Positions 1 to 64,000 of a stretch of 64,000 nt of DNA are shown here, in pieces. Location of the stretch: NCBI GenBank assembly GCA_965199715.1, contig OZ241322.1, positions 1,536,001 to 1,600,000 on the forward strand, read 5' to 3'. Position 1 is the first letter of the stretch. The number at the start of each line of letters is the position of its first letter. The stretch is from Vicinamibacteria bacterium. Its GTDB lineage: Bacteria > Acidobacteriota > Vicinamibacteria > Marinacidobacterales > Marinacidobacteraceae. Made by a program: the position numbers and the translations under genes. The notes beneath the pieces were generated by a model, which was given only the letters and a program-made list of their open reading frames with translations, ran no database searches and had not been told where the DNA came from.

Positions 1-2
1 CG

Positions 3-2504
3 TGGTTCCCGTGGGTGCTGCTCTTCTTCATCCCGGCGCTGACCATGGCGGTCTGGGCGGAGGAGCGCCGCCTCGGCACCGACGAGCTGCTGCTGACGCT
101 GCCGGCGACCGACGTGGAGATCGTGCTCGGCAAGTACGCCGCGGTACTCGGCGTCTATTCCGCCGCGCTCGTCCTCTCGCTCAGCCACGCGCTCGTGCTC
201 ATGTTCCTCGGCAGCCCCGACTGGGGCCTGCTGTTCGCGAACTACGTCGGCTACTTCCTGCTCGGCGCGGCGCTCGCCGCCGCCGGAACCGCGGCCTCGC
301 TGCTGACCTCGATCTCGACCGTCGCCTTCATCCTCGGCGCGGTCTTCTGCGCCGGGATCCTGCTGCTGGACCTCGTCGCCGGGGCCTTCAGCCCGACGCT
401 CGCCGCGTTCCTCGAGCCGGTCTCCGCCCGCTTCCATTTCGCCGAGTTCGGACGCGGCCTCGTCCCCGTGACCTCGGTCCTCTATTTCGTCGCGGTCGCC
501 GGGTTCTTCCTGTACCTGAACGTGCTGCTCATCGGCCGCCGCCACTGGCCGGCCGCCGCCGACGGCTACCGGATGTCCACCCACCACGCGATCCGGGCGG
601 CTTCGACCGCGCTGCTGCTGCTGAGCGCGATCGTGCTGATCTCGCGGTTCGGGTTCCGGGTGGACGCCACCGCCGAGCGCCTCCACTCGATCGCCCCCGA
701 GACCCGCGAGCTGCTCCGCTCGCTGCCCGACGACAGCCCGGTCTTCGTGCAGGCGTACCTCAGCCCCGACGTGCCCGAGCCGCTGGTCCAGACCCGCGCC
801 ACGCTCGAGAGCGTGATGCGCGAGTTGGAGTCGGCGAGCGGCGGGCGGGTCCGGGTGCTCATCCGGGACACCGAGCCGTTCACCGAGGCCGCGCAGGAGG
901 CCCGCGAGAAATTCGGGATCCAGCCCCGGCAGATTCCCGGGCTGAGCGCCGCCCGCGCCGCGGTCGCCGACGTGTTCATGGGGGTCGCCTTCACCCGCGC
1001 CGCCGAGGAGCAGGTGATCCCGTTCTTCGACCGCGGACTTCCGGTCGAGTACGAGCTGGCCCGCAGCATCCGGGTCGTGGCCAACGCCGAAAAGCGCCGG
1101 GTCGGGGTCATCTCGAAGGAGCTGCGCATCTTCGGCGGGCTGGACTTCCAGACCATGCAGAGCTCGCCCGAGTGGTCCGTGGTCGATGAGCTCCGCAAGC
1201 AGTACGAGGTGGTCCAGATCCAGCCGAACGCGACGATCACCGAGGAGCTCGACGGCCTGCTGGTCATCCTGCCCTCGACTCTCGCCCAGGACGAGATGGA
1301 CAACGTGCTCGACCGCATCCGCCAGGGCACGCCGGCGCTCCTGCTGGTGGACCCGCTCCCGGTCGTGAACATCGGCCTCGCGCCGGCCGAGCCGCCGGGC
1401 GCGTCGCGCAACCCGTTCATGAACCAGGGCAGCCCGCCGCCCGCGCCGAAGGGCGACGTCACCGGGCTGCTCGCCCAGCTCGGAATCTCGTGGGACCCGG
1501 GCTCGATCGTCTGGGACACCTACAACCCCCACCCGGACCTCGGCCACCTGCCGCCCGAGGTCGTGTTCCTCGGCGAGGGCAGCGGCAACTCGGCCGCGTT
1601 CGCCGAGGAATCGGTCGCGAGCGCCGGCCTCCAGCAGCTCGTCCTCATCTACCCGGGTTTCCTCGAGCCGCTCGCGGCTCCGGGCGCGGACTTCCAGCCG
1701 CTGCTCACCACCGGCGACTTCTCGGGGACGCTGCCGTACTTCGACATGGTCCAGCGCACGTTCCTCGGCTCGCAGCTCAACCCGAACCTCCCGCACCGCC
1801 CCGATCCCGCCACCTACGTGGTCGCCGCCGAGGCCCGCGCCTACCGGAACCCGGAGACCGGCGACGAGGAGCCCATGGACGACGCCGACAGCACCCGCGT
1901 CATCGCGATCGCCGACCTCGACTTCATCTCCGAGCAGTTCTTCGAGATCCGCCGGGTCGGCCCGCCGAACATGAACTTCGACAACGTCTCGTTCTTCCTG
2001 AACGCGATGGACGTGCTGGTCGGCGACGAGTCGTTCGTGAGCCTGCGCAACCGGCGGGTGCGCCACCGCACGCTCGAGCGCGTCGAGGGGCGCGTCCGCG
2101 ACTTCGTCGAGATCCGTTCCGCCGAGGAGGACGCCGCCGAGCGCAGCGCCGCCGACGCGCTCCGGTCCGCGCAGGAGCGTCTCGACCAGCGGGTCGCCGC
2201 CGTCGATCAGCGCGACGACCTCGACGCGCAGGCCAAGGCGATCATGGCCCGCAACCTCCAAGAGGTCGAGAACCGCCGCTTCGCGGTGCTCGAGGCCAAC
2301 ATCAACGCCGACAAGGACGCCGAAATCCGCGCCAGCGAGGAGCGGATGGAGGCCCAGGTCCGGCGCATCCAGAGCGGCATCCGCACCGGAGCGGTGCTCC
2401 TCCCCCCGATCCCGGTGTTCCTGCTGGGAGTCTTCGTCTTCGCGCGCCGCCGCCGGGCCGAGCGCGAGGGAGCGGCGGCCGCCCGCCGGCTCCGTCAGGG
2501 CTGA
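3..2504 (+). CDS. ABC-2 permease/GldG-type auxiliary domain fusion (GldF-GldG-like), 5' end outside window
   Basis: N-terminal TM helices with EERRLGTDELLLTLP permease motif, then GldG-like periplasmic domain (DATAERLHSI, EYELARSI, IADLDF, NVSFFLNAMD), coiled coil and C-terminal TM; frame open to the window edge. Confidence 0.85.
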   Translation, partial: WFPWVLLFFIPALTMAVWAEERRLGTDELLLTLPATDVEIVLGKYAAVLGVYSAALVLSLSHALVLMFLGSPDWGLLFANYVGYFLLGAALAAAGTAASLLTSISTVAFILGAVFCAGILLLDLVAGAFSPTLAAFLEPVSARFHFAEFGRGLVPVTSVLYFVAVAGFFLYLNVLLIGRRHWPAAADGYRMSTHHAIRAASTALLLLSAIVLISRFGFRVDATAERLHSIAPETRELLRSLPDDSPVFVQAYLSPDVPEPLVQTRATLESVMRELESASGGRVRVLIRDTEPFTEAAQEAREKFGIQPRQIPGLSAARAAVADVFMGVAFTRAAEEQVIPFFDRGLPVEYELARSIRVVANAEKRRVGVISKELRIFGGLDFQTMQSSPEWSVVDELRKQYEVVQIQPNATITEELDGLLVILPSTLAQDEMDNVLDRIRQGTPALLLVDPLPVVNIGLAPAEPPGASRNPFMNQGSPPPAPKGDVTGLLAQLGISWDPGSIVWDTYNPHPDLGHLPPEVVFLGEGSGNSAAFAEESVASAGLQQLVLIYPGFLEPLAAPGADFQPLLTTGDFSGTLPYFDMVQRTFLGSQLNPNLPHRPDPATYVVAAEARAYRNPETGDEEPMDDADSTRVIAIADLDFISEQFFEIRRVGPPNMNFDNVSFFLNAMDVLVGDESFVSLRNRRVRHRTLERVEGRVRDFVEIRSAEEDAAERSAADALRSAQERLDQRVAAVDQRDDLDAQAKAIMARNLQEVENRRFAVLEANINADKDAEIRASEERMEAQVRRIQSGIRTGAVLLPPIPVFLLGVFVFARRRRAEREGAAAARRLRQG

Positions 2505-2514
2505 GGAAAGCGAC

Positions 2515-3885
2515 ATGGCAGAAACCACCGGTCCCGAACTCCGCCGCACCCAGACCATCGCCGGGGCGGCCCTCCTGCTCGCGGTGCTGGCCTTCGTCAG
2601 CGCCCCGCGCAACCCCGAGCCGAGCGACTTCGTGGACGTCGGCGAGCGCTTCTTCCCCGACTTCAACGATCCGGAGGAGGCGGTCTCGCTCGAGGTCATC
2701 GAGTTCAACGAGGAGACCGCGGAGGCGCGGCCCTTCCGCGTCCAGAACGTGAACGGCGTCTGGACGATCCCGAGCCACCACGACTACCCCGCGGACGGCG
2801 CCGACCGGCTCGCCCAGACGGCCGCCGGCGTGATGCTGCTGGAGAAGGCCGACTTCCGCTCCGAGAACGTGGCCGACCATCCGGCGCTCGGGGTCGTGGA
2901 TCCGCTCGACGAGGGGTCCGTGTCGCTCGTCGGGCGCGGCCGCCGGGTGACCGTCAAGGCGTCCGGCGAGCGGGTGCTCGCCGACCTCATCATCGGCCGC
3001 CAGGTCGAGGACCGCGAGGGCTACTGGTTCGTGCGGGTTCCCGGCCAGAAGCGGGTATATGTCTCCGATCTCGGAGTCGAGATCTCCGCCCGCTTCGCCG
3101 ACTGGATCGAGCGCGATCTGCTCCTCATGGACCGCGACCGGGTGACCGACGTGACGCTCGAGGACTACACGATCAACGAACGCACGTTCCGGGTGGACCG
3201 CCGCGGCGTCCTCGAGCTCACGAAGGAGGACGGGACGTGGACCGCGGCCGGCCTCGGAAGCGACGAGGAGGTGGATTCCTTCCGCATCTCCGAGACGCTG
3301 CGGGCGGCGGACGAGCTGGAGATCGTCGGCGTGCGGCCCAAGCCCGACGGGATCGCAGCGTCGCTCACCGGGGACGTCGCCGGGATCTCCAACGCCGACA
3401 TCCTCTCGCTGCAGGACCGCGGCTACTACCTGACCCAGACCGGCAGCCTGCTCTCGAACGAGGGCGAGGTCCGCATCGAGGCCGACGACGGCATCCGCTA
3501 CACGCTGCGCTTCGGCGAGGTGGTCTATGGTCGGGGCGACGGCCTCTCAGCGGGCGGCGCGACCGAACTGGACGCCGGGGCCGGCCCGGCCGAGAACCGC
3601 TTTCTCTTCGTCACCGCCGAGTTCGCGCCCGAGCGCTTCCCCGAGCCGCCCCGCCCGGCGAACCGCGACTACATGGACAAGGGGGCGGACGACCTCACCG
3701 ACGAGGACCGGGAGAACCGAACGCGGGCCCGCGACTGGGACCGCTGGGAGCGCGAGGTGACCGAGGGCCGGGAGCGCGAGGAGATGCTCACCCGGCGGTT
3801 CGCCGACTGGTACTACGTGATCTCGCAGGAGAGCTTCGAGAACATCCGCCAGACCCGCGACGACCTGATCCGCGAATCGTCCTAG
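2515..3885 (+). CDS. DUF4340-domain protein (partner of GldFG-like ABC export system)
   Basis: N-terminal anchor, W..PSHHDYPAD motif, typical position after GldG-like gene, SD GAGGA upstream. Confidence 0.75.
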   Translation: MAETTGPELRRTQTIAGAALLLAVLAFVSAPRNPEPSDFVDVGERFFPDFNDPEEAVSLEVIEFNEETAEARPFRVQNVNGVWTIPSHHDYPADGADRLAQTAAGVMLLEKADFRSENVADHPALGVVDPLDEGSVSLVGRGRRVTVKASGERVLADLIIGRQVEDREGYWFVRVPGQKRVYVSDLGVEISARFADWIERDLLLMDRDRVTDVTLEDYTINERTFRVDRRGVLELTKEDGTWTAAGLGSDEEVDSFRISETLRAADELEIVGVRPKPDGIAASLTGDVAGISNADILSLQDRGYYLTQTGSLLSNEGEVRIEADDGIRYTLRFGEVVYGRGDGLSAGGATELDAGAGPAENRFLFVTAEFAPERFPEPPRPANRDYMDKGADDLTDEDRENRTRARDWDRWEREVTEGREREEMLTRRFADWYYVISQESFENIRQTRDDLIRESS

Positions 3886-3980
3886 CGCCGGGGGAAGACG
3901 CAGCCGAGCGCCGCGACATCGGTCCACAGCCGCAAGCCCAAGCCCCCAGGCGAGAGCGCCGCACAAGAACCCGAAGCGCG

Positions 3981-4916
3981 TCAACTGCATAAGCGGAACA
4001 CGAGCCGGACGCCCCGGTCAGACCGGGCGAACAGCCCCATCGCCAGGACCACCGCCCAGACCTTGCGCCGCGAAATCTTCGCCGGCGCTCCCGGGTTCTT
4101 CTGGACCTCGCGAAGCGTGAGCATGGCGAGCGCGAGCGGCCACAGGCACGACCGCCGGATTCCGGTCTCGCTCCGGGGAATCGCGAGGCAGTAGGCGAGC
4201 CCCTGGCGGAGCTTCGCTCGGGCGATCCCCACGAGACGGCGCACCGCGGACACGTATCGGGGCGACCCCGGCTTGCGCCGCGCCACATCGCGCGGCATCC
4301 ACGAGACCCCGCGCTTCCGGTCGGCCTCGATGTCCTTCAGCACGTTCACCATCTGGAGCCCCTGGCCGAACGCCCGGGCATGCCGCTCGAGTTCCTTGCG
4401 CCGCTCCGCCGTGCGGGGCGAGTACGCGCAGTAGAGCTCGGTGAGCGTCTCCCCCACGACTCCGGCGACGTAGTAGCAGTAGCGCTCGAGCTGGTCGTGG
4501 TCGGCGAGGCCGGCGGGGCCGCGGATCCGGGCGAACTCCAGCATCCCCCCGGTCATGATCCGGATGCAGCGCTCCATCGCGGCGCGCGAGTCCGGGTCGA
4601 GCCGCCGGGTGATCGCGAGCGCCCGCGGGGTCTCGGCGACGAGCTTCCGCTCGGCGCCCTTCGTGACGTGCGGCGCGAGGTCCTCGGCGAACGACTCGGG
4701 GTCGCCGGCTCCCTCGACCGCGGCGATGAACCGCTCGCCGAAGGAGTCGCGGTCCTCGATTCCGGGGTCGTCCTCGATCGTGTCCGCGATCCGAGCCAGC
4801 AGGTACAGGTTCATCACCGCCGGCCGCAGCCCCAAGGGCAGCGGCTTCAGCGTCAGCGCGAACGTGCGCGCGGTGGCGTCGAGGTGCTCCTGCTGGAAGC
4901 GGTCGTCGGAGGTCAC
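3981..4916 (-). CDS. squalene/phytoene synthase family protein (paralog 1)
   Basis: ARTFAL, YLLARIADTIEDD, YCYYVAGVVG, GLQMVNVLKDIEAD motifs; GTG start overlaps upstream stop (GTGA). Confidence 0.88.
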   Translation of the reverse strand: MTSDDRFQQEHLDATARTFALTLKPLPLGLRPAVMNLYLLARIADTIEDDPGIEDRDSFGERFIAAVEGAGDPESFAEDLAPHVTKGAERKLVAETPRALAITRRLDPDSRAAMERCIRIMTGGMLEFARIRGPAGLADHDQLERYCYYVAGVVGETLTELYCAYSPRTAERRKELERHARAFGQGLQMVNVLKDIEADRKRGVSWMPRDVARRKPGSPRYVSAVRRLVGIARAKLRQGLAYCLAIPRSETGIRRSCLWPLALAMLTLREVQKNPGAPAKISRRKVWAVVLAMGLFARSDRGVRLVFRLCS

Positions 4917-5782
4917 GGCAGCCGGGCGAGCGCGCGCTCGCAGCGGTCGGCGTCCGGGCTCCGCCCGGCGTCGCGCAGCACCGAGCAGGCGTCCTCGAGC
5001 GCGGGCCGCGCGATCGTCCGGATCGGTTCGCCGTCCCCGATGCGGCGCTCCCACAAGAGCACCGCTTCGCGAAGGTGGACCAGCGCCTCGCGCTCCCCGA
5101 ACCGGTGGAGCGCCCGCCCGAGCCGGTAGCGAACGAGCGGCTCGTCGGGCGCTTCCTCGAGCGCGAGCCGGTACGACTGGATCGCCCGGGGGACGTCGCC
5201 GGCGTCGTCGAACGCCACGCCGGTCCGCAGGTGGGTTTCCGCCCGCTCGGCTTCGGCGGCGGCCGCGACTTCCCGCGCCGCCCGCAGCGTCGCGGGATCG
5301 GCGGTGAGCAAGGCGCGCATCTCGTCGGACCGGGCGAGGCTGACCGCGGTCTCGCCGTTTCGCGCGGGGACGGCCGGGTCGGCTCCGGCGGCCATGAGGA
5401 GGCGCGCCGCTTCGGCGTGGCCCCGCTCGACGGCGCTCATCAGCGCGGTCGCCCCCCAGTCGGCGGCGGCGTCCACTTCCGCGCCGGCGTCGAGCAGCAT
5501 CCGGATCGTCCCGAGGTGGCCCCCGAGCGCGGCCCGATGGAGCGGGCGGATTCCGTTGCCCGCCGGGTCGTTCGCGTCGGCCCCCCGATCCAGGAACAGC
5601 CGGACGAACTCCTCGCGCCCGAGCACCGCCGCGACGTGCAGCGCGGTCATCCCGTTCGGCGCCTTCGCGTCCGCCGGCAGCCCGCCGTCGAGCGCCCCCA
5701 TGACGACTTCCATCTCACCGTCGCGGATCCCGTTCAGCAGGGCTTCCAGCTCCGGGTCGATGCGTGGCGGCTGCGGAGGCAC
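4913..5782 (-). CDS. ankyrin repeat protein with C-terminal TPR
   Basis: GMTALHVAA, GIRPLHRAA, GATALMSAV, GETAVSLA repeats followed by TPR-like helices; GTG at 5782 preceded by TATGGT. Confidence 0.85.
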   Translation of the reverse strand: MPPQPPRIDPELEALLNGIRDGEMEVVMGALDGGLPADAKAPNGMTALHVAAVLGREEFVRLFLDRGADANDPAGNGIRPLHRAALGGHLGTIRMLLDAGAEVDAAADWGATALMSAVERGHAEAARLLMAAGADPAVPARNGETAVSLARSDEMRALLTADPATLRAAREVAAAAEAERAETHLRTGVAFDDAGDVPRAIQSYRLALEEAPDEPLVRYRLGRALHRFGEREALVHLREAVLLWERRIGDGEPIRTIARPALEDACSVLRDAGRSPDADRCERALARLP

Positions 5783-5788
5783 GCCGCA

Positions 5789-5798
5789 ACCATACAAT
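5789..5798. promoter_or_regulatory. overlapping divergent -10 elements (TATGGT minus, TACAAT plus), likely leaderless promoters
   Basis: each hexamer lies 6 nt from the GTG start of the flanking gene in a 22-nt intergenic gap. Confidence 0.6.
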
Positions 5799-5804
5799 CG
5801 CCCC

Positions 5805-6356
5805 GTGACTCTTCCGCGCCGCCGATTCCTGAAGTCGTCGGGCCTGGTCGCCGCCGCGGTGGCGGCGCCCGTCGCCGCCCGCGCCCAGTCATCCGCGCTG
5901 CTCCAGGCCGTGGCCGAGGCGGTGCTCCCCGAGGAGATCGGCCCCGACGGAGTCCGCGCCGCGGTCGAGGATTTCACGCGCTGGCTCGACGGCTTCGAGC
6001 CGGTCAAGGCGCAGAACTACGCGTATCTGAACTCGGACGTCGTCCGCTACGGCCCCCCCGATCCGGCGCCGGCGTGGAACGCCCAGCTCGAGGCGCTGGA
6101 TCTCCTCGCCCGGCGGACCCGCGAGCGCGGCTTCGAGGAGCTGTCGCTCGCCGAGCGGCGGGAGCTTCTCGCCGGCGAACTGGACCGGCTCGCCCCCGGC
6201 GACGCGCTGCCGTCGCCGATCCACGCGCCCCATGTCGCCGTCGCCCTGATGGCCCGCTGGGGGAGCCGTCCGGGAAGCGTCGATCTCGCCTACGGCGCCC
6301 GCATCAACCCTCGGGGCTGCCGGGGCCTTCCGAGTGGCGCGGAGCGTCCGTCATGA
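5805..6356 (+). CDS. Tat-exported small subunit of GMC dehydrogenase (gluconate 2-dehydrogenase subunit 3-like)
   Basis: PRRRFLK twin-arginine signal with ARA cleavage site; RGFEELSLAERRELL segment; ATGA overlap with the GMC gene. Confidence 0.7.
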   Translation: MTLPRRRFLKSSGLVAAAVAAPVAARAQSSALLQAVAEAVLPEEIGPDGVRAAVEDFTRWLDGFEPVKAQNYAYLNSDVVRYGPPDPAPAWNAQLEALDLLARRTRERGFEELSLAERRELLAGELDRLAPGDALPSPIHAPHVAVALMARWGSRPGSVDLAYGARINPRGCRGLPSGAERPS

Positions 6357-7942
6357 CCGTCATCGAGGCCGACGTCGCGATCCTCGGAGCGGGGATCAGC
6401 GCGGCCATGGTCGCCGAGCGCCTCGCCGCGGACACGTCCGCCAGCATCGCGGTCGTCGAGGCCGGAAACCGCATCTTCGACTTCGAGAACCGGTTCGAGA
6501 CCCGCCGCCGGATGCTCGAATACGGCGACAACCCCTACGACCCGGCGCACATCCCCGGCCACTGGTGCCGGAACGGGCAGTCGCGGTCCATGTCGGTGGG
6601 CGGGCTCGCGATGCACTGGGGCGGGACCACGCCGCGGTACTCGCCCGAGGACTTCCGGCTGCGTTCGCTGTTCGGGGCCGGGCGCGACTGGCCGATCGAC
6701 TACGACGACCTCCAGCCGTTCTACCAGGAGGCCGAGGAGCGGATCGGGGTCGCGGGCGAGCAGGGGCCGGCGGAGTACGACCCGAGGAGCGCGGCGTATC
6801 CGATGGATCCGCTGCCGGTCTCGTGGAACCTCGCGCAGGCGCTCAAGTGGACCGAGGGCTCGGGGATCCCCTACTGGCGCAACCCGGTCTCCAAGAACTC
6901 CCGCGCGTACCGGGGCCGGCGCGAGTGCCTGCGCTGCGACACGTGCTCGATCTGCCCGACCGGCGCCAAGTACAGCCCCGACTTCACCTTCATCGAGCTG
7001 CTCGAGGCGAACCGGATCGCGCTCCACGACCGGACCATGATCCGCAGGCTGAAGGTCGCCGCCGGCGGCAACGCGATCGAGGAGGCCGAGGCGTTCCACC
7101 GCGACCGCCCCGACGAGCCGGTGCGCATCCGGGCGCGGCAGTTCGTGCTGGCCGCCGGATACGCGTGGTCGTCGCACCTGCTGCTGACGAGCGCCGACAG
7201 CCGCCACCCCCACGGCGTCGCGAACCGCTCGGGGACGGTCGGGCGCTACGTCACCGGGCACCGGTGGGTGAACGCCTTCGTCTCGGTTCCGATGCGTCTC
7301 TTTCCGGGCGTGTACGGCTCCGACAGCCTTCTCTCCAAGCGCTTCCAGCACAAGGACGACGAGGCTCAGCCCGACGGGAAGTACATCCGCCACGACATGC
7401 GGATCTGGGAATCCAGCTTCGGCCGCGGCCCGCGCCTGCGCGACGACCGGGGCGGGCTGCTGCTCGGCGACCGGATGCTCGCCGACTGGCGCGACCGCGC
7501 CCGGACCGGCGCGCTGCGGATGCGGGCGTACTACGACGTGATCCCCGACCGCGCGAGCGCCCTGACCCTCGAGCCGAAGCGGAAGAACCGCTGGGGGGAT
7601 CCGCTGCCGCGGATCGATTACGTGGACGACCCGGTCTCGGCGGAACTGCGCGGCTACACCGAGAACAAGATCGAGGAGCGCTTCCGGGAGATCCTGAGCG
7701 CGGGCGGCGGCGAGATCATGGACATCCAGTACGCCGACCACTACGACCATCCCGGCGGCGGCTGCCGCATGGGCGACGATCCGGCCGACAGCGTGGTGGA
7801 CGCATGGGGCCGGGCGCACGACCACCCGAACCTGTGGGTGGCGGGAGCGCCGACGATCGTCTCGTCCGGCTGCAACAACGGCACGCTCACGTTCGCCGCG
7901 CTCTCGCTCCGGACCGCCTCGCAGCTCGCCGGCGAGGTCTAG
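6353..7942 (+). CDS. GMC family FAD oxidoreductase large subunit
   Basis: ILGAGISA Rossmann motif, VGGLAMHWGG, Cys cluster CLRCDTCSICP, C-terminal HPGGGCRMG..SVVD.WGRAHDHPNL. Confidence 0.9.
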   Translation: MTVIEADVAILGAGISAAMVAERLAADTSASIAVVEAGNRIFDFENRFETRRRMLEYGDNPYDPAHIPGHWCRNGQSRSMSVGGLAMHWGGTTPRYSPEDFRLRSLFGAGRDWPIDYDDLQPFYQEAEERIGVAGEQGPAEYDPRSAAYPMDPLPVSWNLAQALKWTEGSGIPYWRNPVSKNSRAYRGRRECLRCDTCSICPTGAKYSPDFTFIELLEANRIALHDRTMIRRLKVAAGGNAIEEAEAFHRDRPDEPVRIRARQFVLAAGYAWSSHLLLTSADSRHPHGVANRSGTVGRYVTGHRWVNAFVSVPMRLFPGVYGSDSLLSKRFQHKDDEAQPDGKYIRHDMRIWESSFGRGPRLRDDRGGLLLGDRMLADWRDRARTGALRMRAYYDVIPDRASALTLEPKRKNRWGDPLPRIDYVDDPVSAELRGYTENKIEERFREILSAGGGEIMDIQYADHYDHPGGGCRMGDDPADSVVDAWGRAHDHPNLWVAGAPTIVSSGCNNGTLTFAALSLRTASQLAGEV

Positions 7943-7945
7943 GTT

Positions 7946-9139
7946 TTGCGGCGCGGCCTCCTCCTCGCGCTGCTCGTCGGCTGCGGGACAACCCCGCCGG
8001 ACACCGATGTCCTCGTCCTGACCGCGGACCTCGTGCTCGACGGCCGGGGCGCGGCGCTCACCGGCCACGGCGTGGCCGTCCGGGATGGCCGGATCGTCGC
8101 CGTAGCGCCGGTGGCCGAGCTTCCGTCCGGCGAGCGCCGCGACTTCCCCGGCGGGACGATCCTGCCGGGATTCATCGATACTCACGTCCACCTCGACTGG
8201 CATTTCGACGAGAGCGGCAAGCTGGCGCGGGGCGCTTCCGGCGACACGGCGGCGATGGCCGCCGTCGAGAACGGTCTCGCCATGCTGGACGCCGGGTTCA
8301 CCACCGTCCAGAGCCTCGGCAGCCCGGTGGACGGCCCGGTGCGCGACGCGATCCACCGCGGAACCGTGCCCGGCCCCCGAGTGCTGACCACGCTCGGCCA
8401 ACTCGGCGCGGGGACCGGCGGCCCCGACGAACTCGCGGCGGAAGTGCATCGGCTCGCCGACGCGGGAGCCGACGCGATCAAGATCTTCGCGTCCGAGAGC
8501 ATCCGGGTCGGCGGCGGCCCGACGCTCTCGCTGGAGCAACTGGAGGCGGCCTGCGGCGCGTCGAGCGAGCGCGGCCTGCGGACGCTGGTCCACGCCCACG
8601 GCCCCGAGAGCGCCGCCCGCGCCTCGAACGCCGGGTGCACCGCGATCGAGCACGGGGCGCTGCTCGACCAGGCGACGCTCGACCTGCTGGCGGCCAACGG
8701 GACGTACTACGACCCGAACACGTACCTCATCTTCGCGAACTATTTCGAGAACCGGGACCGCTACCTCGGGATCGGGAACTACACCGAGGAGGGATTCGCG
8801 GCGATGGAAGCGGGCGGCGTCCGCGCCATGGAGACCTTCCAAATGGCGCTTGAGACGGAGGGGCTCAAGATCGTCTTCGGAACCGATGCGGTCGCCGGAG
8901 CCCACGGCCAGAACATCCGGGAAGCCACGGCGCGGGTGCGCGACGGCGGGCAGGACCCGGCGGACGTGATCGTCGGGCTCACGTCGCTTGCGGCGGAGTC
9001 GCTCGGAATGGGCGACGAGATCGGGACGCTGGCTGCGGGCTACGCGGCGGACGTGGTGGTCGTGGACGGGAACCCGCTTGCGGAAGTCGAGGCGCTTGGG
9101 CGCGTGCTGCTGGTGATGCGAGACGGTAGGATCCGGTAA
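7946..9139 (+). CDS. amidohydrolase family lipoprotein (paralog 1)
   Basis: lipobox LVGC, PGFIDTHVH, HAHG, IEHG, FGTDA, G.LAAGYAAD. Confidence 0.88.
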   Translation: MRRGLLLALLVGCGTTPPDTDVLVLTADLVLDGRGAALTGHGVAVRDGRIVAVAPVAELPSGERRDFPGGTILPGFIDTHVHLDWHFDESGKLARGASGDTAAMAAVENGLAMLDAGFTTVQSLGSPVDGPVRDAIHRGTVPGPRVLTTLGQLGAGTGGPDELAAEVHRLADAGADAIKIFASESIRVGGGPTLSLEQLEAACGASSERGLRTLVHAHGPESAARASNAGCTAIEHGALLDQATLDLLAANGTYYDPNTYLIFANYFENRDRYLGIGNYTEEGFAAMEAGGVRAMETFQMALETEGLKIVFGTDAVAGAHGQNIREATARVRDGGQDPADVIVGLTSLAAESLGMGDEIGTLAAGYAADVVVVDGNPLAEVEALGRVLLVMRDGRIR

Positions 9140-9146
9140 GCACAAC

Positions 9147-11689
9147 ATGGCACGGAGCTTGCGCCCGCCCGCCCGCCCGCCCGTTCTAGGTCTCGAGGCC
9201 GGAAATTAGAAAGCTACGTCCATGAAGGGGCGGAGCGCCTCAACGCCCCGCCGGTCGGACTTGTCACCGCGGATACCGATTTTGCGCCGGAGCGGAAACG
9301 CTGGGATCACGACCCGCATCTCGACCCCACGCTCCAGTGGGCGGGCAAGGTTGAAGGAACCTCATTCGAGATTCCAACCGTCTCGCTGCACGTGCACGAG
9401 CGGATAGACCCCCGGACGATCATCGAGGCGGTACGCCGCCAACCGGAACCGGCTCAACAGTCCCTGTTCCAGTCAAGCCTGCCGCTGCGGCAGGCGATTG
9501 ACTTCTACGGTCACCGGGACGACTGGAGCAATCGGCTGATCGCGGGCGACAGCCTGCTGGTCATGAACAGCCTCCTCGAGAAGGAGGGCATGGGCGGCAA
9601 GGTCCAGATGGTCTATGTGGACCCGCCGTATGGGATCAAGTACGGCTCCAACTTCCAGCCGTTCGTCAACAAGCGGGAAGTCACCGACAACGACCTGACC
9701 CGGGAGCCGGAGACGCTCAAGGCGTTCCGCGACACGTGGGAACTCGGCATCCACTCGTGGCTGACCTACCTCCGGGACCGCCTGCGCCTCGCCCGGGAAC
9801 TCCTCACCGAGTCCGGGAGCGTCTTCGTCCAGATCGGCGACGAGAACCTCGACCTCGTGCTCGGGCTCATGGGGGACGTGTTCGGACGTGAGAACCGCGT
9901 GGCCACGATCAGTTTTGTCAAGACCGGCGGCAGTTCCAGCAGCCGGTTACCCAAGGCCGCCGATTACCTCGCCTGGTTCGCCAAGAACATCAACAAGCTC
10001 AAGTACCGACAGATCTACGAGGAGTTGACTCGCGAGGAGACGGTTGAACTCTTCAGTTCCTACGCCATGGTGGAGAGGGATGGGCGCTCGCTCCCCCTGA
10101 CCAAGGAGGAGCGGCGAGAGCTGCCGACCGACGCTCGCATTTTCCGTCGGGAACGCCTCGTTTCGCCGGGCACTTCGACGACCGGGCGGTCCGCCCCCTA
10201 TCGATGGGACGGGGTCACCTACCCCTGTCCCGCGGGTCAGCAGTGGCGCGTATCGCCGGAAGGCATGAATCGGCTTGCGCAGCTCGGGCGGCTGACTTCG
10301 GTCGGAGCGGGTTCCGAGCTCTCGTGGAAACGGTACGAGAGCGAAGTTCCCGGGCGCCGCCTCCACAACATCTGGCCGGACCAGATGTCTGCCCCGGGCC
10401 CGCGTTACGTCGTCGAGACGTACACCAAGGTCATCCAGCGATGCCTGCTGATGACCACCGACCCCGGCGATCTCGCGCTCGACATCACCTGCGGTTCCGG
10501 TGTCACCGCCTTCGTCGCCGAGCAATGGGGCCGCCGCTGGATCACCTGCGACACGTCGCGGGTCGCGGTCACGCTCGCCCGCCAGCGGCTCATGGCCGCG
10601 CACTTCGACTATTACAAGCTGGCCCATCCGGACGAGGGCGTGGGTAGCGGCTTCGAGTACCACTCGGTCCCGAAGGTCTCCGCCGGCAGCCTCGCCTATG
10701 ACCGCAACGAGGTCACTACCCTCTACGACCGGCCTCACATCGACAGGAAGAAGGTCCGGGTCACCGGCCCCTTTACCGTCGAAGCCGTCCCGGCCCCGAC
10801 CGTTCGTTCGCTGGACGAGTCCGACCCGCAGCCCGCCGACGCCTCGGTGGGCCGCAGCGGCGCCACCGTGCGCGAGGCCGACTGGCGCGACGAGCTGTTG
10901 CGCACCGGCATTCGCGGACGCGGCGGCCACAAGCTGCGGTTCTCCCGGCTGGAGCCGCTGGGAGCGCGGTGGCTCCACGCCGATGGCGAGACGCTCGCCG
11001 AGGACGAGCCGGCCCAGATGGCCGCCGAACCGGCGGCGTCCTTCGATTCCGAGCGGGTCGTCGTCTCCTTCGGCCCCGACCACGCGCCGCTGGACAGGAC
11101 CCAGGTCGAACTCGCCCGCGAGGAGGCCCTGAAGCTCGTCCCCCGTCCGAAGATCATCGTCTTCTGCGCCTTCCAGTTCGATCCCGAGGCCGCGAAGGAC
11201 ATCGACGAGACCCGCTGGGCCGGCGTGACGCTGCTCAAGGCGCAGATGAACGCGGATCTCCTGACCGAGGACCTGAAGCGCAAGCGCGCCGGCAACGAGA
11301 GCTTCTGGCTGGTCGGCCAGCCCGACGCGGACGTGGAGGAGCTTGACGACGGCGAGGTCCGGGTGACCGTCCGGGGCTTCGATTACTTCGATGTCCGCTC
11401 CGGCGAGTTGGATTCGGGCGGCCCCGATCGAATCGCGATCTGGATGCTCGACCCCGACTACGACGGGCGCAGCCTCTTCCCCTGGCAGGCGTTCTTTCCG
11501 CAGGCCGACGCGAAGGGCGGTTGGGCGCGGCTCGCGAAGTCGCTCAACGCCGAGATCGACCCCGACCGAATCGAGGCGTACCGGGGCACGGTCTCGCTTC
11601 CGTTCAAACCCGGCAAGCACCGCCGGGCGGCGGTCAAGATCGTGGACGACCGCGGGATCGAGAGCCTGAAGCTGCTGGACCTGCCGTGA
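9147..11689 (+). CDS. mod: type III R-M DNA methyltransferase Mod, frameshifted at the (GCCC)5 tract (ORF track starts it at internal GTG 9392)
   Basis: DPPYG motif IV precedes DITCGSG motif I (beta class); Mod-like N-terminus LESYVHE..NAPPVGLV..DPHLDPTLQWAGK is in frame from about 9182 but has no in-frame start; ATG 9147 frame stops at TAG 9207. Confidence 0.85.
9163..9182 (+). repeat. (GCCC)5 tetranucleotide simple sequence repeat at the 5' end of mod
   Basis: five perfect GCCC units between ATG 9147 and the conserved Mod N-terminus. Confidence 0.9.
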
Positions 11690-14364
11690 CCCGCAAGCGG
11701 GCGATCGACGAACTCATCATCGCCTCGGCGTGGAGCGCCCCGACCGAGCACTGGCGGTACGACCGCGACGAGCGGACGTTCGAGCGCAACGCCGGGCGCC
11801 GTCCGGCGGGCTACCACGTGGCAGCCGAGACCGACGATCCCCACGATCCGGGAAGGTTCGTCGAGCTTCCGCTCGTGAACGCGATCCGCAAGCGCGTGGC
11901 CGACTGGCGCGACGCCGGCTGGCCGGGAACCACCGGGACCACCCGGCGGCTGCTGGAGCACTGGCGCCGTCCCGAGCGCGATCCGCGTCTTTTCTTCTGT
12001 CAGCTCGAGGCCGCCGAAACCCTGATCTGGCACGCCGAGGCCCCCGAGACCGCCCGCACCGGCATCCACGTCCCCGGCGACGGCGGGCCGTTTCCGCGCC
12101 TGTGCTCCAAGATGGCCACCGGCACCGGCAAGACCGTGGTGATGGCCATGGCGATCGCCTGGCACGTCCTGAACCGGATCGCCTCGCCGAGGGACCCGCG
12201 CTTCTCCCGCAACGTGCTCGTCATGGCCCCGGGCCTGACGGTGCGCGATCGGCTTCGGGTGCTCGATCCGTCCGCTTCCGGCAACTACTACGCGGAGTTC
12301 GACCTGGTGCCGTCGGCGCTGCGCGAGCGGCTCCGGCGCGGCCGGGTGGTCGTGCGTAACTGGCACTCGCTGGACGTGAAACCCAAGCAGGCGAAGAGCG
12401 TGGACAAGCGCGGCCCGAAGAGCGACGCGGCGTGGGTGCGGGACGTTCTCGGAGAGATGGCGCGGGAGAAGCGCATCCTCGTCGTCAACGACGAGGCGCA
12501 CCACGCCTGGCGGCTCCCCGAGGGCGCGAAGGCGAAAAAGACGCTCGTGGACCAGACGAAGTGGATCGGCGCGCTGGACCGCCTGCACCGCGTCCGGGGC
12601 GTGCTCGGCTGCCTCGACTTCTCGGCGACTCCCTTCACGCCGGCGCTCTCGAACCGCAGCGAGGCGCTCTTCGCCTGGACGGTCAGCGACTTCGGCCTCA
12701 ACGACGCCATCGAGTCCGGCCTCGTCAAGACGCCGCGGGTCGTCGTCAAGGACGACGCCTCGACCGACCGCTCGCGCCTCTTCCACATCTACAAGGACGA
12801 CGAGGTCAAGGAGGACCTGAACCGGAGGTCGCAGCCGGGAGACCCGCTCCCGGACCTGGTGCTGAACGCCTACGACCTGCTCGGCCACGACTGGGACCGC
12901 ACGCGGCGCAAGTGGGAGGAGCTCGGGCACGCGACCCGGCCGGTGCTCATCACGGTCGCGAACCGCACTGAGACGGCGGCTCGCATCAAGCGCGCCTTCG
13001 ATGCCGGCAAGGTCCGGATCGCCGCGCTCAAGGACCCGGGCCGGACGCTCCACATCGACTCGAAGGTGCTCGAGGCCGCCGAGAAAGTGGAGGGCGTCCG
13101 CTCCGGGAACGCCAACCAGAAGGAGCGCGCCGAGAAGCTGCGCCGGCAGGTGGACACCGTCGGCAAGCCGGGCGCGCCCGGCGAGCGCATCCAGAACGTG
13201 ATCTCGGTGGACATGCTCTCCGAGGGCTGGGACGCACGGACGGTGACCCACATCATGGGCCTGCGGGCGTTCACGAGCCAGCTTCTCTGCGAGCAGGCGG
13301 TCGGGCGGGGGCTGCGGCGGATCTCGTGGGACGTGGACAAGGAGACGAGACGGTTCGCCCCGGAGTACGTGAACGTCTTCGGGATCCCGTTTCCGTTCCT
13401 GCCGCACGAGGAGGACGGTCCCGAGCCGCCGCCGCCAAAGCCGAGGCGCATGGTGGCGACGGTTCCGGGCCGGGAGCGCTTTCGAATCGCGTGGCCGAAC
13501 GTCGTCCGGGTCGCGCCTTCCTATCGACCCCTGCTGTCGCTCGGCGACTTCGAGCCGCTGGAGCTCGACGCGGCGAAGACGGCGCGGGCCGCCGAACTGG
13601 CGGAGATCGTGGACGGCGTTCCCGACGAAGAGCGGCTCAGCCGGATCGAACTCGCGCCGGAGCCACGTTTTCAGCAGGTTCTGTTCGAGGCCGCCGCCGA
13701 CGTGTACGCACGGATCCAGCCCGACTGGCGAGGGGAGCGGGGGGAGCTACTCGCTCAGGTCGCGCGGCTCGTCGAGCAGGCGCTTCGGCCGGACCGCATC
13801 CGGGTGGTCCCGGACCGCGGCGCCCGGTGGCGGAGGCTCGTCGTCACGTTCAACATGACGCGGATCGTCCAGCACCTCTGGCAGGCGATTCGCTTCGAGA
13901 GCGTGGAGCGGTTCGAGCTGGTGCTGGACCCCGACGAGCCGATGCGCTCGACCGGCGACATGGCGGCCTGGCACACGAGCCGGCCCTGCCACGAGTCGAA
14001 GCGGAGCCACGTCAACCTCTCCGTGTGCGACAGCGGCTGGGAGCGAACGGTGGCGGAGGCGCTCGATCGCAGCCCGGTCGTCGGGGCGTGGGTCACGAAC
14101 GACCACCTCGGGTTCGATATCGGATACATCCACAAGGGGGTGATGCGCAAGTACGTCCCCGACTTCCTGATCCGGTTGACGAACGGGCGACGTCTCGTGC
14201 TCGAAGTCAAGGGCGTGGACAGCCCGAAGGACCGGACCAAGCGCGAGTTCCTCGACGAGTGGGTCAAGGGGGTCAACGCCGACGGGCGGTTCGGCGAGTG
14301 GGCGTGGGACGTGCTGTTCGACCCGGACGAGATCGACGGGTTGCTGGCGCGGGCCGCCGCGTAG
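11686..14364 (+). CDS. res: type III restriction enzyme Res subunit
   Basis: MATGTGKT, NDEAHH, SATP, MLSEGWD, QAVGRGLR helicase motifs and C-terminal PDF..LEVKG nuclease; GTGA overlap with mod. Confidence 0.92.
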   Translation: MTRKRAIDELIIASAWSAPTEHWRYDRDERTFERNAGRRPAGYHVAAETDDPHDPGRFVELPLVNAIRKRVADWRDAGWPGTTGTTRRLLEHWRRPERDPRLFFCQLEAAETLIWHAEAPETARTGIHVPGDGGPFPRLCSKMATGTGKTVVMAMAIAWHVLNRIASPRDPRFSRNVLVMAPGLTVRDRLRVLDPSASGNYYAEFDLVPSALRERLRRGRVVVRNWHSLDVKPKQAKSVDKRGPKSDAAWVRDVLGEMAREKRILVVNDEAHHAWRLPEGAKAKKTLVDQTKWIGALDRLHRVRGVLGCLDFSATPFTPALSNRSEALFAWTVSDFGLNDAIESGLVKTPRVVVKDDASTDRSRLFHIYKDDEVKEDLNRRSQPGDPLPDLVLNAYDLLGHDWDRTRRKWEELGHATRPVLITVANRTETAARIKRAFDAGKVRIAALKDPGRTLHIDSKVLEAAEKVEGVRSGNANQKERAEKLRRQVDTVGKPGAPGERIQNVISVDMLSEGWDARTVTHIMGLRAFTSQLLCEQAVGRGLRRISWDVDKETRRFAPEYVNVFGIPFPFLPHEEDGPEPPPPKPRRMVATVPGRERFRIAWPNVVRVAPSYRPLLSLGDFEPLELDAAKTARAAELAEIVDGVPDEERLSRIELAPEPRFQQVLFEAAADVYARIQPDWRGERGELLAQVARLVEQALRPDRIRVVPDRGARWRRLVVTFNMTRIVQHLWQAIRFESVERFELVLDPDEPMRSTGDMAAWHTSRPCHESKRSHVNLSVCDSGWERTVAEALDRSPVVGAWVTNDHLGFDIGYIHKGVMRKYVPDFLIRLTNGRRLVLEVKGVDSPKDRTKREFLDEWVKGVNADGRFGEWAWDVLFDPDEIDGLLARAAA

Positions 14365-14366
14365 TC

Positions 14367-14507
14367 AGGCGGCCTTCGCCGACGATCACGACCCGCTGCC
14401 ACAGCGTGACCAACGGGCGCTTCGGGCACCCGGACCCCGAGCAGGTCCGCCGGATCTCGATGCGGGAGGCCGCCCGGCTGCGTTCCGCGACGACTACGTG
14501 TTCCATC
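14367..14507 (+). pseudogene. fragment of a C5 cytosine DNA methyltransferase (Dcm-like)
   Basis: PSPTITTRCHSVTNGRFGHP..ISMREAARL then frameshifted DDYVF, matching the TRD/motif IX region; no start or N-terminal motifs. Confidence 0.75.
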
Positions 14508-14679
14508 CGGTGCGTCCGTGAACTCCGCCACGTAAGGGCGCGGCTGGTTGTCGCCCAACCACGCGGGCTCCAGGCGGGGAGACGTTTCGCAGGCGCGAGG
14601 TGGGAGTTGTCGCTACCGAGGGTCAGGATTCGTCAGTGCTCCCCGGACGGTCCGCGCGTGCTGGGCAGTCCACTGGCCC

Positions 14680-17600
14680 CTACTCCTCCTCCGGGTCGGG
14701 AGGACGCGCGCGGTCCATCCGGATCGACGTTCCGCCGAAGAACGCGCTCGACGTGCGCTTGACCTCATGCTCGCCGTCCAGCAGGTACTGCAGGATCGCC
14801 TGGTCCCACGCGAGTCCCGCCGATGCGACCGTCACCATCCAGTCGCCGCGCGCCGGTTCGTCGGGGGCTTCGGTGCCGCCTGACCAGATCGTGATCTTCG
14901 GGTCGTACCCGCCGAAGCCGCCGCCGTCGCCCGGCTGGGCGCGCTGACCCTTGATCGGCATCTGGATGTTCACGCCGTTGTGGAGGTCCATCCGGAACAC
15001 GTCGGGATCGAGGTCCATGCCGTAGCGCCGGTATCGGTCGTAGTTGCGCTCGTTCATGGCCCGGACGATGTCCGTGTCCTGGATCGCGTTCGTGATGTAG
15101 CGCCGGATCTTGAGGTGCTCCTCCTTGTGGCGGGGCAGCTCGGGATCGTCCACGAACATGAATCCGGGCATGAACCAGCCCTTGTTCATGCCCCAGTTGC
15201 GCTCGGTGCGGCGCCCGGCGCGGACGAGGCCGCTGAACTCGCTGAAGAGCTGCACGAGCTGGTGCGCCGGATACCCGTGCGGGTTCAGGAACACGTCCGG
15301 CAGCCACATCCGCCAGAGCCGGGGCCGCACCCCGGCCTCGGGGTACAGCGGCATCGGATCGCCCGCTCCCGACGTGGAGTCGATCCCGAGCGAGCCCCAG
15401 TACCCGGCGTGGAGGATGTGCTCCGGATTCACCTGATGCATGTCCCACGCGAGCCGCGCGCCGTCGGGGTTCTGGACCGGATGCACGATCACGTTCACCC
15501 GATCCAGCTTCTTCCGCTCCTCGGGGTCGGTCAGCAGCAGTTCCGCAAGCCGCAGTACGTGCGACGTCGAGGAGACCTCGTTCGCGTGCTGGCGGGCGCT
15601 GTACAGGATGGTCGGCTTCAGCAGGCTCGCCTTCCGCCGGGACCAGTGGCTCGCCTCCATCGGCGGCATGAGATCCATCGCCCAGACCGGCTTGCCGAGG
15701 TAGCTCTCGCCGATCCGATACACGGTCGCCTCGGGGTAGTCGGCCATCCGGGCGAGGATCCCGAGCGCCTCCGTCGGCGCGATCGGCGTATCCCATTGGA
15801 CGAGGCGCTCGTCGTCGCCGGTCTCGCCCCGAAACGCCGTGACGTCCGGCGGGGGCGGCGCCTGCCCGTTCGCGGCCAGCGTCGCCGTCCGCTCGTCGCC
15901 GGGCTCCCACGTCCACGAGGCCGCGAGCTCCAGTTCGCCGAGGCCGGCGAAGGCCAGTTCGTCAGCGTAGAGGCCCGCCGCGCGCAGCTCGCCCAGCAGC
16001 TCCAGCGTCCGCGTCGCCTGCGCCGCCGAGAGGATGCGCTCGTCGGCGCGGTCCTCGCCGTGGCGGGCGACGTAGTACGCCCGCTCGTCGGCGTCGGTGT
16101 CCACCTTCACCGCGAGTCGAAGCGCGGCCACGCCCGCCTCGCCGGCGCGGACCCGGGCGGCGACCGCCGACGGGCGCTCCACCTCGACGTTCGGGAGGTT
16201 GCGCCGCACCGATCCGGCGCGCCCGTCCTCCGTCACGTAATCCACGACGATCGCGGGGCGGCCGGTGCGGAACCCGGTGAGCCGGATCTTCGCGGTTCCG
16301 GGCGTGCCGTCGGTCTTCGGATGCATCCACGGGAGGACCCGGCCCGACCACGTCAGCTCGGTCCCGAGCGAGTTGCGCCCGATGTGCCGCATCAGGCTGT
16401 GGGTGACGAAGTAGATGTCCTCGTGAAGCGCGTCGTGGGTGGACTCGATCTCGCGCTCGACCCCGAGCAGTCGTTCGGGTTCCGACAGCGACAGGTCCAC
16501 CCGCAGTTCCCCGAAGAAGGGAGCGTCCACCGGCCCGCGGGGCTTGCCCTGGTGGACCTCCATGACGTGGTCGTAAAGACGCGCCAGCGTGTCCGACTGG
16601 AAGTGGTCCCAGAACGCCTCGGCGTCGGTGCGGATGCGCTCGTCCACGATCTCGCGCCCGTCGATCTCGGCGCGGAGGCTCCCGGTCGTCACTTGGACCA
16701 GCTCGTAATCGGGATAGCGGTCGAAGAACGGCCGGGTCACGAGGCGCGGCTCGAAGGTCTCGTTCAACAACACCTCCCCGTCGGCCCCCTCGGCCACGAC
16801 CTGGTACGCCGGCGCGTCCGGCTCGGTGCGCATCTCGTAGCCCACGTCGTCGAGACCCAGCCCGAGCGCCTCGACCAGGATCTCGTCCGCGGGGAACATC
16901 GCGTGCTGCCAGCGCAGCGGCGTGTGCATCGCCTGCTGCGGCCACTCCGGCGGCGGCCGGTGCTCCCGGAACAGGAGCCGCACCCGCGCCGGGCGAAGCT
17001 CGATCAGCCGCGGCAGCAGCGCCTCCTCGATCCAGCCGTAGCCCTGCCGGAACGCCGACAGGACCACGACGTCGGCCTCGCCGCCGCGCGCCTCGATCTC
17101 GCCGCGAAGCTCGTCGCGAAGCCGCTCCCGCACCTCGCGCGGCTCGCTCAGGATCGCCTCGACCCGAACCGGGTCGCCCGGCCCGACCTCGGGCAGCACC
17201 CGCTCCTCGACGAGCGCCCGGAAAGCGTCCACCTCGAAGGGAACCGAGAACTCCTCCTCGTGGAGAATCCGCGCCCGCTCCACGTTCCGGTCGTCCAGCT
17301 CCACGGTCGCGGCCCCGAGGCCGAGCCGCTCGGCCGCCGCCCGAAGGAAGTCGTCCAGCCCCGGAGCCGGATCCTTCACCGACACGAGGATGCGCGACTC
17401 CCGGACGCCGAGGTGGGCGATTTCGGCGGCGATCCGCTCCAGCTTGTAGGCGGCGGTCGCCGCCTGGCCGCCCGGCGTCCGCGCCGAGAGGAACTTCCAC
17501 GCCGCGAACTCGACCGCGTCCGCCGTGGGATGGTCCGTCCCCCGGTTCGCCTCGTCGAGGTGCGGGAACGCGACCGCGGTCTGCCGCAGCGCCCGCGCCA

Positions 17601-18594
17601 GCCCGTCCCGGTCGCCCCCGGTCACGACCAGCGTCGGCTTGTCGTCGCGAGAAGCGACGCCGACCCAGCCCTCGCCCGGCCCGAGAGCCGGTACGTCGAG
17701 GTCCGCGAGCAGCGGGTTCCCTTCCGCCGTTCCCACGACGACCGCGGCGCCTTCGGGTTCCTCAGCCGAGACCGGAAACGTCAGGCCCGCGGACTCGAGC
17801 CCCAGCCGGGTCGCGAGCGCGAGGACTCCTTCCGGATCCTCGGCGGAGACCGAGAGCTGCGCGTCCAGCCGGTCGGGGATGCGGTCGCCGTTCGAGTCGC
17901 CGAGCAGCCCGTCCGGCTGGTAGAGAACCGACAGGTCGAGGTCGTCCTTCGACCCGGTCCCCGGGCGCGCCGGGATCGGCCCCGGCTCGGGCGCCGGCGG
18001 ATCGTGGGCGAACTCGGCGCGGGAGTCGCCGGCGGTGACGACGAGCGTCCGCAAGCCGTCGAAGCGGAGCTCGTCGGGAATCGCGTCGGCTGCGACCTCG
18101 GCCAGCGCGAGCGCGTCGGCCCCGGCCTCCACCTCGACGCGAATCACCCGCGCGCCGTCCCCGACCGCCGCCTCCACGTCGGCGAGCGAATCCCCTTCGA
18201 CCCCGAAGACGTGCGGCGCCCGGGCGGCGAGCCAGTGCGCCGCGGCGGCGAGACCCGCGGCGTCGCCCCCGGTCACCCGCACGCCGTCGTCGAGCGAGAC
18301 CTCCCCGCGCCCGGCGGGCAGGTCGCCGAGACCGACGCGGATCAAGACCTCGGCGGTCTCGGGAAGCGGCAGGTCCGCCGCGAGCGTCTCGAACCCGAGC
18401 CGGGCCGCGATCTCGGCGCCGGCGGCGACCTCGGCGGCGCTCGCCCCGTCGGCCAGAACCACGCGGGCGCGCAGCCGGTCGGGGACGCCGTCGCCGTTTT
18501 CGTCCGCGACGGCGGCCTCATAGAGGGTCGCGAGCGAGTCCGGTTGGGCCAGCGCGGCCCCCGGCGTCAGCAGAAGGACGAGAACGAGACGCAT
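14680..18594 (-). CDS. large secreted M14 zinc carboxypeptidase with duplicated N-terminal domains
   Basis: signal peptide MRLVLVLLLTPGAALA; ARQHANE, NPDG, LNPHG motifs; TAGAAT 7 nt upstream of ATG. Confidence 0.82.
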   Translation of the reverse strand: MRLVLVLLLTPGAALAQPDSLATLYEAAVADENGDGVPDRLRARVVLADGASAAEVAAGAEIAARLGFETLAADLPLPETAEVLIRVGLGDLPAGRGEVSLDDGVRVTGGDAAGLAAAAHWLAARAPHVFGVEGDSLADVEAAVGDGARVIRVEVEAGADALALAEVAADAIPDELRFDGLRTLVVTAGDSRAEFAHDPPAPEPGPIPARPGTGSKDDLDLSVLYQPDGLLGDSNGDRIPDRLDAQLSVSAEDPEGVLALATRLGLESAGLTFPVSAEEPEGAAVVVGTAEGNPLLADLDVPALGPGEGWVGVASRDDKPTLVVTGGDRDGLARALRQTAVAFPHLDEANRGTDHPTADAVEFAAWKFLSARTPGGQAATAAYKLERIAAEIAHLGVRESRILVSVKDPAPGLDDFLRAAAERLGLGAATVELDDRNVERARILHEEEFSVPFEVDAFRALVEERVLPEVGPGDPVRVEAILSEPREVRERLRDELRGEIEARGGEADVVVLSAFRQGYGWIEEALLPRLIELRPARVRLLFREHRPPPEWPQQAMHTPLRWQHAMFPADEILVEALGLGLDDVGYEMRTEPDAPAYQVVAEGADGEVLLNETFEPRLVTRPFFDRYPDYELVQVTTGSLRAEIDGREIVDERIRTDAEAFWDHFQSDTLARLYDHVMEVHQGKPRGPVDAPFFGELRVDLSLSEPERLLGVEREIESTHDALHEDIYFVTHSLMRHIGRNSLGTELTWSGRVLPWMHPKTDGTPGTAKIRLTGFRTGRPAIVVDYVTEDGRAGSVRRNLPNVEVERPSAVAARVRAGEAGVAALRLAVKVDTDADERAYYVARHGEDRADERILSAAQATRTLELLGELRAAGLYADELAFAGLGELELAASWTWEPGDERTATLAANGQAPPPPDVTAFRGETGDDERLVQWDTPIAPTEALGILARMADYPEATVYRIGESYLGKPVWAMDLMPPMEASHWSRRKASLLKPTILYSARQHANEVSSTSHVLRLAELLLTDPEERKKLDRVNVIVHPVQNPDGARLAWDMHQVNPEHILHAGYWGSLGIDSTSGAGDPMPLYPEAGVRPRLWRMWLPDVFLNPHGYPAHQLVQLFSEFSGLVRAGRRTERNWGMNKGWFMPGFMFVDDPELPRHKEEHLKIRRYITNAIQDTDIVRAMNERNYDRYRRYGMDLDPDVFRMDLHNGVNIQMPIKGQRAQPGDGGGFGGYDPKITIWSGGTEAPDEPARGDWMVTVASAGLAWDQAILQYLLDGEHEVKRTSSAFFGGTSIRMDRARPPDPEEE

Positions 18595-18604
18595 GAACCG
18601 GATT

Positions 18605-19372
18605 CTATGGATCGAGCGGGCCCTCCACAGCGACGCGAGTTCCGCGGACGTCCGCGCGGACTTCGTGCACCTCGGCGAGGCGCTCCCGGGTGAGCGTCTC
18701 CCCGGGCGATCCGTCGGCGACGAGCCGGCCCTCGCGCATCCACAGCAGGCGGTCGGCGTAGCGGGCGGCGAGATCCAGATCATGCAGCACGGCGAGCGCC
18801 CCGCCGCCCGCGTCCACGAAGCGGCGCAGCAGCCGCATCACCCGGTGCTGGTGGAGCGGGTCCAGCGCCGCGACCGGCTCGTCGGCCAGAAGCAGCGGCG
18901 TTCCCGCGGCGAAGGCGCGGGCCACGTGCATGCGGGCGGTCTCGCCGCCCGACAGCGTGTCCGCGGCGCGGTCGGCGAGGCCCTCGAGGTCCGCGTCCCG
19001 CAGCGCTCGCTCGGTCGCGGCGCGGTCCTCGGGTCCGAGCCGGGCCGGGGAGCCGCCGAACGCGAACCGCCCGAGCGCCACCACGTCCCGGACGCGGTTG
19101 GGCCACGCGAGCGGGCGCTGCTGCGGCAGGTAGGCCACGCGGCGGGCGCGCTCCTCCGGGCGGAAGCGGAAGACGTCGCGCCCGTCCAGCCGCGCCGTTC
19201 CGGCGGCCGGGCGGATCATCCCGAGCGCGGCCCGCAGCAGCGTCGTCTTGCCCGCGCCGTTCGGGCCGACCAGCGCGGCGAGTTCGCCGGCGCCGAGGTC
19301 GAGCCCGACCCCGTCGAGGATGGTCCGCCCGCCGGCCCGGACGCGGAGGTTCCGGACCGAGAGCAACCTCAC
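18605..19372 (-). CDS. iron-chelate/cobalamin-type ABC ATP-binding protein (FecE/HmuV-like)
   Basis: GPNGAGKT, LSGGE, LLADEP, LHDL; GTGA overlap with upstream gene. Confidence 0.88.
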   Translation of the reverse strand: MRLLSVRNLRVRAGGRTILDGVGLDLGAGELAALVGPNGAGKTTLLRAALGMIRPAAGTARLDGRDVFRFRPEERARRVAYLPQQRPLAWPNRVRDVVALGRFAFGGSPARLGPEDRAATERALRDADLEGLADRAADTLSGGETARMHVARAFAAGTPLLLADEPVAALDPLHQHRVMRLLRRFVDAGGGALAVLHDLDLAARYADRLLWMREGRLVADGSPGETLTRERLAEVHEVRADVRGTRVAVEGPLDP

Positions 19373-20016
19373 GCGACCGCGATCCGGAATTCCGCCCGGA
19401 GTCCGGACCCCGCGTCCCCGGCGACGGTCGCGAGCTGCCGCGCGACCCCGTCCCGGAAGCCGCCGTCGCCCTCGTTGGTCGTCGGATTCGGGCCGCGCCC
19501 GGCGTACGCGCCCGAGCGGTGCACCGCGCTGACCTCGTCCGGAAACGCGATCTGGGTGACGCTGGGCGGGCGCCCGCCGCGGGCGCCCTCGACGTGGACG
19601 TGCGCGGCCCGGCCCCGGTACCAGCCGGGGTAGATCGTGAGGAAGGAGGCCCGGCCGGCGGCGTCCGTGGGCTGCGAGCCCCGCAGCCACGAGTCCGAGG
19701 CCGCCCCGCCGTACTGCGAGTGGTCCCCGTCGGCGTTCACCTGCCAGATCGAGACCTCCGCGCCGCTCACCGGCGCGCAGCCGCCGTCCACGACCGGGAT
19801 CGACAGTTCGAGGTCCGCGCCGGCCCGTCCCCCGCGGACGAACTCGCCGATCGTCGGGAACGGCCCGCGGGTCTCCATGGGGGTCGGCGGGCACGCCGCG
19901 GAGGACGGGGGAGCGGGCGCGGCCGGTGACGGGCCGTCGTCGTCGCAGGCGGACTCGACCGCGGCGCCCAGCGCGACGAGCGCGTGGCGACGGGACAGGC
20001 GGACGGGCGACCTCAA
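19369..20016 (-). CDS. intradiol ring-cleavage dioxygenase-like protein with Tat/lipoprotein-like signal
   Basis: SRRHAL..SAC, TRGPF, IWQVNADG, WLRGSQPTDAAG..FLTIYPGWYRGRAAHVHV; TTGA overlap with phoD stop. Confidence 0.75.
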   Translation of the reverse strand: MRSPVRLSRRHALVALGAAVESACDDDGPSPAAPAPPSSAACPPTPMETRGPFPTIGEFVRGGRAGADLELSIPVVDGGCAPVSGAEVSIWQVNADGDHSQYGGAASDSWLRGSQPTDAAGRASFLTIYPGWYRGRAAHVHVEGARGGRPPSVTQIAFPDEVSAVHRSGAYAGRGPNPTTNEGDGGFRDGVARQLATVAGDAGSGLRAEFRIAVA

Positions 20017-21563
20017 TCCGACTCGCTTTCGGCGCGGACGGCGTGGCGGGTTCCGTGGCCCACGACGAGCCCCGCCGCCCAGCGCTGCTCGTCGGTGCGC
20101 TCCTCCACCGTCGGGACGAAGTACCAGTCGTTGCGCACCCTTCCCGGCTTGAGGTCGAGCACCGAGTAGCCCCGGTGGAAGCCGTCTCCGAAGCTCGCGT
20201 GCGGGTTCGCCGCCTCGATGGCCTCGACTTCCTTCCTCACCTCGGCCTCGGTCTCGAGCCTCCGGAGCAGCGAGCTCGGCGACGAGACCGCGGTGGTCAC
20301 GAAGTCCACCCCGTAGGAGCCGGCGCCGGTGGCCGGGTCGTAACCCGCGAGCGGGTTCCGCGGGACGTCCATGCCCCACGACTGGTGGACGTCGCCGGTG
20401 AGCACCACGAGGTTGTCGATCCGCTCCCGGTCGAGCAGGTCCAAGAGCCGGTTCCGGCTGGCGGCGTAGCCGTCCCACTGGTCGGGGTTCTGCATCCGGC
20501 CGTCGGCGTCGAGGAAGTGCCCCATCATCACCTGCTGGCCGAGCACCGGCCAGCGGATCCCGTCGCGCTTGGACGCGATCAGCTCCTTGAACAGCCACGC
20601 CTCCTGCCGCGCGCCGAGCAGCGTCCGGCCCGGATGCGCCATCGCCTCCACGTCGCCCCACTCGGCCTGCCGCGACCGCCCCACGAGGCGGGTGTCGAGC
20701 ATGACGAGGTCGAGGAGCTTGCCGAACCGGAACGTGCGCCAGGTGCGCTGGCTCGGCCACGGCTCCGGCTCGCGGATGGGCATCCATTCGAAGTACGCCC
20801 GCACCGCGGCCTCGCGGCGGACGAACCAGTCGCCCTCCTCCTCGTCGATCTGGTGGTTCTGCGCCCCGTCGGTCCACGCGTTGTTCGTGATCTCGTGGTC
20901 GTCCCAGACGGTGATGAACGGATGCAGCCGGTGGACCTCCTGGAGATCCGCGTCCGACTTGTACTGGGCGTGGCGGGTCCGGTAGTCGGCGAGCGTGGTG
21001 ATCTCCTTGTTCGGCTCGGGGGCCCGCCCGAACCGGGTTCCGTCGCCGTAGCTCCGGTTGGGGTACTCGTAGAGGTAGTCGCCGAGGTGGAGGACCGCGT
21101 CGAGGTCGTTCCGCTCGGCGATCCGCCGATACACGTTGAAGTAGCCGAAGGGCAGGTTCGAACACGACACGAAGGCGAGCCGGACGTGGTTCGGGTCCCG
21201 GGGCAGCGTCCGCGTGCGTCCCACCGGCGAGCGCTCGCCGAGCGCCTCGAACCGGTAGAAGCACGTCGTCCCCGCCCGCAGCCCGGGGACGGTGACCTTG
21301 AACGTCCAGTCGCGCTCGGGGCCGGTATGGCCCTCGCCGGCGCCGACGACCTCGCGCATCGCCGGATCGACGGCGACCGTCCAGCGCACCGCAACCCGGT
21401 CGTTCGTCCCCGAGACCCGGGTCCACAGCAGCACCCGATCCGTCAGCGGATCGCCGCTCGCGACCCCGTGTCGGAAGGCCGGGCCCTGGGCGAAGGCGGG
21501 AAGGGCGCGCACCGCCGGGAAGGCGGCCGCGGCTCGGAGGAAATGGCGTCGGGAAGGCAGCAT
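20013..21563 (-). CDS. phoD: alkaline phosphatase D family protein
   Basis: Tat signal SRRHFL, FRHGVASGDP, SCSN, HLGDYLYE, WDDHE, LDTR, DQWDGY, GDVH. Confidence 0.92.
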   Translation of the reverse strand: MLPSRRHFLRAAAAFPAVRALPAFAQGPAFRHGVASGDPLTDRVLLWTRVSGTNDRVAVRWTVAVDPAMREVVGAGEGHTGPERDWTFKVTVPGLRAGTTCFYRFEALGERSPVGRTRTLPRDPNHVRLAFVSCSNLPFGYFNVYRRIAERNDLDAVLHLGDYLYEYPNRSYGDGTRFGRAPEPNKEITTLADYRTRHAQYKSDADLQEVHRLHPFITVWDDHEITNNAWTDGAQNHQIDEEEGDWFVRREAAVRAYFEWMPIREPEPWPSQRTWRTFRFGKLLDLVMLDTRLVGRSRQAEWGDVEAMAHPGRTLLGARQEAWLFKELIASKRDGIRWPVLGQQVMMGHFLDADGRMQNPDQWDGYAASRNRLLDLLDRERIDNLVVLTGDVHQSWGMDVPRNPLAGYDPATGAGSYGVDFVTTAVSSPSSLLRRLETEAEVRKEVEAIEAANPHASFGDGFHRGYSVLDLKPGRVRNDWYFVPTVEERTDEQRWAAGLVVGHGTRHAVRAESESD

Positions 21564-21590
21564 TGCATCCGCCAATATACGCGGGGCGCG

Positions 21591-22598
21591 ATGAACGAAC
21601 TGGCGTTTCAGGCGAAGATGCTGCAGCGGGTCTCCCGTACCTACGCCCGCACGATCCCCGTGCTCCCCGACGGGCTGCGCCACGTCGTCGCGAACGCCTA
21701 CCTCCTCTGCCGGCTCGCGGACACCATCGAGGACGAGCCGCAACTCCCGCTCCCGGAGAAGGAAGCGCTCTGGGAGCGGCTCGTCGGGCTCGTGTCCGGC
21801 GGCCCGGGCGGAAGCGACTTCGCCCGCGATCTCGCCGCCGCGCTCTCGGCCGCCTCGCCGCCGGCCGAGCGCGAGCTGGCCCGGGGCGCCGACCGCATCC
21901 TCCGGATCACGTCGCGGTTCCCGCCGGCGCACCGCTTGGCCGAGGAGCGCTGCATCCGGATCATGTGCGAGGGCATGGTCGAGTTCCAGGGCGCCGGAAC
22001 CGGCCTCCGCGACCTCGACCAGCTCGACCGCTACTGCTACGTGGCCGCCGGGGTCGTCGGCGAGCTCATGGTCGATCTGCTGTGCGCGCACTCCGAGGAG
22101 ATCGCCGTGCGGCGCAAGGACCTCCTCGGGCTGGCGCGGTCCCACGCCGAGGGCCTCCAGCTCACCAACATCCTCGTGGACGTCTGGGACGACCGGGACG
22201 AGGGCCGCTGCTGGCTGCCGCGCGAGGTCTTCGAGGCCGAGGGGTTCGATCTCGACCGCCTCGCCCGGGGCGCGCCGCATCCCGGGTTCGACCGGGGGAT
22301 GGACCGCCTCGTCGGAGTCGCCCGGGGCCACCTCGAGGACGCGATCCGCTTCACCCTGCTGATTCCGGCGCGGGAGACCGGAATCCGCCGGCACCTGCTG
22401 TGGGGGATCTGCCTCGCGGTGCTCGCGCTCCGGCGCGTGCATCGGCAGCGGTCGTTCCGCCGGGGCGAGAACGTAAGGCTCTCGCGCTGGCGGGTGGGCG
22501 CGGCGATCCTCGTCGCGAGCGCGGTCGCCGCGCACGACCGGCTGCTGCGGGCCGCGTTCCGCGCCGCGACCCGCGGCCTGGGTCAGCGCTCCGGCTGA
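21591..22598 (+). CDS. squalene/phytoene synthase family protein (paralog 2)
   Basis: VSRTYA, YLLCRLADTIEDE, YCYVAAGVVG, GLQLTNILVDVWDD..GRCWLP. Confidence 0.88.
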   Translation: MNELAFQAKMLQRVSRTYARTIPVLPDGLRHVVANAYLLCRLADTIEDEPQLPLPEKEALWERLVGLVSGGPGGSDFARDLAAALSAASPPAERELARGADRILRITSRFPPAHRLAEERCIRIMCEGMVEFQGAGTGLRDLDQLDRYCYVAAGVVGELMVDLLCAHSEEIAVRRKDLLGLARSHAEGLQLTNILVDVWDDRDEGRCWLPREVFEAEGFDLDRLARGAPHPGFDRGMDRLVGVARGHLEDAIRFTLLIPARETGIRRHLLWGICLAVLALRRVHRQRSFRRGENVRLSRWRVGAAILVASAVAAHDRLLRAAFRAATRGLGQRSG

Positions 22599-25006
22599 GT
22601 CGTCATCTCCGCCCGCGGCGCGGCGTTCTTGACGTGCCGCTCCAGCCACTCGTGCTGCTCCCACAGCGTGTGCATGACCGACTCGCGGGCGACGTAGCCG
22701 TGGCTCTCGTGCGGAAGCATCACGAGCCGCGCCACCGCGCCGTGCCCCTTCAGCGCGTGGTAGTAGCGCCGGCTCTGGACCGGGAAGGTCCCTGAGTTGT
22801 TGTCCACGATCCCGTGGATCAGCAGGATCGGCTCGTTCACCTGGTGGGCGTGCATGAACGGCGACATCCGGAAGTAGATCTCGGGCGCCTCCCAGAAGGT
22901 GCGCGGCTCGCTCTGGAAGCCGAAGGGCGTGAGCGTGCGGTTGAACGCGCCGCTGCGGGCGATCCCGGCCCGGAACACGTCCGAGTGCGAGAGCAGGTTC
23001 GCCGTCATGAACGCCCCGTAGGAATGACCGGCGATGGCCGTCCGGTCGGGGTCGGCGACGCCGCGGCGGACCGCCTCATCGACCGCGGCGCGGGCGCTCC
23101 CGACGAGCTGCTCGACGTAGCTGTCGTTCGGCTCCTCGTCCCCCTCGCCGATGATCGGGATCGTGGCGTTCTCCATGACCGCGTAGCCCTGCGTCAGCCA
23201 GTAGAGCGCCGAGCCCCAGCTCACGAAGCTGAACCGCTGCGGCGAGTCCCGCACCTGGGCCGCGGCCGCCGCGCTCTTGTACTCGCGGGGATACGCCCAG
23301 ACGATCAGCGGGAGCCGTCCGTCGGTCGCCGGGTCGTAGCCGGGCGGGGTGTGCAGCAGCGCGTTCAGCTCCACGCCGTCGGCGCGCTGGTAGCGGATCA
23401 GCTCGCGGCCGGCGCCCTGAAGCCCCGGGTAGGGATGCGGGAAGTCGGTCAGGGCGCGGGCCTCCCCGCCGAGATCGCGCAGGAAGTAGTTCGGCGGCGC
23501 AGTCCGGGTCTCCTTGCGGGTGAGGAGCAGCCCGGCTTCGGGATCGAGCAGCGCCATCGGCTGCTCGAAGGAGTCCGCGTCCGACTGGAAGAGCCGGCGC
23601 CGCTCGCCGCTCTCGAGGTCCCACTCGTCCACGAAGGGCCGGTTGCCCTCGGGAGACGCGCCCTCGGCGGTCAGGTACGCCTTCGAGCCGTCGGCGGACG
23701 TGAGCAGCGCGCGCGCTCCCCGCTCGTTCGTTGTGGTGAGCGGCATGCCCGGTGCGGCGTAGCGGTCCTCGTAGGAGACGTCGAACGCGAGCGTCGGCTC
23801 GCCCGAAGCCGGAATCGTCCAGATCTGCTCGGCGCGGGTGATCCACCAGCGGGTGATCGCGACCCCCCGGTCGTCGCCGAACATCGCCGCCGACATCCGC
23901 AGCGGAACCTGGAGGACGACCTCGGGATCGCCGTCGAACGGCGCGGCGAGCTGCATGAGCTCGTCCCTGACCGGCGCTTCGCGGTGCGGATCGCCGCCGT
24001 CGCGGGCCTCGATCCAGGTGAGCGTCGCGTCGTGGTCGCCCCGCCAGTCCACCGAGCGCGGCCCGGTGGGCGCGGAGTCCCGCCCGATGGGGATCTCCTC
24101 GTGGAGGGGAAGCTCGGCGACCTGGCGCCGGACGTCGCCGTTCGCGTCGCGCACCTCGATCCGCTGCGGGAACCGCGACCAGGGCACGAGCCACGAGAAC
24201 GGTTCGAGGACCGTGGTGACGAGGAAGTGCTCGCCGTCGGGGGCGGGGACGAAGCCGGAGATGAGCGCCGGTCCGGCGATCTCGGTCGCATTCCCGGAGA
24301 GATCGGCGACCACCGCCCGGGCGGCCCCGTAGTAGGCGAACAGCGCGTTGTCGTGCGGGCTCGCGAGCAGGTCCTGGTAGGTCCGGGCAGGGGCGACCCG
24401 CCCGGTGGACTCCTGGATCACCGGCGTGCGGGGCACCGCCGGAGCCTCCGGCGCCATGCCGCGATCCGGATCCACGATACGGACGGCGAGGCGCACGCCG
24501 TCGCTCATCCACCGGTACGGCGACCCGCGGAAGATCGCGTTCACCCCGGAGAGCACCTGGCTGGCGTCGCCGCTCGCGGCCTCGACGACCCAAAGCTCCA
24601 TCGCGTCGTCCCCGGTGTGGGTGAAGGCGAAGCGGGACCCGTCGGGCGACCAGCTCAGGTGGTCGCCCCGCAGCGGATCGGGCAGGCCGGCGATCTCCAC
24701 CGCGCCGCCGTCGATCCGCTGGAGCGTGAGATCCCGGAACATCCGCCGCCGGCTGGCCGCGGTCGCCGCGGGATCGATGCGCAGCCCGGCGAGCCGCAGT
24801 TCGGCGCGGGCGAGCTCGGCCAGCGGCACGAGGCTCGACCGGTGGGTCAGGACCGCGTGGGCCTTGTCGGGCGAGACCGAGATGCCGGGAGTCGGCGAGG
24901 CCTCGGCGATCCGCCGGATCTCCTCGGGAGGGGTCTGGTAGCCCTCCTGCGCGGCGGCGGTCAGCGCGAGCGCGGCGGCCGGAACGATCAGCAGTCGGTG
25001 GCGCAT
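22583..25006 (-). CDS. secreted S9 (prolyl oligopeptidase family) peptidase
   Basis: signal peptide, beta-propeller region, GHSYGA nucleophile elbow, LLIHG..DNN, LPHESH. Confidence 0.9.
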   Translation of the reverse strand: MRHRLLIVPAAALALTAAAQEGYQTPPEEIRRIAEASPTPGISVSPDKAHAVLTHRSSLVPLAELARAELRLAGLRIDPAATAASRRRMFRDLTLQRIDGGAVEIAGLPDPLRGDHLSWSPDGSRFAFTHTGDDAMELWVVEAASGDASQVLSGVNAIFRGSPYRWMSDGVRLAVRIVDPDRGMAPEAPAVPRTPVIQESTGRVAPARTYQDLLASPHDNALFAYYGAARAVVADLSGNATEIAGPALISGFVPAPDGEHFLVTTVLEPFSWLVPWSRFPQRIEVRDANGDVRRQVAELPLHEEIPIGRDSAPTGPRSVDWRGDHDATLTWIEARDGGDPHREAPVRDELMQLAAPFDGDPEVVLQVPLRMSAAMFGDDRGVAITRWWITRAEQIWTIPASGEPTLAFDVSYEDRYAAPGMPLTTTNERGARALLTSADGSKAYLTAEGASPEGNRPFVDEWDLESGERRRLFQSDADSFEQPMALLDPEAGLLLTRKETRTAPPNYFLRDLGGEARALTDFPHPYPGLQGAGRELIRYQRADGVELNALLHTPPGYDPATDGRLPLIVWAYPREYKSAAAAAQVRDSPQRFSFVSWGSALYWLTQGYAVMENATIPIIGEGDEEPNDSYVEQLVGSARAAVDEAVRRGVADPDRTAIAGHSYGAFMTANLLSHSDVFRAGIARSGAFNRTLTPFGFQSEPRTFWEAPEIYFRMSPFMHAHQVNEPILLIHGIVDNNSGTFPVQSRRYYHALKGHGAVARLVMLPHESHGYVARESVMHTLWEQHEWLERHVKNAAPRAEMTTQPER

Positions 25007-25059
25007 GAGGAACCCTCCTGGGGGGAACCGCCAATCCTACGCCGGATACGATTCGGAAC

Positions 25060-25977
25060 GTGTCCCGCCTCGCCGTCGTCCTCCTCGCGTGCCTCCTGCT
25101 CGGCGGACAGGAAGCCCCGCTCCGCACCGCCGATCCGTTCCAGCGGGGCCTGACCGAGGCCGATTTTCCGCGGGTGCGGGAGCTCGCGCCCGGCGTGTAC
25201 TCCTACGCGCAGCTTCGTTCGGCCGGGGAGGAGCTCTTCACCACGGTGAGCCTCTTCGTCGTGACCGACGAGGGCGTGCTCGTGGCCGACGGGCAGGGCG
25301 ACTTCGAGGAGACGTCGCGGATGGTCGAGATGATCGGCGGGATCACCGACCAGCCGATCACCCACGTCGTGATCTGCTCGGACCACGGCGACCACACCGC
25401 CGGCAACGGCGCGTTCCCCGAGGGAGTCGAGTACGTCGTCCACGAGAATTCGGTCGCGCCGATGGAGGCGATGGTGGAGCGCATCCCCGGGATCCCCATG
25501 CCGCGAACGGTGATCGGTGACCGGCTCGACCTGACGCTCGGCGGCCGGGAGATCCAGGTCCGCTTCCTCGGGCGGGCGCACACCGGCGGCGATCTGGTGG
25601 TGTTCCTGCCCGAGGAGAGCGTGCTGTTCCTCGGCGAGACCTTCCTCCACCGGGTGTACCCGGCGATGCGCTCGGCCTACCCCACCGAGTGGGTCGCGAT
25701 GCTCCGGGCCGCCCAGGCCTTGGGGGCGCGTTGGAACGTGCCCGGGCACGGGTTCGTGGACGACCCCGACGTCCTCGAGGAGGAGCTCGGCGTCGCGGTC
25801 GAGGCCATCGAGACGGTGATCGCCGAATCCACCCGCCTCCACGGCCTCGGCCTCTCCCCGGAGGAAGCGCTGGAGCGGGCCGACTTCGGCGATCTGGAGA
25901 CCTGGTCGCTGCGGGACAGCCAGCGCGGCATGGCGCTGCGGCGCGTCTATCTGGAGCTCGACGGCGAACTGCCTTGA
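25060..25977 (+). CDS. secreted MBL-fold metallo-hydrolase (cyclase-like, degenerate metal motif)
   Basis: SDHGDH in place of HxHxDH, AHTGGD, VPGHG; TACGAT 7 nt before GTG. Confidence 0.78.
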   Translation: MSRLAVVLLACLLLGGQEAPLRTADPFQRGLTEADFPRVRELAPGVYSYAQLRSAGEELFTTVSLFVVTDEGVLVADGQGDFEETSRMVEMIGGITDQPITHVVICSDHGDHTAGNGAFPEGVEYVVHENSVAPMEAMVERIPGIPMPRTVIGDRLDLTLGGREIQVRFLGRAHTGGDLVVFLPEESVLFLGETFLHRVYPAMRSAYPTEWVAMLRAAQALGARWNVPGHGFVDDPDVLEEELGVAVEAIETVIAESTRLHGLGLSPEEALERADFGDLETWSLRDSQRGMALRRVYLELDGELP

Positions 25978-28202
25978 ACCGGACGGCTCTCGTCCTGGGG
26001 CTGCTTCTCCCCGCCGGGGCCCAGGCGCAGAACCGGATAAGCGGACAGGTCGTGGTCGAGCCGACCGGGCGCCCCGCCGCCGGGGCGGAGGTCGCGCTCG
26101 CCGGGACCGGGATCGAGGTTCGGGCGGACGAGGAGGGCCGGTTTGTTTTCGAGGACGTGGAAGTCGGCGCTTCGGTCTCGGTGCGCGTCCGTCTCGGCCC
26201 GCTCGCGGGCGAGGTCGCCGTCGCTGCGACTCCGGGGACCGACGTGACGCTGGATCCCATTCGGATCGGGATCGCGGGCGCCGCCCACGAACACGTGACG
26301 GTGCACGCGCTCGGAGGGCGGACTTCGACCTTCGGCGCGGTCACTTCGTTCGAGGGCGCGCAGTTGGTCGAGGGGTCGCCGACTCTCGCCGAACTCCTCG
26401 AAGGCGCCCCGGGCGTATCCATCCGGAGCCTCGGTCCCGGCCCGGCGCGCCCGATCATCCGCGGCTTCGACGGCGACCGGGTGGTCATCCTCGAGGACGG
26501 CGTCCGCACCGGCGACCTGAGCAGCCAGGCGGCGGAGCACGGCATGGCGCTCGATCCGGCGCGGGCGGAGCGCGTCGAAGTCATGCGCGCCCCGGCCTCG
26601 CTGCTCTACTCGTCGAGCGCGGTCGGCGGCGCGGTGCAGATCGTCTCGCCGGTCTCCGAGTCGTCCGCCATCGACGGCTTCGAGGGCCGCGCCAGCCTCG
26701 GCCTGACCGGCGCCGACGGGGGGCGCCATGGGAGCGCCCGGTTCGAGACCGGCGACGGGAGGTGGCTCGCGTGGAGCGGCGGGAGCGTCCGGCGGACCTC
26801 GGACTACCGCTCGCCGCTCGGAACCGTGTCCGGGTCGGCGACGGAAATGCGCCAGGGAGAGGCGGGGCTCGCGCTCCACGCCGACCACGCCCGGCTCGCC
26901 CTGAGCGCCCGCATGGACGACAGCCGCTTCGGCGTGCCGATGGCGGGCATGCTGCACGGCGCGGGGGACGAGGGCGTATCCGTGGACGTCGAGACCGCCC
27001 GGCGGCAGTTGCGCGCCGACGTGGGGCTCCGGGATCTCGGCCCGATCGCCGACGAGGCGCGTTTCGTGTTTCATTTCAGCGACTTCCGGCAGGATGAGGT
27101 CGAGACCGAGGGGAGCGGCCCGCCCGCGCTGGAGACCCGCCACGACAACCGCTCGCTGGTCGTGCGCGCCGACGTCCTCCGACGGGGCTCCCGCATCGAG
27201 AGCCGCGTCGGATTCTGGGGGCAGCTCCGGGACTTCGGTTCGGCCGGCCCGGAGGCGCTGGCGCCCGACGTGACGCACGTCGCGATCGCGGCGTTCGGCC
27301 TCGGCGAGATGCGGGTCGCCGACCGCCTCGCGCTGCTGCTCGGCGCGCGCCTCGAACAGAACGCGTACCACGCCGGGAATCGGGGGAGCCGCGAGGACGA
27401 TGACGACGAAGGGCCCGAGCTCGAGGCGCCGGTCGCCATTGACCGGGAGTTCGCCGGAGCCTCGGCGAGCGCCGGCTTCTCGTTCGATCTCGGCGGCGAC
27501 GCCGCGGTCGCGCTGAACGGAACCTTCGCGTCGCGGGCTCCGGCGCTCGAGGAGCTCTACAACTTCGGCCTCGACGCCGGCGTCCAGGCGTTCGAGGTCG
27601 GCGACCCGCACCTCGACGAGGAATCCATCCGGGGCGTGGATCTCAGCGTTCGCCGCGACGCGGACGCCGGATCGGGGAGCCTCACCTTCTTCCGGTACGC
27701 GATCGCGAACGCGACGTGGGGCGCGGCGCGCGCGGGGGCGGACGGCGTCGCCCTCATCGAGACCATGCAGGCGGACGCCGTGTATCTCGGGACGGAGCTG
27801 GACGCCCGCATCCGGATCGGGAGCGCGACGCTGCGCGCCACGGCCTCCTGGGTGGACGCGAAGTTTCCTGGCCGGTCACGGTTCGCCCCGCGGATTCCTC
27901 CGCTCCATGGCCGGATGCGGCTGGACCTTCCGGTCGCCGGAATGCGGTTCTCGCCGGCGCTGCGCTGGGCGCTGCGGATGGACCGCGTCCACGAGAGCGA
28001 GACCCCGACCGACGGCTTCGCGGTCTGGGACGCGACGCTCTCCCGGCTGTGGATCGTCGGCGGCGCCGAGCACCACGTCTCGCTCGTGGCCAGAAACCTC
28101 GCCGACTCGGTCTATCGCCGTCACACATCGGTCATCAAGGACGTGGCCGCGCAGGCCGGCCGCGGCGTCAACGTGGCGTGGGCCATCCGCTTCCGCCGTT
28201 GA
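25974..28202 (+). CDS. TonB-dependent receptor, ZnuD-like family (copy 1, His-poor)
   Basis: signal peptide, N-terminal Ig-like domain, plug motif GPGPARPIIRGFDGDRV, RAPALEELY; TTGA overlap with MBL gene. Confidence 0.88.
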   Translation: MNRTALVLGLLLPAGAQAQNRISGQVVVEPTGRPAAGAEVALAGTGIEVRADEEGRFVFEDVEVGASVSVRVRLGPLAGEVAVAATPGTDVTLDPIRIGIAGAAHEHVTVHALGGRTSTFGAVTSFEGAQLVEGSPTLAELLEGAPGVSIRSLGPGPARPIIRGFDGDRVVILEDGVRTGDLSSQAAEHGMALDPARAERVEVMRAPASLLYSSSAVGGAVQIVSPVSESSAIDGFEGRASLGLTGADGGRHGSARFETGDGRWLAWSGGSVRRTSDYRSPLGTVSGSATEMRQGEAGLALHADHARLALSARMDDSRFGVPMAGMLHGAGDEGVSVDVETARRQLRADVGLRDLGPIADEARFVFHFSDFRQDEVETEGSGPPALETRHDNRSLVVRADVLRRGSRIESRVGFWGQLRDFGSAGPEALAPDVTHVAIAAFGLGEMRVADRLALLLGARLEQNAYHAGNRGSREDDDDEGPELEAPVAIDREFAGASASAGFSFDLGGDAAVALNGTFASRAPALEELYNFGLDAGVQAFEVGDPHLDEESIRGVDLSVRRDADAGSGSLTFFRYAIANATWGAARAGADGVALIETMQADAVYLGTELDARIRIGSATLRATASWVDAKFPGRSRFAPRIPPLHGRMRLDLPVAGMRFSPALRWALRMDRVHESETPTDGFAVWDATLSRLWIVGGAEHHVSLVARNLADSVYRRHTSVIKDVAAQAGRGVNVAWAIRFRR

Positions 28203-28207
28203 CGTGC

Positions 28208-28216
28208 TGCTAACAT
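28208..28216 (+). promoter_or_regulatory. extended -10 promoter TGCTAACAT of leader peptide 1
   Basis: TGn-TAACAT 11 nt before ATG 28228; same element and spacing at 31046. Confidence 0.6.
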
Positions 28217-28227
28217 GGTCGGCCGCC

Positions 28228-28491
28228 ATGCCTCCCCGCGCCCGATTCCTCGTAGTCGGGCTCGCGGCCTGCCTGCTGGTCGCCGCGCCCCTCGCGCTGG
28301 CCCTGCATGAGCACGAGGCGGAAGAGCACTGCGATCCGTGTCGCATGGGCGGTCCCTCGCTCGGGGCCCTCCGGTTCGACCCCGTTCTGGTCACGGCGCC
28401 GCAGCCCGAGGAATGCGTCCTCGAGGCGCACCCGGCCCCGCGTTCGGAAGCGCGATCGACCACGTGCGGTCCACGCGCTCCGCCGGCCTGA
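28228..28491 (+). CDS. secreted leader/arrest peptide with HxH, CxxC and C-terminal RAPP (CruR/CutF/DUF2946-like), 87 aa
   Basis: MPPRARFLVVGLAACLLVAAPLALA-LHEHEAEEHCDPC...GPRAPPA*; directly upstream of a TonB receptor; paralog at 31066. Confidence 0.85.
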   Translation: MPPRARFLVVGLAACLLVAAPLALALHEHEAEEHCDPCRMGGPSLGALRFDPVLVTAPQPEECVLEAHPAPRSEARSTTCGPRAPPA

Positions 28492-28553
28492 CGGTCGGCG
28501 CGCAAACTCTCGGGATCGGGCCGCCCCCGCCGGCGGGCCTCTAGCAGTTCGTC

Positions 28554-28577
28554 CCTCCATGTCCTCACGCAGGAGGT
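28554..28577 (+). promoter_or_regulatory. putative SD-sequestering hairpin of TonB receptor 2
   Basis: CCTCC (28554-28558) complementary to GGAGG (28572-28576), 8 nt before ATG 28585. Confidence 0.55.
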
Positions 28578-28584
28578 GCGTTCA

Positions 28585-30999
28585 ATGTCGAGGAGACTCT
28601 CTCCCTTTCTTTCTTGTTGTTGTTGCGGGCTGGCCCTCGCCGCTCCCGCCGCAGCCCAGACCCTGACCGGGACCGTCGCCTTCGAGGCGAGCGGTGCGCC
28701 GGCCCGCTCCGCCGAGGTGGTCGTGCTCGAGACCGATCAGGTCACCCATACCGAGAGCGACGGCCGGTTCGAGATCGAGCTCGCCGAGCGGCTCGACGAG
28801 TACACCGTCCACGTGGAGCTCGCGTTCCACACCGCGCAGAACACCGTCGCCGTGGAGCCCGATCAGTCCATGATCGAGCTTCAGGTTCCCATCCTGCTCC
28901 GCCTCGGCCGCCTGCATGAGCGGGTGACCGTGAGCGCGTCGGCCAGCGCCGAGGCCCCGCTGGAGGCGTTCGGATCGCTGCACGCTCTTTCCGGCGTCGA
29001 GCTCCAGAACGTGCCCGCCCGCAATCTGGCCGAACTTCTCGAGGGCACGCCGGGAATCGCGATCCGCAGCTACGGACCCGGCGCCGCACGCCCGATCGTG
29101 CGCGGGTTCGACGGCGACCGCGTCCTCATCATGGAGGACGGCGTCGGCACCGGCGATCTTGGAAGCAACTCCGCCGACCACGGCGTGCCCGTGGATCCGC
29201 TCCAGGCGGAGCGGGTCGAGGTCGTGCGGGGGCCGGCGACGCTGCTCTACGGCTCGAACGCGATCGGCGGCGCGGTGAACGTGATCTCGATGGCGTCGCA
29301 CCTGTCGAACGGGCCCCCGCCGGGGTTCCGGGGACACGCCAACGTGGATTACTCGACGGCCGACGAGGGACGCCGGGGCGGCGCCCGGTTCCAGGCCGCC
29401 GGAAGCGGCTGGTTCGCTTGGGGCGGCGGAAACTCGAACCGCACCGGCGACTACGAGTCGCCGACCGGCGTGGTGCCCAACTCCGAGACCTCGATGGACC
29501 AGGGCGAGGCCGGATTGGGCGTCTTCGGCGACCGGGCGTGGTTCTCCGGCAGCGTCCGGATCGACGACTACAGCTACGGCGTCCCGTACGCCGGCGAGTT
29601 CCACGGTTCGCACGACCACCACGGGCACGGCGAGGAGATGGGCCATGACGACCACGGGCGCGACGAACGCATGGAGGAGGAAGGCCACGAGGAGGAGCTC
29701 CAGATCGACGTGACCATGAACCGCCGCCAGTTACGCTCGGATTTCGGCGTCCGCGAGCTCGGCGCGGTCTTCGACGAGGCCGAGCTCACCGTTCGGTATA
29801 GCGATTACGACCAGGACGAGGGGGAGCTGTTCGCCGGCGCGACGGAAGAGGTCCTCGCCACGCACTTCGACAACCGCTCGCTCGTCCTCCGGGGCGAGCT
29901 CAAGAAGCCCGCCGGCCGCTGGACCAGCCGGGTCGGGCTGTGGAGCCACTTCCGCGAATACCAGGCGTCGGGGGAGGAATCGCTCGCGCCGAAGACGCGG
30001 CAGAATGCCTTCGCGGCCTTCGCCTACAACGAGTTCGAGACCAACGACCGGCTCTCGTTCCTCATCGGCGCGCGACTGGGGCGCAACGCCTACGACCCCG
30101 AGGCTCGGGTCGAGTCGGATGGGCATGGTCGTGAAGAGGCGGTGGAGGAAGGCCACGAGGGGCACGACCACGGCCATGACCACGGGCACGAGGAGGAAGA
30201 GGCGCACGAAGAGGAGCGCGAAGCCCCGGCGCCCATCGACCGGGACTTCATCGCCGTCTCCGGCAGCGCCGGGGCCCGCCTGTCGCTGACCGACGACACC
30301 GCGCTGGTCGGCACCGCCAGCCTCTCGACCCGCGCGCCCTCGATCGAGGAGCTCTACAACTTCGGCCTCCACGGCGGGACCCGGTCCTTCGACATCGGGA
30401 ACCCGAGCCTCGACCCCGAGCGGTCGCTCGGCCTCGAACTGGGCCTGCGCCACAGCTCGGACATGTTCTCCGGCAGCGCGAGCTTCTTCCGCTACGACAT
30501 CGCCGACTTCATCTTCGGCGTGGACACGGGGGAACGGGTGGAAGGACTCTCCGTGCTCCGGTTCTTGCAGTCGGACGCCGTCTATCAGGGATACGAGGTG
30601 GAGGGGCACGCCGACCTCGGGCCGGCGGAGCTCGTGGCGAACGCCTCCTACGTGGACGCGACGCTCACCCAGACCGACGAGAGCGCACCGCGCATCCCGC
30701 CGCTCCAGGGCCAGTTGCGGCTCGACGTGCCCTTCGGCGAACTCCGGCTCTCGCCCCGGCTTCGCTGGGCGTCTCGCATGGACCGGCTCTACCGGAACGA
30801 GGAGGCGACCGACGGCTACGCGGTGTTCGACTTCACGGCGTCGTACGTGATCGTCACCGGAAGCGCCGTCTCGAACATCTCGCTGCGGGCCTACAACGTC
30901 ACCGACGCCGAGTACCGGTTCCACACCTCGCTCATCAAGGATCTCGCCCCGCAGATGGGCCGCGGGTTCCGGATCAGCTATTCGATCCAGTTCTTCTAG
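28585..30999 (+). CDS. TonB-dependent receptor, ZnuD-like with His/Glu-rich loops (copy 2)
   Basis: RPIVRGFDGDRV, EVVRGPATLLYGSNAIGGAVN, loops HGSHDHHGHG and GHEGHDHGHDHGHE, terminal YSIQFF. Confidence 0.92.
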   Translation: MSRRLSPFLSCCCCGLALAAPAAAQTLTGTVAFEASGAPARSAEVVVLETDQVTHTESDGRFEIELAERLDEYTVHVELAFHTAQNTVAVEPDQSMIELQVPILLRLGRLHERVTVSASASAEAPLEAFGSLHALSGVELQNVPARNLAELLEGTPGIAIRSYGPGAARPIVRGFDGDRVLIMEDGVGTGDLGSNSADHGVPVDPLQAERVEVVRGPATLLYGSNAIGGAVNVISMASHLSNGPPPGFRGHANVDYSTADEGRRGGARFQAAGSGWFAWGGGNSNRTGDYESPTGVVPNSETSMDQGEAGLGVFGDRAWFSGSVRIDDYSYGVPYAGEFHGSHDHHGHGEEMGHDDHGRDERMEEEGHEEELQIDVTMNRRQLRSDFGVRELGAVFDEAELTVRYSDYDQDEGELFAGATEEVLATHFDNRSLVLRGELKKPAGRWTSRVGLWSHFREYQASGEESLAPKTRQNAFAAFAYNEFETNDRLSFLIGARLGRNAYDPEARVESDGHGREEAVEEGHEGHDHGHDHGHEEEEAHEEEREAPAPIDRDFIAVSGSAGARLSLTDDTALVGTASLSTRAPSIEELYNFGLHGGTRSFDIGNPSLDPERSLGLELGLRHSSDMFSGSASFFRYDIADFIFGVDTGERVEGLSVLRFLQSDAVYQGYEVEGHADLGPAELVANASYVDATLTQTDESAPRIPPLQGQLRLDVPFGELRLSPRLRWASRMDRLYRNEEATDGYAVFDFTASYVIVTGSAVSNISLRAYNVTDAEYRFHTSLIKDLAPQMGRGFRISYSIQFF

Positions 31000-31008
31000 G
31001 GGGTCGCC

Positions 31009-31037
31009 GGGCGGCGGGGCTCCGGCTCCCGCCGTCC
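31009..31037 (+). terminator. GC-rich hairpin after receptor 2 (possible terminator, no U tract)
   Basis: GGGCGGCGGG..CCCGCCGTCC inverted repeat 10 nt after the stop codon. Confidence 0.4.
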
Positions 31038-31045
31038 ACCGATGG

Positions 31046-31054
31046 TGCTAGCAT
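31046..31054 (+). promoter_or_regulatory. extended -10 promoter TGCTAGCAT of leader peptide 2
   Basis: 11 nt before ATG 31066, matches the 28208 element. Confidence 0.6.
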
Positions 31055-31065
31055 CGCCGGACGCC

Positions 31066-31314
31066 ATGGCTCGGTCGGTTCGGTTCGTCGTCTTGGGGGT
31101 CGTGGCTTGCCTGCTGGTCGCCGCGCCCCTCGCGCTCGCCCTGCACGACCACGCGGAGTCGCGCTGCCACGGCTGCGAGACGCCGTCGGCGTCGGCGGTC
31201 GAGGCCCCGCCCGGCCTCGCGCCCGCGCCCGAGGCCGGCGAGCGCCCGGAACGCAATGTCCAGGCTCCCGCCCCTCCCGCAAACTCCCGGAATCCGCGCG
31301 CGCCGCCGGCCTGA
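31066..31314 (+). CDS. secreted leader/arrest peptide with HxH, CxxC and C-terminal RAPP (CruR/CutF/DUF2946-like), 82 aa
   Basis: MARSVRFVVLGVVACLLVAAPLALA-LHDHAESRCHGC...NPRAPPA*. Confidence 0.85.
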   Translation: MARSVRFVVLGVVACLLVAAPLALALHDHAESRCHGCETPSASAVEAPPGLAPAPEAGERPERNVQAPAPPANSRNPRAPPA

Positions 31315-31356
31315 GGGCCGGCGATCCTGCGTTCGGGAGCGGAATGCCCCGCCCGC

Positions 31357-31394
31357 GGGCCTTCCTTCCCTTTCGAGAGCGCCCGGAGGTGCCC
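31357..31394 (+). promoter_or_regulatory. putative SD-sequestering hairpin of TonB receptor 3
   Basis: GGGCCTTCC (31357-31365) can pair with GGAGGTGCCC (31385-31394), covering the SD of ATG 31397. Confidence 0.6.
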
Positions 31395-31396
31395 TC

Positions 31397-33748
31397 ATGT
31401 CGCGAACGACCCTTCTCCTTGCGTGCGCCCTCGCGCTGACCGGCGGCGCCGCCGCCCAGACCATCTCCGGAAGCGTCGTGATCGGCGCGAACAGGGAACC
31501 GGCGCACGGCGCCGAGGTCGCGGTGATCGAGACGAACCAGCTCGCCCACACCGGCGAAGACGGCCGATTCGAGATCGAGCTCGCCGAGCGGCATGACGAC
31601 GTCACGCTTCACGTGGAACTGGGATTCCTCGCCGCGAACCACAGCGTCGTCACGGCGGGCCAGGACATGGTCGAGATCGAGGGCTCCATCGTGCTCCACG
31701 CCGGCCACCGCCACGAGCAGGTGACGGTGAGCGCGTCGGCCCGCGACGTCGTTCCGCTCGAGGCGTTCGGGTCCCTGCACGCCCTCTCCGGGCTCGAGCT
31801 CCAGCACGTTCCGGCCCGCAACGTGGCGGAGCTGCTGGAAGGCACGCCCGGCGTGGCGGTGCGCAGCTTCGGTCCCGGTTCGGCCCGCCCGATCGTGCGC
31901 GGGTTCGACGGGGACCGGGTCCTCGTCATGGAGGACGGAATCCGCACCGGGGATCTCGCGAGCCAGTCGGCGGACCACGGCGTGCCGGTGGACCCCCTCC
32001 AGGCGGAGCGGGTCGAGGTCGTGCGGGGGCCGGCGACGCTGCTCTACGGGTCCAACGCGATCGGCGGCGCGGTGAACGTGATCTCGATGGCGTCGCACCT
32101 CGCGCACGGGCCGCCGCCGGGATTCCGGGGACAGGCCAACGTGGACTACTCCACCGCCGACGAGGGCCGGCGCGCCGGCGCCCGGTTCCAGGCCTCCGGG
32201 CACGGCTGGTTCGCCTGGGGCGGCGGCAACTCGAGCCGCACCGGCGACTACGAGTCGCCGACCGGCGTCGTCGAGAACACGCACAGCGCGATGGACCAGG
32301 GCGAGGCCGGGTTCGGGCTCTTCGGCGACCGGGCGTGGTTCTCCGGCAGCGTCCGGATCGACGACTCGCGCTACGGGGTCCCGTTCGCCGGGGAGTTCCA
32401 CGCCGCGCACGAGGGCGACGACGGTCACGACCACGGCCACGGGCACGACCATGGGGACGAAGAAGCGGAGGAGGAGCTTCTGGTGGACGTGACCATGGAG
32501 CGGCGGCAGTTCCGCACCGACTTCGGCCTGCGGGAGCTGGGCGCGGTCTTCGAGGAGGCCGAGTTCACCGTGCGGTACAGCGACTACGACCAGGACGAGA
32601 TCGAGGAATTCGTCGCGACCGGGGAGGAGATCACCGCCACCCACTTCGACAACCGCTCGCTCGTCGTGCGGGGCGAGCTCAAGAAGCCCACCGGCCGCTG
32701 GACCAGCCGCGTCGGGATGTGGGGCAACTTCCGCGACTACGAGGCCGCCGGACACGAGGCGCTCGCGCCGAGGACCCGCCAGAACGTCCTCGCGGCCTTC
32801 GCCTACAACGAGTTGGAGACTTCGGACCGGCTCACGTTCCTCCTCGGCGGGCGCGTCGCGCGCAACGCCTACGACACCGAGGACCGCGCCGAGGCCGACC
32901 ACGCCGAGGAAGAGGAGACCGGCCACGAGGGACACGATCACGGCCACGGCCACGGCGAGGAAGAAGAGGAGGAGGCCCCGCCGGTCCGGGACCGGGACTT
33001 CCTCGCGGTCTCGGGCAGCGCCGGCGCCCGCCTCTCGCTGGCCGACGAAACCGCGCTGGTCGGCACGGCGAGCCTCTCGACCCGCGCGCCCTCGCTGGAG
33101 GAGCTCTACAACTTCGGCCCCCACGTCGGGAACCTCGCCTTCGAGATCGGCAACGCGAACCTCGACTCCGAGCAGTCGCTCGGCTTCGAGCTGGGCCTGC
33201 GCCACAGCTCGGACCGGTTCACCGGCAGCGCGAGCTTCTTCCGCTACGACATCGCCGACTTCATCTACGGCGTGGACACCGGCGAACGCGACGGCCTCCG
33301 GGTGCTCCAGTTCCTGCAGGGGGACGCCGTCTATCAGGGATACGAGGTGGAGGGGCACGCCGATCTCGGGCCGGCGGAGCTCGTGGCGAACGCTTCCTAC
33401 GTGGACGCGAAGCTCACCCAGACCGACGAGAGCGCACCGCGCATCCCGCCGCTCCAGGGCCAGTTGCGGCTCGACGTGCCCTTCGGCGAACTCCGGCTCT
33501 CGCCCCGGATGCGCTGGGCGGCCCGCATGAACCGGCTCTACGGCGTCGAGACCCCGACCGACGGCTACGCGGTGTTCGACTTCACCGCCTCCTACGTGAT
33601 CGTGAGCGCCCACACCGTCTCGAACATCTCGCTTCGGGCCTCCAACCTCACCGACGCCGACTACCGCTTCCACACCTCGCTCATCAAGGACTTCACCCCG
33701 AACGCGGGGCGCGGGTTCCAGATCAGCTACTCGATCCGGTTCTTCTGA
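31397..33748 (+). CDS. TonB-dependent receptor, ZnuD-like with His/Glu-rich loops (copy 3)
   Basis: close paralog of copy 2; loops GHDHGHGHDHG and GHEGHDHGHGHG; terminal YSIRFF. Confidence 0.92.
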   Translation: MSRTTLLLACALALTGGAAAQTISGSVVIGANREPAHGAEVAVIETNQLAHTGEDGRFEIELAERHDDVTLHVELGFLAANHSVVTAGQDMVEIEGSIVLHAGHRHEQVTVSASARDVVPLEAFGSLHALSGLELQHVPARNVAELLEGTPGVAVRSFGPGSARPIVRGFDGDRVLVMEDGIRTGDLASQSADHGVPVDPLQAERVEVVRGPATLLYGSNAIGGAVNVISMASHLAHGPPPGFRGQANVDYSTADEGRRAGARFQASGHGWFAWGGGNSSRTGDYESPTGVVENTHSAMDQGEAGFGLFGDRAWFSGSVRIDDSRYGVPFAGEFHAAHEGDDGHDHGHGHDHGDEEAEEELLVDVTMERRQFRTDFGLRELGAVFEEAEFTVRYSDYDQDEIEEFVATGEEITATHFDNRSLVVRGELKKPTGRWTSRVGMWGNFRDYEAAGHEALAPRTRQNVLAAFAYNELETSDRLTFLLGGRVARNAYDTEDRAEADHAEEEETGHEGHDHGHGHGEEEEEEAPPVRDRDFLAVSGSAGARLSLADETALVGTASLSTRAPSLEELYNFGPHVGNLAFEIGNANLDSEQSLGFELGLRHSSDRFTGSASFFRYDIADFIYGVDTGERDGLRVLQFLQGDAVYQGYEVEGHADLGPAELVANASYVDAKLTQTDESAPRIPPLQGQLRLDVPFGELRLSPRMRWAARMNRLYGVETPTDGYAVFDFTASYVIVSAHTVSNISLRASNLTDADYRFHTSLIKDFTPNAGRGFQISYSIRFF

Positions 33749-33818
33749 CGTGCGGCGCCTGACGCGCTCCGGCCAGGGTTCTCCGCAGAGAACCGACCAG
33801 AGCGCGGAGGGCGTCGTC

Positions 33819-34126
33819 GTGTTGCGAGGGCTGTTATTTCTTTCCTGCGGTCTGGCGCTCGCCGGCTCCGCCGTCGCCCGGACCGTCTCCGGAACCGTCG
33901 TCATCGAGGCGATCGGAGAACACGCCCACGCCGCGGAGGTGGTCGTCGTCGAGACCGGTCAGGTCGCCCACACCGACCACCACGGCCGGTTCGAGATCGA
34001 GCGCTCGGAGCGGGTCGGCGAGGTCACTTCGACGTGGCGCGCCCGACCAGGACATGGTCGAACTCGAAGAGCCGATCGTGCTTCACGTCGGCTGCCGGGG
34101 CGTCTCCGCTGGAGGCGTTCGGATCG
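33819..34126 (+). pseudogene. truncated, frameshifted fourth copy of the ZnuD-like receptor
   Basis: signal peptide + AEVVVVETGQVAHTDHHGRFEIE, then QDMVELEEPIVLH and SPLEAFGS in other frames, then abrupt end. Confidence 0.8.
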
Positions 34127-34760
34127 GTGTTGAACGTGAACGCCGGCCGCTGCCCGCCGCGCTGCTCCCCGAAGAAGGGGTTGTTGAAGTCCGCGCCGTC
34201 CACGATGAAGCTGTTGAAGATGCCGCGCTGGCCGTTGATGTTCAGCCCGTACCCGTCCGGCCCCTGCGAGACCGCGGCGCCCGGAATCAGCAGCGTCGGG
34301 TCGAGGAAGTTGCGGCCGTTGCTCGGCACCGCGTCCACGATTTCTTCCCTCAGGCGCTGCGAGCGCGTGACGCCGGTGGTCTCGGTCGGCGCCTTAAGCT
34401 CGCCGAACACGGTCACCGTGTCGGACGTCACAACCCGCAGCGTGAGGTGCAGGTCGAGCATCTCGCCGACCCGCAGGATCGCTCCCTCGATCCGCTCGGT
34501 CCCGTAGTTCGGATCCGGCGGAGCGACGGTCGGTCGTAGGTTCCCGGCGGCAGCAGCGACCGGGCGAATGCGCCCGACCGGCCGGTCTCCACCGTGGTCG
34601 AGAGGTCGGTCTCCCGGTGGCGGATCAGGATCGTCGCGCCCGGAACCACGTCGCCGACGGGATCCGCGACCTCGCCCCGGATCACGCCGGTCGTGGCGCC
34701 GGCCTGGCCCGCGGCTTCGGCGGCGGGAACGAGCGCGAGCACGAATGACAGCTTCCGCAT
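34126..34760 (-). pseudogene. 5' remnant of an Oar-like TonB-dependent receptor
   Basis: TTGVIRGEVADPVG..VPGATI..LPPGTY, frameshift, then VPSNGRNFLD..INGQRG..VDGADFNNPFFG; barrel absent. Confidence 0.8.
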
Positions 34761-34798
34761 GAGGCGGGGATTATGGTCCTGCGGGTAGAGTCAGCCGC

Positions 34799-35932
34799 AT
34801 GAGCAAGATGTCGCGACGCAGCGTTCTGTCGGCCGGGGTCGGGATGGGAGTTCTCGGTCCCTTTCGGGCGCCGGCCGCGCCCACGCTGGCCACCGCGTCC
34901 AACCGGGTGCGGATGACCGGCGACGGGCTCGGGCTGAGCGTCGTCGAGCAGGCGCGGCTCTTGGCCGAGCTCGCGAAGGACGGCGGCGTCGCCCGCGATT
35001 CGTACTCGAACGGCGGCGTCGTGGAGGAGCTCGAACGCGCGTTCGCGACGGCGCTCGGGAAGGAGCGGGCGGTGTTCCTGCCGACGGGCACGCTCGCGAA
35101 CCACCTCGCCGTGCGTACGCTCGCCGGACCCGGAAACGGGCGGGCGGTCGTCCAGGCGGAGAGCCACCTCTACAACGACACGGGCGACTGCGTCCAGACG
35201 CTGAGCGCGACTCCGCTCGTCCCGCTCGCGCCCGGCCGCGCGACGTTCGCGCTCGAGGAGCTTCAGGAGACCGTCGGGCGCACCCGGGGCGGGCGCGTGC
35301 GGCGACCGGTGTCCGTCGTATCCATCGAGACTCCGGTCCGCCGCCGGTCGGGCGAGGCGTTCGACCCGGCCGAGATGGACCGGGTGACCGCGTTCGCCCG
35401 CGGGGAGGGGATCCGGCTCCACCTCGACGGCGCCCGCCTCTTCCTCCAGGCCGCCGTCGCCGGCGTGGACGTGAGGGACATCGCGCGCCCGTTCGACACC
35501 GTGTACGTGTCGCTCTACAAATACTTCAACGCTCCGTCGGGGGCGATCCTCGCCGGTCCGGCGGAGCTCCTCGACGAGCTCTTCCACGAGCGGCGGATGT
35601 TCGGCTCGGGCCTTCCGGCGGCCTGGCCGTTCGCGGCGATCCCGCTCCACTACCTGCCCGGTTTCGATGAGCGCTTCCGTGCGGCGCTCCAGGTCGCCGG
35701 AGCGTTCCGTCGCAAGCTCGGCCCGCCGTTCCGGGTCGAGCTCGCGAAGGGCGCGACGAACCTGTTCCGGCTCCATGTCCCCGGGGATCCCGCCGCCTTC
35801 CGCGAGCGCCTCGGCAAGGCCGAGGTCGATCTGGGGTCGCCGCGCGAGGACGGGAGCTTCCTCGTCGCGGTCAACGAGACCTGGAACCGCGCCGACGATC
35901 TCGCCGAGCGCTTCCGGGCGGCGCTTACCTGA
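34799..35932 (+). CDS. threonine aldolase family PLP enzyme with Tat-like signal
   Basis: PTGTLAN, HLDGARL, SLYK (PLP lysine); N-terminal SRRSVL. Confidence 0.82.
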   Translation: MSKMSRRSVLSAGVGMGVLGPFRAPAAPTLATASNRVRMTGDGLGLSVVEQARLLAELAKDGGVARDSYSNGGVVEELERAFATALGKERAVFLPTGTLANHLAVRTLAGPGNGRAVVQAESHLYNDTGDCVQTLSATPLVPLAPGRATFALEELQETVGRTRGGRVRRPVSVVSIETPVRRRSGEAFDPAEMDRVTAFARGEGIRLHLDGARLFLQAAVAGVDVRDIARPFDTVYVSLYKYFNAPSGAILAGPAELLDELFHERRMFGSGLPAAWPFAAIPLHYLPGFDERFRAALQVAGAFRRKLGPPFRVELAKGATNLFRLHVPGDPAAFRERLGKAEVDLGSPREDGSFLVAVNETWNRADDLAERFRAALT

Positions 35933-37121
35933 CGATCCGGCCCCGGGCCATCGCGAGCCGCACCCGCCCCAGCGCGCGGACATCCCGGCTGGGGTCGCCC
36001 TCGACGACGACGAGGTCCGCGACGTAGCCCGGCGCGAGCGTCCCGATCTCGTCGCCGAGGCCGAGCGACTCGGCGGCTAGCGAGGTGAGGCTCACCACGA
36101 GATCCCCGGGGTCCTGCCCGCCCCGCTCCACCCGGGCGAACGCCTCGCGGGCGTTGTGGCCGTGTGCTCCGGCGACCGCGTCCGTCCCGAAGACCACTCG
36201 CAGCCCGTCGGTCGCGAGCGCGGTCCGGAACACGTCCATCCGGCCCTCGAGGTTCTCCTCCATCAGCCGGAACCCCTCCTCGGTGTAGTTCCCGATCCCC
36301 AGGTATCGCTCCTTGTTCTCGAGGTAATTCGCGACGATGAGGTACGTGTTCGGGTCGAAGAAGAGCCCCTCCTCGGCGAGAAGCTCGAGCGTCGCCGGGT
36401 CCAGCAGCGATCCGTGCTCGATCGTGGTGCATCCGGCCCGGGCGGCGCGGGTCGCGCTCACCGGGCCGTGGGCATGGACGAGCGTCCGCAGCCCGCGCTC
36501 CCTCGCCGCGCCGCAGGCGGCTTCGAGCTGCTCCGCCGACAGGGTGGGGCCGCCGCCGTCGCGGCTGCTCTCGGACGCGAAGATCTTGATCGCGTCGGCT
36601 CCGAGGTCAGCGAGCCGATGCGCCTCGGCGGCGAGCTCGTCCGGGCCTCCGGTTCGCGCCGCGAGGCTCCCGAGCGAGCTCAGGATGCGGGGACCGGGAA
36701 CCCGCCCCCGCCGGATCGCGTCGCGGACCGGTCCGTCCACCGGATCGCCGAGGCTCTGGACCGTCGTGAAGCCGGCCTCCAGCATCAGCATCCCGTTTTC
36801 CACCGCGTGAACCGCGGCGGCCGCGGGCGAAGCGCCCCGCGCCAGCCGTCCCTCCCCGTCGAAATGCCAGCTCAGGTGGACGTGCGTGTCGATGAAGCCG
36901 GGGAGGATCGTCCCGCCGGGGAAGTCGAGCGTCGCGTCCGGCAGTTCCGAGCGCGGCGCAACCGCGACGATCCGCCCGTCCCGGACCATCACCCCGTGGT
37001 CCTCGAGGACGCCGCCGCGCCCGTCGAGCACGCGGTCGGCGGCGATGACCGCCGTCCCCGGAGGAGCCGGCTCGCCGCAGCTCGCGGCGAGGAGGAGAAC
37101 GAGCGCCCGGAGGCGGCTCAA
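35925..37121 (-). CDS. amidohydrolase family lipoprotein (paralog 2)
   Basis: LAASC lipobox, PGFIDTHVH, HAHG, IEHG, FGTDA; colinear with 7946-9139. Confidence 0.88.
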   Translation of the reverse strand: MSRLRALVLLLAASCGEPAPPGTAVIAADRVLDGRGGVLEDHGVMVRDGRIVAVAPRSELPDATLDFPGGTILPGFIDTHVHLSWHFDGEGRLARGASPAAAAVHAVENGMLMLEAGFTTVQSLGDPVDGPVRDAIRRGRVPGPRILSSLGSLAARTGGPDELAAEAHRLADLGADAIKIFASESSRDGGGPTLSAEQLEAACGAARERGLRTLVHAHGPVSATRAARAGCTTIEHGSLLDPATLELLAEEGLFFDPNTYLIVANYLENKERYLGIGNYTEEGFRLMEENLEGRMDVFRTALATDGLRVVFGTDAVAGAHGHNAREAFARVERGGQDPGDLVVSLTSLAAESLGLGDEIGTLAPGYVADLVVVEGDPSRDVRALGRVRLAMARGRIVR

Positions 37122-38326
37122 CTCCACAGCCCGAGCACTCTCCCGAGAGTGAAGCCGGCGATGACCGCCACCACGAGGATCCCCAGCACGTTGGCGAGCC
37201 GGCCGTTGCGGGCCGCCCCGACGATGGACTTGCGGTTCACGACGACGAGCAGCAGGATGAGCGTCAGCGGCAGCACGACCCCGTTGCCCGCCTGCGCGAG
37301 CACGATGATCTGGTAGGGGGACGCGCCGAGGATCGTCCCGAACAGCATGCCGCTCAGCAGCACGAACGCCCACAGCGCCCGGAAGCGGCCGCTCTTCAGG
37401 TCGGCCTTCCACCCGAACGCGCCGGCCGCGGCGTAGGCGCCGGCGAGCGGCGCGGTGACCGCCGAGGTCAGCCCGGCGGCGAAGAGGCCGATTCCGAAGA
37501 ACAGCGGCGCCGCCGGCCCGAGCAGCGGCTCGAGCTGCTCCGCCACGGCCGCGGCGTTCGCGGCCTCGGCGCCCTGCCCGAAGAGGCGCGACGCCGAGAC
37601 CACGACCGCCGTCGTGATGAGCCCGCCGAGCGCCACCGAGAACAGGATGTCCCGGCGACTCTCCTTGATGTTCTCGGCGGTCCGGTCCGCGTCGGGCCAG
37701 CGCTCCATCGAGGTGCTGGCGTGCAGGAACAGGTTGTAGGAGACGACCGTGGTGCCGATGAGCGCCATGACGGTGAGCGTCGAGCCGTCCGGGATCGTGG
37801 GCACGAGGAACCCGGAGACGAGATCGCCGACGCTCGGCGCGGTCATCACCGCGACCACGCAGAAGACCACGCTCATGAGCCCCACGAGGAAGACCAGCGC
37901 GTTCTGGATCGTCTTGTAGGCCCCGGTGAGCAACAGCCCGCCTGCGGCGCCGCCGATGACGAGCACCAGCAGCCACTGCGGGACGCCGGTGATGAGGCTC
38001 ACCCCGAGCGCGGCCCCGAGCAGGTTGCCGGTCTGGAACGCGGCGTTGCCCAGCAGGATCGTGACCGCGATCAGGCCGAGGACGAGGACCTGCGCGGCGG
38101 GGCCTCCGAGGCTGTCGCGGATGGCCTCCGCGAGCCCGCGCCGGCCGGCGATCCCGACCCGCGCCGCCATGTCCTGGAGCACGCAGGTGGCGAAGACCGC
38201 GAAGAGCACGGTCCACAGCAGCGCGAGGCCGTAGCCGGCGCCGGCGCGGCTCGCGGTGACGATGGTCCCCGGGCCGATGAAGGCGGCGGTGACCAGAAAC
38301 CCCGGGCCTGGACGAAAACGGCTCAT
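37118..38326 (-). CDS. NRAMP-like divalent metal transporter (YcsG-like subgroup)
   Basis: multiple TM helices, AAFIGPGT, GNAAFQTGN, IGTTVVSYNLFLH. Confidence 0.82.
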   Translation of the reverse strand: MSRFRPGPGFLVTAAFIGPGTIVTASRAGAGYGLALLWTVLFAVFATCVLQDMAARVGIAGRRGLAEAIRDSLGGPAAQVLVLGLIAVTILLGNAAFQTGNLLGAALGVSLITGVPQWLLVLVIGGAAGGLLLTGAYKTIQNALVFLVGLMSVVFCVVAVMTAPSVGDLVSGFLVPTIPDGSTLTVMALIGTTVVSYNLFLHASTSMERWPDADRTAENIKESRRDILFSVALGGLITTAVVVSASRLFGQGAEAANAAAVAEQLEPLLGPAAPLFFGIGLFAAGLTSAVTAPLAGAYAAAGAFGWKADLKSGRFRALWAFVLLSGMLFGTILGASPYQIIVLAQAGNGVVLPLTLILLLVVVNRKSIVGAARNGRLANVLGILVVAVIAGFTLGRVLGLWS

Positions 38327-38330
38327 GAAG

Positions 38331-39854
38331 TCACTCGGCGCCGAGCGCCACGATGGGGTCCAGCCGCGCCGCGCGGCGCGCCGGCACCACGCCGGCCACC
38401 ACGCCGACGAGCACCGCCACGAGCAGCGAGAGCAGCGCGGTCAGGAACGAAAGGTCCATGGCGAGCCCGAACGCGCGCTCGACCACGAGCGACGAGATCG
38501 CCCCGAGCGCGATCCCGAGCACGCCGCCGAAGGCTCCCATCATCACCGACTCGGTCAGGAACTGGCCGCCCACGTCGCCGGTCCGCGCCCCGACCGCCAT
38601 GCGCAGGCCGATCTCGCGGATCCGCTCGCGCACCGAGAGCAGCATCACGTTCGAGATGCCGATCGCCCCGACGGTGAGCGACACCAGCGCGATCGCGAGC
38701 AGCAGCGCCGACATCGTCCGGCTGGACCGCTCGAGCGTCTGCGCGAGCTGCTGGAGCGTGGTCCGCTCGAGGTTCGGGATGTTGCCCGCCAGCGTGCGCG
38801 CCACGTCCGGGTGCAGCCCCTTGGACAAGACCTCGGAGGCCTGGGTGGAGACGGTGAAGTCGTCGGGCATCGTGTCGAGGATGCCGTGGCGTTCGCGCAG
38901 CAGCGTCGTGATGCCGCGGGCCACCTCGGTGACCCGTCCCGACGACTCGGCGGTGACCGTGATCGAGTTCAGGTTCGTCACGTTGAGCAGCCGGTGGACC
39001 GCCGTGAACGGCGTGTACACCGCGTCGAACTCGTCGTCGCCGAGCGCTCCCGGGTTCATCCAGTTGCTGCTTACCACCACGCCCACGACCTCGAACGGCT
39101 GGCTCCAGATCGTGACCCGCCGGCCGACCGGATCGTCCTCGCCGAAGAGCCGGTCGCGGACCACGCTGCCGAGCACGACGACCTGCTCCGCCCGGTTCAG
39201 CTCGCCCTGGGTGAAGAAGCGCCCGTGCTGGATCGAGAACGAGCGGCGGATATCGATCAGATCCACTTCCGTCCCGTGGAGCCGCGTGAACCAGCGCCGG
39301 TCGGCGCTGAAGATGCGCACGCTCTCGTGGACTCCGGAGGCCGCGTTGGAGACTCCGGGCATCCGCGAGATCGCATCGGCGTCGTCCTGCGTCAGGGTCG
39401 CCGCGCCGCCGAGTCCGGCCGCCGAGTCGCCGAGTCGTTCGGCCGCGGTCGGATGGTCGTGCTTCTCCATCGGGTCGTTTTCCGGATGCGCGAGCGCGAC
39501 CGGCTCGACCTTCCGCAGCAGCCGCTCGAAGAGCCCCGGGTCCAGCGACGCCCCGTGCCGGGTGGGAGCCTCGGTTCCGCCGAGCGGGCGCTCGCCCCGG
39601 GTGCGGTAGTTGCCGGCGGTGATCTCGATGACGTTCAGCCCGGCGGCCCGGACCTGCCGCTGGATCGAGTTCTGGGCGCCGCGCCCGAGCGCGATCGTGG
39701 TCATCAGCGCCGCGACCCCGATGGCGAGGCCGGTCAGCGTCAGCCCGGTGCGCAGCGGGTAGCGCCGCAGGCTCTGACGCGCGACCTCGACCGCCGTGTC
39801 GCGGGCCATCCGGCGGCGGGAGTCACCCCGCGCTTTCGTTGCGGATCCTTCCAT
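38331..39854 (-). CDS. MacB/FtsX-family ABC permease (start 39854 or 39809)
   Basis: LRTGLTLTGLAIGVAA, GISNVMLLSVRERIREIGLRMAVGA, PARRAARLDPIVAL. Confidence 0.9.
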   Translation of the reverse strand: MEGSATKARGDSRRRMARDTAVEVARQSLRRYPLRTGLTLTGLAIGVAALMTTIALGRGAQNSIQRQVRAAGLNVIEITAGNYRTRGERPLGGTEAPTRHGASLDPGLFERLLRKVEPVALAHPENDPMEKHDHPTAAERLGDSAAGLGGAATLTQDDADAISRMPGVSNAASGVHESVRIFSADRRWFTRLHGTEVDLIDIRRSFSIQHGRFFTQGELNRAEQVVVLGSVVRDRLFGEDDPVGRRVTIWSQPFEVVGVVVSSNWMNPGALGDDEFDAVYTPFTAVHRLLNVTNLNSITVTAESSGRVTEVARGITTLLRERHGILDTMPDDFTVSTQASEVLSKGLHPDVARTLAGNIPNLERTTLQQLAQTLERSSRTMSALLLAIALVSLTVGAIGISNVMLLSVRERIREIGLRMAVGARTGDVGGQFLTESVMMGAFGGVLGIALGAISSLVVERAFGLAMDLSFLTALLSLLVAVLVGVVAGVVPARRAARLDPIVALGAE

Positions 39855-40542
39855 CTTCGATCTCCACCCGCCGGGTGGCGTACTGGGCCACCTGTCGGTC
39901 GTGCGTGATCATCACGACCGTCAGGCCCCGTTCCCGGTTCAGCCGGGCGAACGTGTCGAGGATCTCGCGCCCGGTCCTTGTGTCCAGATTGCCCGTGGGC
40001 TCGTCGGCGAGCAGCATGCGCGGCCCGTTGGCGAGCGCCCGGGCGATGGCCACCCGCTGCTGCTGCCCGCCCGAGAGCTGGTTCGGCGCGTGCGTCGCCC
40101 GGTCCGACAGGCTGACGGCGGCCAGCGCCTCCTCGGCGCGCCGCCGCCGCTCCTCCTTCGGGGGCTTGTCCGCCCGGTACAGCATCGGCAGCTCCACGTT
40201 CTCGAGCGCGGAAGCCCGCGCCAGAAGGTGGAAGCTCTGGAAGACGAAGCCGATCTCCTCGTTGCGGATGCGCGCCCGCTCGTCCGGATCCAGCTGGGAC
40301 ACGTCCCGGTTCATGAGTCGGTACGAGCCGGACGTGGGCTGGTCGAGGCACCCGAGGATGTGCATCAGGGTGCTCTTGCCCGACCCCGACGGGCCGAGCA
40401 CCGAGACGAACTCGCCCGCCTCGACCGAGAGGCTCACGCCCCGCAGCGCCCGCACCTCGTGGTCCTCGCCGAGGACGTAGGTCTTGACCAGGTCCCGGAC
40501 CTCGATGGCGGGTCCGCCGGACGCGGCTTCGGGAGTTCCCAT
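39823..40542 (-). CDS. MacB/LolD-type ABC ATP-binding protein
   Basis: GPSGSGKST, IGFVFQSFHL, LSGGQQQRVAIARAL, DEPTGNLD. Confidence 0.92.
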   Translation of the reverse strand: MGTPEAASGGPAIEVRDLVKTYVLGEDHEVRALRGVSLSVEAGEFVSVLGPSGSGKSTLMHILGCLDQPTSGSYRLMNRDVSQLDPDERARIRNEEIGFVFQSFHLLARASALENVELPMLYRADKPPKEERRRRAEEALAAVSLSDRATHAPNQLSGGQQQRVAIARALANGPRMLLADEPTGNLDTRTGREILDTFARLNRERGLTVVMITHDRQVAQYATRRVEIEDGRIRNESAG

Positions 40543-40738
40543 GCGTGGCTCTGCTGACCCGGGACGCGCCCAAGCCGACTCCCTAGTGTATGCGCTCGGC
40601 ATGCCGCCCCGCCCTCCGGCCGATGCGTCAAATTGCGGCATAGGCCGGACAAGAGCCGTCGCCCTCGCACGGAAGGCTTCTGCGCCCGCGGCTCGCGAAG
40701 GATCGGGCCCGGACGACGACGGAACAAAGGGAGGCTTC

Positions 40739-40891
40739 ATGCACATTGTCCGTGTCATCGCGCTGGGCGTCCTCATGGCGCTCGGCCTTTCGTGCAACAG
40801 CGGCGGCGGCGACGCCGCGCCCGCGCCGCCGCGGAAGGTCCTGCCGCAGGCGCCCTTGCACCTACCGCGTGGAACGCCCGTATTTCGATGA
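40739..40891 (+). pseudogene. possible truncated lipoprotein
   Basis: SD GGGAGG, MHIVRVIALGVLMALGLSC lipobox, ORF ends after about 50 codons. Confidence 0.4.
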
Positions 40892-40964
40892 CCGGGTCGG
40901 CTGGTTCCGCTTCGATTTTCGGTGGTTCCCGCCGGAATCCCAAGGCACGGATCCGGTCACGACG

Positions 40965-41062
40965 CAAGAGCTCCGGGATTCGCCCTCCTCCTGACGCGCA
41001 CCCCGCCGTTCCTCAACGAACGCGGCGGCTCGAGCGCGCATTTCGTTCCGCGAAAGGCGCAT
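40965..41062 (-). pseudogene. N-terminal remnant of an MmeI-like (type IIL) R-M enzyme
   Basis: MRLSRNEMRARAAAFVEE..EEGESRS resembles my recollection of the MmeI-family start (M.LSWNEIRARA..F..E..E.Q.F); rest missing. Confidence 0.55.
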
Positions 41063-41102
41063 GGATTCAGGCAAGGACCCGCACAGCGATAAAGTGGAAG
41101 GA

Positions 41103-41306
41103 ATGGCCAAACAGATGCGCAGGGGTGGGCCGCCTCCTCCCGATCCGCACTTCGCGAAGGACTGGCGCGAACAGATCAAGGCGCGCCTCGCCGCCCAGGT
41201 CGAGGCCGGAGGCACGCTGTACGGGGTTCGGGCCGACGGCGCCTATGTCGCCCGCACCAAACATGGCGAACGAGTCATCGCGCCGGCCAAGCGGGATTCC
41301 GAGTAA
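41103..41306 (+). CDS. small hypothetical protein, possible antitoxin partner of the zeta-like ATPase
   Basis: intact 67-aa ORF with TAAAGT 7 nt upstream; directly precedes the P-loop pseudogene. Confidence 0.5.
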   Translation: MAKQMRRGGPPPPDPHFAKDWREQIKARLAAQVEAGGTLYGVRADGAYVARTKHGERVIAPAKRDSE

Positions 41307-41330
41307 GCCGGCGGAACGACCGCTCTCCGC

Positions 41331-41743
41331 GTGCCCACGCTCTTGGTCGTGGCGGGACCAAACGGCTGCGGTAAATCCACCTTGACCCAGACAACCGGCT
41401 TTCGCGGATTCAAGATCATCGACCCGGATGCGATCATGCGTGAACTGGGGACCGACAGTGGAGCGCATGCGGCCAGGGAGGCGCTGCACCGGAGGCGGAC
41501 CGCCTTGCCCGCATTCGGAACCGCGTCGCGCTCGGCGGACATGACGTTCCCGAAGCGGACGTGCGGCGACGTTTCGACCGGTCGCACGCCAACCTCCCGC
41601 ACGCCATCAAGATAGCCCACAAGGCGCAACTTCACGACAACGCGAGCCCGGACGAGCCGCACCGGGAAGTCGCCGTCCTGATGGAGGGCCGCTGATGGGC
41701 CGCCGAGCGCCTCCCGCGCTGGGCGGCGCGGGTTCTTCCCTAG
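41331..41743 (+). pseudogene. zeta-toxin-like/COG4185 P-loop ATPase pseudogene
   Basis: VVAGPNGCGKST..IDPDAI, frameshift/deletion near 41510, RVALGGHDVPEADVRRRF..HDN in another frame, internal TGA at 41693. Confidence 0.78.
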
Positions 41744-42021
41744 GAGCGCGCCGGAGCGAAGTCCGTCGCCGCGTGCGGGCGGTGCGCCGGAACCGTCTTC
41801 CTCGCGCGTCGGTGGCGGATCACCACGGAGGCGCCGATCCCGAAGAGCAGATACGGCATCCCCAGCAGGAACAGGATGCCCCGGTTGAAGCCGGCGGCGG
41901 CCTCGGGGTTCTGTTCCAGCGCGGTTCGGCACATCGCGCACTGCGCCGCCGCGTCCTCGGGGGCGAGGAACGGGAGCGCGATCGCGACGAGGAGCGCCAG
42001 CGCGGGAAGGCGCGCGGTCAT
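41740..42021 (-). CDS. small membrane protein with AQCAMC motif (oxidase-associated)
   Basis: signal peptide, CAMC, TM GILFLLGMPY; ATGA overlap with subunit IV. Confidence 0.7.
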   Translation of the reverse strand: MTARLPALALLVAIALPFLAPEDAAAQCAMCRTALEQNPEAAAGFNRGILFLLGMPYLLFGIGASVVIRHRRARKTVPAHRPHAATDFAPARS

Positions 42022-42314
42022 CGGCTGCTCGCGAGGATGTGGAGGCCGTCGTACGCGGGCAGCACGAACATCAGGATGCTGGTCAGGAAAAGACCCACGA
42101 GCACCGTCAGGATGAGCTGCATGTGCTCGAACTTGAGGTGCATGTAGTAGAAGATGATGAGGGTCGCCTTGATGGCCGATCCGAAGAGCACGAGGCTGAG
42201 CGCCAGCGCGGTGGGCAACGACGCGCCCTCGATGGCGATCATGAGAAGGGTGACGGCCAGCAGGACGCCCCAGAGGATCCAGTAGCCCCGGTAGGGATGC
42301 GCGGACGAACTCAT
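42018..42314 (-). CDS. cytochrome c oxidase subunit IV
   Basis: three TM helices, KATLIIFYYMHLKFE. Confidence 0.85.
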   Translation of the reverse strand: MSSSAHPYRGYWILWGVLLAVTLLMIAIEGASLPTALALSLVLFGSAIKATLIIFYYMHLKFEHMQLILTVLVGLFLTSILMFVLPAYDGLHILASSR

Positions 42315-42326
42315 GAAATCCCCTCC

Positions 42327-42932
42327 TCAGACCAGGTAGAACAAGGCGAACACAAAGACCCAGACAAGGTCCACGAAGTGCCAGTAAAGGCCGGCGTTCT
42401 CGACCCCGGCCGCCGAATACTTCCCGAGCGCCGAGCGGATCGCGACGACGAGCAGCACGGTCACGCCGGTGAGGACGTGGAAGCCGTGGAAGCCGGTGAT
42501 GATGAAGAAGAACTGGCTGAAGGTCGGCGAACCCCACGGGTTCCCGGTGATGCCGCCGCCCTCGGCGATGAAGTGGCTCCACTCGTACACCTGCATGCCG
42601 AGGAAGCCGAAGCCGCCGATGATCGTGAGCCACAAGAAGAGCGTGACCCGGTCCTTGCGCCCCATCTCGGCCGCCGCGACCGCGCAGGCCATGGTGGCCG
42701 ACGAGCTGATGAGCACGAAGGTCATCGCCGCGATGTAGGTGAGGCTGAAGACCTCCGACTGCTCGGGCCAATCGCCGGTGGCGATGCGGACCACGCCGTA
42801 GGACACCAGCAGGCCAGCGAAGAGCAGGGCGTCGGTGACGATGAAGAACCACATCATGGTCTTCTGCCAGGTGGCGCCGAAGGGGCTGGCGCCGCCGCCC
42901 CAATCGGCCTCTGCGAGCACGGTCTGGCTCAT
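42327..42932 (-). CDS. ctaE: cytochrome c oxidase subunit III
   Basis: MMWFFIVTD, TGFHGFHV, GLYWHFVDLVW. Confidence 0.9.
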   Translation of the reverse strand: MSQTVLAEADWGGGASPFGATWQKTMMWFFIVTDALLFAGLLVSYGVVRIATGDWPEQSEVFSLTYIAAMTFVLISSSATMACAVAAAEMGRKDRVTLFLWLTIIGGFGFLGMQVYEWSHFIAEGGGITGNPWGSPTFSQFFFIITGFHGFHVLTGVTVLLVVAIRSALGKYSAAGVENAGLYWHFVDLVWVFVFALFYLV

Positions 42933-42963
42933 GCGGCCTCCTGTTTCCCGATGCCCGGAAACG

Positions 42964-43548
42964 TCATCCGAGCAGGAACATCACGGCCAGCAGATAGATC
43001 CACAGACCGCCGACGAAATGCCAGTAGATGGCGGTGAGGGTCGGAGCGTCCGACCGTCCGGGGACGAGGCGTCCGACGGCCGCGAGCAGCGCGACCGCGA
43101 CGAGAGCGACCACGCCCGCGAGCAGATGCGCCCCGTGCACTCCGGTCAATACGAAGAAGAACGAACTCTTGGGGTGGCTTTGGAGGTACACCCCGGCGTC
43201 CTGGAGCGCCCGCCACGAGGCGAGCTGGCAGGCGAGGAATCCGACCCCAAGCGCCGCCGTCGCGAGCATCGCGTTCCGGAACGCCGGAAGCCGCCCGCCC
43301 TGGAACGCCCGCCGCGCCCGTTCGAGCGACGCCGAGCTGAGCAGGATCAGCGCGGTGCCGAGCCACAGGACGGCGGGCGGCTCGAGCGCCACCCAGTCGC
43401 TTCCGCCGCTGCGGACGATGTACGCCGAGGTGAACGCGGCGAACAGCATGGTGATCCCCGCGAGCCCGACGAGCATGCCGAGCCGGTTCACGAACCGGCG
43501 ATCCGCCGGTCCGCCGCCCGCGGCCGCTTCGAAATGCGCAGTGGTCAT
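42964..43548 (-). CDS. cytochrome c oxidase subunit III (second copy)
   Basis: MLFAAFTSAY, LTGVHGAH, YWHFVGGLW. Confidence 0.88.
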   Translation of the reverse strand: MTTAHFEAAAGGGPADRRFVNRLGMLVGLAGITMLFAAFTSAYIVRSGGSDWVALEPPAVLWLGTALILLSSASLERARRAFQGGRLPAFRNAMLATAALGVGFLACQLASWRALQDAGVYLQSHPKSSFFFVLTGVHGAHLLAGVVALVAVALLAAVGRLVPGRSDAPTLTAIYWHFVGGLWIYLLAVMFLLG

Positions 43549-43558
43549 GGGGATCCCG

Positions 43559-45286
43559 TCAGTTCTCCCACTGGGTCACGAAGTCGCGCTTCCCGCCGGG
43601 CGGGCTGTACTCGTAGGGCCAGCGCTTCACCTCGGGAATCTCGCCGGGCCAGTTGCCGTGGCCGGGGTGCGGCGGGGTGGACCACTCCAGCCCGACCGAG
43701 TTCCATGGGTTCTCGGTCGCCGGGGCGCCGAAGCGCATGCTGACGAAGTAGTTCCAGATGAAGATGAGCTGGCCGAGGAAGAGGATGAACGCCGCGATGG
43801 TGATGAACACGTTCACCGGCTGGAGCGGCTGCAGGAACTCGTAGACGTTCGGGTCGTAGATCCGCCGCATCATCCCCGAGACGCCGAGGTAGTGCATCGG
43901 GAAGAACACCGCGTAGTAGGCGATGAACGTGATCCAGAAGTGGATCTTCCCGAGACGCTCGCTGAGCATCCGGCCGAACATCTTGGGATACCAGTAGTAC
44001 ACCGCTCCGAAGGCCCCGAAGAGGCCGGCGCCGGCCATGATGAAGTGGAAGTGGCCGACCACGAAGTAGGTGTCGTGAAGCTGGATGTCGGTCGCGTTGG
44101 TCCCGAGGAATATGCCGGTGAGGCCGCCGGTCACGAACAGCGACACCACGGCAAGCGCGAACAGCGCCGGCGTCGTGAACAGGATGCGCGACCTCACGAT
44201 GGTGAACAGCCAGTTGAACGCCTTGACCGCCGACGGGATCGCGATCGCGAGAGTGGTCACCACGAAGAGGCTGCCGAGGAACGGGCTCATGCCGCTCACG
44301 AACATGTGGTGGCCCCAGACGAGGAAACTGAGGGTGCCGATGGCGACGATCGCGTACACCATCGACTTGTAGCCGAAGATCGGACGGCGGCAGAAGGTGG
44401 CGAGGATGTCCGACGTGAACCCCATCGCCGGCAGCATGATGATGTACACCTCGGGGTGGCCGAGGAACCAGAACAGGTGCTGCCAGAGCAGCGGCGTGCC
44501 GCCCTCGTGGGGCATCAGCGTGTCGCCGATGTAGATGCCGGCGGGCAGGAAGAAGCTGGTGCCGAGCGACCGGTCGAACGTCAGCAGGATGGCGCCGGCG
44601 GCGAGCGCCGGGAAGGACAACAGGCCGAGGATGCCGACCACGAACTGCGCCCAGGTGGTCAGCGGCATACGCATCATCCGCAGGCCCTTCGTGCGCAGGT
44701 TCAGGATCGTGACGACGAAGTTGAGGCCGCCCATCGTGAACGAGGCCACGAAGAAGATCATCCCGACCAGCCAGAGCGTCTGTCCGGCGTCGGAGCCGGG
44801 AATCGCGCTGCGGATCGCCGACAGCGGCGGGTAGGCGGTCCAGCCGGAAGCGGCGGCGCCGCCCTCCACGAAGAACGAGACGATGATGATGATCGCGCCC
44901 GGAACCACGGTCCAGAAGGACAGCATGTTCAGGAACGGGAACGCCATGTCGCGGGCGCCGATCTGGAGCGGGATCAGGAAGTTCCCGAAGCCGCTGACCG
45001 GAAGCAGCGACAGCAGGAAGAACACCATGATCGTCCCGTGCATCGTGAACAGGGACACGTAGAACTCGGGAGTCATGATCCCGCTGGCCATGCCCACCGG
45101 GAACAGGTTCTCGAGGAACGGCCACGGGCGCGAGGGGAACCCGAGCTGCAGGCGGATCAGGACCGCGAGAATCCCGCCGATGAACCCCATGGTCATCGCG
45201 AGCGTGAAGTACTGCTTCCCGATCATCTTGTGATCGAAGCTGAAGACGTACTTGCTTATGAAGCCTTGCTTGTGGCCGTGCTCCAT
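43559..45286 (-). CDS. ctaD: cytochrome c oxidase subunit I, A1 type
   Basis: DHKMIG, TMHGT, WFLGHPEVY, WGHHM, GHFH. Confidence 0.95.
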   Translation of the reverse strand: MEHGHKQGFISKYVFSFDHKMIGKQYFTLAMTMGFIGGILAVLIRLQLGFPSRPWPFLENLFPVGMASGIMTPEFYVSLFTMHGTIMVFFLLSLLPVSGFGNFLIPLQIGARDMAFPFLNMLSFWTVVPGAIIIIVSFFVEGGAAASGWTAYPPLSAIRSAIPGSDAGQTLWLVGMIFFVASFTMGGLNFVVTILNLRTKGLRMMRMPLTTWAQFVVGILGLLSFPALAAGAILLTFDRSLGTSFFLPAGIYIGDTLMPHEGGTPLLWQHLFWFLGHPEVYIIMLPAMGFTSDILATFCRRPIFGYKSMVYAIVAIGTLSFLVWGHHMFVSGMSPFLGSLFVVTTLAIAIPSAVKAFNWLFTIVRSRILFTTPALFALAVVSLFVTGGLTGIFLGTNATDIQLHDTYFVVGHFHFIMAGAGLFGAFGAVYYWYPKMFGRMLSERLGKIHFWITFIAYYAVFFPMHYLGVSGMMRRIYDPNVYEFLQPLQPVNVFITIAAFILFLGQLIFIWNYFVSMRFGAPATENPWNSVGLEWSTPPHPGHGNWPGEIPEVKRWPYEYSPPGGKRDFVTQWEN

Positions 45287-45311
45287 CGTGTTCTCCAGTG
45301 ACTCCGGGGCG

Positions 45312-46133
45312 TCAGTTCCCGGCGGCGGGGGCGTTTTGGGCCACCCAGGCCTCGTAGTCGCCCGCCTCCATGACCTCGAGGAAGGCGCGCATCCGGTAGT
45401 GGCCGAGACCGCACAGCTCGGCGCAGGCCACCTCGTAGTTGCCGGTCTTGATCGGCGTGAACCACACCTCGGTGCTCATGCCCGGAACCAGGTCGCGCTT
45501 GACCCGGAAGTTGGGCAGGAAGAAGGCGTGCTGGACGTCCTTCGAGCGCAGGAGGATCCGCGCCGGGCGGTCCACCGGGAGCACCAACTGGTTCGTGAGC
45601 ACCCAGTCGTCGGCGGCCGCCGGATCCGCGCCGTCGAGCCCGATCTGGTTGTCGATGGCGTACAGCTCGGGGTTGAAGCGCCCGAACTCGCCGTCCGCGC
45701 CCGGATAGTGGAAGTCCCACTGGAACTGCGCACCGACCGCGATGACGGTGACCGCGTCGTCGGGGGCCGGCTCGTTCACCCGCTCCCAGTACACGAGGCC
45801 GGTGAGCACGATCGGGACGAGGATGACCGCGGTCCCGAGCGTCCAGAACATCTCGAGCCGGTGGCTCTCGTGCCAGTTCGAGGCGACCGCGCCGGGCCGG
45901 TCGCGGTAGCGCCACACCACCCAGCCGAGCGCCACCTGGTAGAGCACGAAGGCGACGCCGGTGATCGCGAGGATGATGTTGTAGAGGCTGTCGAGATAGG
46001 CCCGGTCGGACGCCAGCTCGGGGACTCCGTAGCGGAAGAAGTAGGCGACCGAGGCCGCAACCATCACCCACAGGAACAAGGCGAAGGCGATTCCCGCGAG
46101 GCCGCCGGAAGCCGCTTTCGGATCGTCTGCCAT
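45312..46133 (-). CDS. ctaC: cytochrome c oxidase subunit II (CuA)
   Basis: two TM helices, DVQHAF, CAELCGLGHYRM. Confidence 0.93.
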   Translation of the reverse strand: MADDPKAASGGLAGIAFALFLWVMVAASVAYFFRYGVPELASDRAYLDSLYNIILAITGVAFVLYQVALGWVVWRYRDRPGAVASNWHESHRLEMFWTLGTAVILVPIVLTGLVYWERVNEPAPDDAVTVIAVGAQFQWDFHYPGADGEFGRFNPELYAIDNQIGLDGADPAAADDWVLTNQLVLPVDRPARILLRSKDVQHAFFLPNFRVKRDLVPGMSTEVWFTPIKTGNYEVACAELCGLGHYRMRAFLEVMEAGDYEAWVAQNAPAAGN

Positions 46134-46191
46134 GAGGTCTTCTCCTGATTTCCGAACAGGACTCAACGGACCTGCGGGCGCCGCGCCCGCA

Positions 46192-48999
46192 TCAGCGGTC
46201 GTAATTCATGAGATACGTGGCCACGGCCCGCATCTGGGCCATGGGATCGCCGTCGAGAACGTCCGGCAGCGCGGTGACGAGGTTCCCCTGCTGGTCGGTG
46301 GGCCAGAACTGCGGCATCTGGGTGCCTGGCGTGATTCCCTGGGGGTCGAGCAGCCAGTCCACGATCCAGTCGTGCGTGAGCCGCTCGCCGGAAAGGCGGA
46401 ACGACGGGGCGAGCTGCGCCGCGTCCATCGTGCCGGCGGCGGAGGCGATGTGGCAGCGCTCGCACTGGAGCTGGTCGAGGAGCTGGGCGCCGACCCGCAG
46501 CGCGGCCCGCGTCGTCTCGCGCTCGTCCTCGGCGTCGAACGGCTGGCCGCCGTCCATCGCGAGGAAGCCGGTGACCAACGTGTTCGCCTCCTCCGGCGTG
46601 AAGTCGAAGGTCGGCATCCGGGCCTGCATCCAGAAACGGACCTCGCTCGGCTCCCGCAGGAAGTGGTAGAGCCAGTCGGCCTGGGTGCGGGCGCCCTGGG
46701 TGTTCAGGTTCGGCGGATGCATGCCCGAATCCGCGATCGCTTCGTAGATCCCGCCGCCCGCGCCGTCGATGACGTGGCAGCCGCGGCAGTTGTAGTCATG
46801 GATCAGGCGGCGGGCGTCCTCGGCGACCGCCTCGGCCGCGGAGAGCGTCTTGACCCCTTCCATCGGGAACTCGTCGTTCACCTGCCCCAGCACGTTGCGC
46901 ACGAGGTTGAGCCGGTCCGAGTCCTCGAACGCGAAGTACGGCATCCGCAGCTTCTCGCCCGGCAGCTTCTCCTTGCCCCGGTCGTAGCTCCTCGGCGCCG
47001 CCAGCTTGTTGTCCAGCCACGCCTGGCGGGTGTGCGGAACGTCCACGTACCCGAAATCCAGCCGCGTGACCATCTTGGAGCCCCACGTCGAGAGATCCAC
47101 CCCGATGTTCTGGGCTTCCTCGAATCCCGAGATCTCGTGGCAGCCGAAGCAGCCGTAGCGGAGGATGAGACGCTCGCCGGAGTACAGCAGCTTGTCCTGC
47201 TCGGACATCTCCGCGAGCCGTTCGTCGGCCAGCCGCTGCGGCAGCCCGGCGCGGAGGAACTCGCTGGTGATGACGTCCAGCTCGCCGGCGTCCATCGCCG
47301 GCCCGGCCCCGGCCATGAACTCGGGGGTCTCGCGGGAGACGAGCCACGCGGTGACGTCCGCCGCCTCCCGGTTCGTGAGCCGGAGGCTCGGCATGAAGGT
47401 GTCGGCCCAGTGGCTCTTCGGATCGCGGATCCACTCGTAGATGAAGCCCGGATCCAGCTTCGTGCCCGTGCCGGTGAGCGCGGGGCCGCGGCGGCGGTAG
47501 ATGCTCGCGTCGGCGTAGCCGGCCTCGTCGGTCAGGTGGCAGCCGGTGCAGCCCACCTCGGCGAAAAGCGTCTCGCCCCGCCCGGCGTCGCCGGGCGGCG
47601 GGGCCGGGTACTTCGGCTCGTCCGCGGCGCGGTCGAAGATGTACTCGACGATCGCCGCGACCTCGGTGTCGTTGCGCGCCCCGTGGTCGGCGTCGGGGTT
47701 GTTCTCCAGGTCCCAGAACTTCGGCATCCACGTGGAGCTGCGGAACGACTTCGGGTCCTTGACCCAGCGGGCGACGAAGTCCTGCGTGGTCTTGGTGGCG
47801 ATCCGGTTCAGCGAGGGGCCGCGCTTGCGCTTGCCCTCGAAGCCCGCGGTGTTGTGGCAGCCGTAGCAGCCGGCCAGCTCGTAGGTGAGCCGGCTGTCGT
47901 TCAGGTGGGTCGCCTGCGGCACGAAGACCTGGTCGCGGTGGCACTTGATGCAGCCGGCCTCGGTGACGTTCGCCGGGAACATCGGGCTGTCCCAGTAGTG
48001 ATCTTCCCGCCAGTCGTACTTCTCGACCCACTCGAGCTCCTGCTCGTGGTTCTGCGGGCTGTGGGTCGCGCCGGTGAAGGTGAGGCGGCGGCCCCGGCCC
48101 TCGTGGCACGAGGTGCAGCCGAAGTCATCGAGTCCGTGCGCCGATTCGCGGCTCACGTAGAGGTCGAGGTTCGGGTGGGCGCGGAAGGGCTGGGGCGCGT
48201 CCGCGTACTCGGGGTTGTCGATCCCGAGGTGGCAGGTCTGGCAGCGGTCGATCCGAGACACTTGCGCGAAGCTGAGGTCCTCGGTCACGTTGCGGACCAG
48301 AACCTGCTGGACCTCGATCGACGGATCGATGAAGTCCACGAGCGGCAGGTTGCGGAAGGTGTTCGGCAGGCTCGGGCGGAGGCTGTCGCGGCGGAGCCGG
48401 GCGAGCGACACGGCCTGGGTCAGGTCGTCGCGCTCCCCGCCCAGTTCCGAGATCCGGGAGAGCAGCTCCCGGCGCTCGGCGCGGAGGCCGCCCAGATCGT
48501 GGTCGAGGCTCACCCGGACGTCCCTCGCGGCGAAGAAGTCGGTCTCGAGCGTCCGGAACTCCTCGTCGCCGATGGCCTTGCCCCACGGGACCCCCCGGGC
48601 CTTCGTCTCCTCGTAGAAGAACTTGTCCGAGTCGTACACCGCCTTCAGCTCGCGCTCCCGGATGTCGGCGAGCGTGCGCTCGACGTCCAGCTCGCCGATC
48701 CGGGCGTCGATGGCGTCCAGCGCGCCCTGCTCGGCTGCGAGCGCGGCCTCGGCCTCGGCGAGCGCGGCCTCGACCCGCTGCAGCTCGGCCTGGTTCACCG
48801 ACTGGAGCGCCGCCTGCTCCTGGGCGGCGGCCTTCTCGCGCTCCATCGCCGTGAACTGCCGCTGGTAGTCCTTCCACTCCCGCGCGTAGTCGAACCAGAC
48901 CATCCAGAGCGTCGAGGCGAGGAGGAGGGCGCTCGAGAACGCGAAGACGACGTGCAGCGCCTTGATGTTGTGCGCGTGGCCGGGAGCGACTTTCGACAA
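46192..48999 (-). CDS. membrane-anchored octaheme cytochrome c with N-terminal coiled coil
   Basis: eight CxxCH: CQTCH, CTSCH, CIKCH, CYGCH, CTGCH, CFGCH, CRGCH, CERCH. Confidence 0.9.
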   Translation of the reverse strand: MSKVAPGHAHNIKALHVVFAFSSALLLASTLWMVWFDYAREWKDYQRQFTAMEREKAAAQEQAALQSVNQAELQRVEAALAEAEAALAAEQGALDAIDARIGELDVERTLADIRERELKAVYDSDKFFYEETKARGVPWGKAIGDEEFRTLETDFFAARDVRVSLDHDLGGLRAERRELLSRISELGGERDDLTQAVSLARLRRDSLRPSLPNTFRNLPLVDFIDPSIEVQQVLVRNVTEDLSFAQVSRIDRCQTCHLGIDNPEYADAPQPFRAHPNLDLYVSRESAHGLDDFGCTSCHEGRGRRLTFTGATHSPQNHEQELEWVEKYDWREDHYWDSPMFPANVTEAGCIKCHRDQVFVPQATHLNDSRLTYELAGCYGCHNTAGFEGKRKRGPSLNRIATKTTQDFVARWVKDPKSFRSSTWMPKFWDLENNPDADHGARNDTEVAAIVEYIFDRAADEPKYPAPPPGDAGRGETLFAEVGCTGCHLTDEAGYADASIYRRRGPALTGTGTKLDPGFIYEWIRDPKSHWADTFMPSLRLTNREAADVTAWLVSRETPEFMAGAGPAMDAGELDVITSEFLRAGLPQRLADERLAEMSEQDKLLYSGERLILRYGCFGCHEISGFEEAQNIGVDLSTWGSKMVTRLDFGYVDVPHTRQAWLDNKLAAPRSYDRGKEKLPGEKLRMPYFAFEDSDRLNLVRNVLGQVNDEFPMEGVKTLSAAEAVAEDARRLIHDYNCRGCHVIDGAGGGIYEAIADSGMHPPNLNTQGARTQADWLYHFLREPSEVRFWMQARMPTFDFTPEEANTLVTGFLAMDGGQPFDAEDERETTRAALRVGAQLLDQLQCERCHIASAAGTMDAAQLAPSFRLSGERLTHDWIVDWLLDPQGITPGTQMPQFWPTDQQGNLVTALPDVLDGDPMAQMRAVATYLMNYDR

Positions 49000-49011
49000 G
49001 ACGAACCGTTC

Positions 49012-50133
49012 CTAGATGTTGAAGAAGATCTCGGGGAAGGCGACGATGTACTTCAGGTTGAAGAACCAGCGCAGGTACATCTTGATGGGCAGGCTCAGCA
49101 TCATCAGGAAGAGCGAAACTCCGACGTAGTAGCGCACCGCTCCCATCTTCTCGTAGTACTTGTTGAGGCTCAGCCACTTGAGGCCCGCGGGGAACCGCGA
49201 ATTCGGCCACGAGAGGGCCACCGGCAGCACGAGCACGTAGGCGCCCACCATGAGCACGCCGAGCCATTCGCGCAGTAGCGCGTTGAAGAGGCCCCCCGAC
49301 GGCAGCGGCATCCCGAGCAGCTTCACCCAGAAGAAGTCGGAGACGTTGACGTTCAGCAGCGGCTCCACCCGGTGGACGTCCCAGTACTCGTAGGGGCCGA
49401 AGAAGTTCCAGTTGGGCCCGCGCAGGAAGGTGCCCGAGACGACGAGCACCGACCACAGGATCAGGAAGCCGTAGAGGAAGATCGCGATCTCGGCCTTCCG
49501 CTCCTTGAACGTGTAGTAGCCGTTCCCCTTGGGGTTCGTGTCGATGTAGGGGATGGCCATGAGCCCGACGATGATGAGCGTCGGGAACACCACGCCGGCG
49601 AGCCACGGGTCGAAATAGACCAGCATCTCCTGGAGGCCGAGGAAGTACCACGGAGCCTTCGAGGGGTTCGGCGAGTCGGCGGGGTTCGCCGGTTGCTCGA
49701 GCGGCGCGGCGAGGAGGATGGACCAGACCAGCAGCACCACGCTGAGCAGGACCATCGCCAGCATTTCGGTATAGACGAGGTCGGGCCAGACCCAGACCTT
49801 CTCCGACTCCGCCTTCTCCAGCGGCGGCTCGCCCGCGGCCTTCCGCCGATCGTTCTCGAGCCCCTGGTGCATCGCGTACCAAGTGAAGAAGAGGACGAGG
49901 AAGAGGACTCCGGTGATCGGGATGTTGTCCGGCTTGGCGACGATCAGGAGGAAGTTCGGGTCCCACATGCTCGCGACGTAGAACACCGAGAAGACGGCGA
50001 AGAAGGCCTTCGCCGCGGTCCGGTGCCAGACGCCGGTGAAGCGGAAGGCGAGCAGGAGGCCGACCGTGCAGATGGTGAACAGCACCGTCGGGCCGGAGCC
50101 CCAGTTCACGATGTTCCGGAAGAGATCGAGCAC
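49012..50133 (-). CDS. cytochrome b C-terminal/subunit IV-like membrane protein
   Basis: WPDLVY, PLEQPANP..PNPSKAPWYFLGLQE (PEWY equivalent), extra TM helices. Confidence 0.82.
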   Translation of the reverse strand: MLDLFRNIVNWGSGPTVLFTICTVGLLLAFRFTGVWHRTAAKAFFAVFSVFYVASMWDPNFLLIVAKPDNIPITGVLFLVLFFTWYAMHQGLENDRRKAAGEPPLEKAESEKVWVWPDLVYTEMLAMVLLSVVLLVWSILLAAPLEQPANPADSPNPSKAPWYFLGLQEMLVYFDPWLAGVVFPTLIIVGLMAIPYIDTNPKGNGYYTFKERKAEIAIFLYGFLILWSVLVVSGTFLRGPNWNFFGPYEYWDVHRVEPLLNVNVSDFFWVKLLGMPLPSGGLFNALLREWLGVLMVGAYVLVLPVALSWPNSRFPAGLKWLSLNKYYEKMGAVRYYVGVSLFLMMLSLPIKMYLRWFFNLKYIVAFPEIFFNI

Positions 50134-50196
50134 GCTGTCAGCCGTTTCGGGTTTCGGTTGCGGGGGCGGAGATCACGGGATGACGACTGCGGCCGG

Positions 50197-50997
50197 CTAC
50201 ATCGGGCCGGAGATTCCTCCGTCCTTGCGGACCCGCCAGAAATGCACCGCCATGAGGACCGCGGCGACGAGCGGAAGCCCCACGCAGTGCAGCACGTAGA
50301 AGCGCAGGAGCGTCGGCTGGCCGATCGAGCGGGCGCCCAGAAGGGCGAAGCGGGCGTCGTTCCCGGTGTTGACGAGGCTGATGTCCCCGAGCGTGAGCGA
50401 CGCGCTGAGCGGCCCCTCGGTGCCGAGCAGCGGGGTCGCGCGGGCCATGTTCGAGCCCACCGCGATCGCCCAGATCGCGAGCTGGTCCCACGGCAGCAGG
50501 TAGCCGGTGAAGGACAGCAGCAGGGTGAGGACGAGCAGCACCACGCCGATGCCCCAGTTGAACTCGCGCGGCGGCTTGTAGGAGCCGGTCATGAACACCC
50601 GGAGCATGTGCAGCCAGACGGTGATGACCATGGCGTGGGCGCCCCACCGGTGCAGCTCCCGCATGATGCCGAGCGGGACGTGCTCTTGCAGGTCCACGAT
50701 GTCCGCGTAGGCGTACTCGACCGTGGGCCGGTAGTAGAACATCAGGAGCAGGCCGGTGAAGGTCAGGACGAGGAACAGGAAGAAGGTCACGCCGCCCATG
50801 CACCAGGTGTAGCGGAGCTTGATCCCCGCCTTCCGCGACTTCACCGGGTGGAGGTGCAGGAACACGTTGCTCATCATCACGAGCGCGCGGTTCCGGTTGC
50901 TCACCGGCTTCCCGTGCCGGAAGACCGAGGACCAGATCTGGTTGTTGGTGGCTTCCTTCCAGGCTCCCTTGAGCGAATCGAGGATGCGGTTCAGCAC
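50197..50997 (-). CDS. petB: cytochrome b6-like N-terminal subunit
   Basis: [42 protein letters not shown]. Confidence 0.88.
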
Positions 50998-51012
50998 GGG
51001 CGGGCGCTCCGA

Positions 51013-51588
51013 TCAGACCATGGGGAGGAACGAGTTGGTGTCCTCCCACTGGTTGGCCTCGAACTTGTAGAGGCGGGACTTGTCGATGAGGATCTGGCCG
51101 TCGTCGGCGAGGCTCACGCCGACCCGTTCCAGCGGACGGGGCGCCGGCCCCTCGAAGTTGATGCCGCTGATGTAGAACCCGCTGCCGTGGCAGGGGCACT
51201 TGAACTTGGACTCGGCCTCGAGCCAGTTGGGCGTGCAGCCGAGGTGGGTGCAGATCGTCGAGAGCGCGTAGATCTTTTCCTCGTCGCGGACGATCCAGAC
51301 CTGGTAGCGCTCCTTGAAGCGGGTGTCCACCACGCCGATCGCGAAGTCGTCGGGGAACCCGGCCGTGAAAGTCGAGGGCGGCTCGGTGAGCACGTTCGGG
51401 AACATGAACCGCCCGGCGGCGGTCAGCCCGGCGCCGACGGCGGCGATGAAGAACCCCCACGCGATGGCGAGGAACGGAAACTCGCGGCGGGTGACCTTCT
51501 GCGCGCCGGCCTTGGGGGACCGTTTCGGGGCGACCTTCGGAGGAGGCTTCGGAGCGCTCGCCGCGGGAGGGTCAGTCGTTTCGGGCAT
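51013..51588 (-). CDS. petC: Rieske iron-sulfur protein
   Basis: TRREF Tat anchor, CTHLGC and CPCHGS, GPAPRPL. Confidence 0.92.
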   Translation of the reverse strand: MPETTDPPAASAPKPPPKVAPKRSPKAGAQKVTRREFPFLAIAWGFFIAAVGAGLTAAGRFMFPNVLTEPPSTFTAGFPDDFAIGVVDTRFKERYQVWIVRDEEKIYALSTICTHLGCTPNWLEAESKFKCPCHGSGFYISGINFEGPAPRPLERVGVSLADDGQILIDKSRLYKFEANQWEDTNSFLPMV

Positions 51589-51653
51589 CGGGAACTCGGA
51601 TGGGCTGATGGGCGAGCGGCCGCAATTCTATATGGAAGCCGGCCCGGTTTCGG

Positions 51654-52541
51654 TCATTGGGGAAGGGTCGGCGCGGCCATGTCGCCGGCGGCGAGCACGC
51701 GCAGCGCGACCTCGCGGGTTCGCAGGTCCGGGTCGGAGGCCCCGATCTCCCGCAACGCCTCCAGCACCCGGGGCGACCGGAGCGCTCCGGCGGCCTGGAT
51801 GGCGCTCAGCCGGGCCAGCATCCGCTCGCCCTCCCCGACGCCGGCGAGGCCGTTCCAGTAGGCGGGCCCCAGCATCCCGAGCAGGCGGCCCTCGGCGCTC
51901 GGATCGCCGAGCCGGGCGAGCGCGACGACCGCGTTCATGGACACGTCGATCTCGGGATCGTCCATTGCGCGCAGCAGCGAATCGGCGCCCCTCGGGTCGC
52001 CGATGGCGCCGAGCGCGTACACCGCCATGGTCCGCACGCCGGCGTCGGCGGACCGGCTCGCCGCGATCAGGGCGTCCACGGATCCCGGGCCGCCGATCGC
52101 GCCGAGCGCCCACGCGGCGTACACCTGGACCGTCGGGTCGTCGTCGTCGAGCGCCTCGACGAGCGCCGGCGTCGCGCGCGGGGTTCCGATGGTCCCGAGC
52201 GCCAGCGCGAGGTACTGGCGCACCCACGGGTCGGTCCGGGGGGCCTCCTCGAAGGCGCGCACCAGCTCCGGGGCGAGCGTGCGGTAGTCCTCGGCCTCGC
52301 CGTGCTGGATCCGGTTCGCCAGCTCGAACGCCGCCTGCCGCCGCTCGCGGGCGTTGCCGGAGCGGACGCGGTTCAGGTAGTCCTCGGCGGTGGTGTCGTC
52401 GGAAACCAGCCACGCGAACCCGAGGAACAGCCCGACGCCGACGACGACCACCCCCATCGGGATGACGAAGAGCTGGAGGAGGGTGCGGGCGAAGGAGACG
52501 TCCGGCTCGGCGTCGGGCGTCGGGCTCGCGGGCTCGGTCAT
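51654..52541 (-). CDS. membrane-anchored HEAT repeat protein
   Basis: one TM then repeated VR..AA.ALGAIG units. Confidence 0.85.
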   Translation of the reverse strand: MTEPASPTPDAEPDVSFARTLLQLFVIPMGVVVVGVGLFLGFAWLVSDDTTAEDYLNRVRSGNARERRQAAFELANRIQHGEAEDYRTLAPELVRAFEEAPRTDPWVRQYLALALGTIGTPRATPALVEALDDDDPTVQVYAAWALGAIGGPGSVDALIAASRSADAGVRTMAVYALGAIGDPRGADSLLRAMDDPEIDVSMNAVVALARLGDPSAEGRLLGMLGPAYWNGLAGVGEGERMLARLSAIQAAGALRSPRVLEALREIGASDPDLRTREVALRVLAAGDMAAPTLPQ

Positions 52542-52555
52542 CGATCAACCGGGAA

Positions 52556-53572
52556 TCATGGCGCCGCCGGCAGCGCGCCGAGACCGCGCATCAGCGCCAG
52601 ATCGGCGAGGACGCCCTCTAGCGTGGCGATGTCCACGGTCTGCGCCGGGTCGGTGTAGGCGGTGTCGGGGTGCGTGTGGGCCTCGACGAGGAGCCCGGCG
52701 GCGCCCACGCCGATGGCGGCGCGGGCGAGCGGGCGCACCCGGCTGCGGTGCGCGACCGAGCGCGAGGGGGCCACGAGCACCGGGAGATGGGAGATCTCGC
52801 GGGCGACCGGGACGGCGTGCAGGTCGAGCACGGTCCGGCCCTGCCCGCCGGTGCGCACGCCGCGCTCGCAGAGCGCCACGTCGTGCTTCTCCCGGGCCAG
52901 CAGCGATTCGGCGGCCATGAGCCACTCCTCGATGGAGGCCGAGGGAGCGCGTTCGAGGATCACCGGGATGCGGAACCCGGCGACGACCTCGAGGAGCGGC
53001 TCGTTTCCCATGTGGCTCGCCGGCACCTGGACCGCGTCCACCCGCTCGGCCACGTCCGCCGCCGAGCGCGGATCCACCACGTCGGAGACGATCGGAAGCC
53101 CGGTCTCCGCCCGCACGCGCTCCAGCGTGTGGAGCCCCTCGTCGCCGATCCCGCCGAACTGGTAGGGGCCGATCCGCTCGGACCAGAGCCGGGCGCGGAA
53201 GATCCGGACGCCGGCGGCGCGCACCCGCCGGGCGATCGCGAGCGTGCGGGCCTCGGTCTCGACGCTGCCGGGGCCGGCGATGACGACCGGCTCGGGCCCG
53301 CCCACCCGCACGTCGCCGATATGGACCTCGGTGCTCTCGGGATGGACCTCGCGGCTGACGAGTTTCCACGGCTTCGTGACCCGGATGCACTGGGCGACGC
53401 CCGGCAGCCGAACGATGTAGGAGTCGTCCACCGGGCCCCGGTTTCCGGTGACGCAGATGGCGGTGCGGCCTGCGCCGGGAACCCGCAGCGGCGCGTAGCC
53501 CATGTCCCGGATCGCGGACTCGACCCGCCGGCACTGGTCCTCGGTGGGACCGGGCTGCATGATGACGAGCAT
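52556..53572 (-). CDS. DAHP synthase (type I-beta, N-terminal regulatory domain) homolog with degenerate active site
   Basis: KPWKLVSREVHPE, IAGPGSVE, LCERGVRT, SHLPVLV; catalytic residues substituted (see findings). Confidence 0.85.
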   Translation of the reverse strand: MLVIMQPGPTEDQCRRVESAIRDMGYAPLRVPGAGRTAICVTGNRGPVDDSYIVRLPGVAQCIRVTKPWKLVSREVHPESTEVHIGDVRVGGPEPVVIAGPGSVETEARTLAIARRVRAAGVRIFRARLWSERIGPYQFGGIGDEGLHTLERVRAETGLPIVSDVVDPRSAADVAERVDAVQVPASHMGNEPLLEVVAGFRIPVILERAPSASIEEWLMAAESLLAREKHDVALCERGVRTGGQGRTVLDLHAVPVAREISHLPVLVAPSRSVAHRSRVRPLARAAIGVGAAGLLVEAHTHPDTAYTDPAQTVDIATLEGVLADLALMRGLGALPAAP

Positions 53573-53576
53573 CCTT

Positions 53577-54359
53577 CTATTCTCCGGGAGACAGTCGGCG
53601 GACCGCGCCGGCGAAGGCTTCGGGGAGCCGCTCGCGGTCGCTCCGGCCGATGACGCGGGCGAGGTGGCTGCCGACGACGGCGACCCGCGCGCCGGCTTCG
53701 AAGGCGCCCTCGACCTGGGACGAAGTCGAGATGCCGAACCCCAGGCAGACCGGCGTCGCGACGACGGCGACGACCTCCCGGACCCGGTCGAGCACCGGAT
53801 CGAAGGCGTCTTGGCGCACGCCGGTGACCCCTTGGAAACCGGCGAGATACAGCAGGTCCGACGCGCGGGCCAGCCGCGTCAGGCGGCCCTCGCCCGTGAG
53901 CGGCCCGGCGAGCTCGACGTGGCCGAGGCCGGCGCGGCGCGAGGCCCGGCGTAGCGGTCCGGCTTCGTCGAGCGGGATGTCCGGGGTCAGGAGCGACGAG
54001 GCCCCCGCCGCGGCCGCTTCCGACGCGAACCGCTCGTAGCCCATCCGGTGGACGAGGTTCCCGTAGATGAGCAGGTTCAGGGGCGTGTCCGGGCAGGCGT
54101 CCCGGATGCGCCCGAGGATTCCGAGCGCCGACCGGGTCGAGGTTCCGCCGGCGAGCGCGCGCTTCGCGGCCGCTTCGATCGCCGGCCCGTCGGCGACCGG
54201 GTCGCGGTAGGGGAACCCGAGTTCCAGCATCCCGGCCCCCGCCCCGACCGCGGTCCGCGCGAGCTCCACCGAGAGATCGGGGCTGGGGTCGCCGAGCATC
54301 AGGAACGGCGATACCCAAGGTCCGGCGGCCAGTTTCCGCCGCAGCAGCTTCCGGCTCAC
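53577..54359 (-). CDS. trpA: tryptophan synthase alpha chain
   Basis: [31 protein letters not shown]. Confidence 0.93.
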
Positions 54360-55543
54360 GGGGTCCGCCCGAGCGCGAAGTAGGTCTCGAGGTCCTTGTC
54401 GCCCCGTCCCGACAGGTTCAGGAGGACGCGGGCTCCCTCGGGGAGTTCGCCCCGGCTGACGGCGGCGAGCGCGAACGCGAGGGCGTGCGCCGACTCGAGC
54501 GCCGGGACGATTCCCTCGCTCACGGAGAGGAACTCGAAGGCCTCGAGCGCCTCCTCGTCGGTCGCGGCGACGTAGCGGGCCCGCCCGGTCTCGCGAAGGT
54601 GCGCGTGCTCCGGCCCCACGCCGGGGTAGTCCAGCCCGGCGGAGACGCTCTCGGCCTCGAGGATCTGGCCGTCGTCGTCTTGGAGCACCATGGTGCGCGC
54701 GCCGTGGAGCAGGCCCGGCGAGCCCCGCACCAGCGTCGCCCCGTGGCGGCCGGTCTCGAGGCCCGCGCCGCCGGGTTCGACCCCGATCAGCCGGACGTCG
54801 GAGTCCTTCAGGAACGGCTGGAAGATCCCGATCGCGTTGCTGCCGCCGCCGACGCAGGCGACCACGGCGTCCGGGAGCCCGCCGCGTTGCCGCCGCCACT
54901 GGCGCCGGGCCTCGCGGCCGATCACCGACTGGAAATCCCGCACCAGCCTCGGAAAGGGATGCGGGCCGGCGGCGGTGCCCAGCAGGTAGTGGGTCGCGCC
55001 GAGCGAGCGGGTCCAGTCGCGCAGCGCCTCGTTGATCGCGTCCTTGAGCGTGCGCCCGCCGGCCGTCACCGGAATCACCTCCGCCCCGTTGAGGCGCATC
55101 CGCCGGACGTTCGGGGCCTGGCGCTCCATGTCCCGCTCGCCCATGTAGATCACCGCCTCCATGCCGAGCCGGGCGGCGATCATGGCGGTGGCGGTTCCGT
55201 GCTGGCCGGCCCCGGTCTCGGCGATCAGGCGCGTCTTGCCCATCCGCCGGGCGAGCAGCGCCTGCCCGAGCACGTTGTTCGCCTTGTGGGCCCCGCCGTG
55301 GAGAAGGTCCTCGCGCTTGAGGACGACCGCCAGGCCGGCGCGGCGCGAGAACGACGGCACCCGGGTGAGCGGGGTGGGGCGCCCGACCCATTCGCGGGCC
55401 TCCCGGTCCAGGTCCGCCCGGAATTCCGGATCGCGGACGAAGGTCCGGCGGGCCTCTTCCAGCTCCTCGAGCGCCGGGATCAGGAGGTCCGAGACGAAGC
55501 GCCCGCCGAACGCCCCGAAGCCGCCGACGCGGGGACGATTCAT
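54356..55543 (-). CDS. trpB: tryptophan synthase beta chain
   Basis: [50 protein letters not shown]. Confidence 0.96.
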
Positions 55544-56154
55544 GATGCGGCGAGCTCGTCCACGAAGCGGCGCATCCGCTCGGGATCCTTGACTCCGGGG
55601 GCCGACTCGACCCCGCTGGAAACGTCCACGCCCCACGGCCGCCGCGGCGTGAGCCGGGCCACGTTCTCGGGGCGGAGGCCGCCCGCGATGAACGCCCGAT
55701 CGGGGGCGCGCTCGCCGAGGATGCGCCAGTCGAAAACCCGCCCGGTGCCGCCGCCCCCGACATCGAAGACGAGCGGCCCCTCCGCCGGCCGGGGAGGCCG
55801 GAAGTCCGGCAGCCGGGCGGCGCCGTCGGGAACCACGACGACCCGGTGAACGATGAAGCCGGCCGCCCGCAGCGCGTCGGCCCCGGAGCAGTCGAGGCCG
55901 TGGGGCTGGACCCGCTCCACGCCGAGGAAGCGGGCGTCCGCCTCCACCTGTTCCCGGCTGCGGCGTCCGGTGGCCAGCACCGGCCGCACTCCGGGGTCGG
56001 CCTCCCGCGCCGCCTCGATCACCCGGCGAGCCTCGTCGAGCGTGGCGGCGCGGGGGGAATCGGGGGCACGCACGATCCCGATCCAACGGGCGCCGAGCCG
56101 CACGGCGAGGCGGGCGTCCTCGGGCCGGCGGAGGCCGCAAATCTTGATCTCCAT
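55540..56154 (-). CDS. trpF: phosphoribosylanthranilate isomerase
   Basis: [29 protein letters not shown]. Confidence 0.93.
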
Positions 56155-56156
56155 GG

Positions 56157-56900
56157 CTACATGAACGCCGCCGGGTCGGGAGCGCGCATGAGCGCCGTTC
56201 CGATCAGGACCGCGTCCGCCCGGCCGCGGACGGGGTCGAGGTGCGCGGGCTCCAGATAGCCGCTCTCGGCCACGGCGATCCGGTCGTCCGGAACGCGATC
56301 CAGAAGGCGCTCGGCGCGGCGGCGGTCCACGTCCAACGTGTCCAGATCCCGGTTGTTCACTCCGACGATCGCGCCAGGGAGCCGCAGCGCTTGTTCCAGT
56401 TCGGCCGGATCGTGGACCTCGACGAGAACGTCGAGGCCGATCTCCTGCGCCTCGGCGTGGAGCGCCCGGAGTTCGCCGCCTTCGAGGCAGCGGACGATGA
56501 GCAGGACCGCCGAGGCCCCCGCGGCGCGCCCGGCGCGGATCTGCGCCGCGTCCACCACGAAATCCTTCATGAGCGCGGGGATCCCGGACGCGCCGGCGGC
56601 GGTCCCGAGGTCGGCGAGCGAGCCGCCGAACGCGCCGGGCGCGGTCAGGACCGAGAGCGCGGCGGCGCCGGCGGCTCGGTAGCGGCGCGCCTGCTCCGCC
56701 GGGTCGGCGTCGCGGATGCGTCCCTCGGAGGGGCTGCGGCGCTTGAACTCGGCGATCACCGAGAGTCGGTCGCGCCCCCGGATCGCCTCCGCGAACGACG
56801 GCGGCGGAAACGCCGGGAGCACCGGCTCGGGGCCGGCGTTGAGCGCCGCGGCGCGCTCCCGGGCGGACCGGACGAGTCCGGCCATCACCCCGTCGGTCAC
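56157..56900 (-). CDS. trpC: indole-3-glycerol phosphate synthase
   Basis: [38 protein letters not shown]. Confidence 0.93.
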
Positions 56901-57916
56901 GAAGTCACCCGGACGCTGGTCTCGATGTAGCGATCCAGCGAGCGCAGGGCCTCGCCGTTCGCCAGAAGCTCGCGTGCGGACGCCACCCCGGCCCCGAGGT
57001 CGGGCGCGAGGCCGGCCGCCGCGATCGCGGCGGCCGCGTTCAGCGCCACCACGTCCCGGCGCGGCCCCTGATCGGCCCCCGAGAGGACGCCCCGGAGGAT
57101 CTCGGCGTTCTCCTTCGCGCTTCCGCCGGCCAGCGCCGAAATCGGCGCCTCCTTGAATCCGAAGTCGCCGGGGCGCGCCTCGAACTCGTGGATCGCGCCG
57201 CCCTCGACCCGGTGCCCCCGGGTGGTTCCGTGGAGGCCGATCTCGTCCAGGCCGTCGCAGTGGACGACGAGCGCCGAGGCGCAACCCAGTTCGAGCAGGG
57301 CTCCGGCCACGACCTCGGTCAGGTCGGGGTGATAGACCCCGACGAGCTGGCTGTCGGCGAGCGCCGGGTTCGCGAGCGGTCCGAGCACGTTGAACACGGT
57401 GCGGACGCCGAGCGCCCGGCGCACCGGCGCCACGTGCGCCATGGCCGGGTGGAAGGCCGGCGCGAAGAGGAAGACGAATCCGGTCGAGTCGAGGATGCGG
57501 ACGGCCTGCTCCGGGTTCAGGTGGAGCGGGGCGCCGCACGCCTCCAGCACGTCGGCGCTTCCGGTCATCGAGGAGACGCTGCGGTTGCCGTGCTTCGCGA
57601 CGGCGCCGCCCGCGGCGGCCACCACGAACGCCGACGCGGTCGAGATGTTGAAGGTGCCGCTGCGATCCCCCCCGGTGCCGCAGGTATCCACCAGCGGGCG
57701 CACCGCGGAGGTCACCGCCTTGCGGTGGCTGCGCATGACCCGGGCGCAGGCGGCGAGCGTGCCGGCGTCCGGCTCGCGGACGCGCAGCGCGACGAGCAGC
57801 GCGGCGGTTTCGACGGCGTCGCCCTCGCCCGACAGGATGCGGTGCAGCGCGGCCTCGAGGGCGGCGGACTCGGCGGATTGGCCGGCGAGAAGGGCTTCGA
57901 GAAGGTTGGCGATCAC
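56897..57916 (-). CDS. trpD: anthranilate phosphoribosyltransferase
   Basis: DTCGTGGD, FNIST, KHGNRSVSS, FHPAM, FNVLGPLANP, GLDEI; SD AAGGAG. Confidence 0.95.
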   Translation of the reverse strand: MIANLLEALLAGQSAESAALEAALHRILSGEGDAVETAALLVALRVREPDAGTLAACARVMRSHRKAVTSAVRPLVDTCGTGGDRSGTFNISTASAFVVAAAGGAVAKHGNRSVSSMTGSADVLEACGAPLHLNPEQAVRILDSTGFVFLFAPAFHPAMAHVAPVRRALGVRTVFNVLGPLANPALADSQLVGVYHPDLTEVVAGALLELGCASALVVHCDGLDEIGLHGTTRGHRVEGGAIHEFEARPGDFGFKEAPISALAGGSAKENAEILRGVLSGADQGPRRDVVALNAAAAIAAAGLAPDLGAGVASARELLANGEALRSLDRYIETSVRVTS

Positions 57917-57925
57917 GGGAAGGGA

Positions 57926-58121
57926 CTCCTTGCGACGACTCGGGAGGGGGCGGCCGCCGGGTTGGTCGATGCTCGGGGCGGCCGCGGTCGGCGGCTCGGC
58001 TGGGCCGGAACTTCAGCCGACGGGAGAAAAGCGGGGGCGCATCCGGGGGCCCCGCCATCGAAATCGCTCGGCGGGGGCGGGGTACCGGGTCGTCATGGTC
58101 ACGCGTCGGGACGAGATTCTA
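57926..58121 (-). promoter_or_regulatory. trp operon leader: -10 TAGAAT, 27-aa aromatic uORF (58013-58096) and hairpins; putative attenuator
   Basis: MTTRYPAPAERFRWRGPRMRPRFSPVG*; inverted repeats 57996-58002/58014-58020 and 57950-57958/57977-57985. Confidence 0.5.
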
Positions 58122-58152
58122 AGCGAGCGTCGATCCGTACAATGGGCTGACG

Positions 58153-59673
58153 ATGCGGAAAGCCTTCGGAGCGGCGCTTCTCCTTGCTTGCGGGAGTCCC
58201 CCGCCGGAACCGGCGCTCTCGGTCGTCGAGCTGGATATCGCGGGGATCCACGCGGGGCTGGCGGCCGGCGACTTCCGCTGCTCCGAACTCGTCGCCGCCT
58301 ACCTCGCCCGGATCGAGGCCTACGACCGGCAGGGTCCCACGCTGAGCGCGATCGTGGCGGTGAACCCGCAGGCCGAATCGCGCGCCCGAAAGGCGGACGA
58401 GCGCATCGCCCGGGACGGGATCGCCCGCCCGCTCGAGTGCGTGCCGATGATCGTGAAGGACAACTACGACACGGCGGACATGCCCACGACCGCCGGTTCG
58501 GCCTCGCTCGCCGCGTCCGTTCCGCCGGACGACGCCTTCCAGGTGCGGCGGATCCGGGAAGCCGGGGCCATCGTGCTGGCCAAGTCGAACATGGCGGAGT
58601 TCGCGTTCAGCCCGAACGAGAGCCTCGGGTCGGTGGTGCCCGGGCACACCCGCAACCCCTACGACCCCCGCCGCGTGCCCGCCGGCTCCTCGGGCGGCAC
58701 CGCGGCCGCGGTCGCGGCCAGCTTCGGCGCGGTCGGGCTGGGCACCGACACCGGGAACTCGATCCGCGGCCCGTCCTCGCACGCGGCGCTCGTCGGAATC
58801 CGCTCCACGATGGGGATCACGAGCCGCGACGGGATCGTGCCGCTGAACCTGTTCCGCGACGTCGGCGGGCCGATGGCGCGCACCGTCGAGGACGCGGTGC
58901 GGGTGTTCGACGTGATCGCGGGGCCGGATCCGGCGGATCCCGCCACCGAGGGCTTCGAACGCGACGAGGACTACCGGACGGCGCTCGACGCCGCGCCGCT
59001 CGACGGGATGCGGATCGGCGCGGTCCGGCAGCTCTCGGACGTGGAGACCGCCGATCCCGAAATCCTCGCGCTCTTCGAGGCGGCGCTCGCGGACCTCGCG
59101 GCGCTCGGGGCCGAGATCGTGGGTCCGGTCGTGATCCCGATGCTGGACGAGGAGCGCAGCCTGTGGTGCAACCCGTTCAAGGCGCACCTCGAGGCGTATC
59201 TCATGAGCCTCGGGCCGGACGCGCCGGTGCGGACGCTCGCCGAAATCGTGGAGGGCGGCGACTTCCACCCGTCCATCGAGGGACGGCTCGAAACGGCGCT
59301 CGAGGTCGAGGAAGCGCCGGAGAACGGCTGCGCCGACGCCATGGCGGGAGCCGACGCGCTGCGCGCCGAGGTCGAGGCGGCCTTCGCCGGCGACGGGCTG
59401 ACCGCGCTCGCGTACCCCACGTGGAGCAACCCGCCGCGGATGCTCGGGGATCTCGTGACTCCGGGCGGAAACAACTCGTACCAGTTGTCGCCGCCGACCG
59501 GCTTCCCTGCGGTCACCGTTCCGATGGGGTTCACGGGCGACGGACTGCCCGGCGGGCTGCAATTGCTCGGGCGGGCGCGGCAGGAGGCGGCGCTGATCCG
59601 GCTCGCCTTCGCGTTCGAGCAGGCCACGCTCCACCGCCGGCCGCCGCCGACCACGCCGGAACTCGCGCCGTGA
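58153..59673 (+). CDS. amidase signature family lipoprotein
   Basis: LLAC lipobox, VKDN, AGSSGG, GTDTGNSIRGP. Confidence 0.9.
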   Translation: MRKAFGAALLLACGSPPPEPALSVVELDIAGIHAGLAAGDFRCSELVAAYLARIEAYDRQGPTLSAIVAVNPQAESRARKADERIARDGIARPLECVPMIVKDNYDTADMPTTAGSASLAASVPPDDAFQVRRIREAGAIVLAKSNMAEFAFSPNESLGSVVPGHTRNPYDPRRVPAGSSGGTAAAVAASFGAVGLGTDTGNSIRGPSSHAALVGIRSTMGITSRDGIVPLNLFRDVGGPMARTVEDAVRVFDVIAGPDPADPATEGFERDEDYRTALDAAPLDGMRIGAVRQLSDVETADPEILALFEAALADLAALGAEIVGPVVIPMLDEERSLWCNPFKAHLEAYLMSLGPDAPVRTLAEIVEGGDFHPSIEGRLETALEVEEAPENGCADAMAGADALRAEVEAAFAGDGLTALAYPTWSNPPRMLGDLVTPGGNNSYQLSPPTGFPAVTVPMGFTGDGLPGGLQLLGRARQEAALIRLAFAFEQATLHRRPPPTTPELAP

Positions 59674-59702
59674 CCGCCTAAACTCACGGCGCACATTTCC
59701 CC

Positions 59703-59984
59703 ATGCCGATCTACGAATACGAGTGCGCGGCGTGCGACCGGACCTTCGAGGCGCTCCAGCGGGTCAGCGACGCGCCGATCGAGACCTGCCGCCATTGCGG
59801 CGGCGCCGCCAGCCGCATGATCTCGTCGCCCGCGATCCAATTCGTGGGAAGCGGTTGGTATGTGACCGACTACGCGCGCAAGGGCGCGGCGAAGAAGGAC
59901 GGCGCCCATGGTTCCAGCAAGAAGGACGGCGCTTCCGGCACGGCGGCCAAGGAAACGGCGAAGCCCGCGGCGGCGGCTTCCTGA
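59703..59984 (+). CDS. FmdB family zinc ribbon protein
   Basis: MPIYEYECAAC..CRHCGG..FVGSGWYVTDY. Confidence 0.9.
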   Translation: MPIYEYECAACDRTFEALQRVSDAPIETCRHCGGAASRMISSPAIQFVGSGWYVTDYARKGAAKKDGAHGSSKKDGASGTAAKETAKPAAAAS

Positions 59985-60861
59985 GCTGCTGCTCGCGCTG
60001 GCGCTCGCTCCCCTGGGCGCGGCCGCGCAGGCTCCCGAGTGCGAGGCCGCCTTCCAGGCCGCCGACTGGCCGCAGGCGATCCTGAGCTGCCGGGCGGCGC
60101 TCGCCGACGAGCCCGACTCCTTCGGCGTCCGCTACTTCCTCGCCTACGCCCATCAGGGGGCGGGCGAATGGAGCGCGGCCGCGGCCGCATTCGAGGAGTT
60201 CCTCGCCCGCGTCGAGAAGGATCCGGAAGCCATGGAGCGGATGGGCGAGCAGGTCGGTTTCGCGGTCCGCAGCGCCGGGGTGGCGCGCGCCCGCTCCGGC
60301 GAATTCGACGCCGCGGCCCCGTGGCTGCGGCGCGCGGCGGAGGCGACCCCCGAGGACGCCGAAGTGGCCTTCTGGCTCGGGTACGGACTTCAGGACCGGG
60401 AGCCGGACGAGGCGGAGGCCGCGTTCCGGACCGTCGTGGAGCGCGCCCCCGACGTGGCCGAGGCGCTCTTCCTGCTTGGGCGGCTCCGCTTCCGCGCCGA
60501 CGACTCCGCGGAGGCGGAGGCGCTCCTCGGCCGCTATCTCGCCGCCGATCCGGCGGGAGCGTTCGCCGGCGAGGCCCATTGGATGGCCGCCTCGCTCGCG
60601 CTGCGGGACGAGGCGGCGACGGCTCGGGCGGCGGCGCACTTCGCCGGCTTCCTCGAGGCGGGCGGCGGGGGCTCCCGCGCCGCCGCCGCCCACTACTTCC
60701 TCGGCGATCTCGCAGCGGAAGCGGACGACTGCGCCGGCGCGATCGAGCACTACCGCCGCTTCGTGGAGCTTGTCCCCGACGACCCCCGGGTTTCCGAGGT
60801 GGATGAGTACGTCGCGGCGACGGCGGCCGGCTGCGAGCCGGGTACCATCGGGTTCCGGTGA
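59908..60861 (+). CDS. secreted TPR protein (Cx15C family, copy 1; start uncertain)
   Basis: hydrophobic signal LLLALALAPLGAAAQ, TPR units, Cys pairs. Confidence 0.75.
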   Translation: MVPARRTALPARRPRKRRSPRRRLPELLLALALAPLGAAAQAPECEAAFQAADWPQAILSCRAALADEPDSFGVRYFLAYAHQGAGEWSAAAAAFEEFLARVEKDPEAMERMGEQVGFAVRSAGVARARSGEFDAAAPWLRRAAEATPEDAEVAFWLGYGLQDREPDEAEAAFRTVVERAPDVAEALFLLGRLRFRADDSAEAEALLGRYLAADPAGAFAGEAHWMAASLALRDEAATARAAAHFAGFLEAGGGGSRAAAAHYFLGDLAAEADDCAGAIEHYRRFVELVPDDPRVSEVDEYVAATAAGCEPGTIGFR

Positions 60862-61571
60862 CTCGATTCCTGATCCTGGCCGCGTTGCTCGCCGCCGCGC
60901 CGGCGCTGCCCCAAAACGCCGCGTCCCGGTGCCAGCGCGCCATCAATCTCCAAGAGCCGGCGGCCGTCCTCGCATCCTGTCCCGCCGGTCTCGACATGCT
61001 CCCCGCCCGGCATCCCTGGGAGCGGTCGTTCCGCGTGAGCCTCCAGTGGGCGCGGGAGATCGCGTGCCCCGAGGCGGTGGCGGCCGACGACCAGGCGGCG
61101 GTCGTCGCGCACTGCGCTCCCCTCCTCGCCAGCGCTCCGGAGTGGGCGCGCTTCGCGTTTCCGCTCGGGCGCGCCTGGGCGGAGCGGGGGGAATGGGAGC
61201 GCGCCGCCGAGGTCGCGGAGCGGACCGCCGGGAATCCGGACGTCCACTACTACCGCGCACGGGCCGCGATCCTCCGGGGCGACGGCGAGCGCGCCCGCGC
61301 CGAGCTGCGGCGCTACGTGGAGCTGCTTCCGGACGGGGAGTTCGCCGCCGATGCGCACTGGCGGCTTGCGGACCTTCGCGGCTTCGTCCGGGCGGCGGCC
61401 TCCCGCGACCCGCGCCTGCGGGAGGCGTTCTTCCGGCTCGGGAGCGCGGAGGCGGCGGCCGGGAACTGCGAGGCGGCGAATTCGTGGTTCGAGCGGTTCG
61501 CGGCGCGGGCGCCGGACGACCCGAGGAACGCGGACGTTCCCGACCTGATCGCGGAGTGCGCGGCCCCGTAG
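60858..61571 (+). CDS. secreted TPR protein (Cx15C family, copy 2)
   Basis: signal peptide, two Cx15C units, TPRs; GTGA overlap. Confidence 0.78.
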   Translation: MTRFLILAALLAAAPALPQNAASRCQRAINLQEPAAVLASCPAGLDMLPARHPWERSFRVSLQWAREIACPEAVAADDQAAVVAHCAPLLASAPEWARFAFPLGRAWAERGEWERAAEVAERTAGNPDVHYYRARAAILRGDGERARAELRRYVELLPDGEFAADAHWRLADLRGFVRAAASRDPRLREAFFRLGSAEAAAGNCEAANSWFERFAARAPDDPRNADVPDLIAECAAP

Positions 61572-61626
61572 CGGCGGCCCGCAGTGTGCTAGTTTTTTTC
61601 CGCCGCCCGTGCAGGAGACCCTCATC

Positions 61627-62673
61627 ATGTTCATCCGCTTGCCGCTGACGGCGGCCTTGCTTGTTCTCGGCGTCCTCGCCGCCGCCCCGGCCGCCGCGCA
61701 GGACGTGGATCCCGAGAAGGCCGCGGCCTGCCTGCAAGCCGTGGACGGCGCCGACTACGCCGCGGTGCTGGAGGCGTGCCCCGAGGTTCTGGAGACGCTT
61801 CCCGAGGACCATCCGTACTACGCCCACTGGTCGCAGACGGTGCAGTACGCCTACAGCCTGCAGTGCGAGCCGGCCGCCGAGGCCCAGCAGTGGGATTCGG
61901 TGATCGCGTATTGCGAGATGGCCGTAGCCGCCAATCCGAACGCGTTCATCCTCAACTACTACCTCGGCCTCGCGTACCAGACCAAGCAGGACTGGACGAA
62001 CTCGGCGGTGAACTTCTCGGCGTTCCTCGACGGGGTCCGGGGGTCGGGATCGGCCGGGCAGCTCTCCCAGCAGATTCAGGTGGCGCAGCGGTCGGGCGGC
62101 ATCGCGTACGCACGGGTGAACGCGATGCAGGACGCGATTCCGCTGCTGCGCGCCGCGGCGCAGGCCAACGGGACCGACGTGGAAGTGCATTTCCGGCTGG
62201 GATTCGCGCTGCTCAGCACCGGCGAGAGCGCCGCCGCCGAGCAGGCGCTCACGGTGGTGATCGACAACGCTCCCCAGCCGATTCCGGCGGTCCTGTTCCT
62301 CGCCGGGCAGCTCAACTACAACTCCGGGGAATACGCGAAGGCCGACGCGCGGCTGAGCGCGTTCCTGTCGGCGGCGCCGGGCGACAACGGGGCCCCCGAT
62401 GCCCACTACATGCTGGCGCAGGCGCTCCAGGGGTCGGACGAGGACCGGGCGATCACCCACTACGACGGGTTCCTCGGCGCGGCGCCGGCGGAGGACGCGC
62501 GGGTCGTGGACGCCAACTACGCGCTCGGCACGATCTACTACAACCGCGACGACTGCGCCAACGCGGAGACGCACTACGCGCGTTTCGTCGAGATGGCGCC
62601 CGACCACGCCAACGCCGCGCAGGCGACCGAAGTCCTGACTTCCATCGCCGAAGGTGCCTGCCAGCAGAACTGA
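61627..62673 (+). CDS. secreted TPR protein (Cx15C family, copy 3)
   Basis: SD AGGAG, signal AAAQ, two Cx15C units, TPRs. Confidence 0.85.
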   Translation: MFIRLPLTAALLVLGVLAAAPAAAQDVDPEKAAACLQAVDGADYAAVLEACPEVLETLPEDHPYYAHWSQTVQYAYSLQCEPAAEAQQWDSVIAYCEMAVAANPNAFILNYYLGLAYQTKQDWTNSAVNFSAFLDGVRGSGSAGQLSQQIQVAQRSGGIAYARVNAMQDAIPLLRAAAQANGTDVEVHFRLGFALLSTGESAAAEQALTVVIDNAPQPIPAVLFLAGQLNYNSGEYAKADARLSAFLSAAPGDNGAPDAHYMLAQALQGSDEDRAITHYDGFLGAAPAEDARVVDANYALGTIYYNRDDCANAETHYARFVEMAPDHANAAQATEVLTSIAEGACQQN

Positions 62674-62770
62674 TCGAATCGCGGGAATCCCGACCGGGCT
62701 TCCCGTGGTACTCTCTTTGCTCGCTTTTGCGGGTTGCGGGCGCGTTCCTGCCCCCATCAAGGAGACTCCC

Positions 62771-63865
62771 ATGTCATCTCGGAACCGGAAACGCATCCTC
62801 GCGCCGGGGGTGCTGTTCGGCGCGCTCGGCTTCCTCGTCGGGACCGGCGCTCCGGCGCTGGCCCAGGACGAGGACGATCCGTTCAACCCCTGCATCGAGG
62901 TGGCCGAGGCCCAGGACTGGGACGCGGTGATCGAGGTCTGCCCGGCGCTTCTCGAGGAGCGCGCCGAGGAGGCGAGGGTCCACGAGTCCGGCCAACTGAT
63001 GCGCGACAACGTAGACTACGCCTACCAGGCGCTGTGCACCGCCGCGGCGCAGGCGTCGGACTGGGAGAAGGTGCTGCGAACCTGCGATCCGGCGCTCGAG
63101 GCCTACCCGGATTTCTTCACCTTCCATTTCTTCATCGGGCTCGCGAACGAATCGACCGACAACGGCTCCGCCGCGATCGGTTCCTACCGGGCGTTCCTCG
63201 ACGGGGCCGAAGGCAACCCGGAAATGGCCGCGCAGCTCGGGCAGCAGATCGACCTCGCCGAGCGCAGCACGGCGGGCATCCTGCTCGCGGCGGAGGATCT
63301 GGAGGGCGCGGTTCCCGCGCTCCGCGCAGTCCTCGCCCGCCATCCTGACGACGTGGCCTTCCGCTTCCAGTTGGGTCTCGCGCTCCTGCAAGGCGGCGAC
63401 GACGCCGGCGCCGAGACGGAGTTCGCCATGCTCGTGGAGCAGGGCGCCGACATCCCGCAGCTTTCGTTCGCCGCCTTCCGGGCCGGGGTCATCAACTTCA
63501 ACGCCCAGAACTTCGACAAGGCGGGCATGCAGCTCGCGAAGTACGTCGAGCTGGAGCCGGAGGGGAACCAGATCACCGAGGCCCGGTGGATGCTCGGCTC
63601 GATCGCGCTCCGGAACGAGGACGACGGCGAGACGATGGCGCACTTCGAGGCGTTCCTCGAGACGGTCGAGGACGGCGACCCCCGGGCCGCGCTCGCCAAC
63701 TACTCGCTCGGGACCATCGCCTTCGGGCGGGTCCAGTGCAACACCGCCCAGCGGTACTACCGGCGCTTCCTCCAGTTGGCGCCCCGGAACGATCCGCAGC
63801 GCGGCGAGGTGAACGAACTCCTCCTCGACATCGAGGACGGGGTCTGCGAGCCCGGTCTCCGGTAA
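62771..63865 (+). CDS. secreted TPR protein (Cx15C family, copy 4)
   Basis: SD AAGGAG, signal ALAQ, two Cx15C units, TPRs. Confidence 0.85.
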   Translation: MSSRNRKRILAPGVLFGALGFLVGTGAPALAQDEDDPFNPCIEVAEAQDWDAVIEVCPALLEERAEEARVHESGQLMRDNVDYAYQALCTAAAQASDWEKVLRTCDPALEAYPDFFTFHFFIGLANESTDNGSAAIGSYRAFLDGAEGNPEMAAQLGQQIDLAERSTAGILLAAEDLEGAVPALRAVLARHPDDVAFRFQLGLALLQGGDDAGAETEFAMLVEQGADIPQLSFAAFRAGVINFNAQNFDKAGMQLAKYVELEPEGNQITEARWMLGSIALRNEDDGETMAHFEAFLETVEDGDPRAALANYSLGTIAFGRVQCNTAQRYYRRFLQLAPRNDPQRGEVNELLLDIEDGVCEPGLR

Positions 63866-63874
63866 GGGGGCCGG

Positions 63875-64000
63875 TCAGGCCGGCGGCGGATCGGTCAGGA
63901 AAGTCGGGATCTCGATGTCCGCCAGCCGGTCGCGCTCGGTGATCCACAGCTTGGCCAGCCGGGCGTTCAGCCAGCGGAGCTCGTCGAGCGAATAGCGGCG
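63875..64000 (-). CDS. 3' end of an unidentified gene running off the window
   Basis: RRYSLDELRWLNARLAKLWITERDRLADIEIPTFLTDPPPA* with high-GC3 codon usage. Confidence 0.5.
   Translation of the reverse strand, partial: RRYSLDELRWLNARLAKLWITERDRLADIEIPTFLTDPPPA

Follow-up and report, generated by a model that had tools for sequence, protein, structure and literature searches.

Introduction

The closest known system to the locus described here is CruR (Bp2923)-BfrG of Bordetella pertussis (Roy et al. 2022, PMC9426467), assigned to Pfam DUF2946 (PF11162). An exported small ORF heads the operon and carries a CxxC motif and, a few residues before its stop codon, RAPP; a long spacer and a TonB-dependent transporter follow, and the rut site lies in a region where C exceeds G (PMC9426467). 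In Fujiwara et al. 2025 (PMC12992588), the ribosome arrested in vitro on CruR has the two Pro codons in its P and A sites, the strongest arrest cores are RAPP and RGPP, and uORFs for small secretory peptides that carry RAPP or RGPP beside the C-terminus lie upstream of TonB-dependent receptors across Gram-negative phyla. CutF-CutO of Rhodobacter capsulatus, a DUF2946 member described in Ozturk et al. 2023 (PMC9973294) and a 2025 preprint (10.1101/2025.02.05.636593), combines a Sec signal, a Cys motif and a Pro-rich C-terminus with a stem-loop that covers the downstream Shine-Dalgarno (SD) sequence. TonB-type neighbours of DUF2946 members are also noted in PMC9973294.

A C-terminal RAPP-type core (RAGP in SecM) on an exported leader is likewise found in ApdA, ApdP and SecM. 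These are arrest peptides that monitor Sec/YidC, and the genes downstream of them serve protein export. ZnuD is governed by Zur and is not known to have a leader peptide. It is described as a zinc-uptake receptor (PMC4557270), and Caulobacter has Zur-regulated TonB-dependent receptors (PMC4176598).

Results and Discussion

Two Tandem Leader-Receptor Modules

The window, the whole 64,000-nt stretch of an acidobacterial genome that was analysed, contains two modules in tandem (28208-30999 and 31046-33748), all parts of which lie on the + strand in the order TGCTAnCAT motif, 11 nt, uORF, spacer and ZnuD-like TonB-dependent receptor. A first-pass annotation had described such a duplicated arrangement, and every sequence feature in its description was recovered where it had been placed. 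The features are as follows.

28208..28216, + strand: extended -10-like motif TGCTAACAT of module 1, 11 nt 5' of the uORF1 ATG (from sequence)
28228..28491, + strand: uORF1, an 87-aa leader peptide, ATG at 28228, TGA stop
28482..28499, + strand: predicted 7-bp stem whose loop contains the stop codon of uORF1 (MFE folds)
28492..28584, + strand: module 1 spacer of 93 nt, from uORF1 to receptor A
28585..30999, + strand: receptor A, an 804-aa TonB-dependent receptor (Pfam, NCBIfam, PDB)
31046..31054, + strand: extended -10-like motif TGCTAGCAT of module 2, 11 nt 5' of the uORF2 ATG (from sequence)
31066..31314, + strand: uORF2, an 82-aa leader peptide, ATG at 31066, TGA stop
31304..31323, + strand: predicted 8-bp stem whose loop contains the stop codon of uORF2 (MFE folds)
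31315..31396, + strand: module 2 spacer of 82 nt, from uORF2 to receptor B
31397..33748, + strand: receptor B, a 783-aa TonB-dependent receptor (Pfam, NCBIfam, fold search)

In module 2, an in-frame ATG at 31042 overlaps the TGCTAGCAT motif. The proposed extended -10 element, TGCTA[A/G]CAT at 11 nt before the uORF, is present twice, and TGCTAnnnT is conserved in relatives; the looser pattern TGnTAnnnT occurs near the start in 33 of 60 family leaders, as against 1.8% of 8,994 control windows. A two-hexamer sigma-70 scan found nothing at the module 1 motif (28208..28216). With only 11 nt between this motif and the uORF1 ATG, a leaderless or very short-leader mRNA is implied.

Both leaders have the expected hydrophobic N-terminus, HxH, CxxC and PRAPPA-stop, and they have in common a ACLLVAAPLALALH.H stretch in addition to the PRAPPA C-terminus. 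In uORF1, an Arg-rich N-terminus precedes a 20-residue hydrophobic segment (residues 7-26), the HxH (residues 27-29, nt 28306-28314), the CxxC (residues 35-38, nt 28330-28341) and RAPP (residues 83-86, nt 28474-28485), after which come one Ala and TGA. The N-terminus of uORF2 is the same, with HxH at residues 27-29, CxxC at residues 34-37 (nt 31165-31176) and RAPP at residues 78-81 (nt 31297-31308), again followed by one Ala and TGA. By inspection, two Arg, 20 hydrophobic residues and Ala-Leu-Ala make up a putative export signal in each peptide. The two are 50% identical (BLASTP, E 1e-6), and the linker from CxxC to RAPP measures 44 residues in uORF1, the family mode, and 40 in uORF2, outside the family range. 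RAPP followed by 0-3 residues and a stop is found at four ORF ends in the six frames of the window, two of which are uORF1 and uORF2.

Conservation of the Leader Across Receptor Loci

We surveyed 79 related receptor loci of acidobacteria, each with 350 nt or more of upstream sequence, taking as a leader any ORF that ends in R[AG]PP plus 0-5 residues within 450 nt upstream of the receptor. This neighbourhood survey, suggested in the first-pass annotation, bore the arrangement out: a leader precedes the receptor at 62 of the 79 loci and is absent from 17. The background is 0.007 such ORFs per equal-sized stretch (17 matches in 1,245,976 nt, 13 of them further family copies), so chance does not account for this occurrence. 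The distance from CxxC to R[AG]PP is 44 residues in 38 of the 62 leaders, 45 in 10 and 43 in 6, which places 54/62 at 43-45; the arrest motif is RAPP in 49 and RGPP in 13, and 1-3 residues follow it in 56/62. When 60 leaders are aligned, the only invariant columns are the second Cys, the Arg and the two Pro, and the 44-residue linker is variable, with a mean column identity of 23%. Among 150 database relatives, the HxH beside CxxC has an invariant H45 and an H47 conserved in at least 90%.

These patterns bear on the possibility that the ORFs are untranslated and that the copies resemble each other only through a recent duplication of the receptor with its upstream DNA. The modules are paralogs, with 78% identity between 28205-28318 and 31043-31156, and a word-index search with uORF1 returned neither relatives nor the window's own sequence, which indicates that the ORFs have been recorded by no gene caller. 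However, the same frame and motif set are kept at the 62 loci, over acidobacterial classes and at 15-43% peptide identity, the length differences between the uORF copies are all frame-preserving, and position-specific GC in the uORF frame, lowest at GC2 and 0.81-0.88 at GC3, fits coding. We therefore give this reading next to no credence.

Alternatively, the uORFs may encode a stable secreted or membrane-anchored metal-binding chaperone or accessory protein that acts in trans, with a RAPP that is non-regulatory. An export signal, conserved His and Cys residues, and an orientation shared with a metal receptor would all suit such a protein, but conservation is limited to the metal motif, the spacing and the C-terminal R[AG]PP, and a 44-residue linker that varies freely is ill-suited to a folded protein. 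Moreover, proteomes strongly avoid RAPP-like motifs, the termini of small regulatory ORFs excepted (PMC12992588), and CruR and CutF act in cis, their proteins going undetected (PMC9426467, PMC9973294). A role in trans is thus improbable.

Membership in the DUF2946/CruR Family

The first-pass annotation had proposed an HMM check against DUF2946. No direct match came of it: the window uORF peptides do not match PF11162 even at E<=1, and uORF1 has no direct Pfam or NCBIfam match. The family link emerged through relatives. At E<=0.1, PF11162 recognises 27 of the 60 family leaders (best 1.8e-6), and at E<=0.01 it recognises 71 of the 150 database relatives, of which the highest-scoring reaches 22.1 bits against a cutoff of 23.7; the profile search yielded 2,392 cluster representatives at E<=1e-3. 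In hhalign, uORF1 aligns with the 150 database relatives over 81 columns (probability 88.9%, E 2.4e-6), and uORF2 with database relatives over its N-terminal 19 residues only (probability 5.5%). An HMM of 58 relatives, containing no window rows, was also searched against the 567 stop-to-stop window ORFs of at least 50 aa; uORF1 (E 3.8e-6) and uORF2 (E 1.4e-3) ranked first and second, and the next-best ORF had an E of 0.47. Taken together, the profile comparisons support placing the window leaders in the DUF2946 lineage at the family level.

The suggested CruR-type anatomy is also in place, with a putative export signal, CxxC, a spacer that is fixed in the family, a C-terminal RAPP and a long spacer before a TonB-dependent receptor, and C exceeds G over the leader as it does in CruR. 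Both this anatomy and its conservation, as well as the constancy of the spacing in the family and the tie to DUF2946, come directly from the present analysis. The fixed Cys-RAPP spacer of CruR is about 45 residues, close to the 44 of uORF1 and longer than the 40 of uORF2. CruR is 145 aa long and has three residues after RAPP, whereas the window leaders are 82-87 aa and have one; they carry HxH beside CxxC where the CruR family has a semi-conserved Cys further upstream. The window peptides also score below Pfam detection and precede a ZnuD-like receptor. The motifs of CutF are CxxxC and PPP, so the window leaders, with CxxC and RAPP, do not have them, and the CutF target is a detoxifying oxidase switched on by copper, where the window target is an importer. 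ApdA, ApdP and SecM, unlike the window leaders, lack a metal motif and a fixed Cys-to-RAPP spacing. A Sec/YidC-monitoring leader of the ApdA/ApdP type was considered and rejected, as the downstream genes are TonB-dependent receptors and not secDF, secA or yidC.

The suggestion in the first-pass annotation that a tandem non-copper arrangement had not been described proves too strong. RAPP/RGPP uORFs before TonB-dependent receptors are already in the literature (Roy et al. 2022; PMC12992588), and PMC9973294 already proposes DUF2946 members that are not copper-specific. The survey in PMC12992588 used annotated proteomes, whereas the acidobacterial leaders are mostly unannotated or labelled "hypothetical protein".

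Receptors and Candidate Metals

Receptors A and B are 73% identical, and Pfam divides receptor A into a carboxypeptidase-regulatory-like N-terminal domain, a plug and a barrel. That they resemble ZnuD, as had been proposed, holds at every level searched. ZnuD (NF038289) is their best NCBIfam match, at 204.4 and 216.8 bits and under the 950 cutoff; ZnuD of Neisseria meningitidis (4rdr) is the best PDB match of receptor A (E 6.2e-33); and the AlphaFold2 model of receptor B (pLDDT 70.2) retrieves 4rdr first in Foldseek (E 1.9e-37), with OprC next (E 1.7e-31). These matches support a prediction that both receptors are importers of the ZnuD type. Two His/Asp/Glu-rich loops are present in receptor A (approximately aa 340-371, nt 29602-29697, and aa 514-545, nt 30124-30219) and in receptor B (approximately aa 335-360, nt 32399-32476, and aa 502-528, nt 32900-32980). 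As in ZnuD, a loop of this kind occupies the extracellular loop-3 position: the first one of receptor B aligns with region 256-313 of the ZnuD chain, where loop 3 comprises residues 233-309 (PMC4557270). Identity with ZnuD is 21%, and both the second His-rich loop and the carboxypeptidase-regulatory-like domain are additions relative to it.

The proposal of zinc, nickel or cobalt sensing derives from these loops. In its zinc form, a nascent site of two His and two Cys would report zinc sufficiency and close down a zinc importer resembling ZnuD, thereby standing in for Zur control. The closeness of the receptors to ZnuD by NCBIfam, sequence and fold, the placement of the first loop at the zinc-capturing loop 3, and the invariant or nearly invariant HxH beside CxxC are consistent with this, as is the argument cited above that copper specificity is not universal in the family; inspection by eye turned up no operator of the Zur or Fur kind. 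In related loci, ABC ATPases lie behind further leaders (3 of 12 examined), and one related receptor is followed by ABC-2/DUF3526, neighbours that recall the Zur-regulated znuK-znuGHI cluster of Caulobacter (PMC4176598). On the other hand, both studied prototypes of the family responded to copper in published experiments, CxxC is a classic Cu(I) site, and the copper receptor OprC comes close to ZnuD as a structural match. Only 14 of the 62 leader-linked receptors, and 2 of 18 receptors without a leader, have His-rich loops, and the close orthologs L002, L005 and L040 lack them; none of the nearby genes is metal-specific, and no zinc-specific gene is adjacent. We regard a zinc switch in place of Zur as a tentative reading, with the odds somewhat against it, and copper and zinc as about equally likely to be the sensed metal.

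Spacers and RNA Folding

Around the uORF1 stop codon, the 5' arm of the hairpin at 28482..28499 consists of the Pro-Pro-Ala codons, and close relatives retain its 3' arm, GGNCGGC, including those in which pairing with the 5' arm has been lost. Further into the module 1 spacer lies a GC-rich hairpin (~28518-28539), and in the MFE fold an anti-SD CCUCC (28554-28558) pairs with the SD GGAGG (28572-28576). The module 2 spacer forms a hairpin at ~31335-31370, and its SD GGAGG (31385-31389) is partly in a local hairpin other than that of module 1, with 2 of its 5 bases paired. A search of Rfam with the module 1 spacer matched no family.

An anti-SD/SD hairpin in both modules was part of the first-pass annotation, and it would fit a mode of action like that of CutF or SecM, in which a stall at RAPP during export frees an SD locked by the anti-SD and turns receptor translation on, with metal bound on the periplasmic side altering the duration of the stall. 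The module 1 pairing is predicted and is maintained in close relatives: among nine close spacers, 88.9% of cells preserve the helix and two pairs have changed on both sides, and for the two tested helices together 91% of cells pair, against 42-67% with the partners slid, a level reached by 8 of 500 shuffles. In both modules the leader stop codon sits in a hairpin loop that a stalled ribosome would melt, and CutF itself is described as working by such unmasking (PMC9973294 and 10.1101/2025.02.05.636593). Beyond this, the claim weakens. Folding energies are no better than those of shuffles (z -0.32 for module 1 and -1.08 for module 2), module 2 pairs its SD only in part, and over 51 leaders SD pairing is 0.77 versus 0.74 in shuffled spacers, so that the SD masking known from CutF has no statistical support family-wide. 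The anti-SD lies ~60 nt past the stall site and is thus beyond the reach of the ribosome. Refolding with and without the ribosome footprint, a check the annotation had put forward, agrees: with the ribosome-covered bases removed, the module 1 SD stays paired and that of module 2 is unchanged, i.e., a stalled ribosome does not open the SD in silico. The motifs, moreover, are those of CruR rather than of CutF. We consider unmasking of the SD an unlikely basis for control of the receptors.

Leaders and spacers mostly contain more C than G (58 and 50 of 60, respectively), receptors less often (22 of 60), although the skew of the spacers is modest (mean C 0.33, mean G 0.28). This skew counts in favour of a Rho step, given that the CruR rut site lies in such a region (PMC9426467). 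Against a CruR-type reading, the spacers are 82-93 nt long, compared with 162 nt in CruR, and being short, GC-rich and predicted to be structured they are unfavourable for Rho loading.

Proposed Mechanism

Our preferred reading, to which we assign a probability of roughly 0.7, is that in each module a metal-responsive leader of the CruR/DUF2946 type acts in cis ahead of a ZnuD-like outer-membrane importer. Counting against it are the missing PF11162 match of the window peptides, the empty word-index search, the short linker and N-terminal-only alignment of uORF2, and the 17 receptor loci that lack a leader. Transcription from the extended -10 promoter would begin a few bases ahead of the leader ATG, and the leader would be translated with its N-terminus serving as an export signal. 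On reaching Arg-Ala-Pro-Pro, two codons short of the stop, the ribosome would stall, at which point the HxH/CxxC metal site, 44 residues back, would be just out of the exit tunnel. The stalled ribosome would sustain expression of the receptor gene behind the leader, on the model of CruR by preventing Rho from terminating transcription within the leader and spacer, where C outnumbers G, and it may also disturb spacer structures, including the anti-SD:SD helix. Plentiful metal would bind the nascent site and release the arrest, and receptor synthesis would fall. Stalling, its direction (a stall meaning ON) and the role of Rho are here carried over from the family.

Since the receptors are predicted to be ZnuD-type importers, repression by metal would be physiologically sensible. 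On sequence evidence, the tandem pair is a lineage-specific duplication, a plain copying of leader and receptor, and uORF2, having lost four spacer residues, may respond differently or not at all. By the same kind of evidence, the leaders are no new kind of element; they are unannotated members of the already known CruR/DUF2946 regulatory system.

Layout of the two modules

The window has a G+C content of 71% and carries a row of TonB-dependent receptor genes, two of which (receptors A and B) are each preceded by a TGCTAnCAT motif, a small open reading frame (uORF1 or uORF2, the leaders) and a spacer. The coordinates and motif strings that the first-pass annotation had given for both modules were all correct on re-inspection of the sequence.

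Features of the receptor gene row and its 5' flank
25060-25977: metallo-beta-lactamase-fold gene, directly 5' of the first receptor
25973 to about 34130, +: TonB-dependent receptor gene row (first receptor, modules 1 and 2, broken remnant)
about 25973-28202, +: first receptor, paralogous and TonB-dependent, without a His-rich loop and without a leader
28208-28216, +: module 1 motif TGCTAACAT, then 11 nt and the ATG at 28228
28228-28491, +: uORF1, 87 codons
28585-30999, +: receptor A, after a 93-nt spacer
31046-31054, +: module 2 motif TGCTAGCAT, then 11 nt and the ATG at 31066
31066-31314, +: uORF2, 82 codons
31397-33748, +: receptor B, after an 82-nt spacer

About 70 nt past receptor B, a third receptor copy starts (Shine-Dalgarno (SD) sequence and GTG near 33820), its frame broken after about 70 codons. 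Head-on to it lies a truncated, frame-broken receptor N-terminus (34024-34760, minus strand) with a Pfam match to a carboxypeptidase-regulatory-like domain, so that 33820-34770 is explained either by an assembly join or by a rearrangement point that holds two decayed receptor genes. The wider neighborhood contains an Nramp-family metal transporter (37118-38326, minus strand, 3.4 kb beyond the modules) and, within 42018-51588 (minus strand), a cluster of cytochrome c oxidase (COX1-4) and cytochrome b/Rieske genes, with no connection to the modules seen for either; it also contains amidohydrolases, and adjoining ORFs with N6_N4_Mtase DNA methylase and ResIII helicase-nuclease domains (9392-14364, plus strand) that look like a type III restriction-modification system.

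Both leaders begin with two Arg residues and a 20-residue hydrophobic stretch, followed by HxH and then CxxC (H29 to C35 in uORF1, H29 to C34 in uORF2), a linker of low conservation, 44 (uORF1) or 40 (uORF2) residues long, before RAPP, and a C-terminal Pro-Arg-Ala-Pro-Pro-Ala directly before the stop. RAPP followed by zero to three residues and a stop closes four ORFs in the six frames of the window, and two of these are the leaders. Position-specific G+C is compatible with coding in both leader frames.

The two leader peptides are 50% identical and the two receptors 73%, while at the DNA level the modules are 72-78% identical at the 5' end and reach 91% towards the 3' ends of the receptor genes; this gradient indicates a duplication with later exchange. 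A near-identical 29-nt signal-coding stretch was considered as special and set aside, since the 3' ends of the receptor genes contain longer and more similar tracts, with identities of up to 91% over 300 nt.

Conservation of the leader in related receptor loci

Receptor B was aligned with 20 database relatives, and 80 related loci (L numbers below) were taken from one-genome-per-species contigs. Acidobacteriota account for 77 of the 80 by title, the others being titled Gemmatimonadota (L025), Woeseiaceae (L029) and Clostridia (L043). The closest loci are Vicinamibacteria, with 56-69% identity over L001-L005, L007 and L040; Blastocatellia, Pyrinomonadaceae, Bryobacteraceae and Terriglobia are also represented. 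A leader was counted when a plus-strand ORF of at least 40 codons, ending in R[AG]PP plus zero to five residues, lay no more than 450 nt from the receptor start. Of the 79 loci that offer 350 nt or more of upstream sequence, 62 have such an ORF. Elsewhere in the loci, on both strands, 17 such ends occur in 1,245,976 nt (0.007 per equal-sized stretch), 13 of them belonging to additional copies of the same leader family. Among the 62 leaders the CxxC-to-Arg distance is nearly constant (44 in 38, 45 in 10, 43 in 6, 41 in 1 and 52 in 1), the first Cys being absent from the remaining six; 49 of the leaders have RAPP and 13 have RGPP. The six leaders that lack the first Cys (L026, L027, L031, L035, L037 and L038) have in its place a His-rich stretch with a single Cys, while the C-terminal R[AG]PP is retained; they may represent a variant whose metal site differs.

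Four of the 62 were omitted from the alignment because they have no start codon under our start rule, and the remaining 58 were aligned with the two window leaders. Mean column identity across these 60 sequences is 23%, and no column is invariant apart from those of the second Cys, the Arg and the two Pro residues. A profile built from the 58 relatives alone ranks the window leader frames first and second of 567 window ORFs (E = 3.8e-6 and 1.4e-3), the next ORF scoring 0.47. By these comparative criteria, uORF1 and uORF2 are real, conserved leader peptides.

The promoter motif is shared as well. Within -70 to +45 of the assigned start, TGnTAnnnT is found in 33 of the 60 leaders versus 1.8% of 8,994 control stretches, and TGCTAnnnT in 17 versus 0.39%. 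Where the start codon is unambiguous, the gap from motif to start is 6-13 nt, so the leader mRNAs would be leaderless or nearly so. A two-hexamer promoter scan of the module region found no promoter, as expected for an extended -10 element without a -35.

Several loci depart from the single leader-receptor arrangement. Additional family leaders with HxH, CxxC, 43-45 spacing and RAPP or RGPP precede other genes in L006, L013, L014, L021 and L022 (on both strands), and the 12 ORFs examined after them include three ABC-transporter ATPases and four SGL/NHL beta-propeller proteins; the leader family is thus not confined to receptors. Several Vicinamibacterales loci hold three or four leaders within 7-9 kb. 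In L005, two leaders stand in tandem (3100-4620), the first ahead of only a receptor fragment corresponding to residues 297-441 of receptor B, which looks like a decayed version of the window tandem. A leaderless second receptor copy adjoins the leader-receptor module upstream in L002 and L005 and downstream in L040.

Relation to DUF2946 and the sensor-arrest distance

The studied arrest leaders CruR of Bordetella and CutF of Rhodobacter belong to DUF2946 (PF11162). According to PMC9426467, this family is defined by CxxC and RAPP at a distance of 45 residues, give or take one or two, and by a RAPP that lies three residues short of the C-terminal end; over 95% of members carry an export signal, and their genes come first in operons, which often include a TonB-dependent transporter gene. 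The two modules of the window are built in the same way. Scanned directly against Pfam and NCBIfam, the window peptides gave no useful match (the sole Pfam row was DUF7155, E = 0.12, for uORF1), and a word-index homologue search with uORF1 gave no hit among 14 candidates. An exhaustive profile search, in contrast, retrieved 2,392 cluster representatives at E ≤ 1e-3, of which 245 reach E ≤ 1e-10, and every match runs through to the C-terminus. PF11162 is matched at E ≤ 0.01 by 71 of the best 150 of these relatives, the top one scoring 22.1 bits against a cutoff of 23.7, and at E ≤ 0.1 by 27 of the 60 aligned leaders (best E = 1.8e-6). When compared with the 150 relatives, uORF1 aligns over 81 columns (probability 88.9%, E = 2.4e-6), whereas the uORF2 alignment is limited to the N-terminus, and uORF2 is linked to the family via its similarity to uORF1, synteny and the 58-member profile. 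The tie to DUF2946 that an HMM search had been suggested to check is therefore clear at the level of the leader family, from profile matches, but is not found with the window peptides alone. Public protein sets name members at most "hypothetical protein", and two of 51 listed members carry a name.

Fully extended, 44 residues would roughly span the exit tunnel plus the translocon. At arrest, the sensor could then sit either at the tunnel exit, where the CruR view of cytoplasmic sensing has it, or at the far opening of SecYEG, as in the CutF view of periplasmic sensing. The 40-residue spacing of leader 2 lies outside the family range. As the copper response of CruR is reported to have dropped strongly when the spacing was changed by five residues (PMC9426467), leader 2 may have an altered response or be blind.

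Possible coupling of arrest to receptor expression

For CruR, RAPP arrest is described as blocking Rho-dependent termination, with copper relieving the arrest (PMC9426467). The first-pass annotation had noted an anti-SD/SD hairpin in the spacer and proposed that changed stalling alters receptor translation. RNAalifold predicts, for nine close spacers, a GGCC/GGCC hairpin and a CCUCC:GGAGG (anti-SD:SD) helix, in which 91% of cells pair versus 42-67% with the partners slid. Both partners vary in three of the pairs, and 8 of 500 shuffles perform equally well; coming from nine related sequences, this is only suggestive of conservation of the predicted structure. Single-sequence folding energies of the two spacers are no better than those of shuffles (z = -0.32 and -1.08), and only two of the five SD bases of module 2 are paired in the predicted fold. 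A relay of alternative helices through which a stalled ribosome frees the SD was rejected, as refolding without the covered bases left the SD unfreed. Across the 51 of 60 leaders with a placeable SD and start, SD pairing is no higher than in shuffled spacers (0.77 vs 0.74). The same kind of C>G skew as that in which the CruR rut site sits is seen here (more C than G in 58 of 60 leaders and in 50 of 60 spacers, vs 22 of 60 receptor 5' parts), although it is modest and the spacers are structured. Because the ordinary folding energies, the 2/5 SD pairing, the refolding and the 51-leader comparison argue against simple SD unmasking, we favor CruR-type coupling through Rho, with a possible contribution from the anti-SD helix.

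Folding predicts, for each of the two modules, a hairpin whose loop contains the leader stop codon. Its 5' arm is unpaired in several close relatives, and for this reason we claim no function for it. Just 3' of the leader stop, a GGNCGGC consensus (28492-28503 and 31315-31323) is conserved in L001-L005, L007 and L040, and is kept in this close clade even where pairing with the Pro-Pro-Ala codons is impossible. No riboswitch or other Rfam family was matched in 27900-34200.

Which metal

The first-pass annotation had proposed that the leaders sense Zn, Ni or Co. This proposal is sensible as a hypothesis but does not amount to a result. ZnuD is the nearest match of receptors A and B in NCBIfam (204-217 bits, cutoff 950), in a phmmer search of the PDB (E = 6e-33) and in a Foldseek search with a receptor model of pLDDT 70 (E = 1.9e-37), although the copper transporter OprC is a nearly equal structural match (E = 1.7e-31). 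The first His/Asp/Glu-rich loop of the receptors aligns with the ZnuD loop-3 region (loop 3 as described in PMC4557270), and HxH is invariant or nearly so in the leader family; the further leaders before ABC ATPases and beta-propeller genes in some related loci also count in favor of zinc. Against it or neutral, the two characterized family members respond to copper, and His-rich loops are absent from the close orthologues L002, L005 and L040. Such loops occur in 14 of 62 leader-linked receptors versus 2 of 18 without a leader, and were discarded as an uninformative correlate of the leader. The genes 3' of the receptor vary among the 62 loci (M61-like peptidase, VWA, hydrolases, transposases), with no metal-specific gene among them, and the window neighborhood of the modules contains no Zur, ZnuABC, CopA or similar zinc- or copper-specific gene. 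Among the open-access papers searched, we found none on a zinc-responsive family member or on a ZnuD with an arrest leader.

Implications

The CruR-BfrG paradigm dates from 2022 (PMC9426467), and PMC9973294 stated in 2023 that not all family members are copper-specific. The new elements are an acidobacterial branch that is both large and invisible to annotation, the HxH found in it, the conserved extended -10 element together with its very short leader, and a naturally occurring 44/40 pair. The most far-reaching interpretation, to which we give about one chance in five, is that a large unannotated acidobacterial branch of DUF2946, with an invariant HxH beside CxxC and leaderless or near-leaderless mRNAs, senses zinc rather than copper through a nascent 2His-2Cys site, replacing Zur-type control of ZnuD-like importers, and that the 44/40 paralogous leaders set different thresholds for the two receptor copies.

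These observations would extend the reach of nascent-peptide sensing with ribosome arrest, a recently found mode of metal regulation, to the Acidobacteriota. The leader is the usual arrangement in the sampled receptor loci, yet it is invisible to annotation, being uncalled or "hypothetical protein" and below the Pfam threshold. That its spacer stays close to 44 residues in distant lineages strongly supports, on comparative grounds, a coupling of metal site and arrest motif that depends on their distance, and the 44/40 spacer pair is a natural test of that distance rule. Should zinc prove to be the metal, this would be the first case with a defined target and a metal other than copper.
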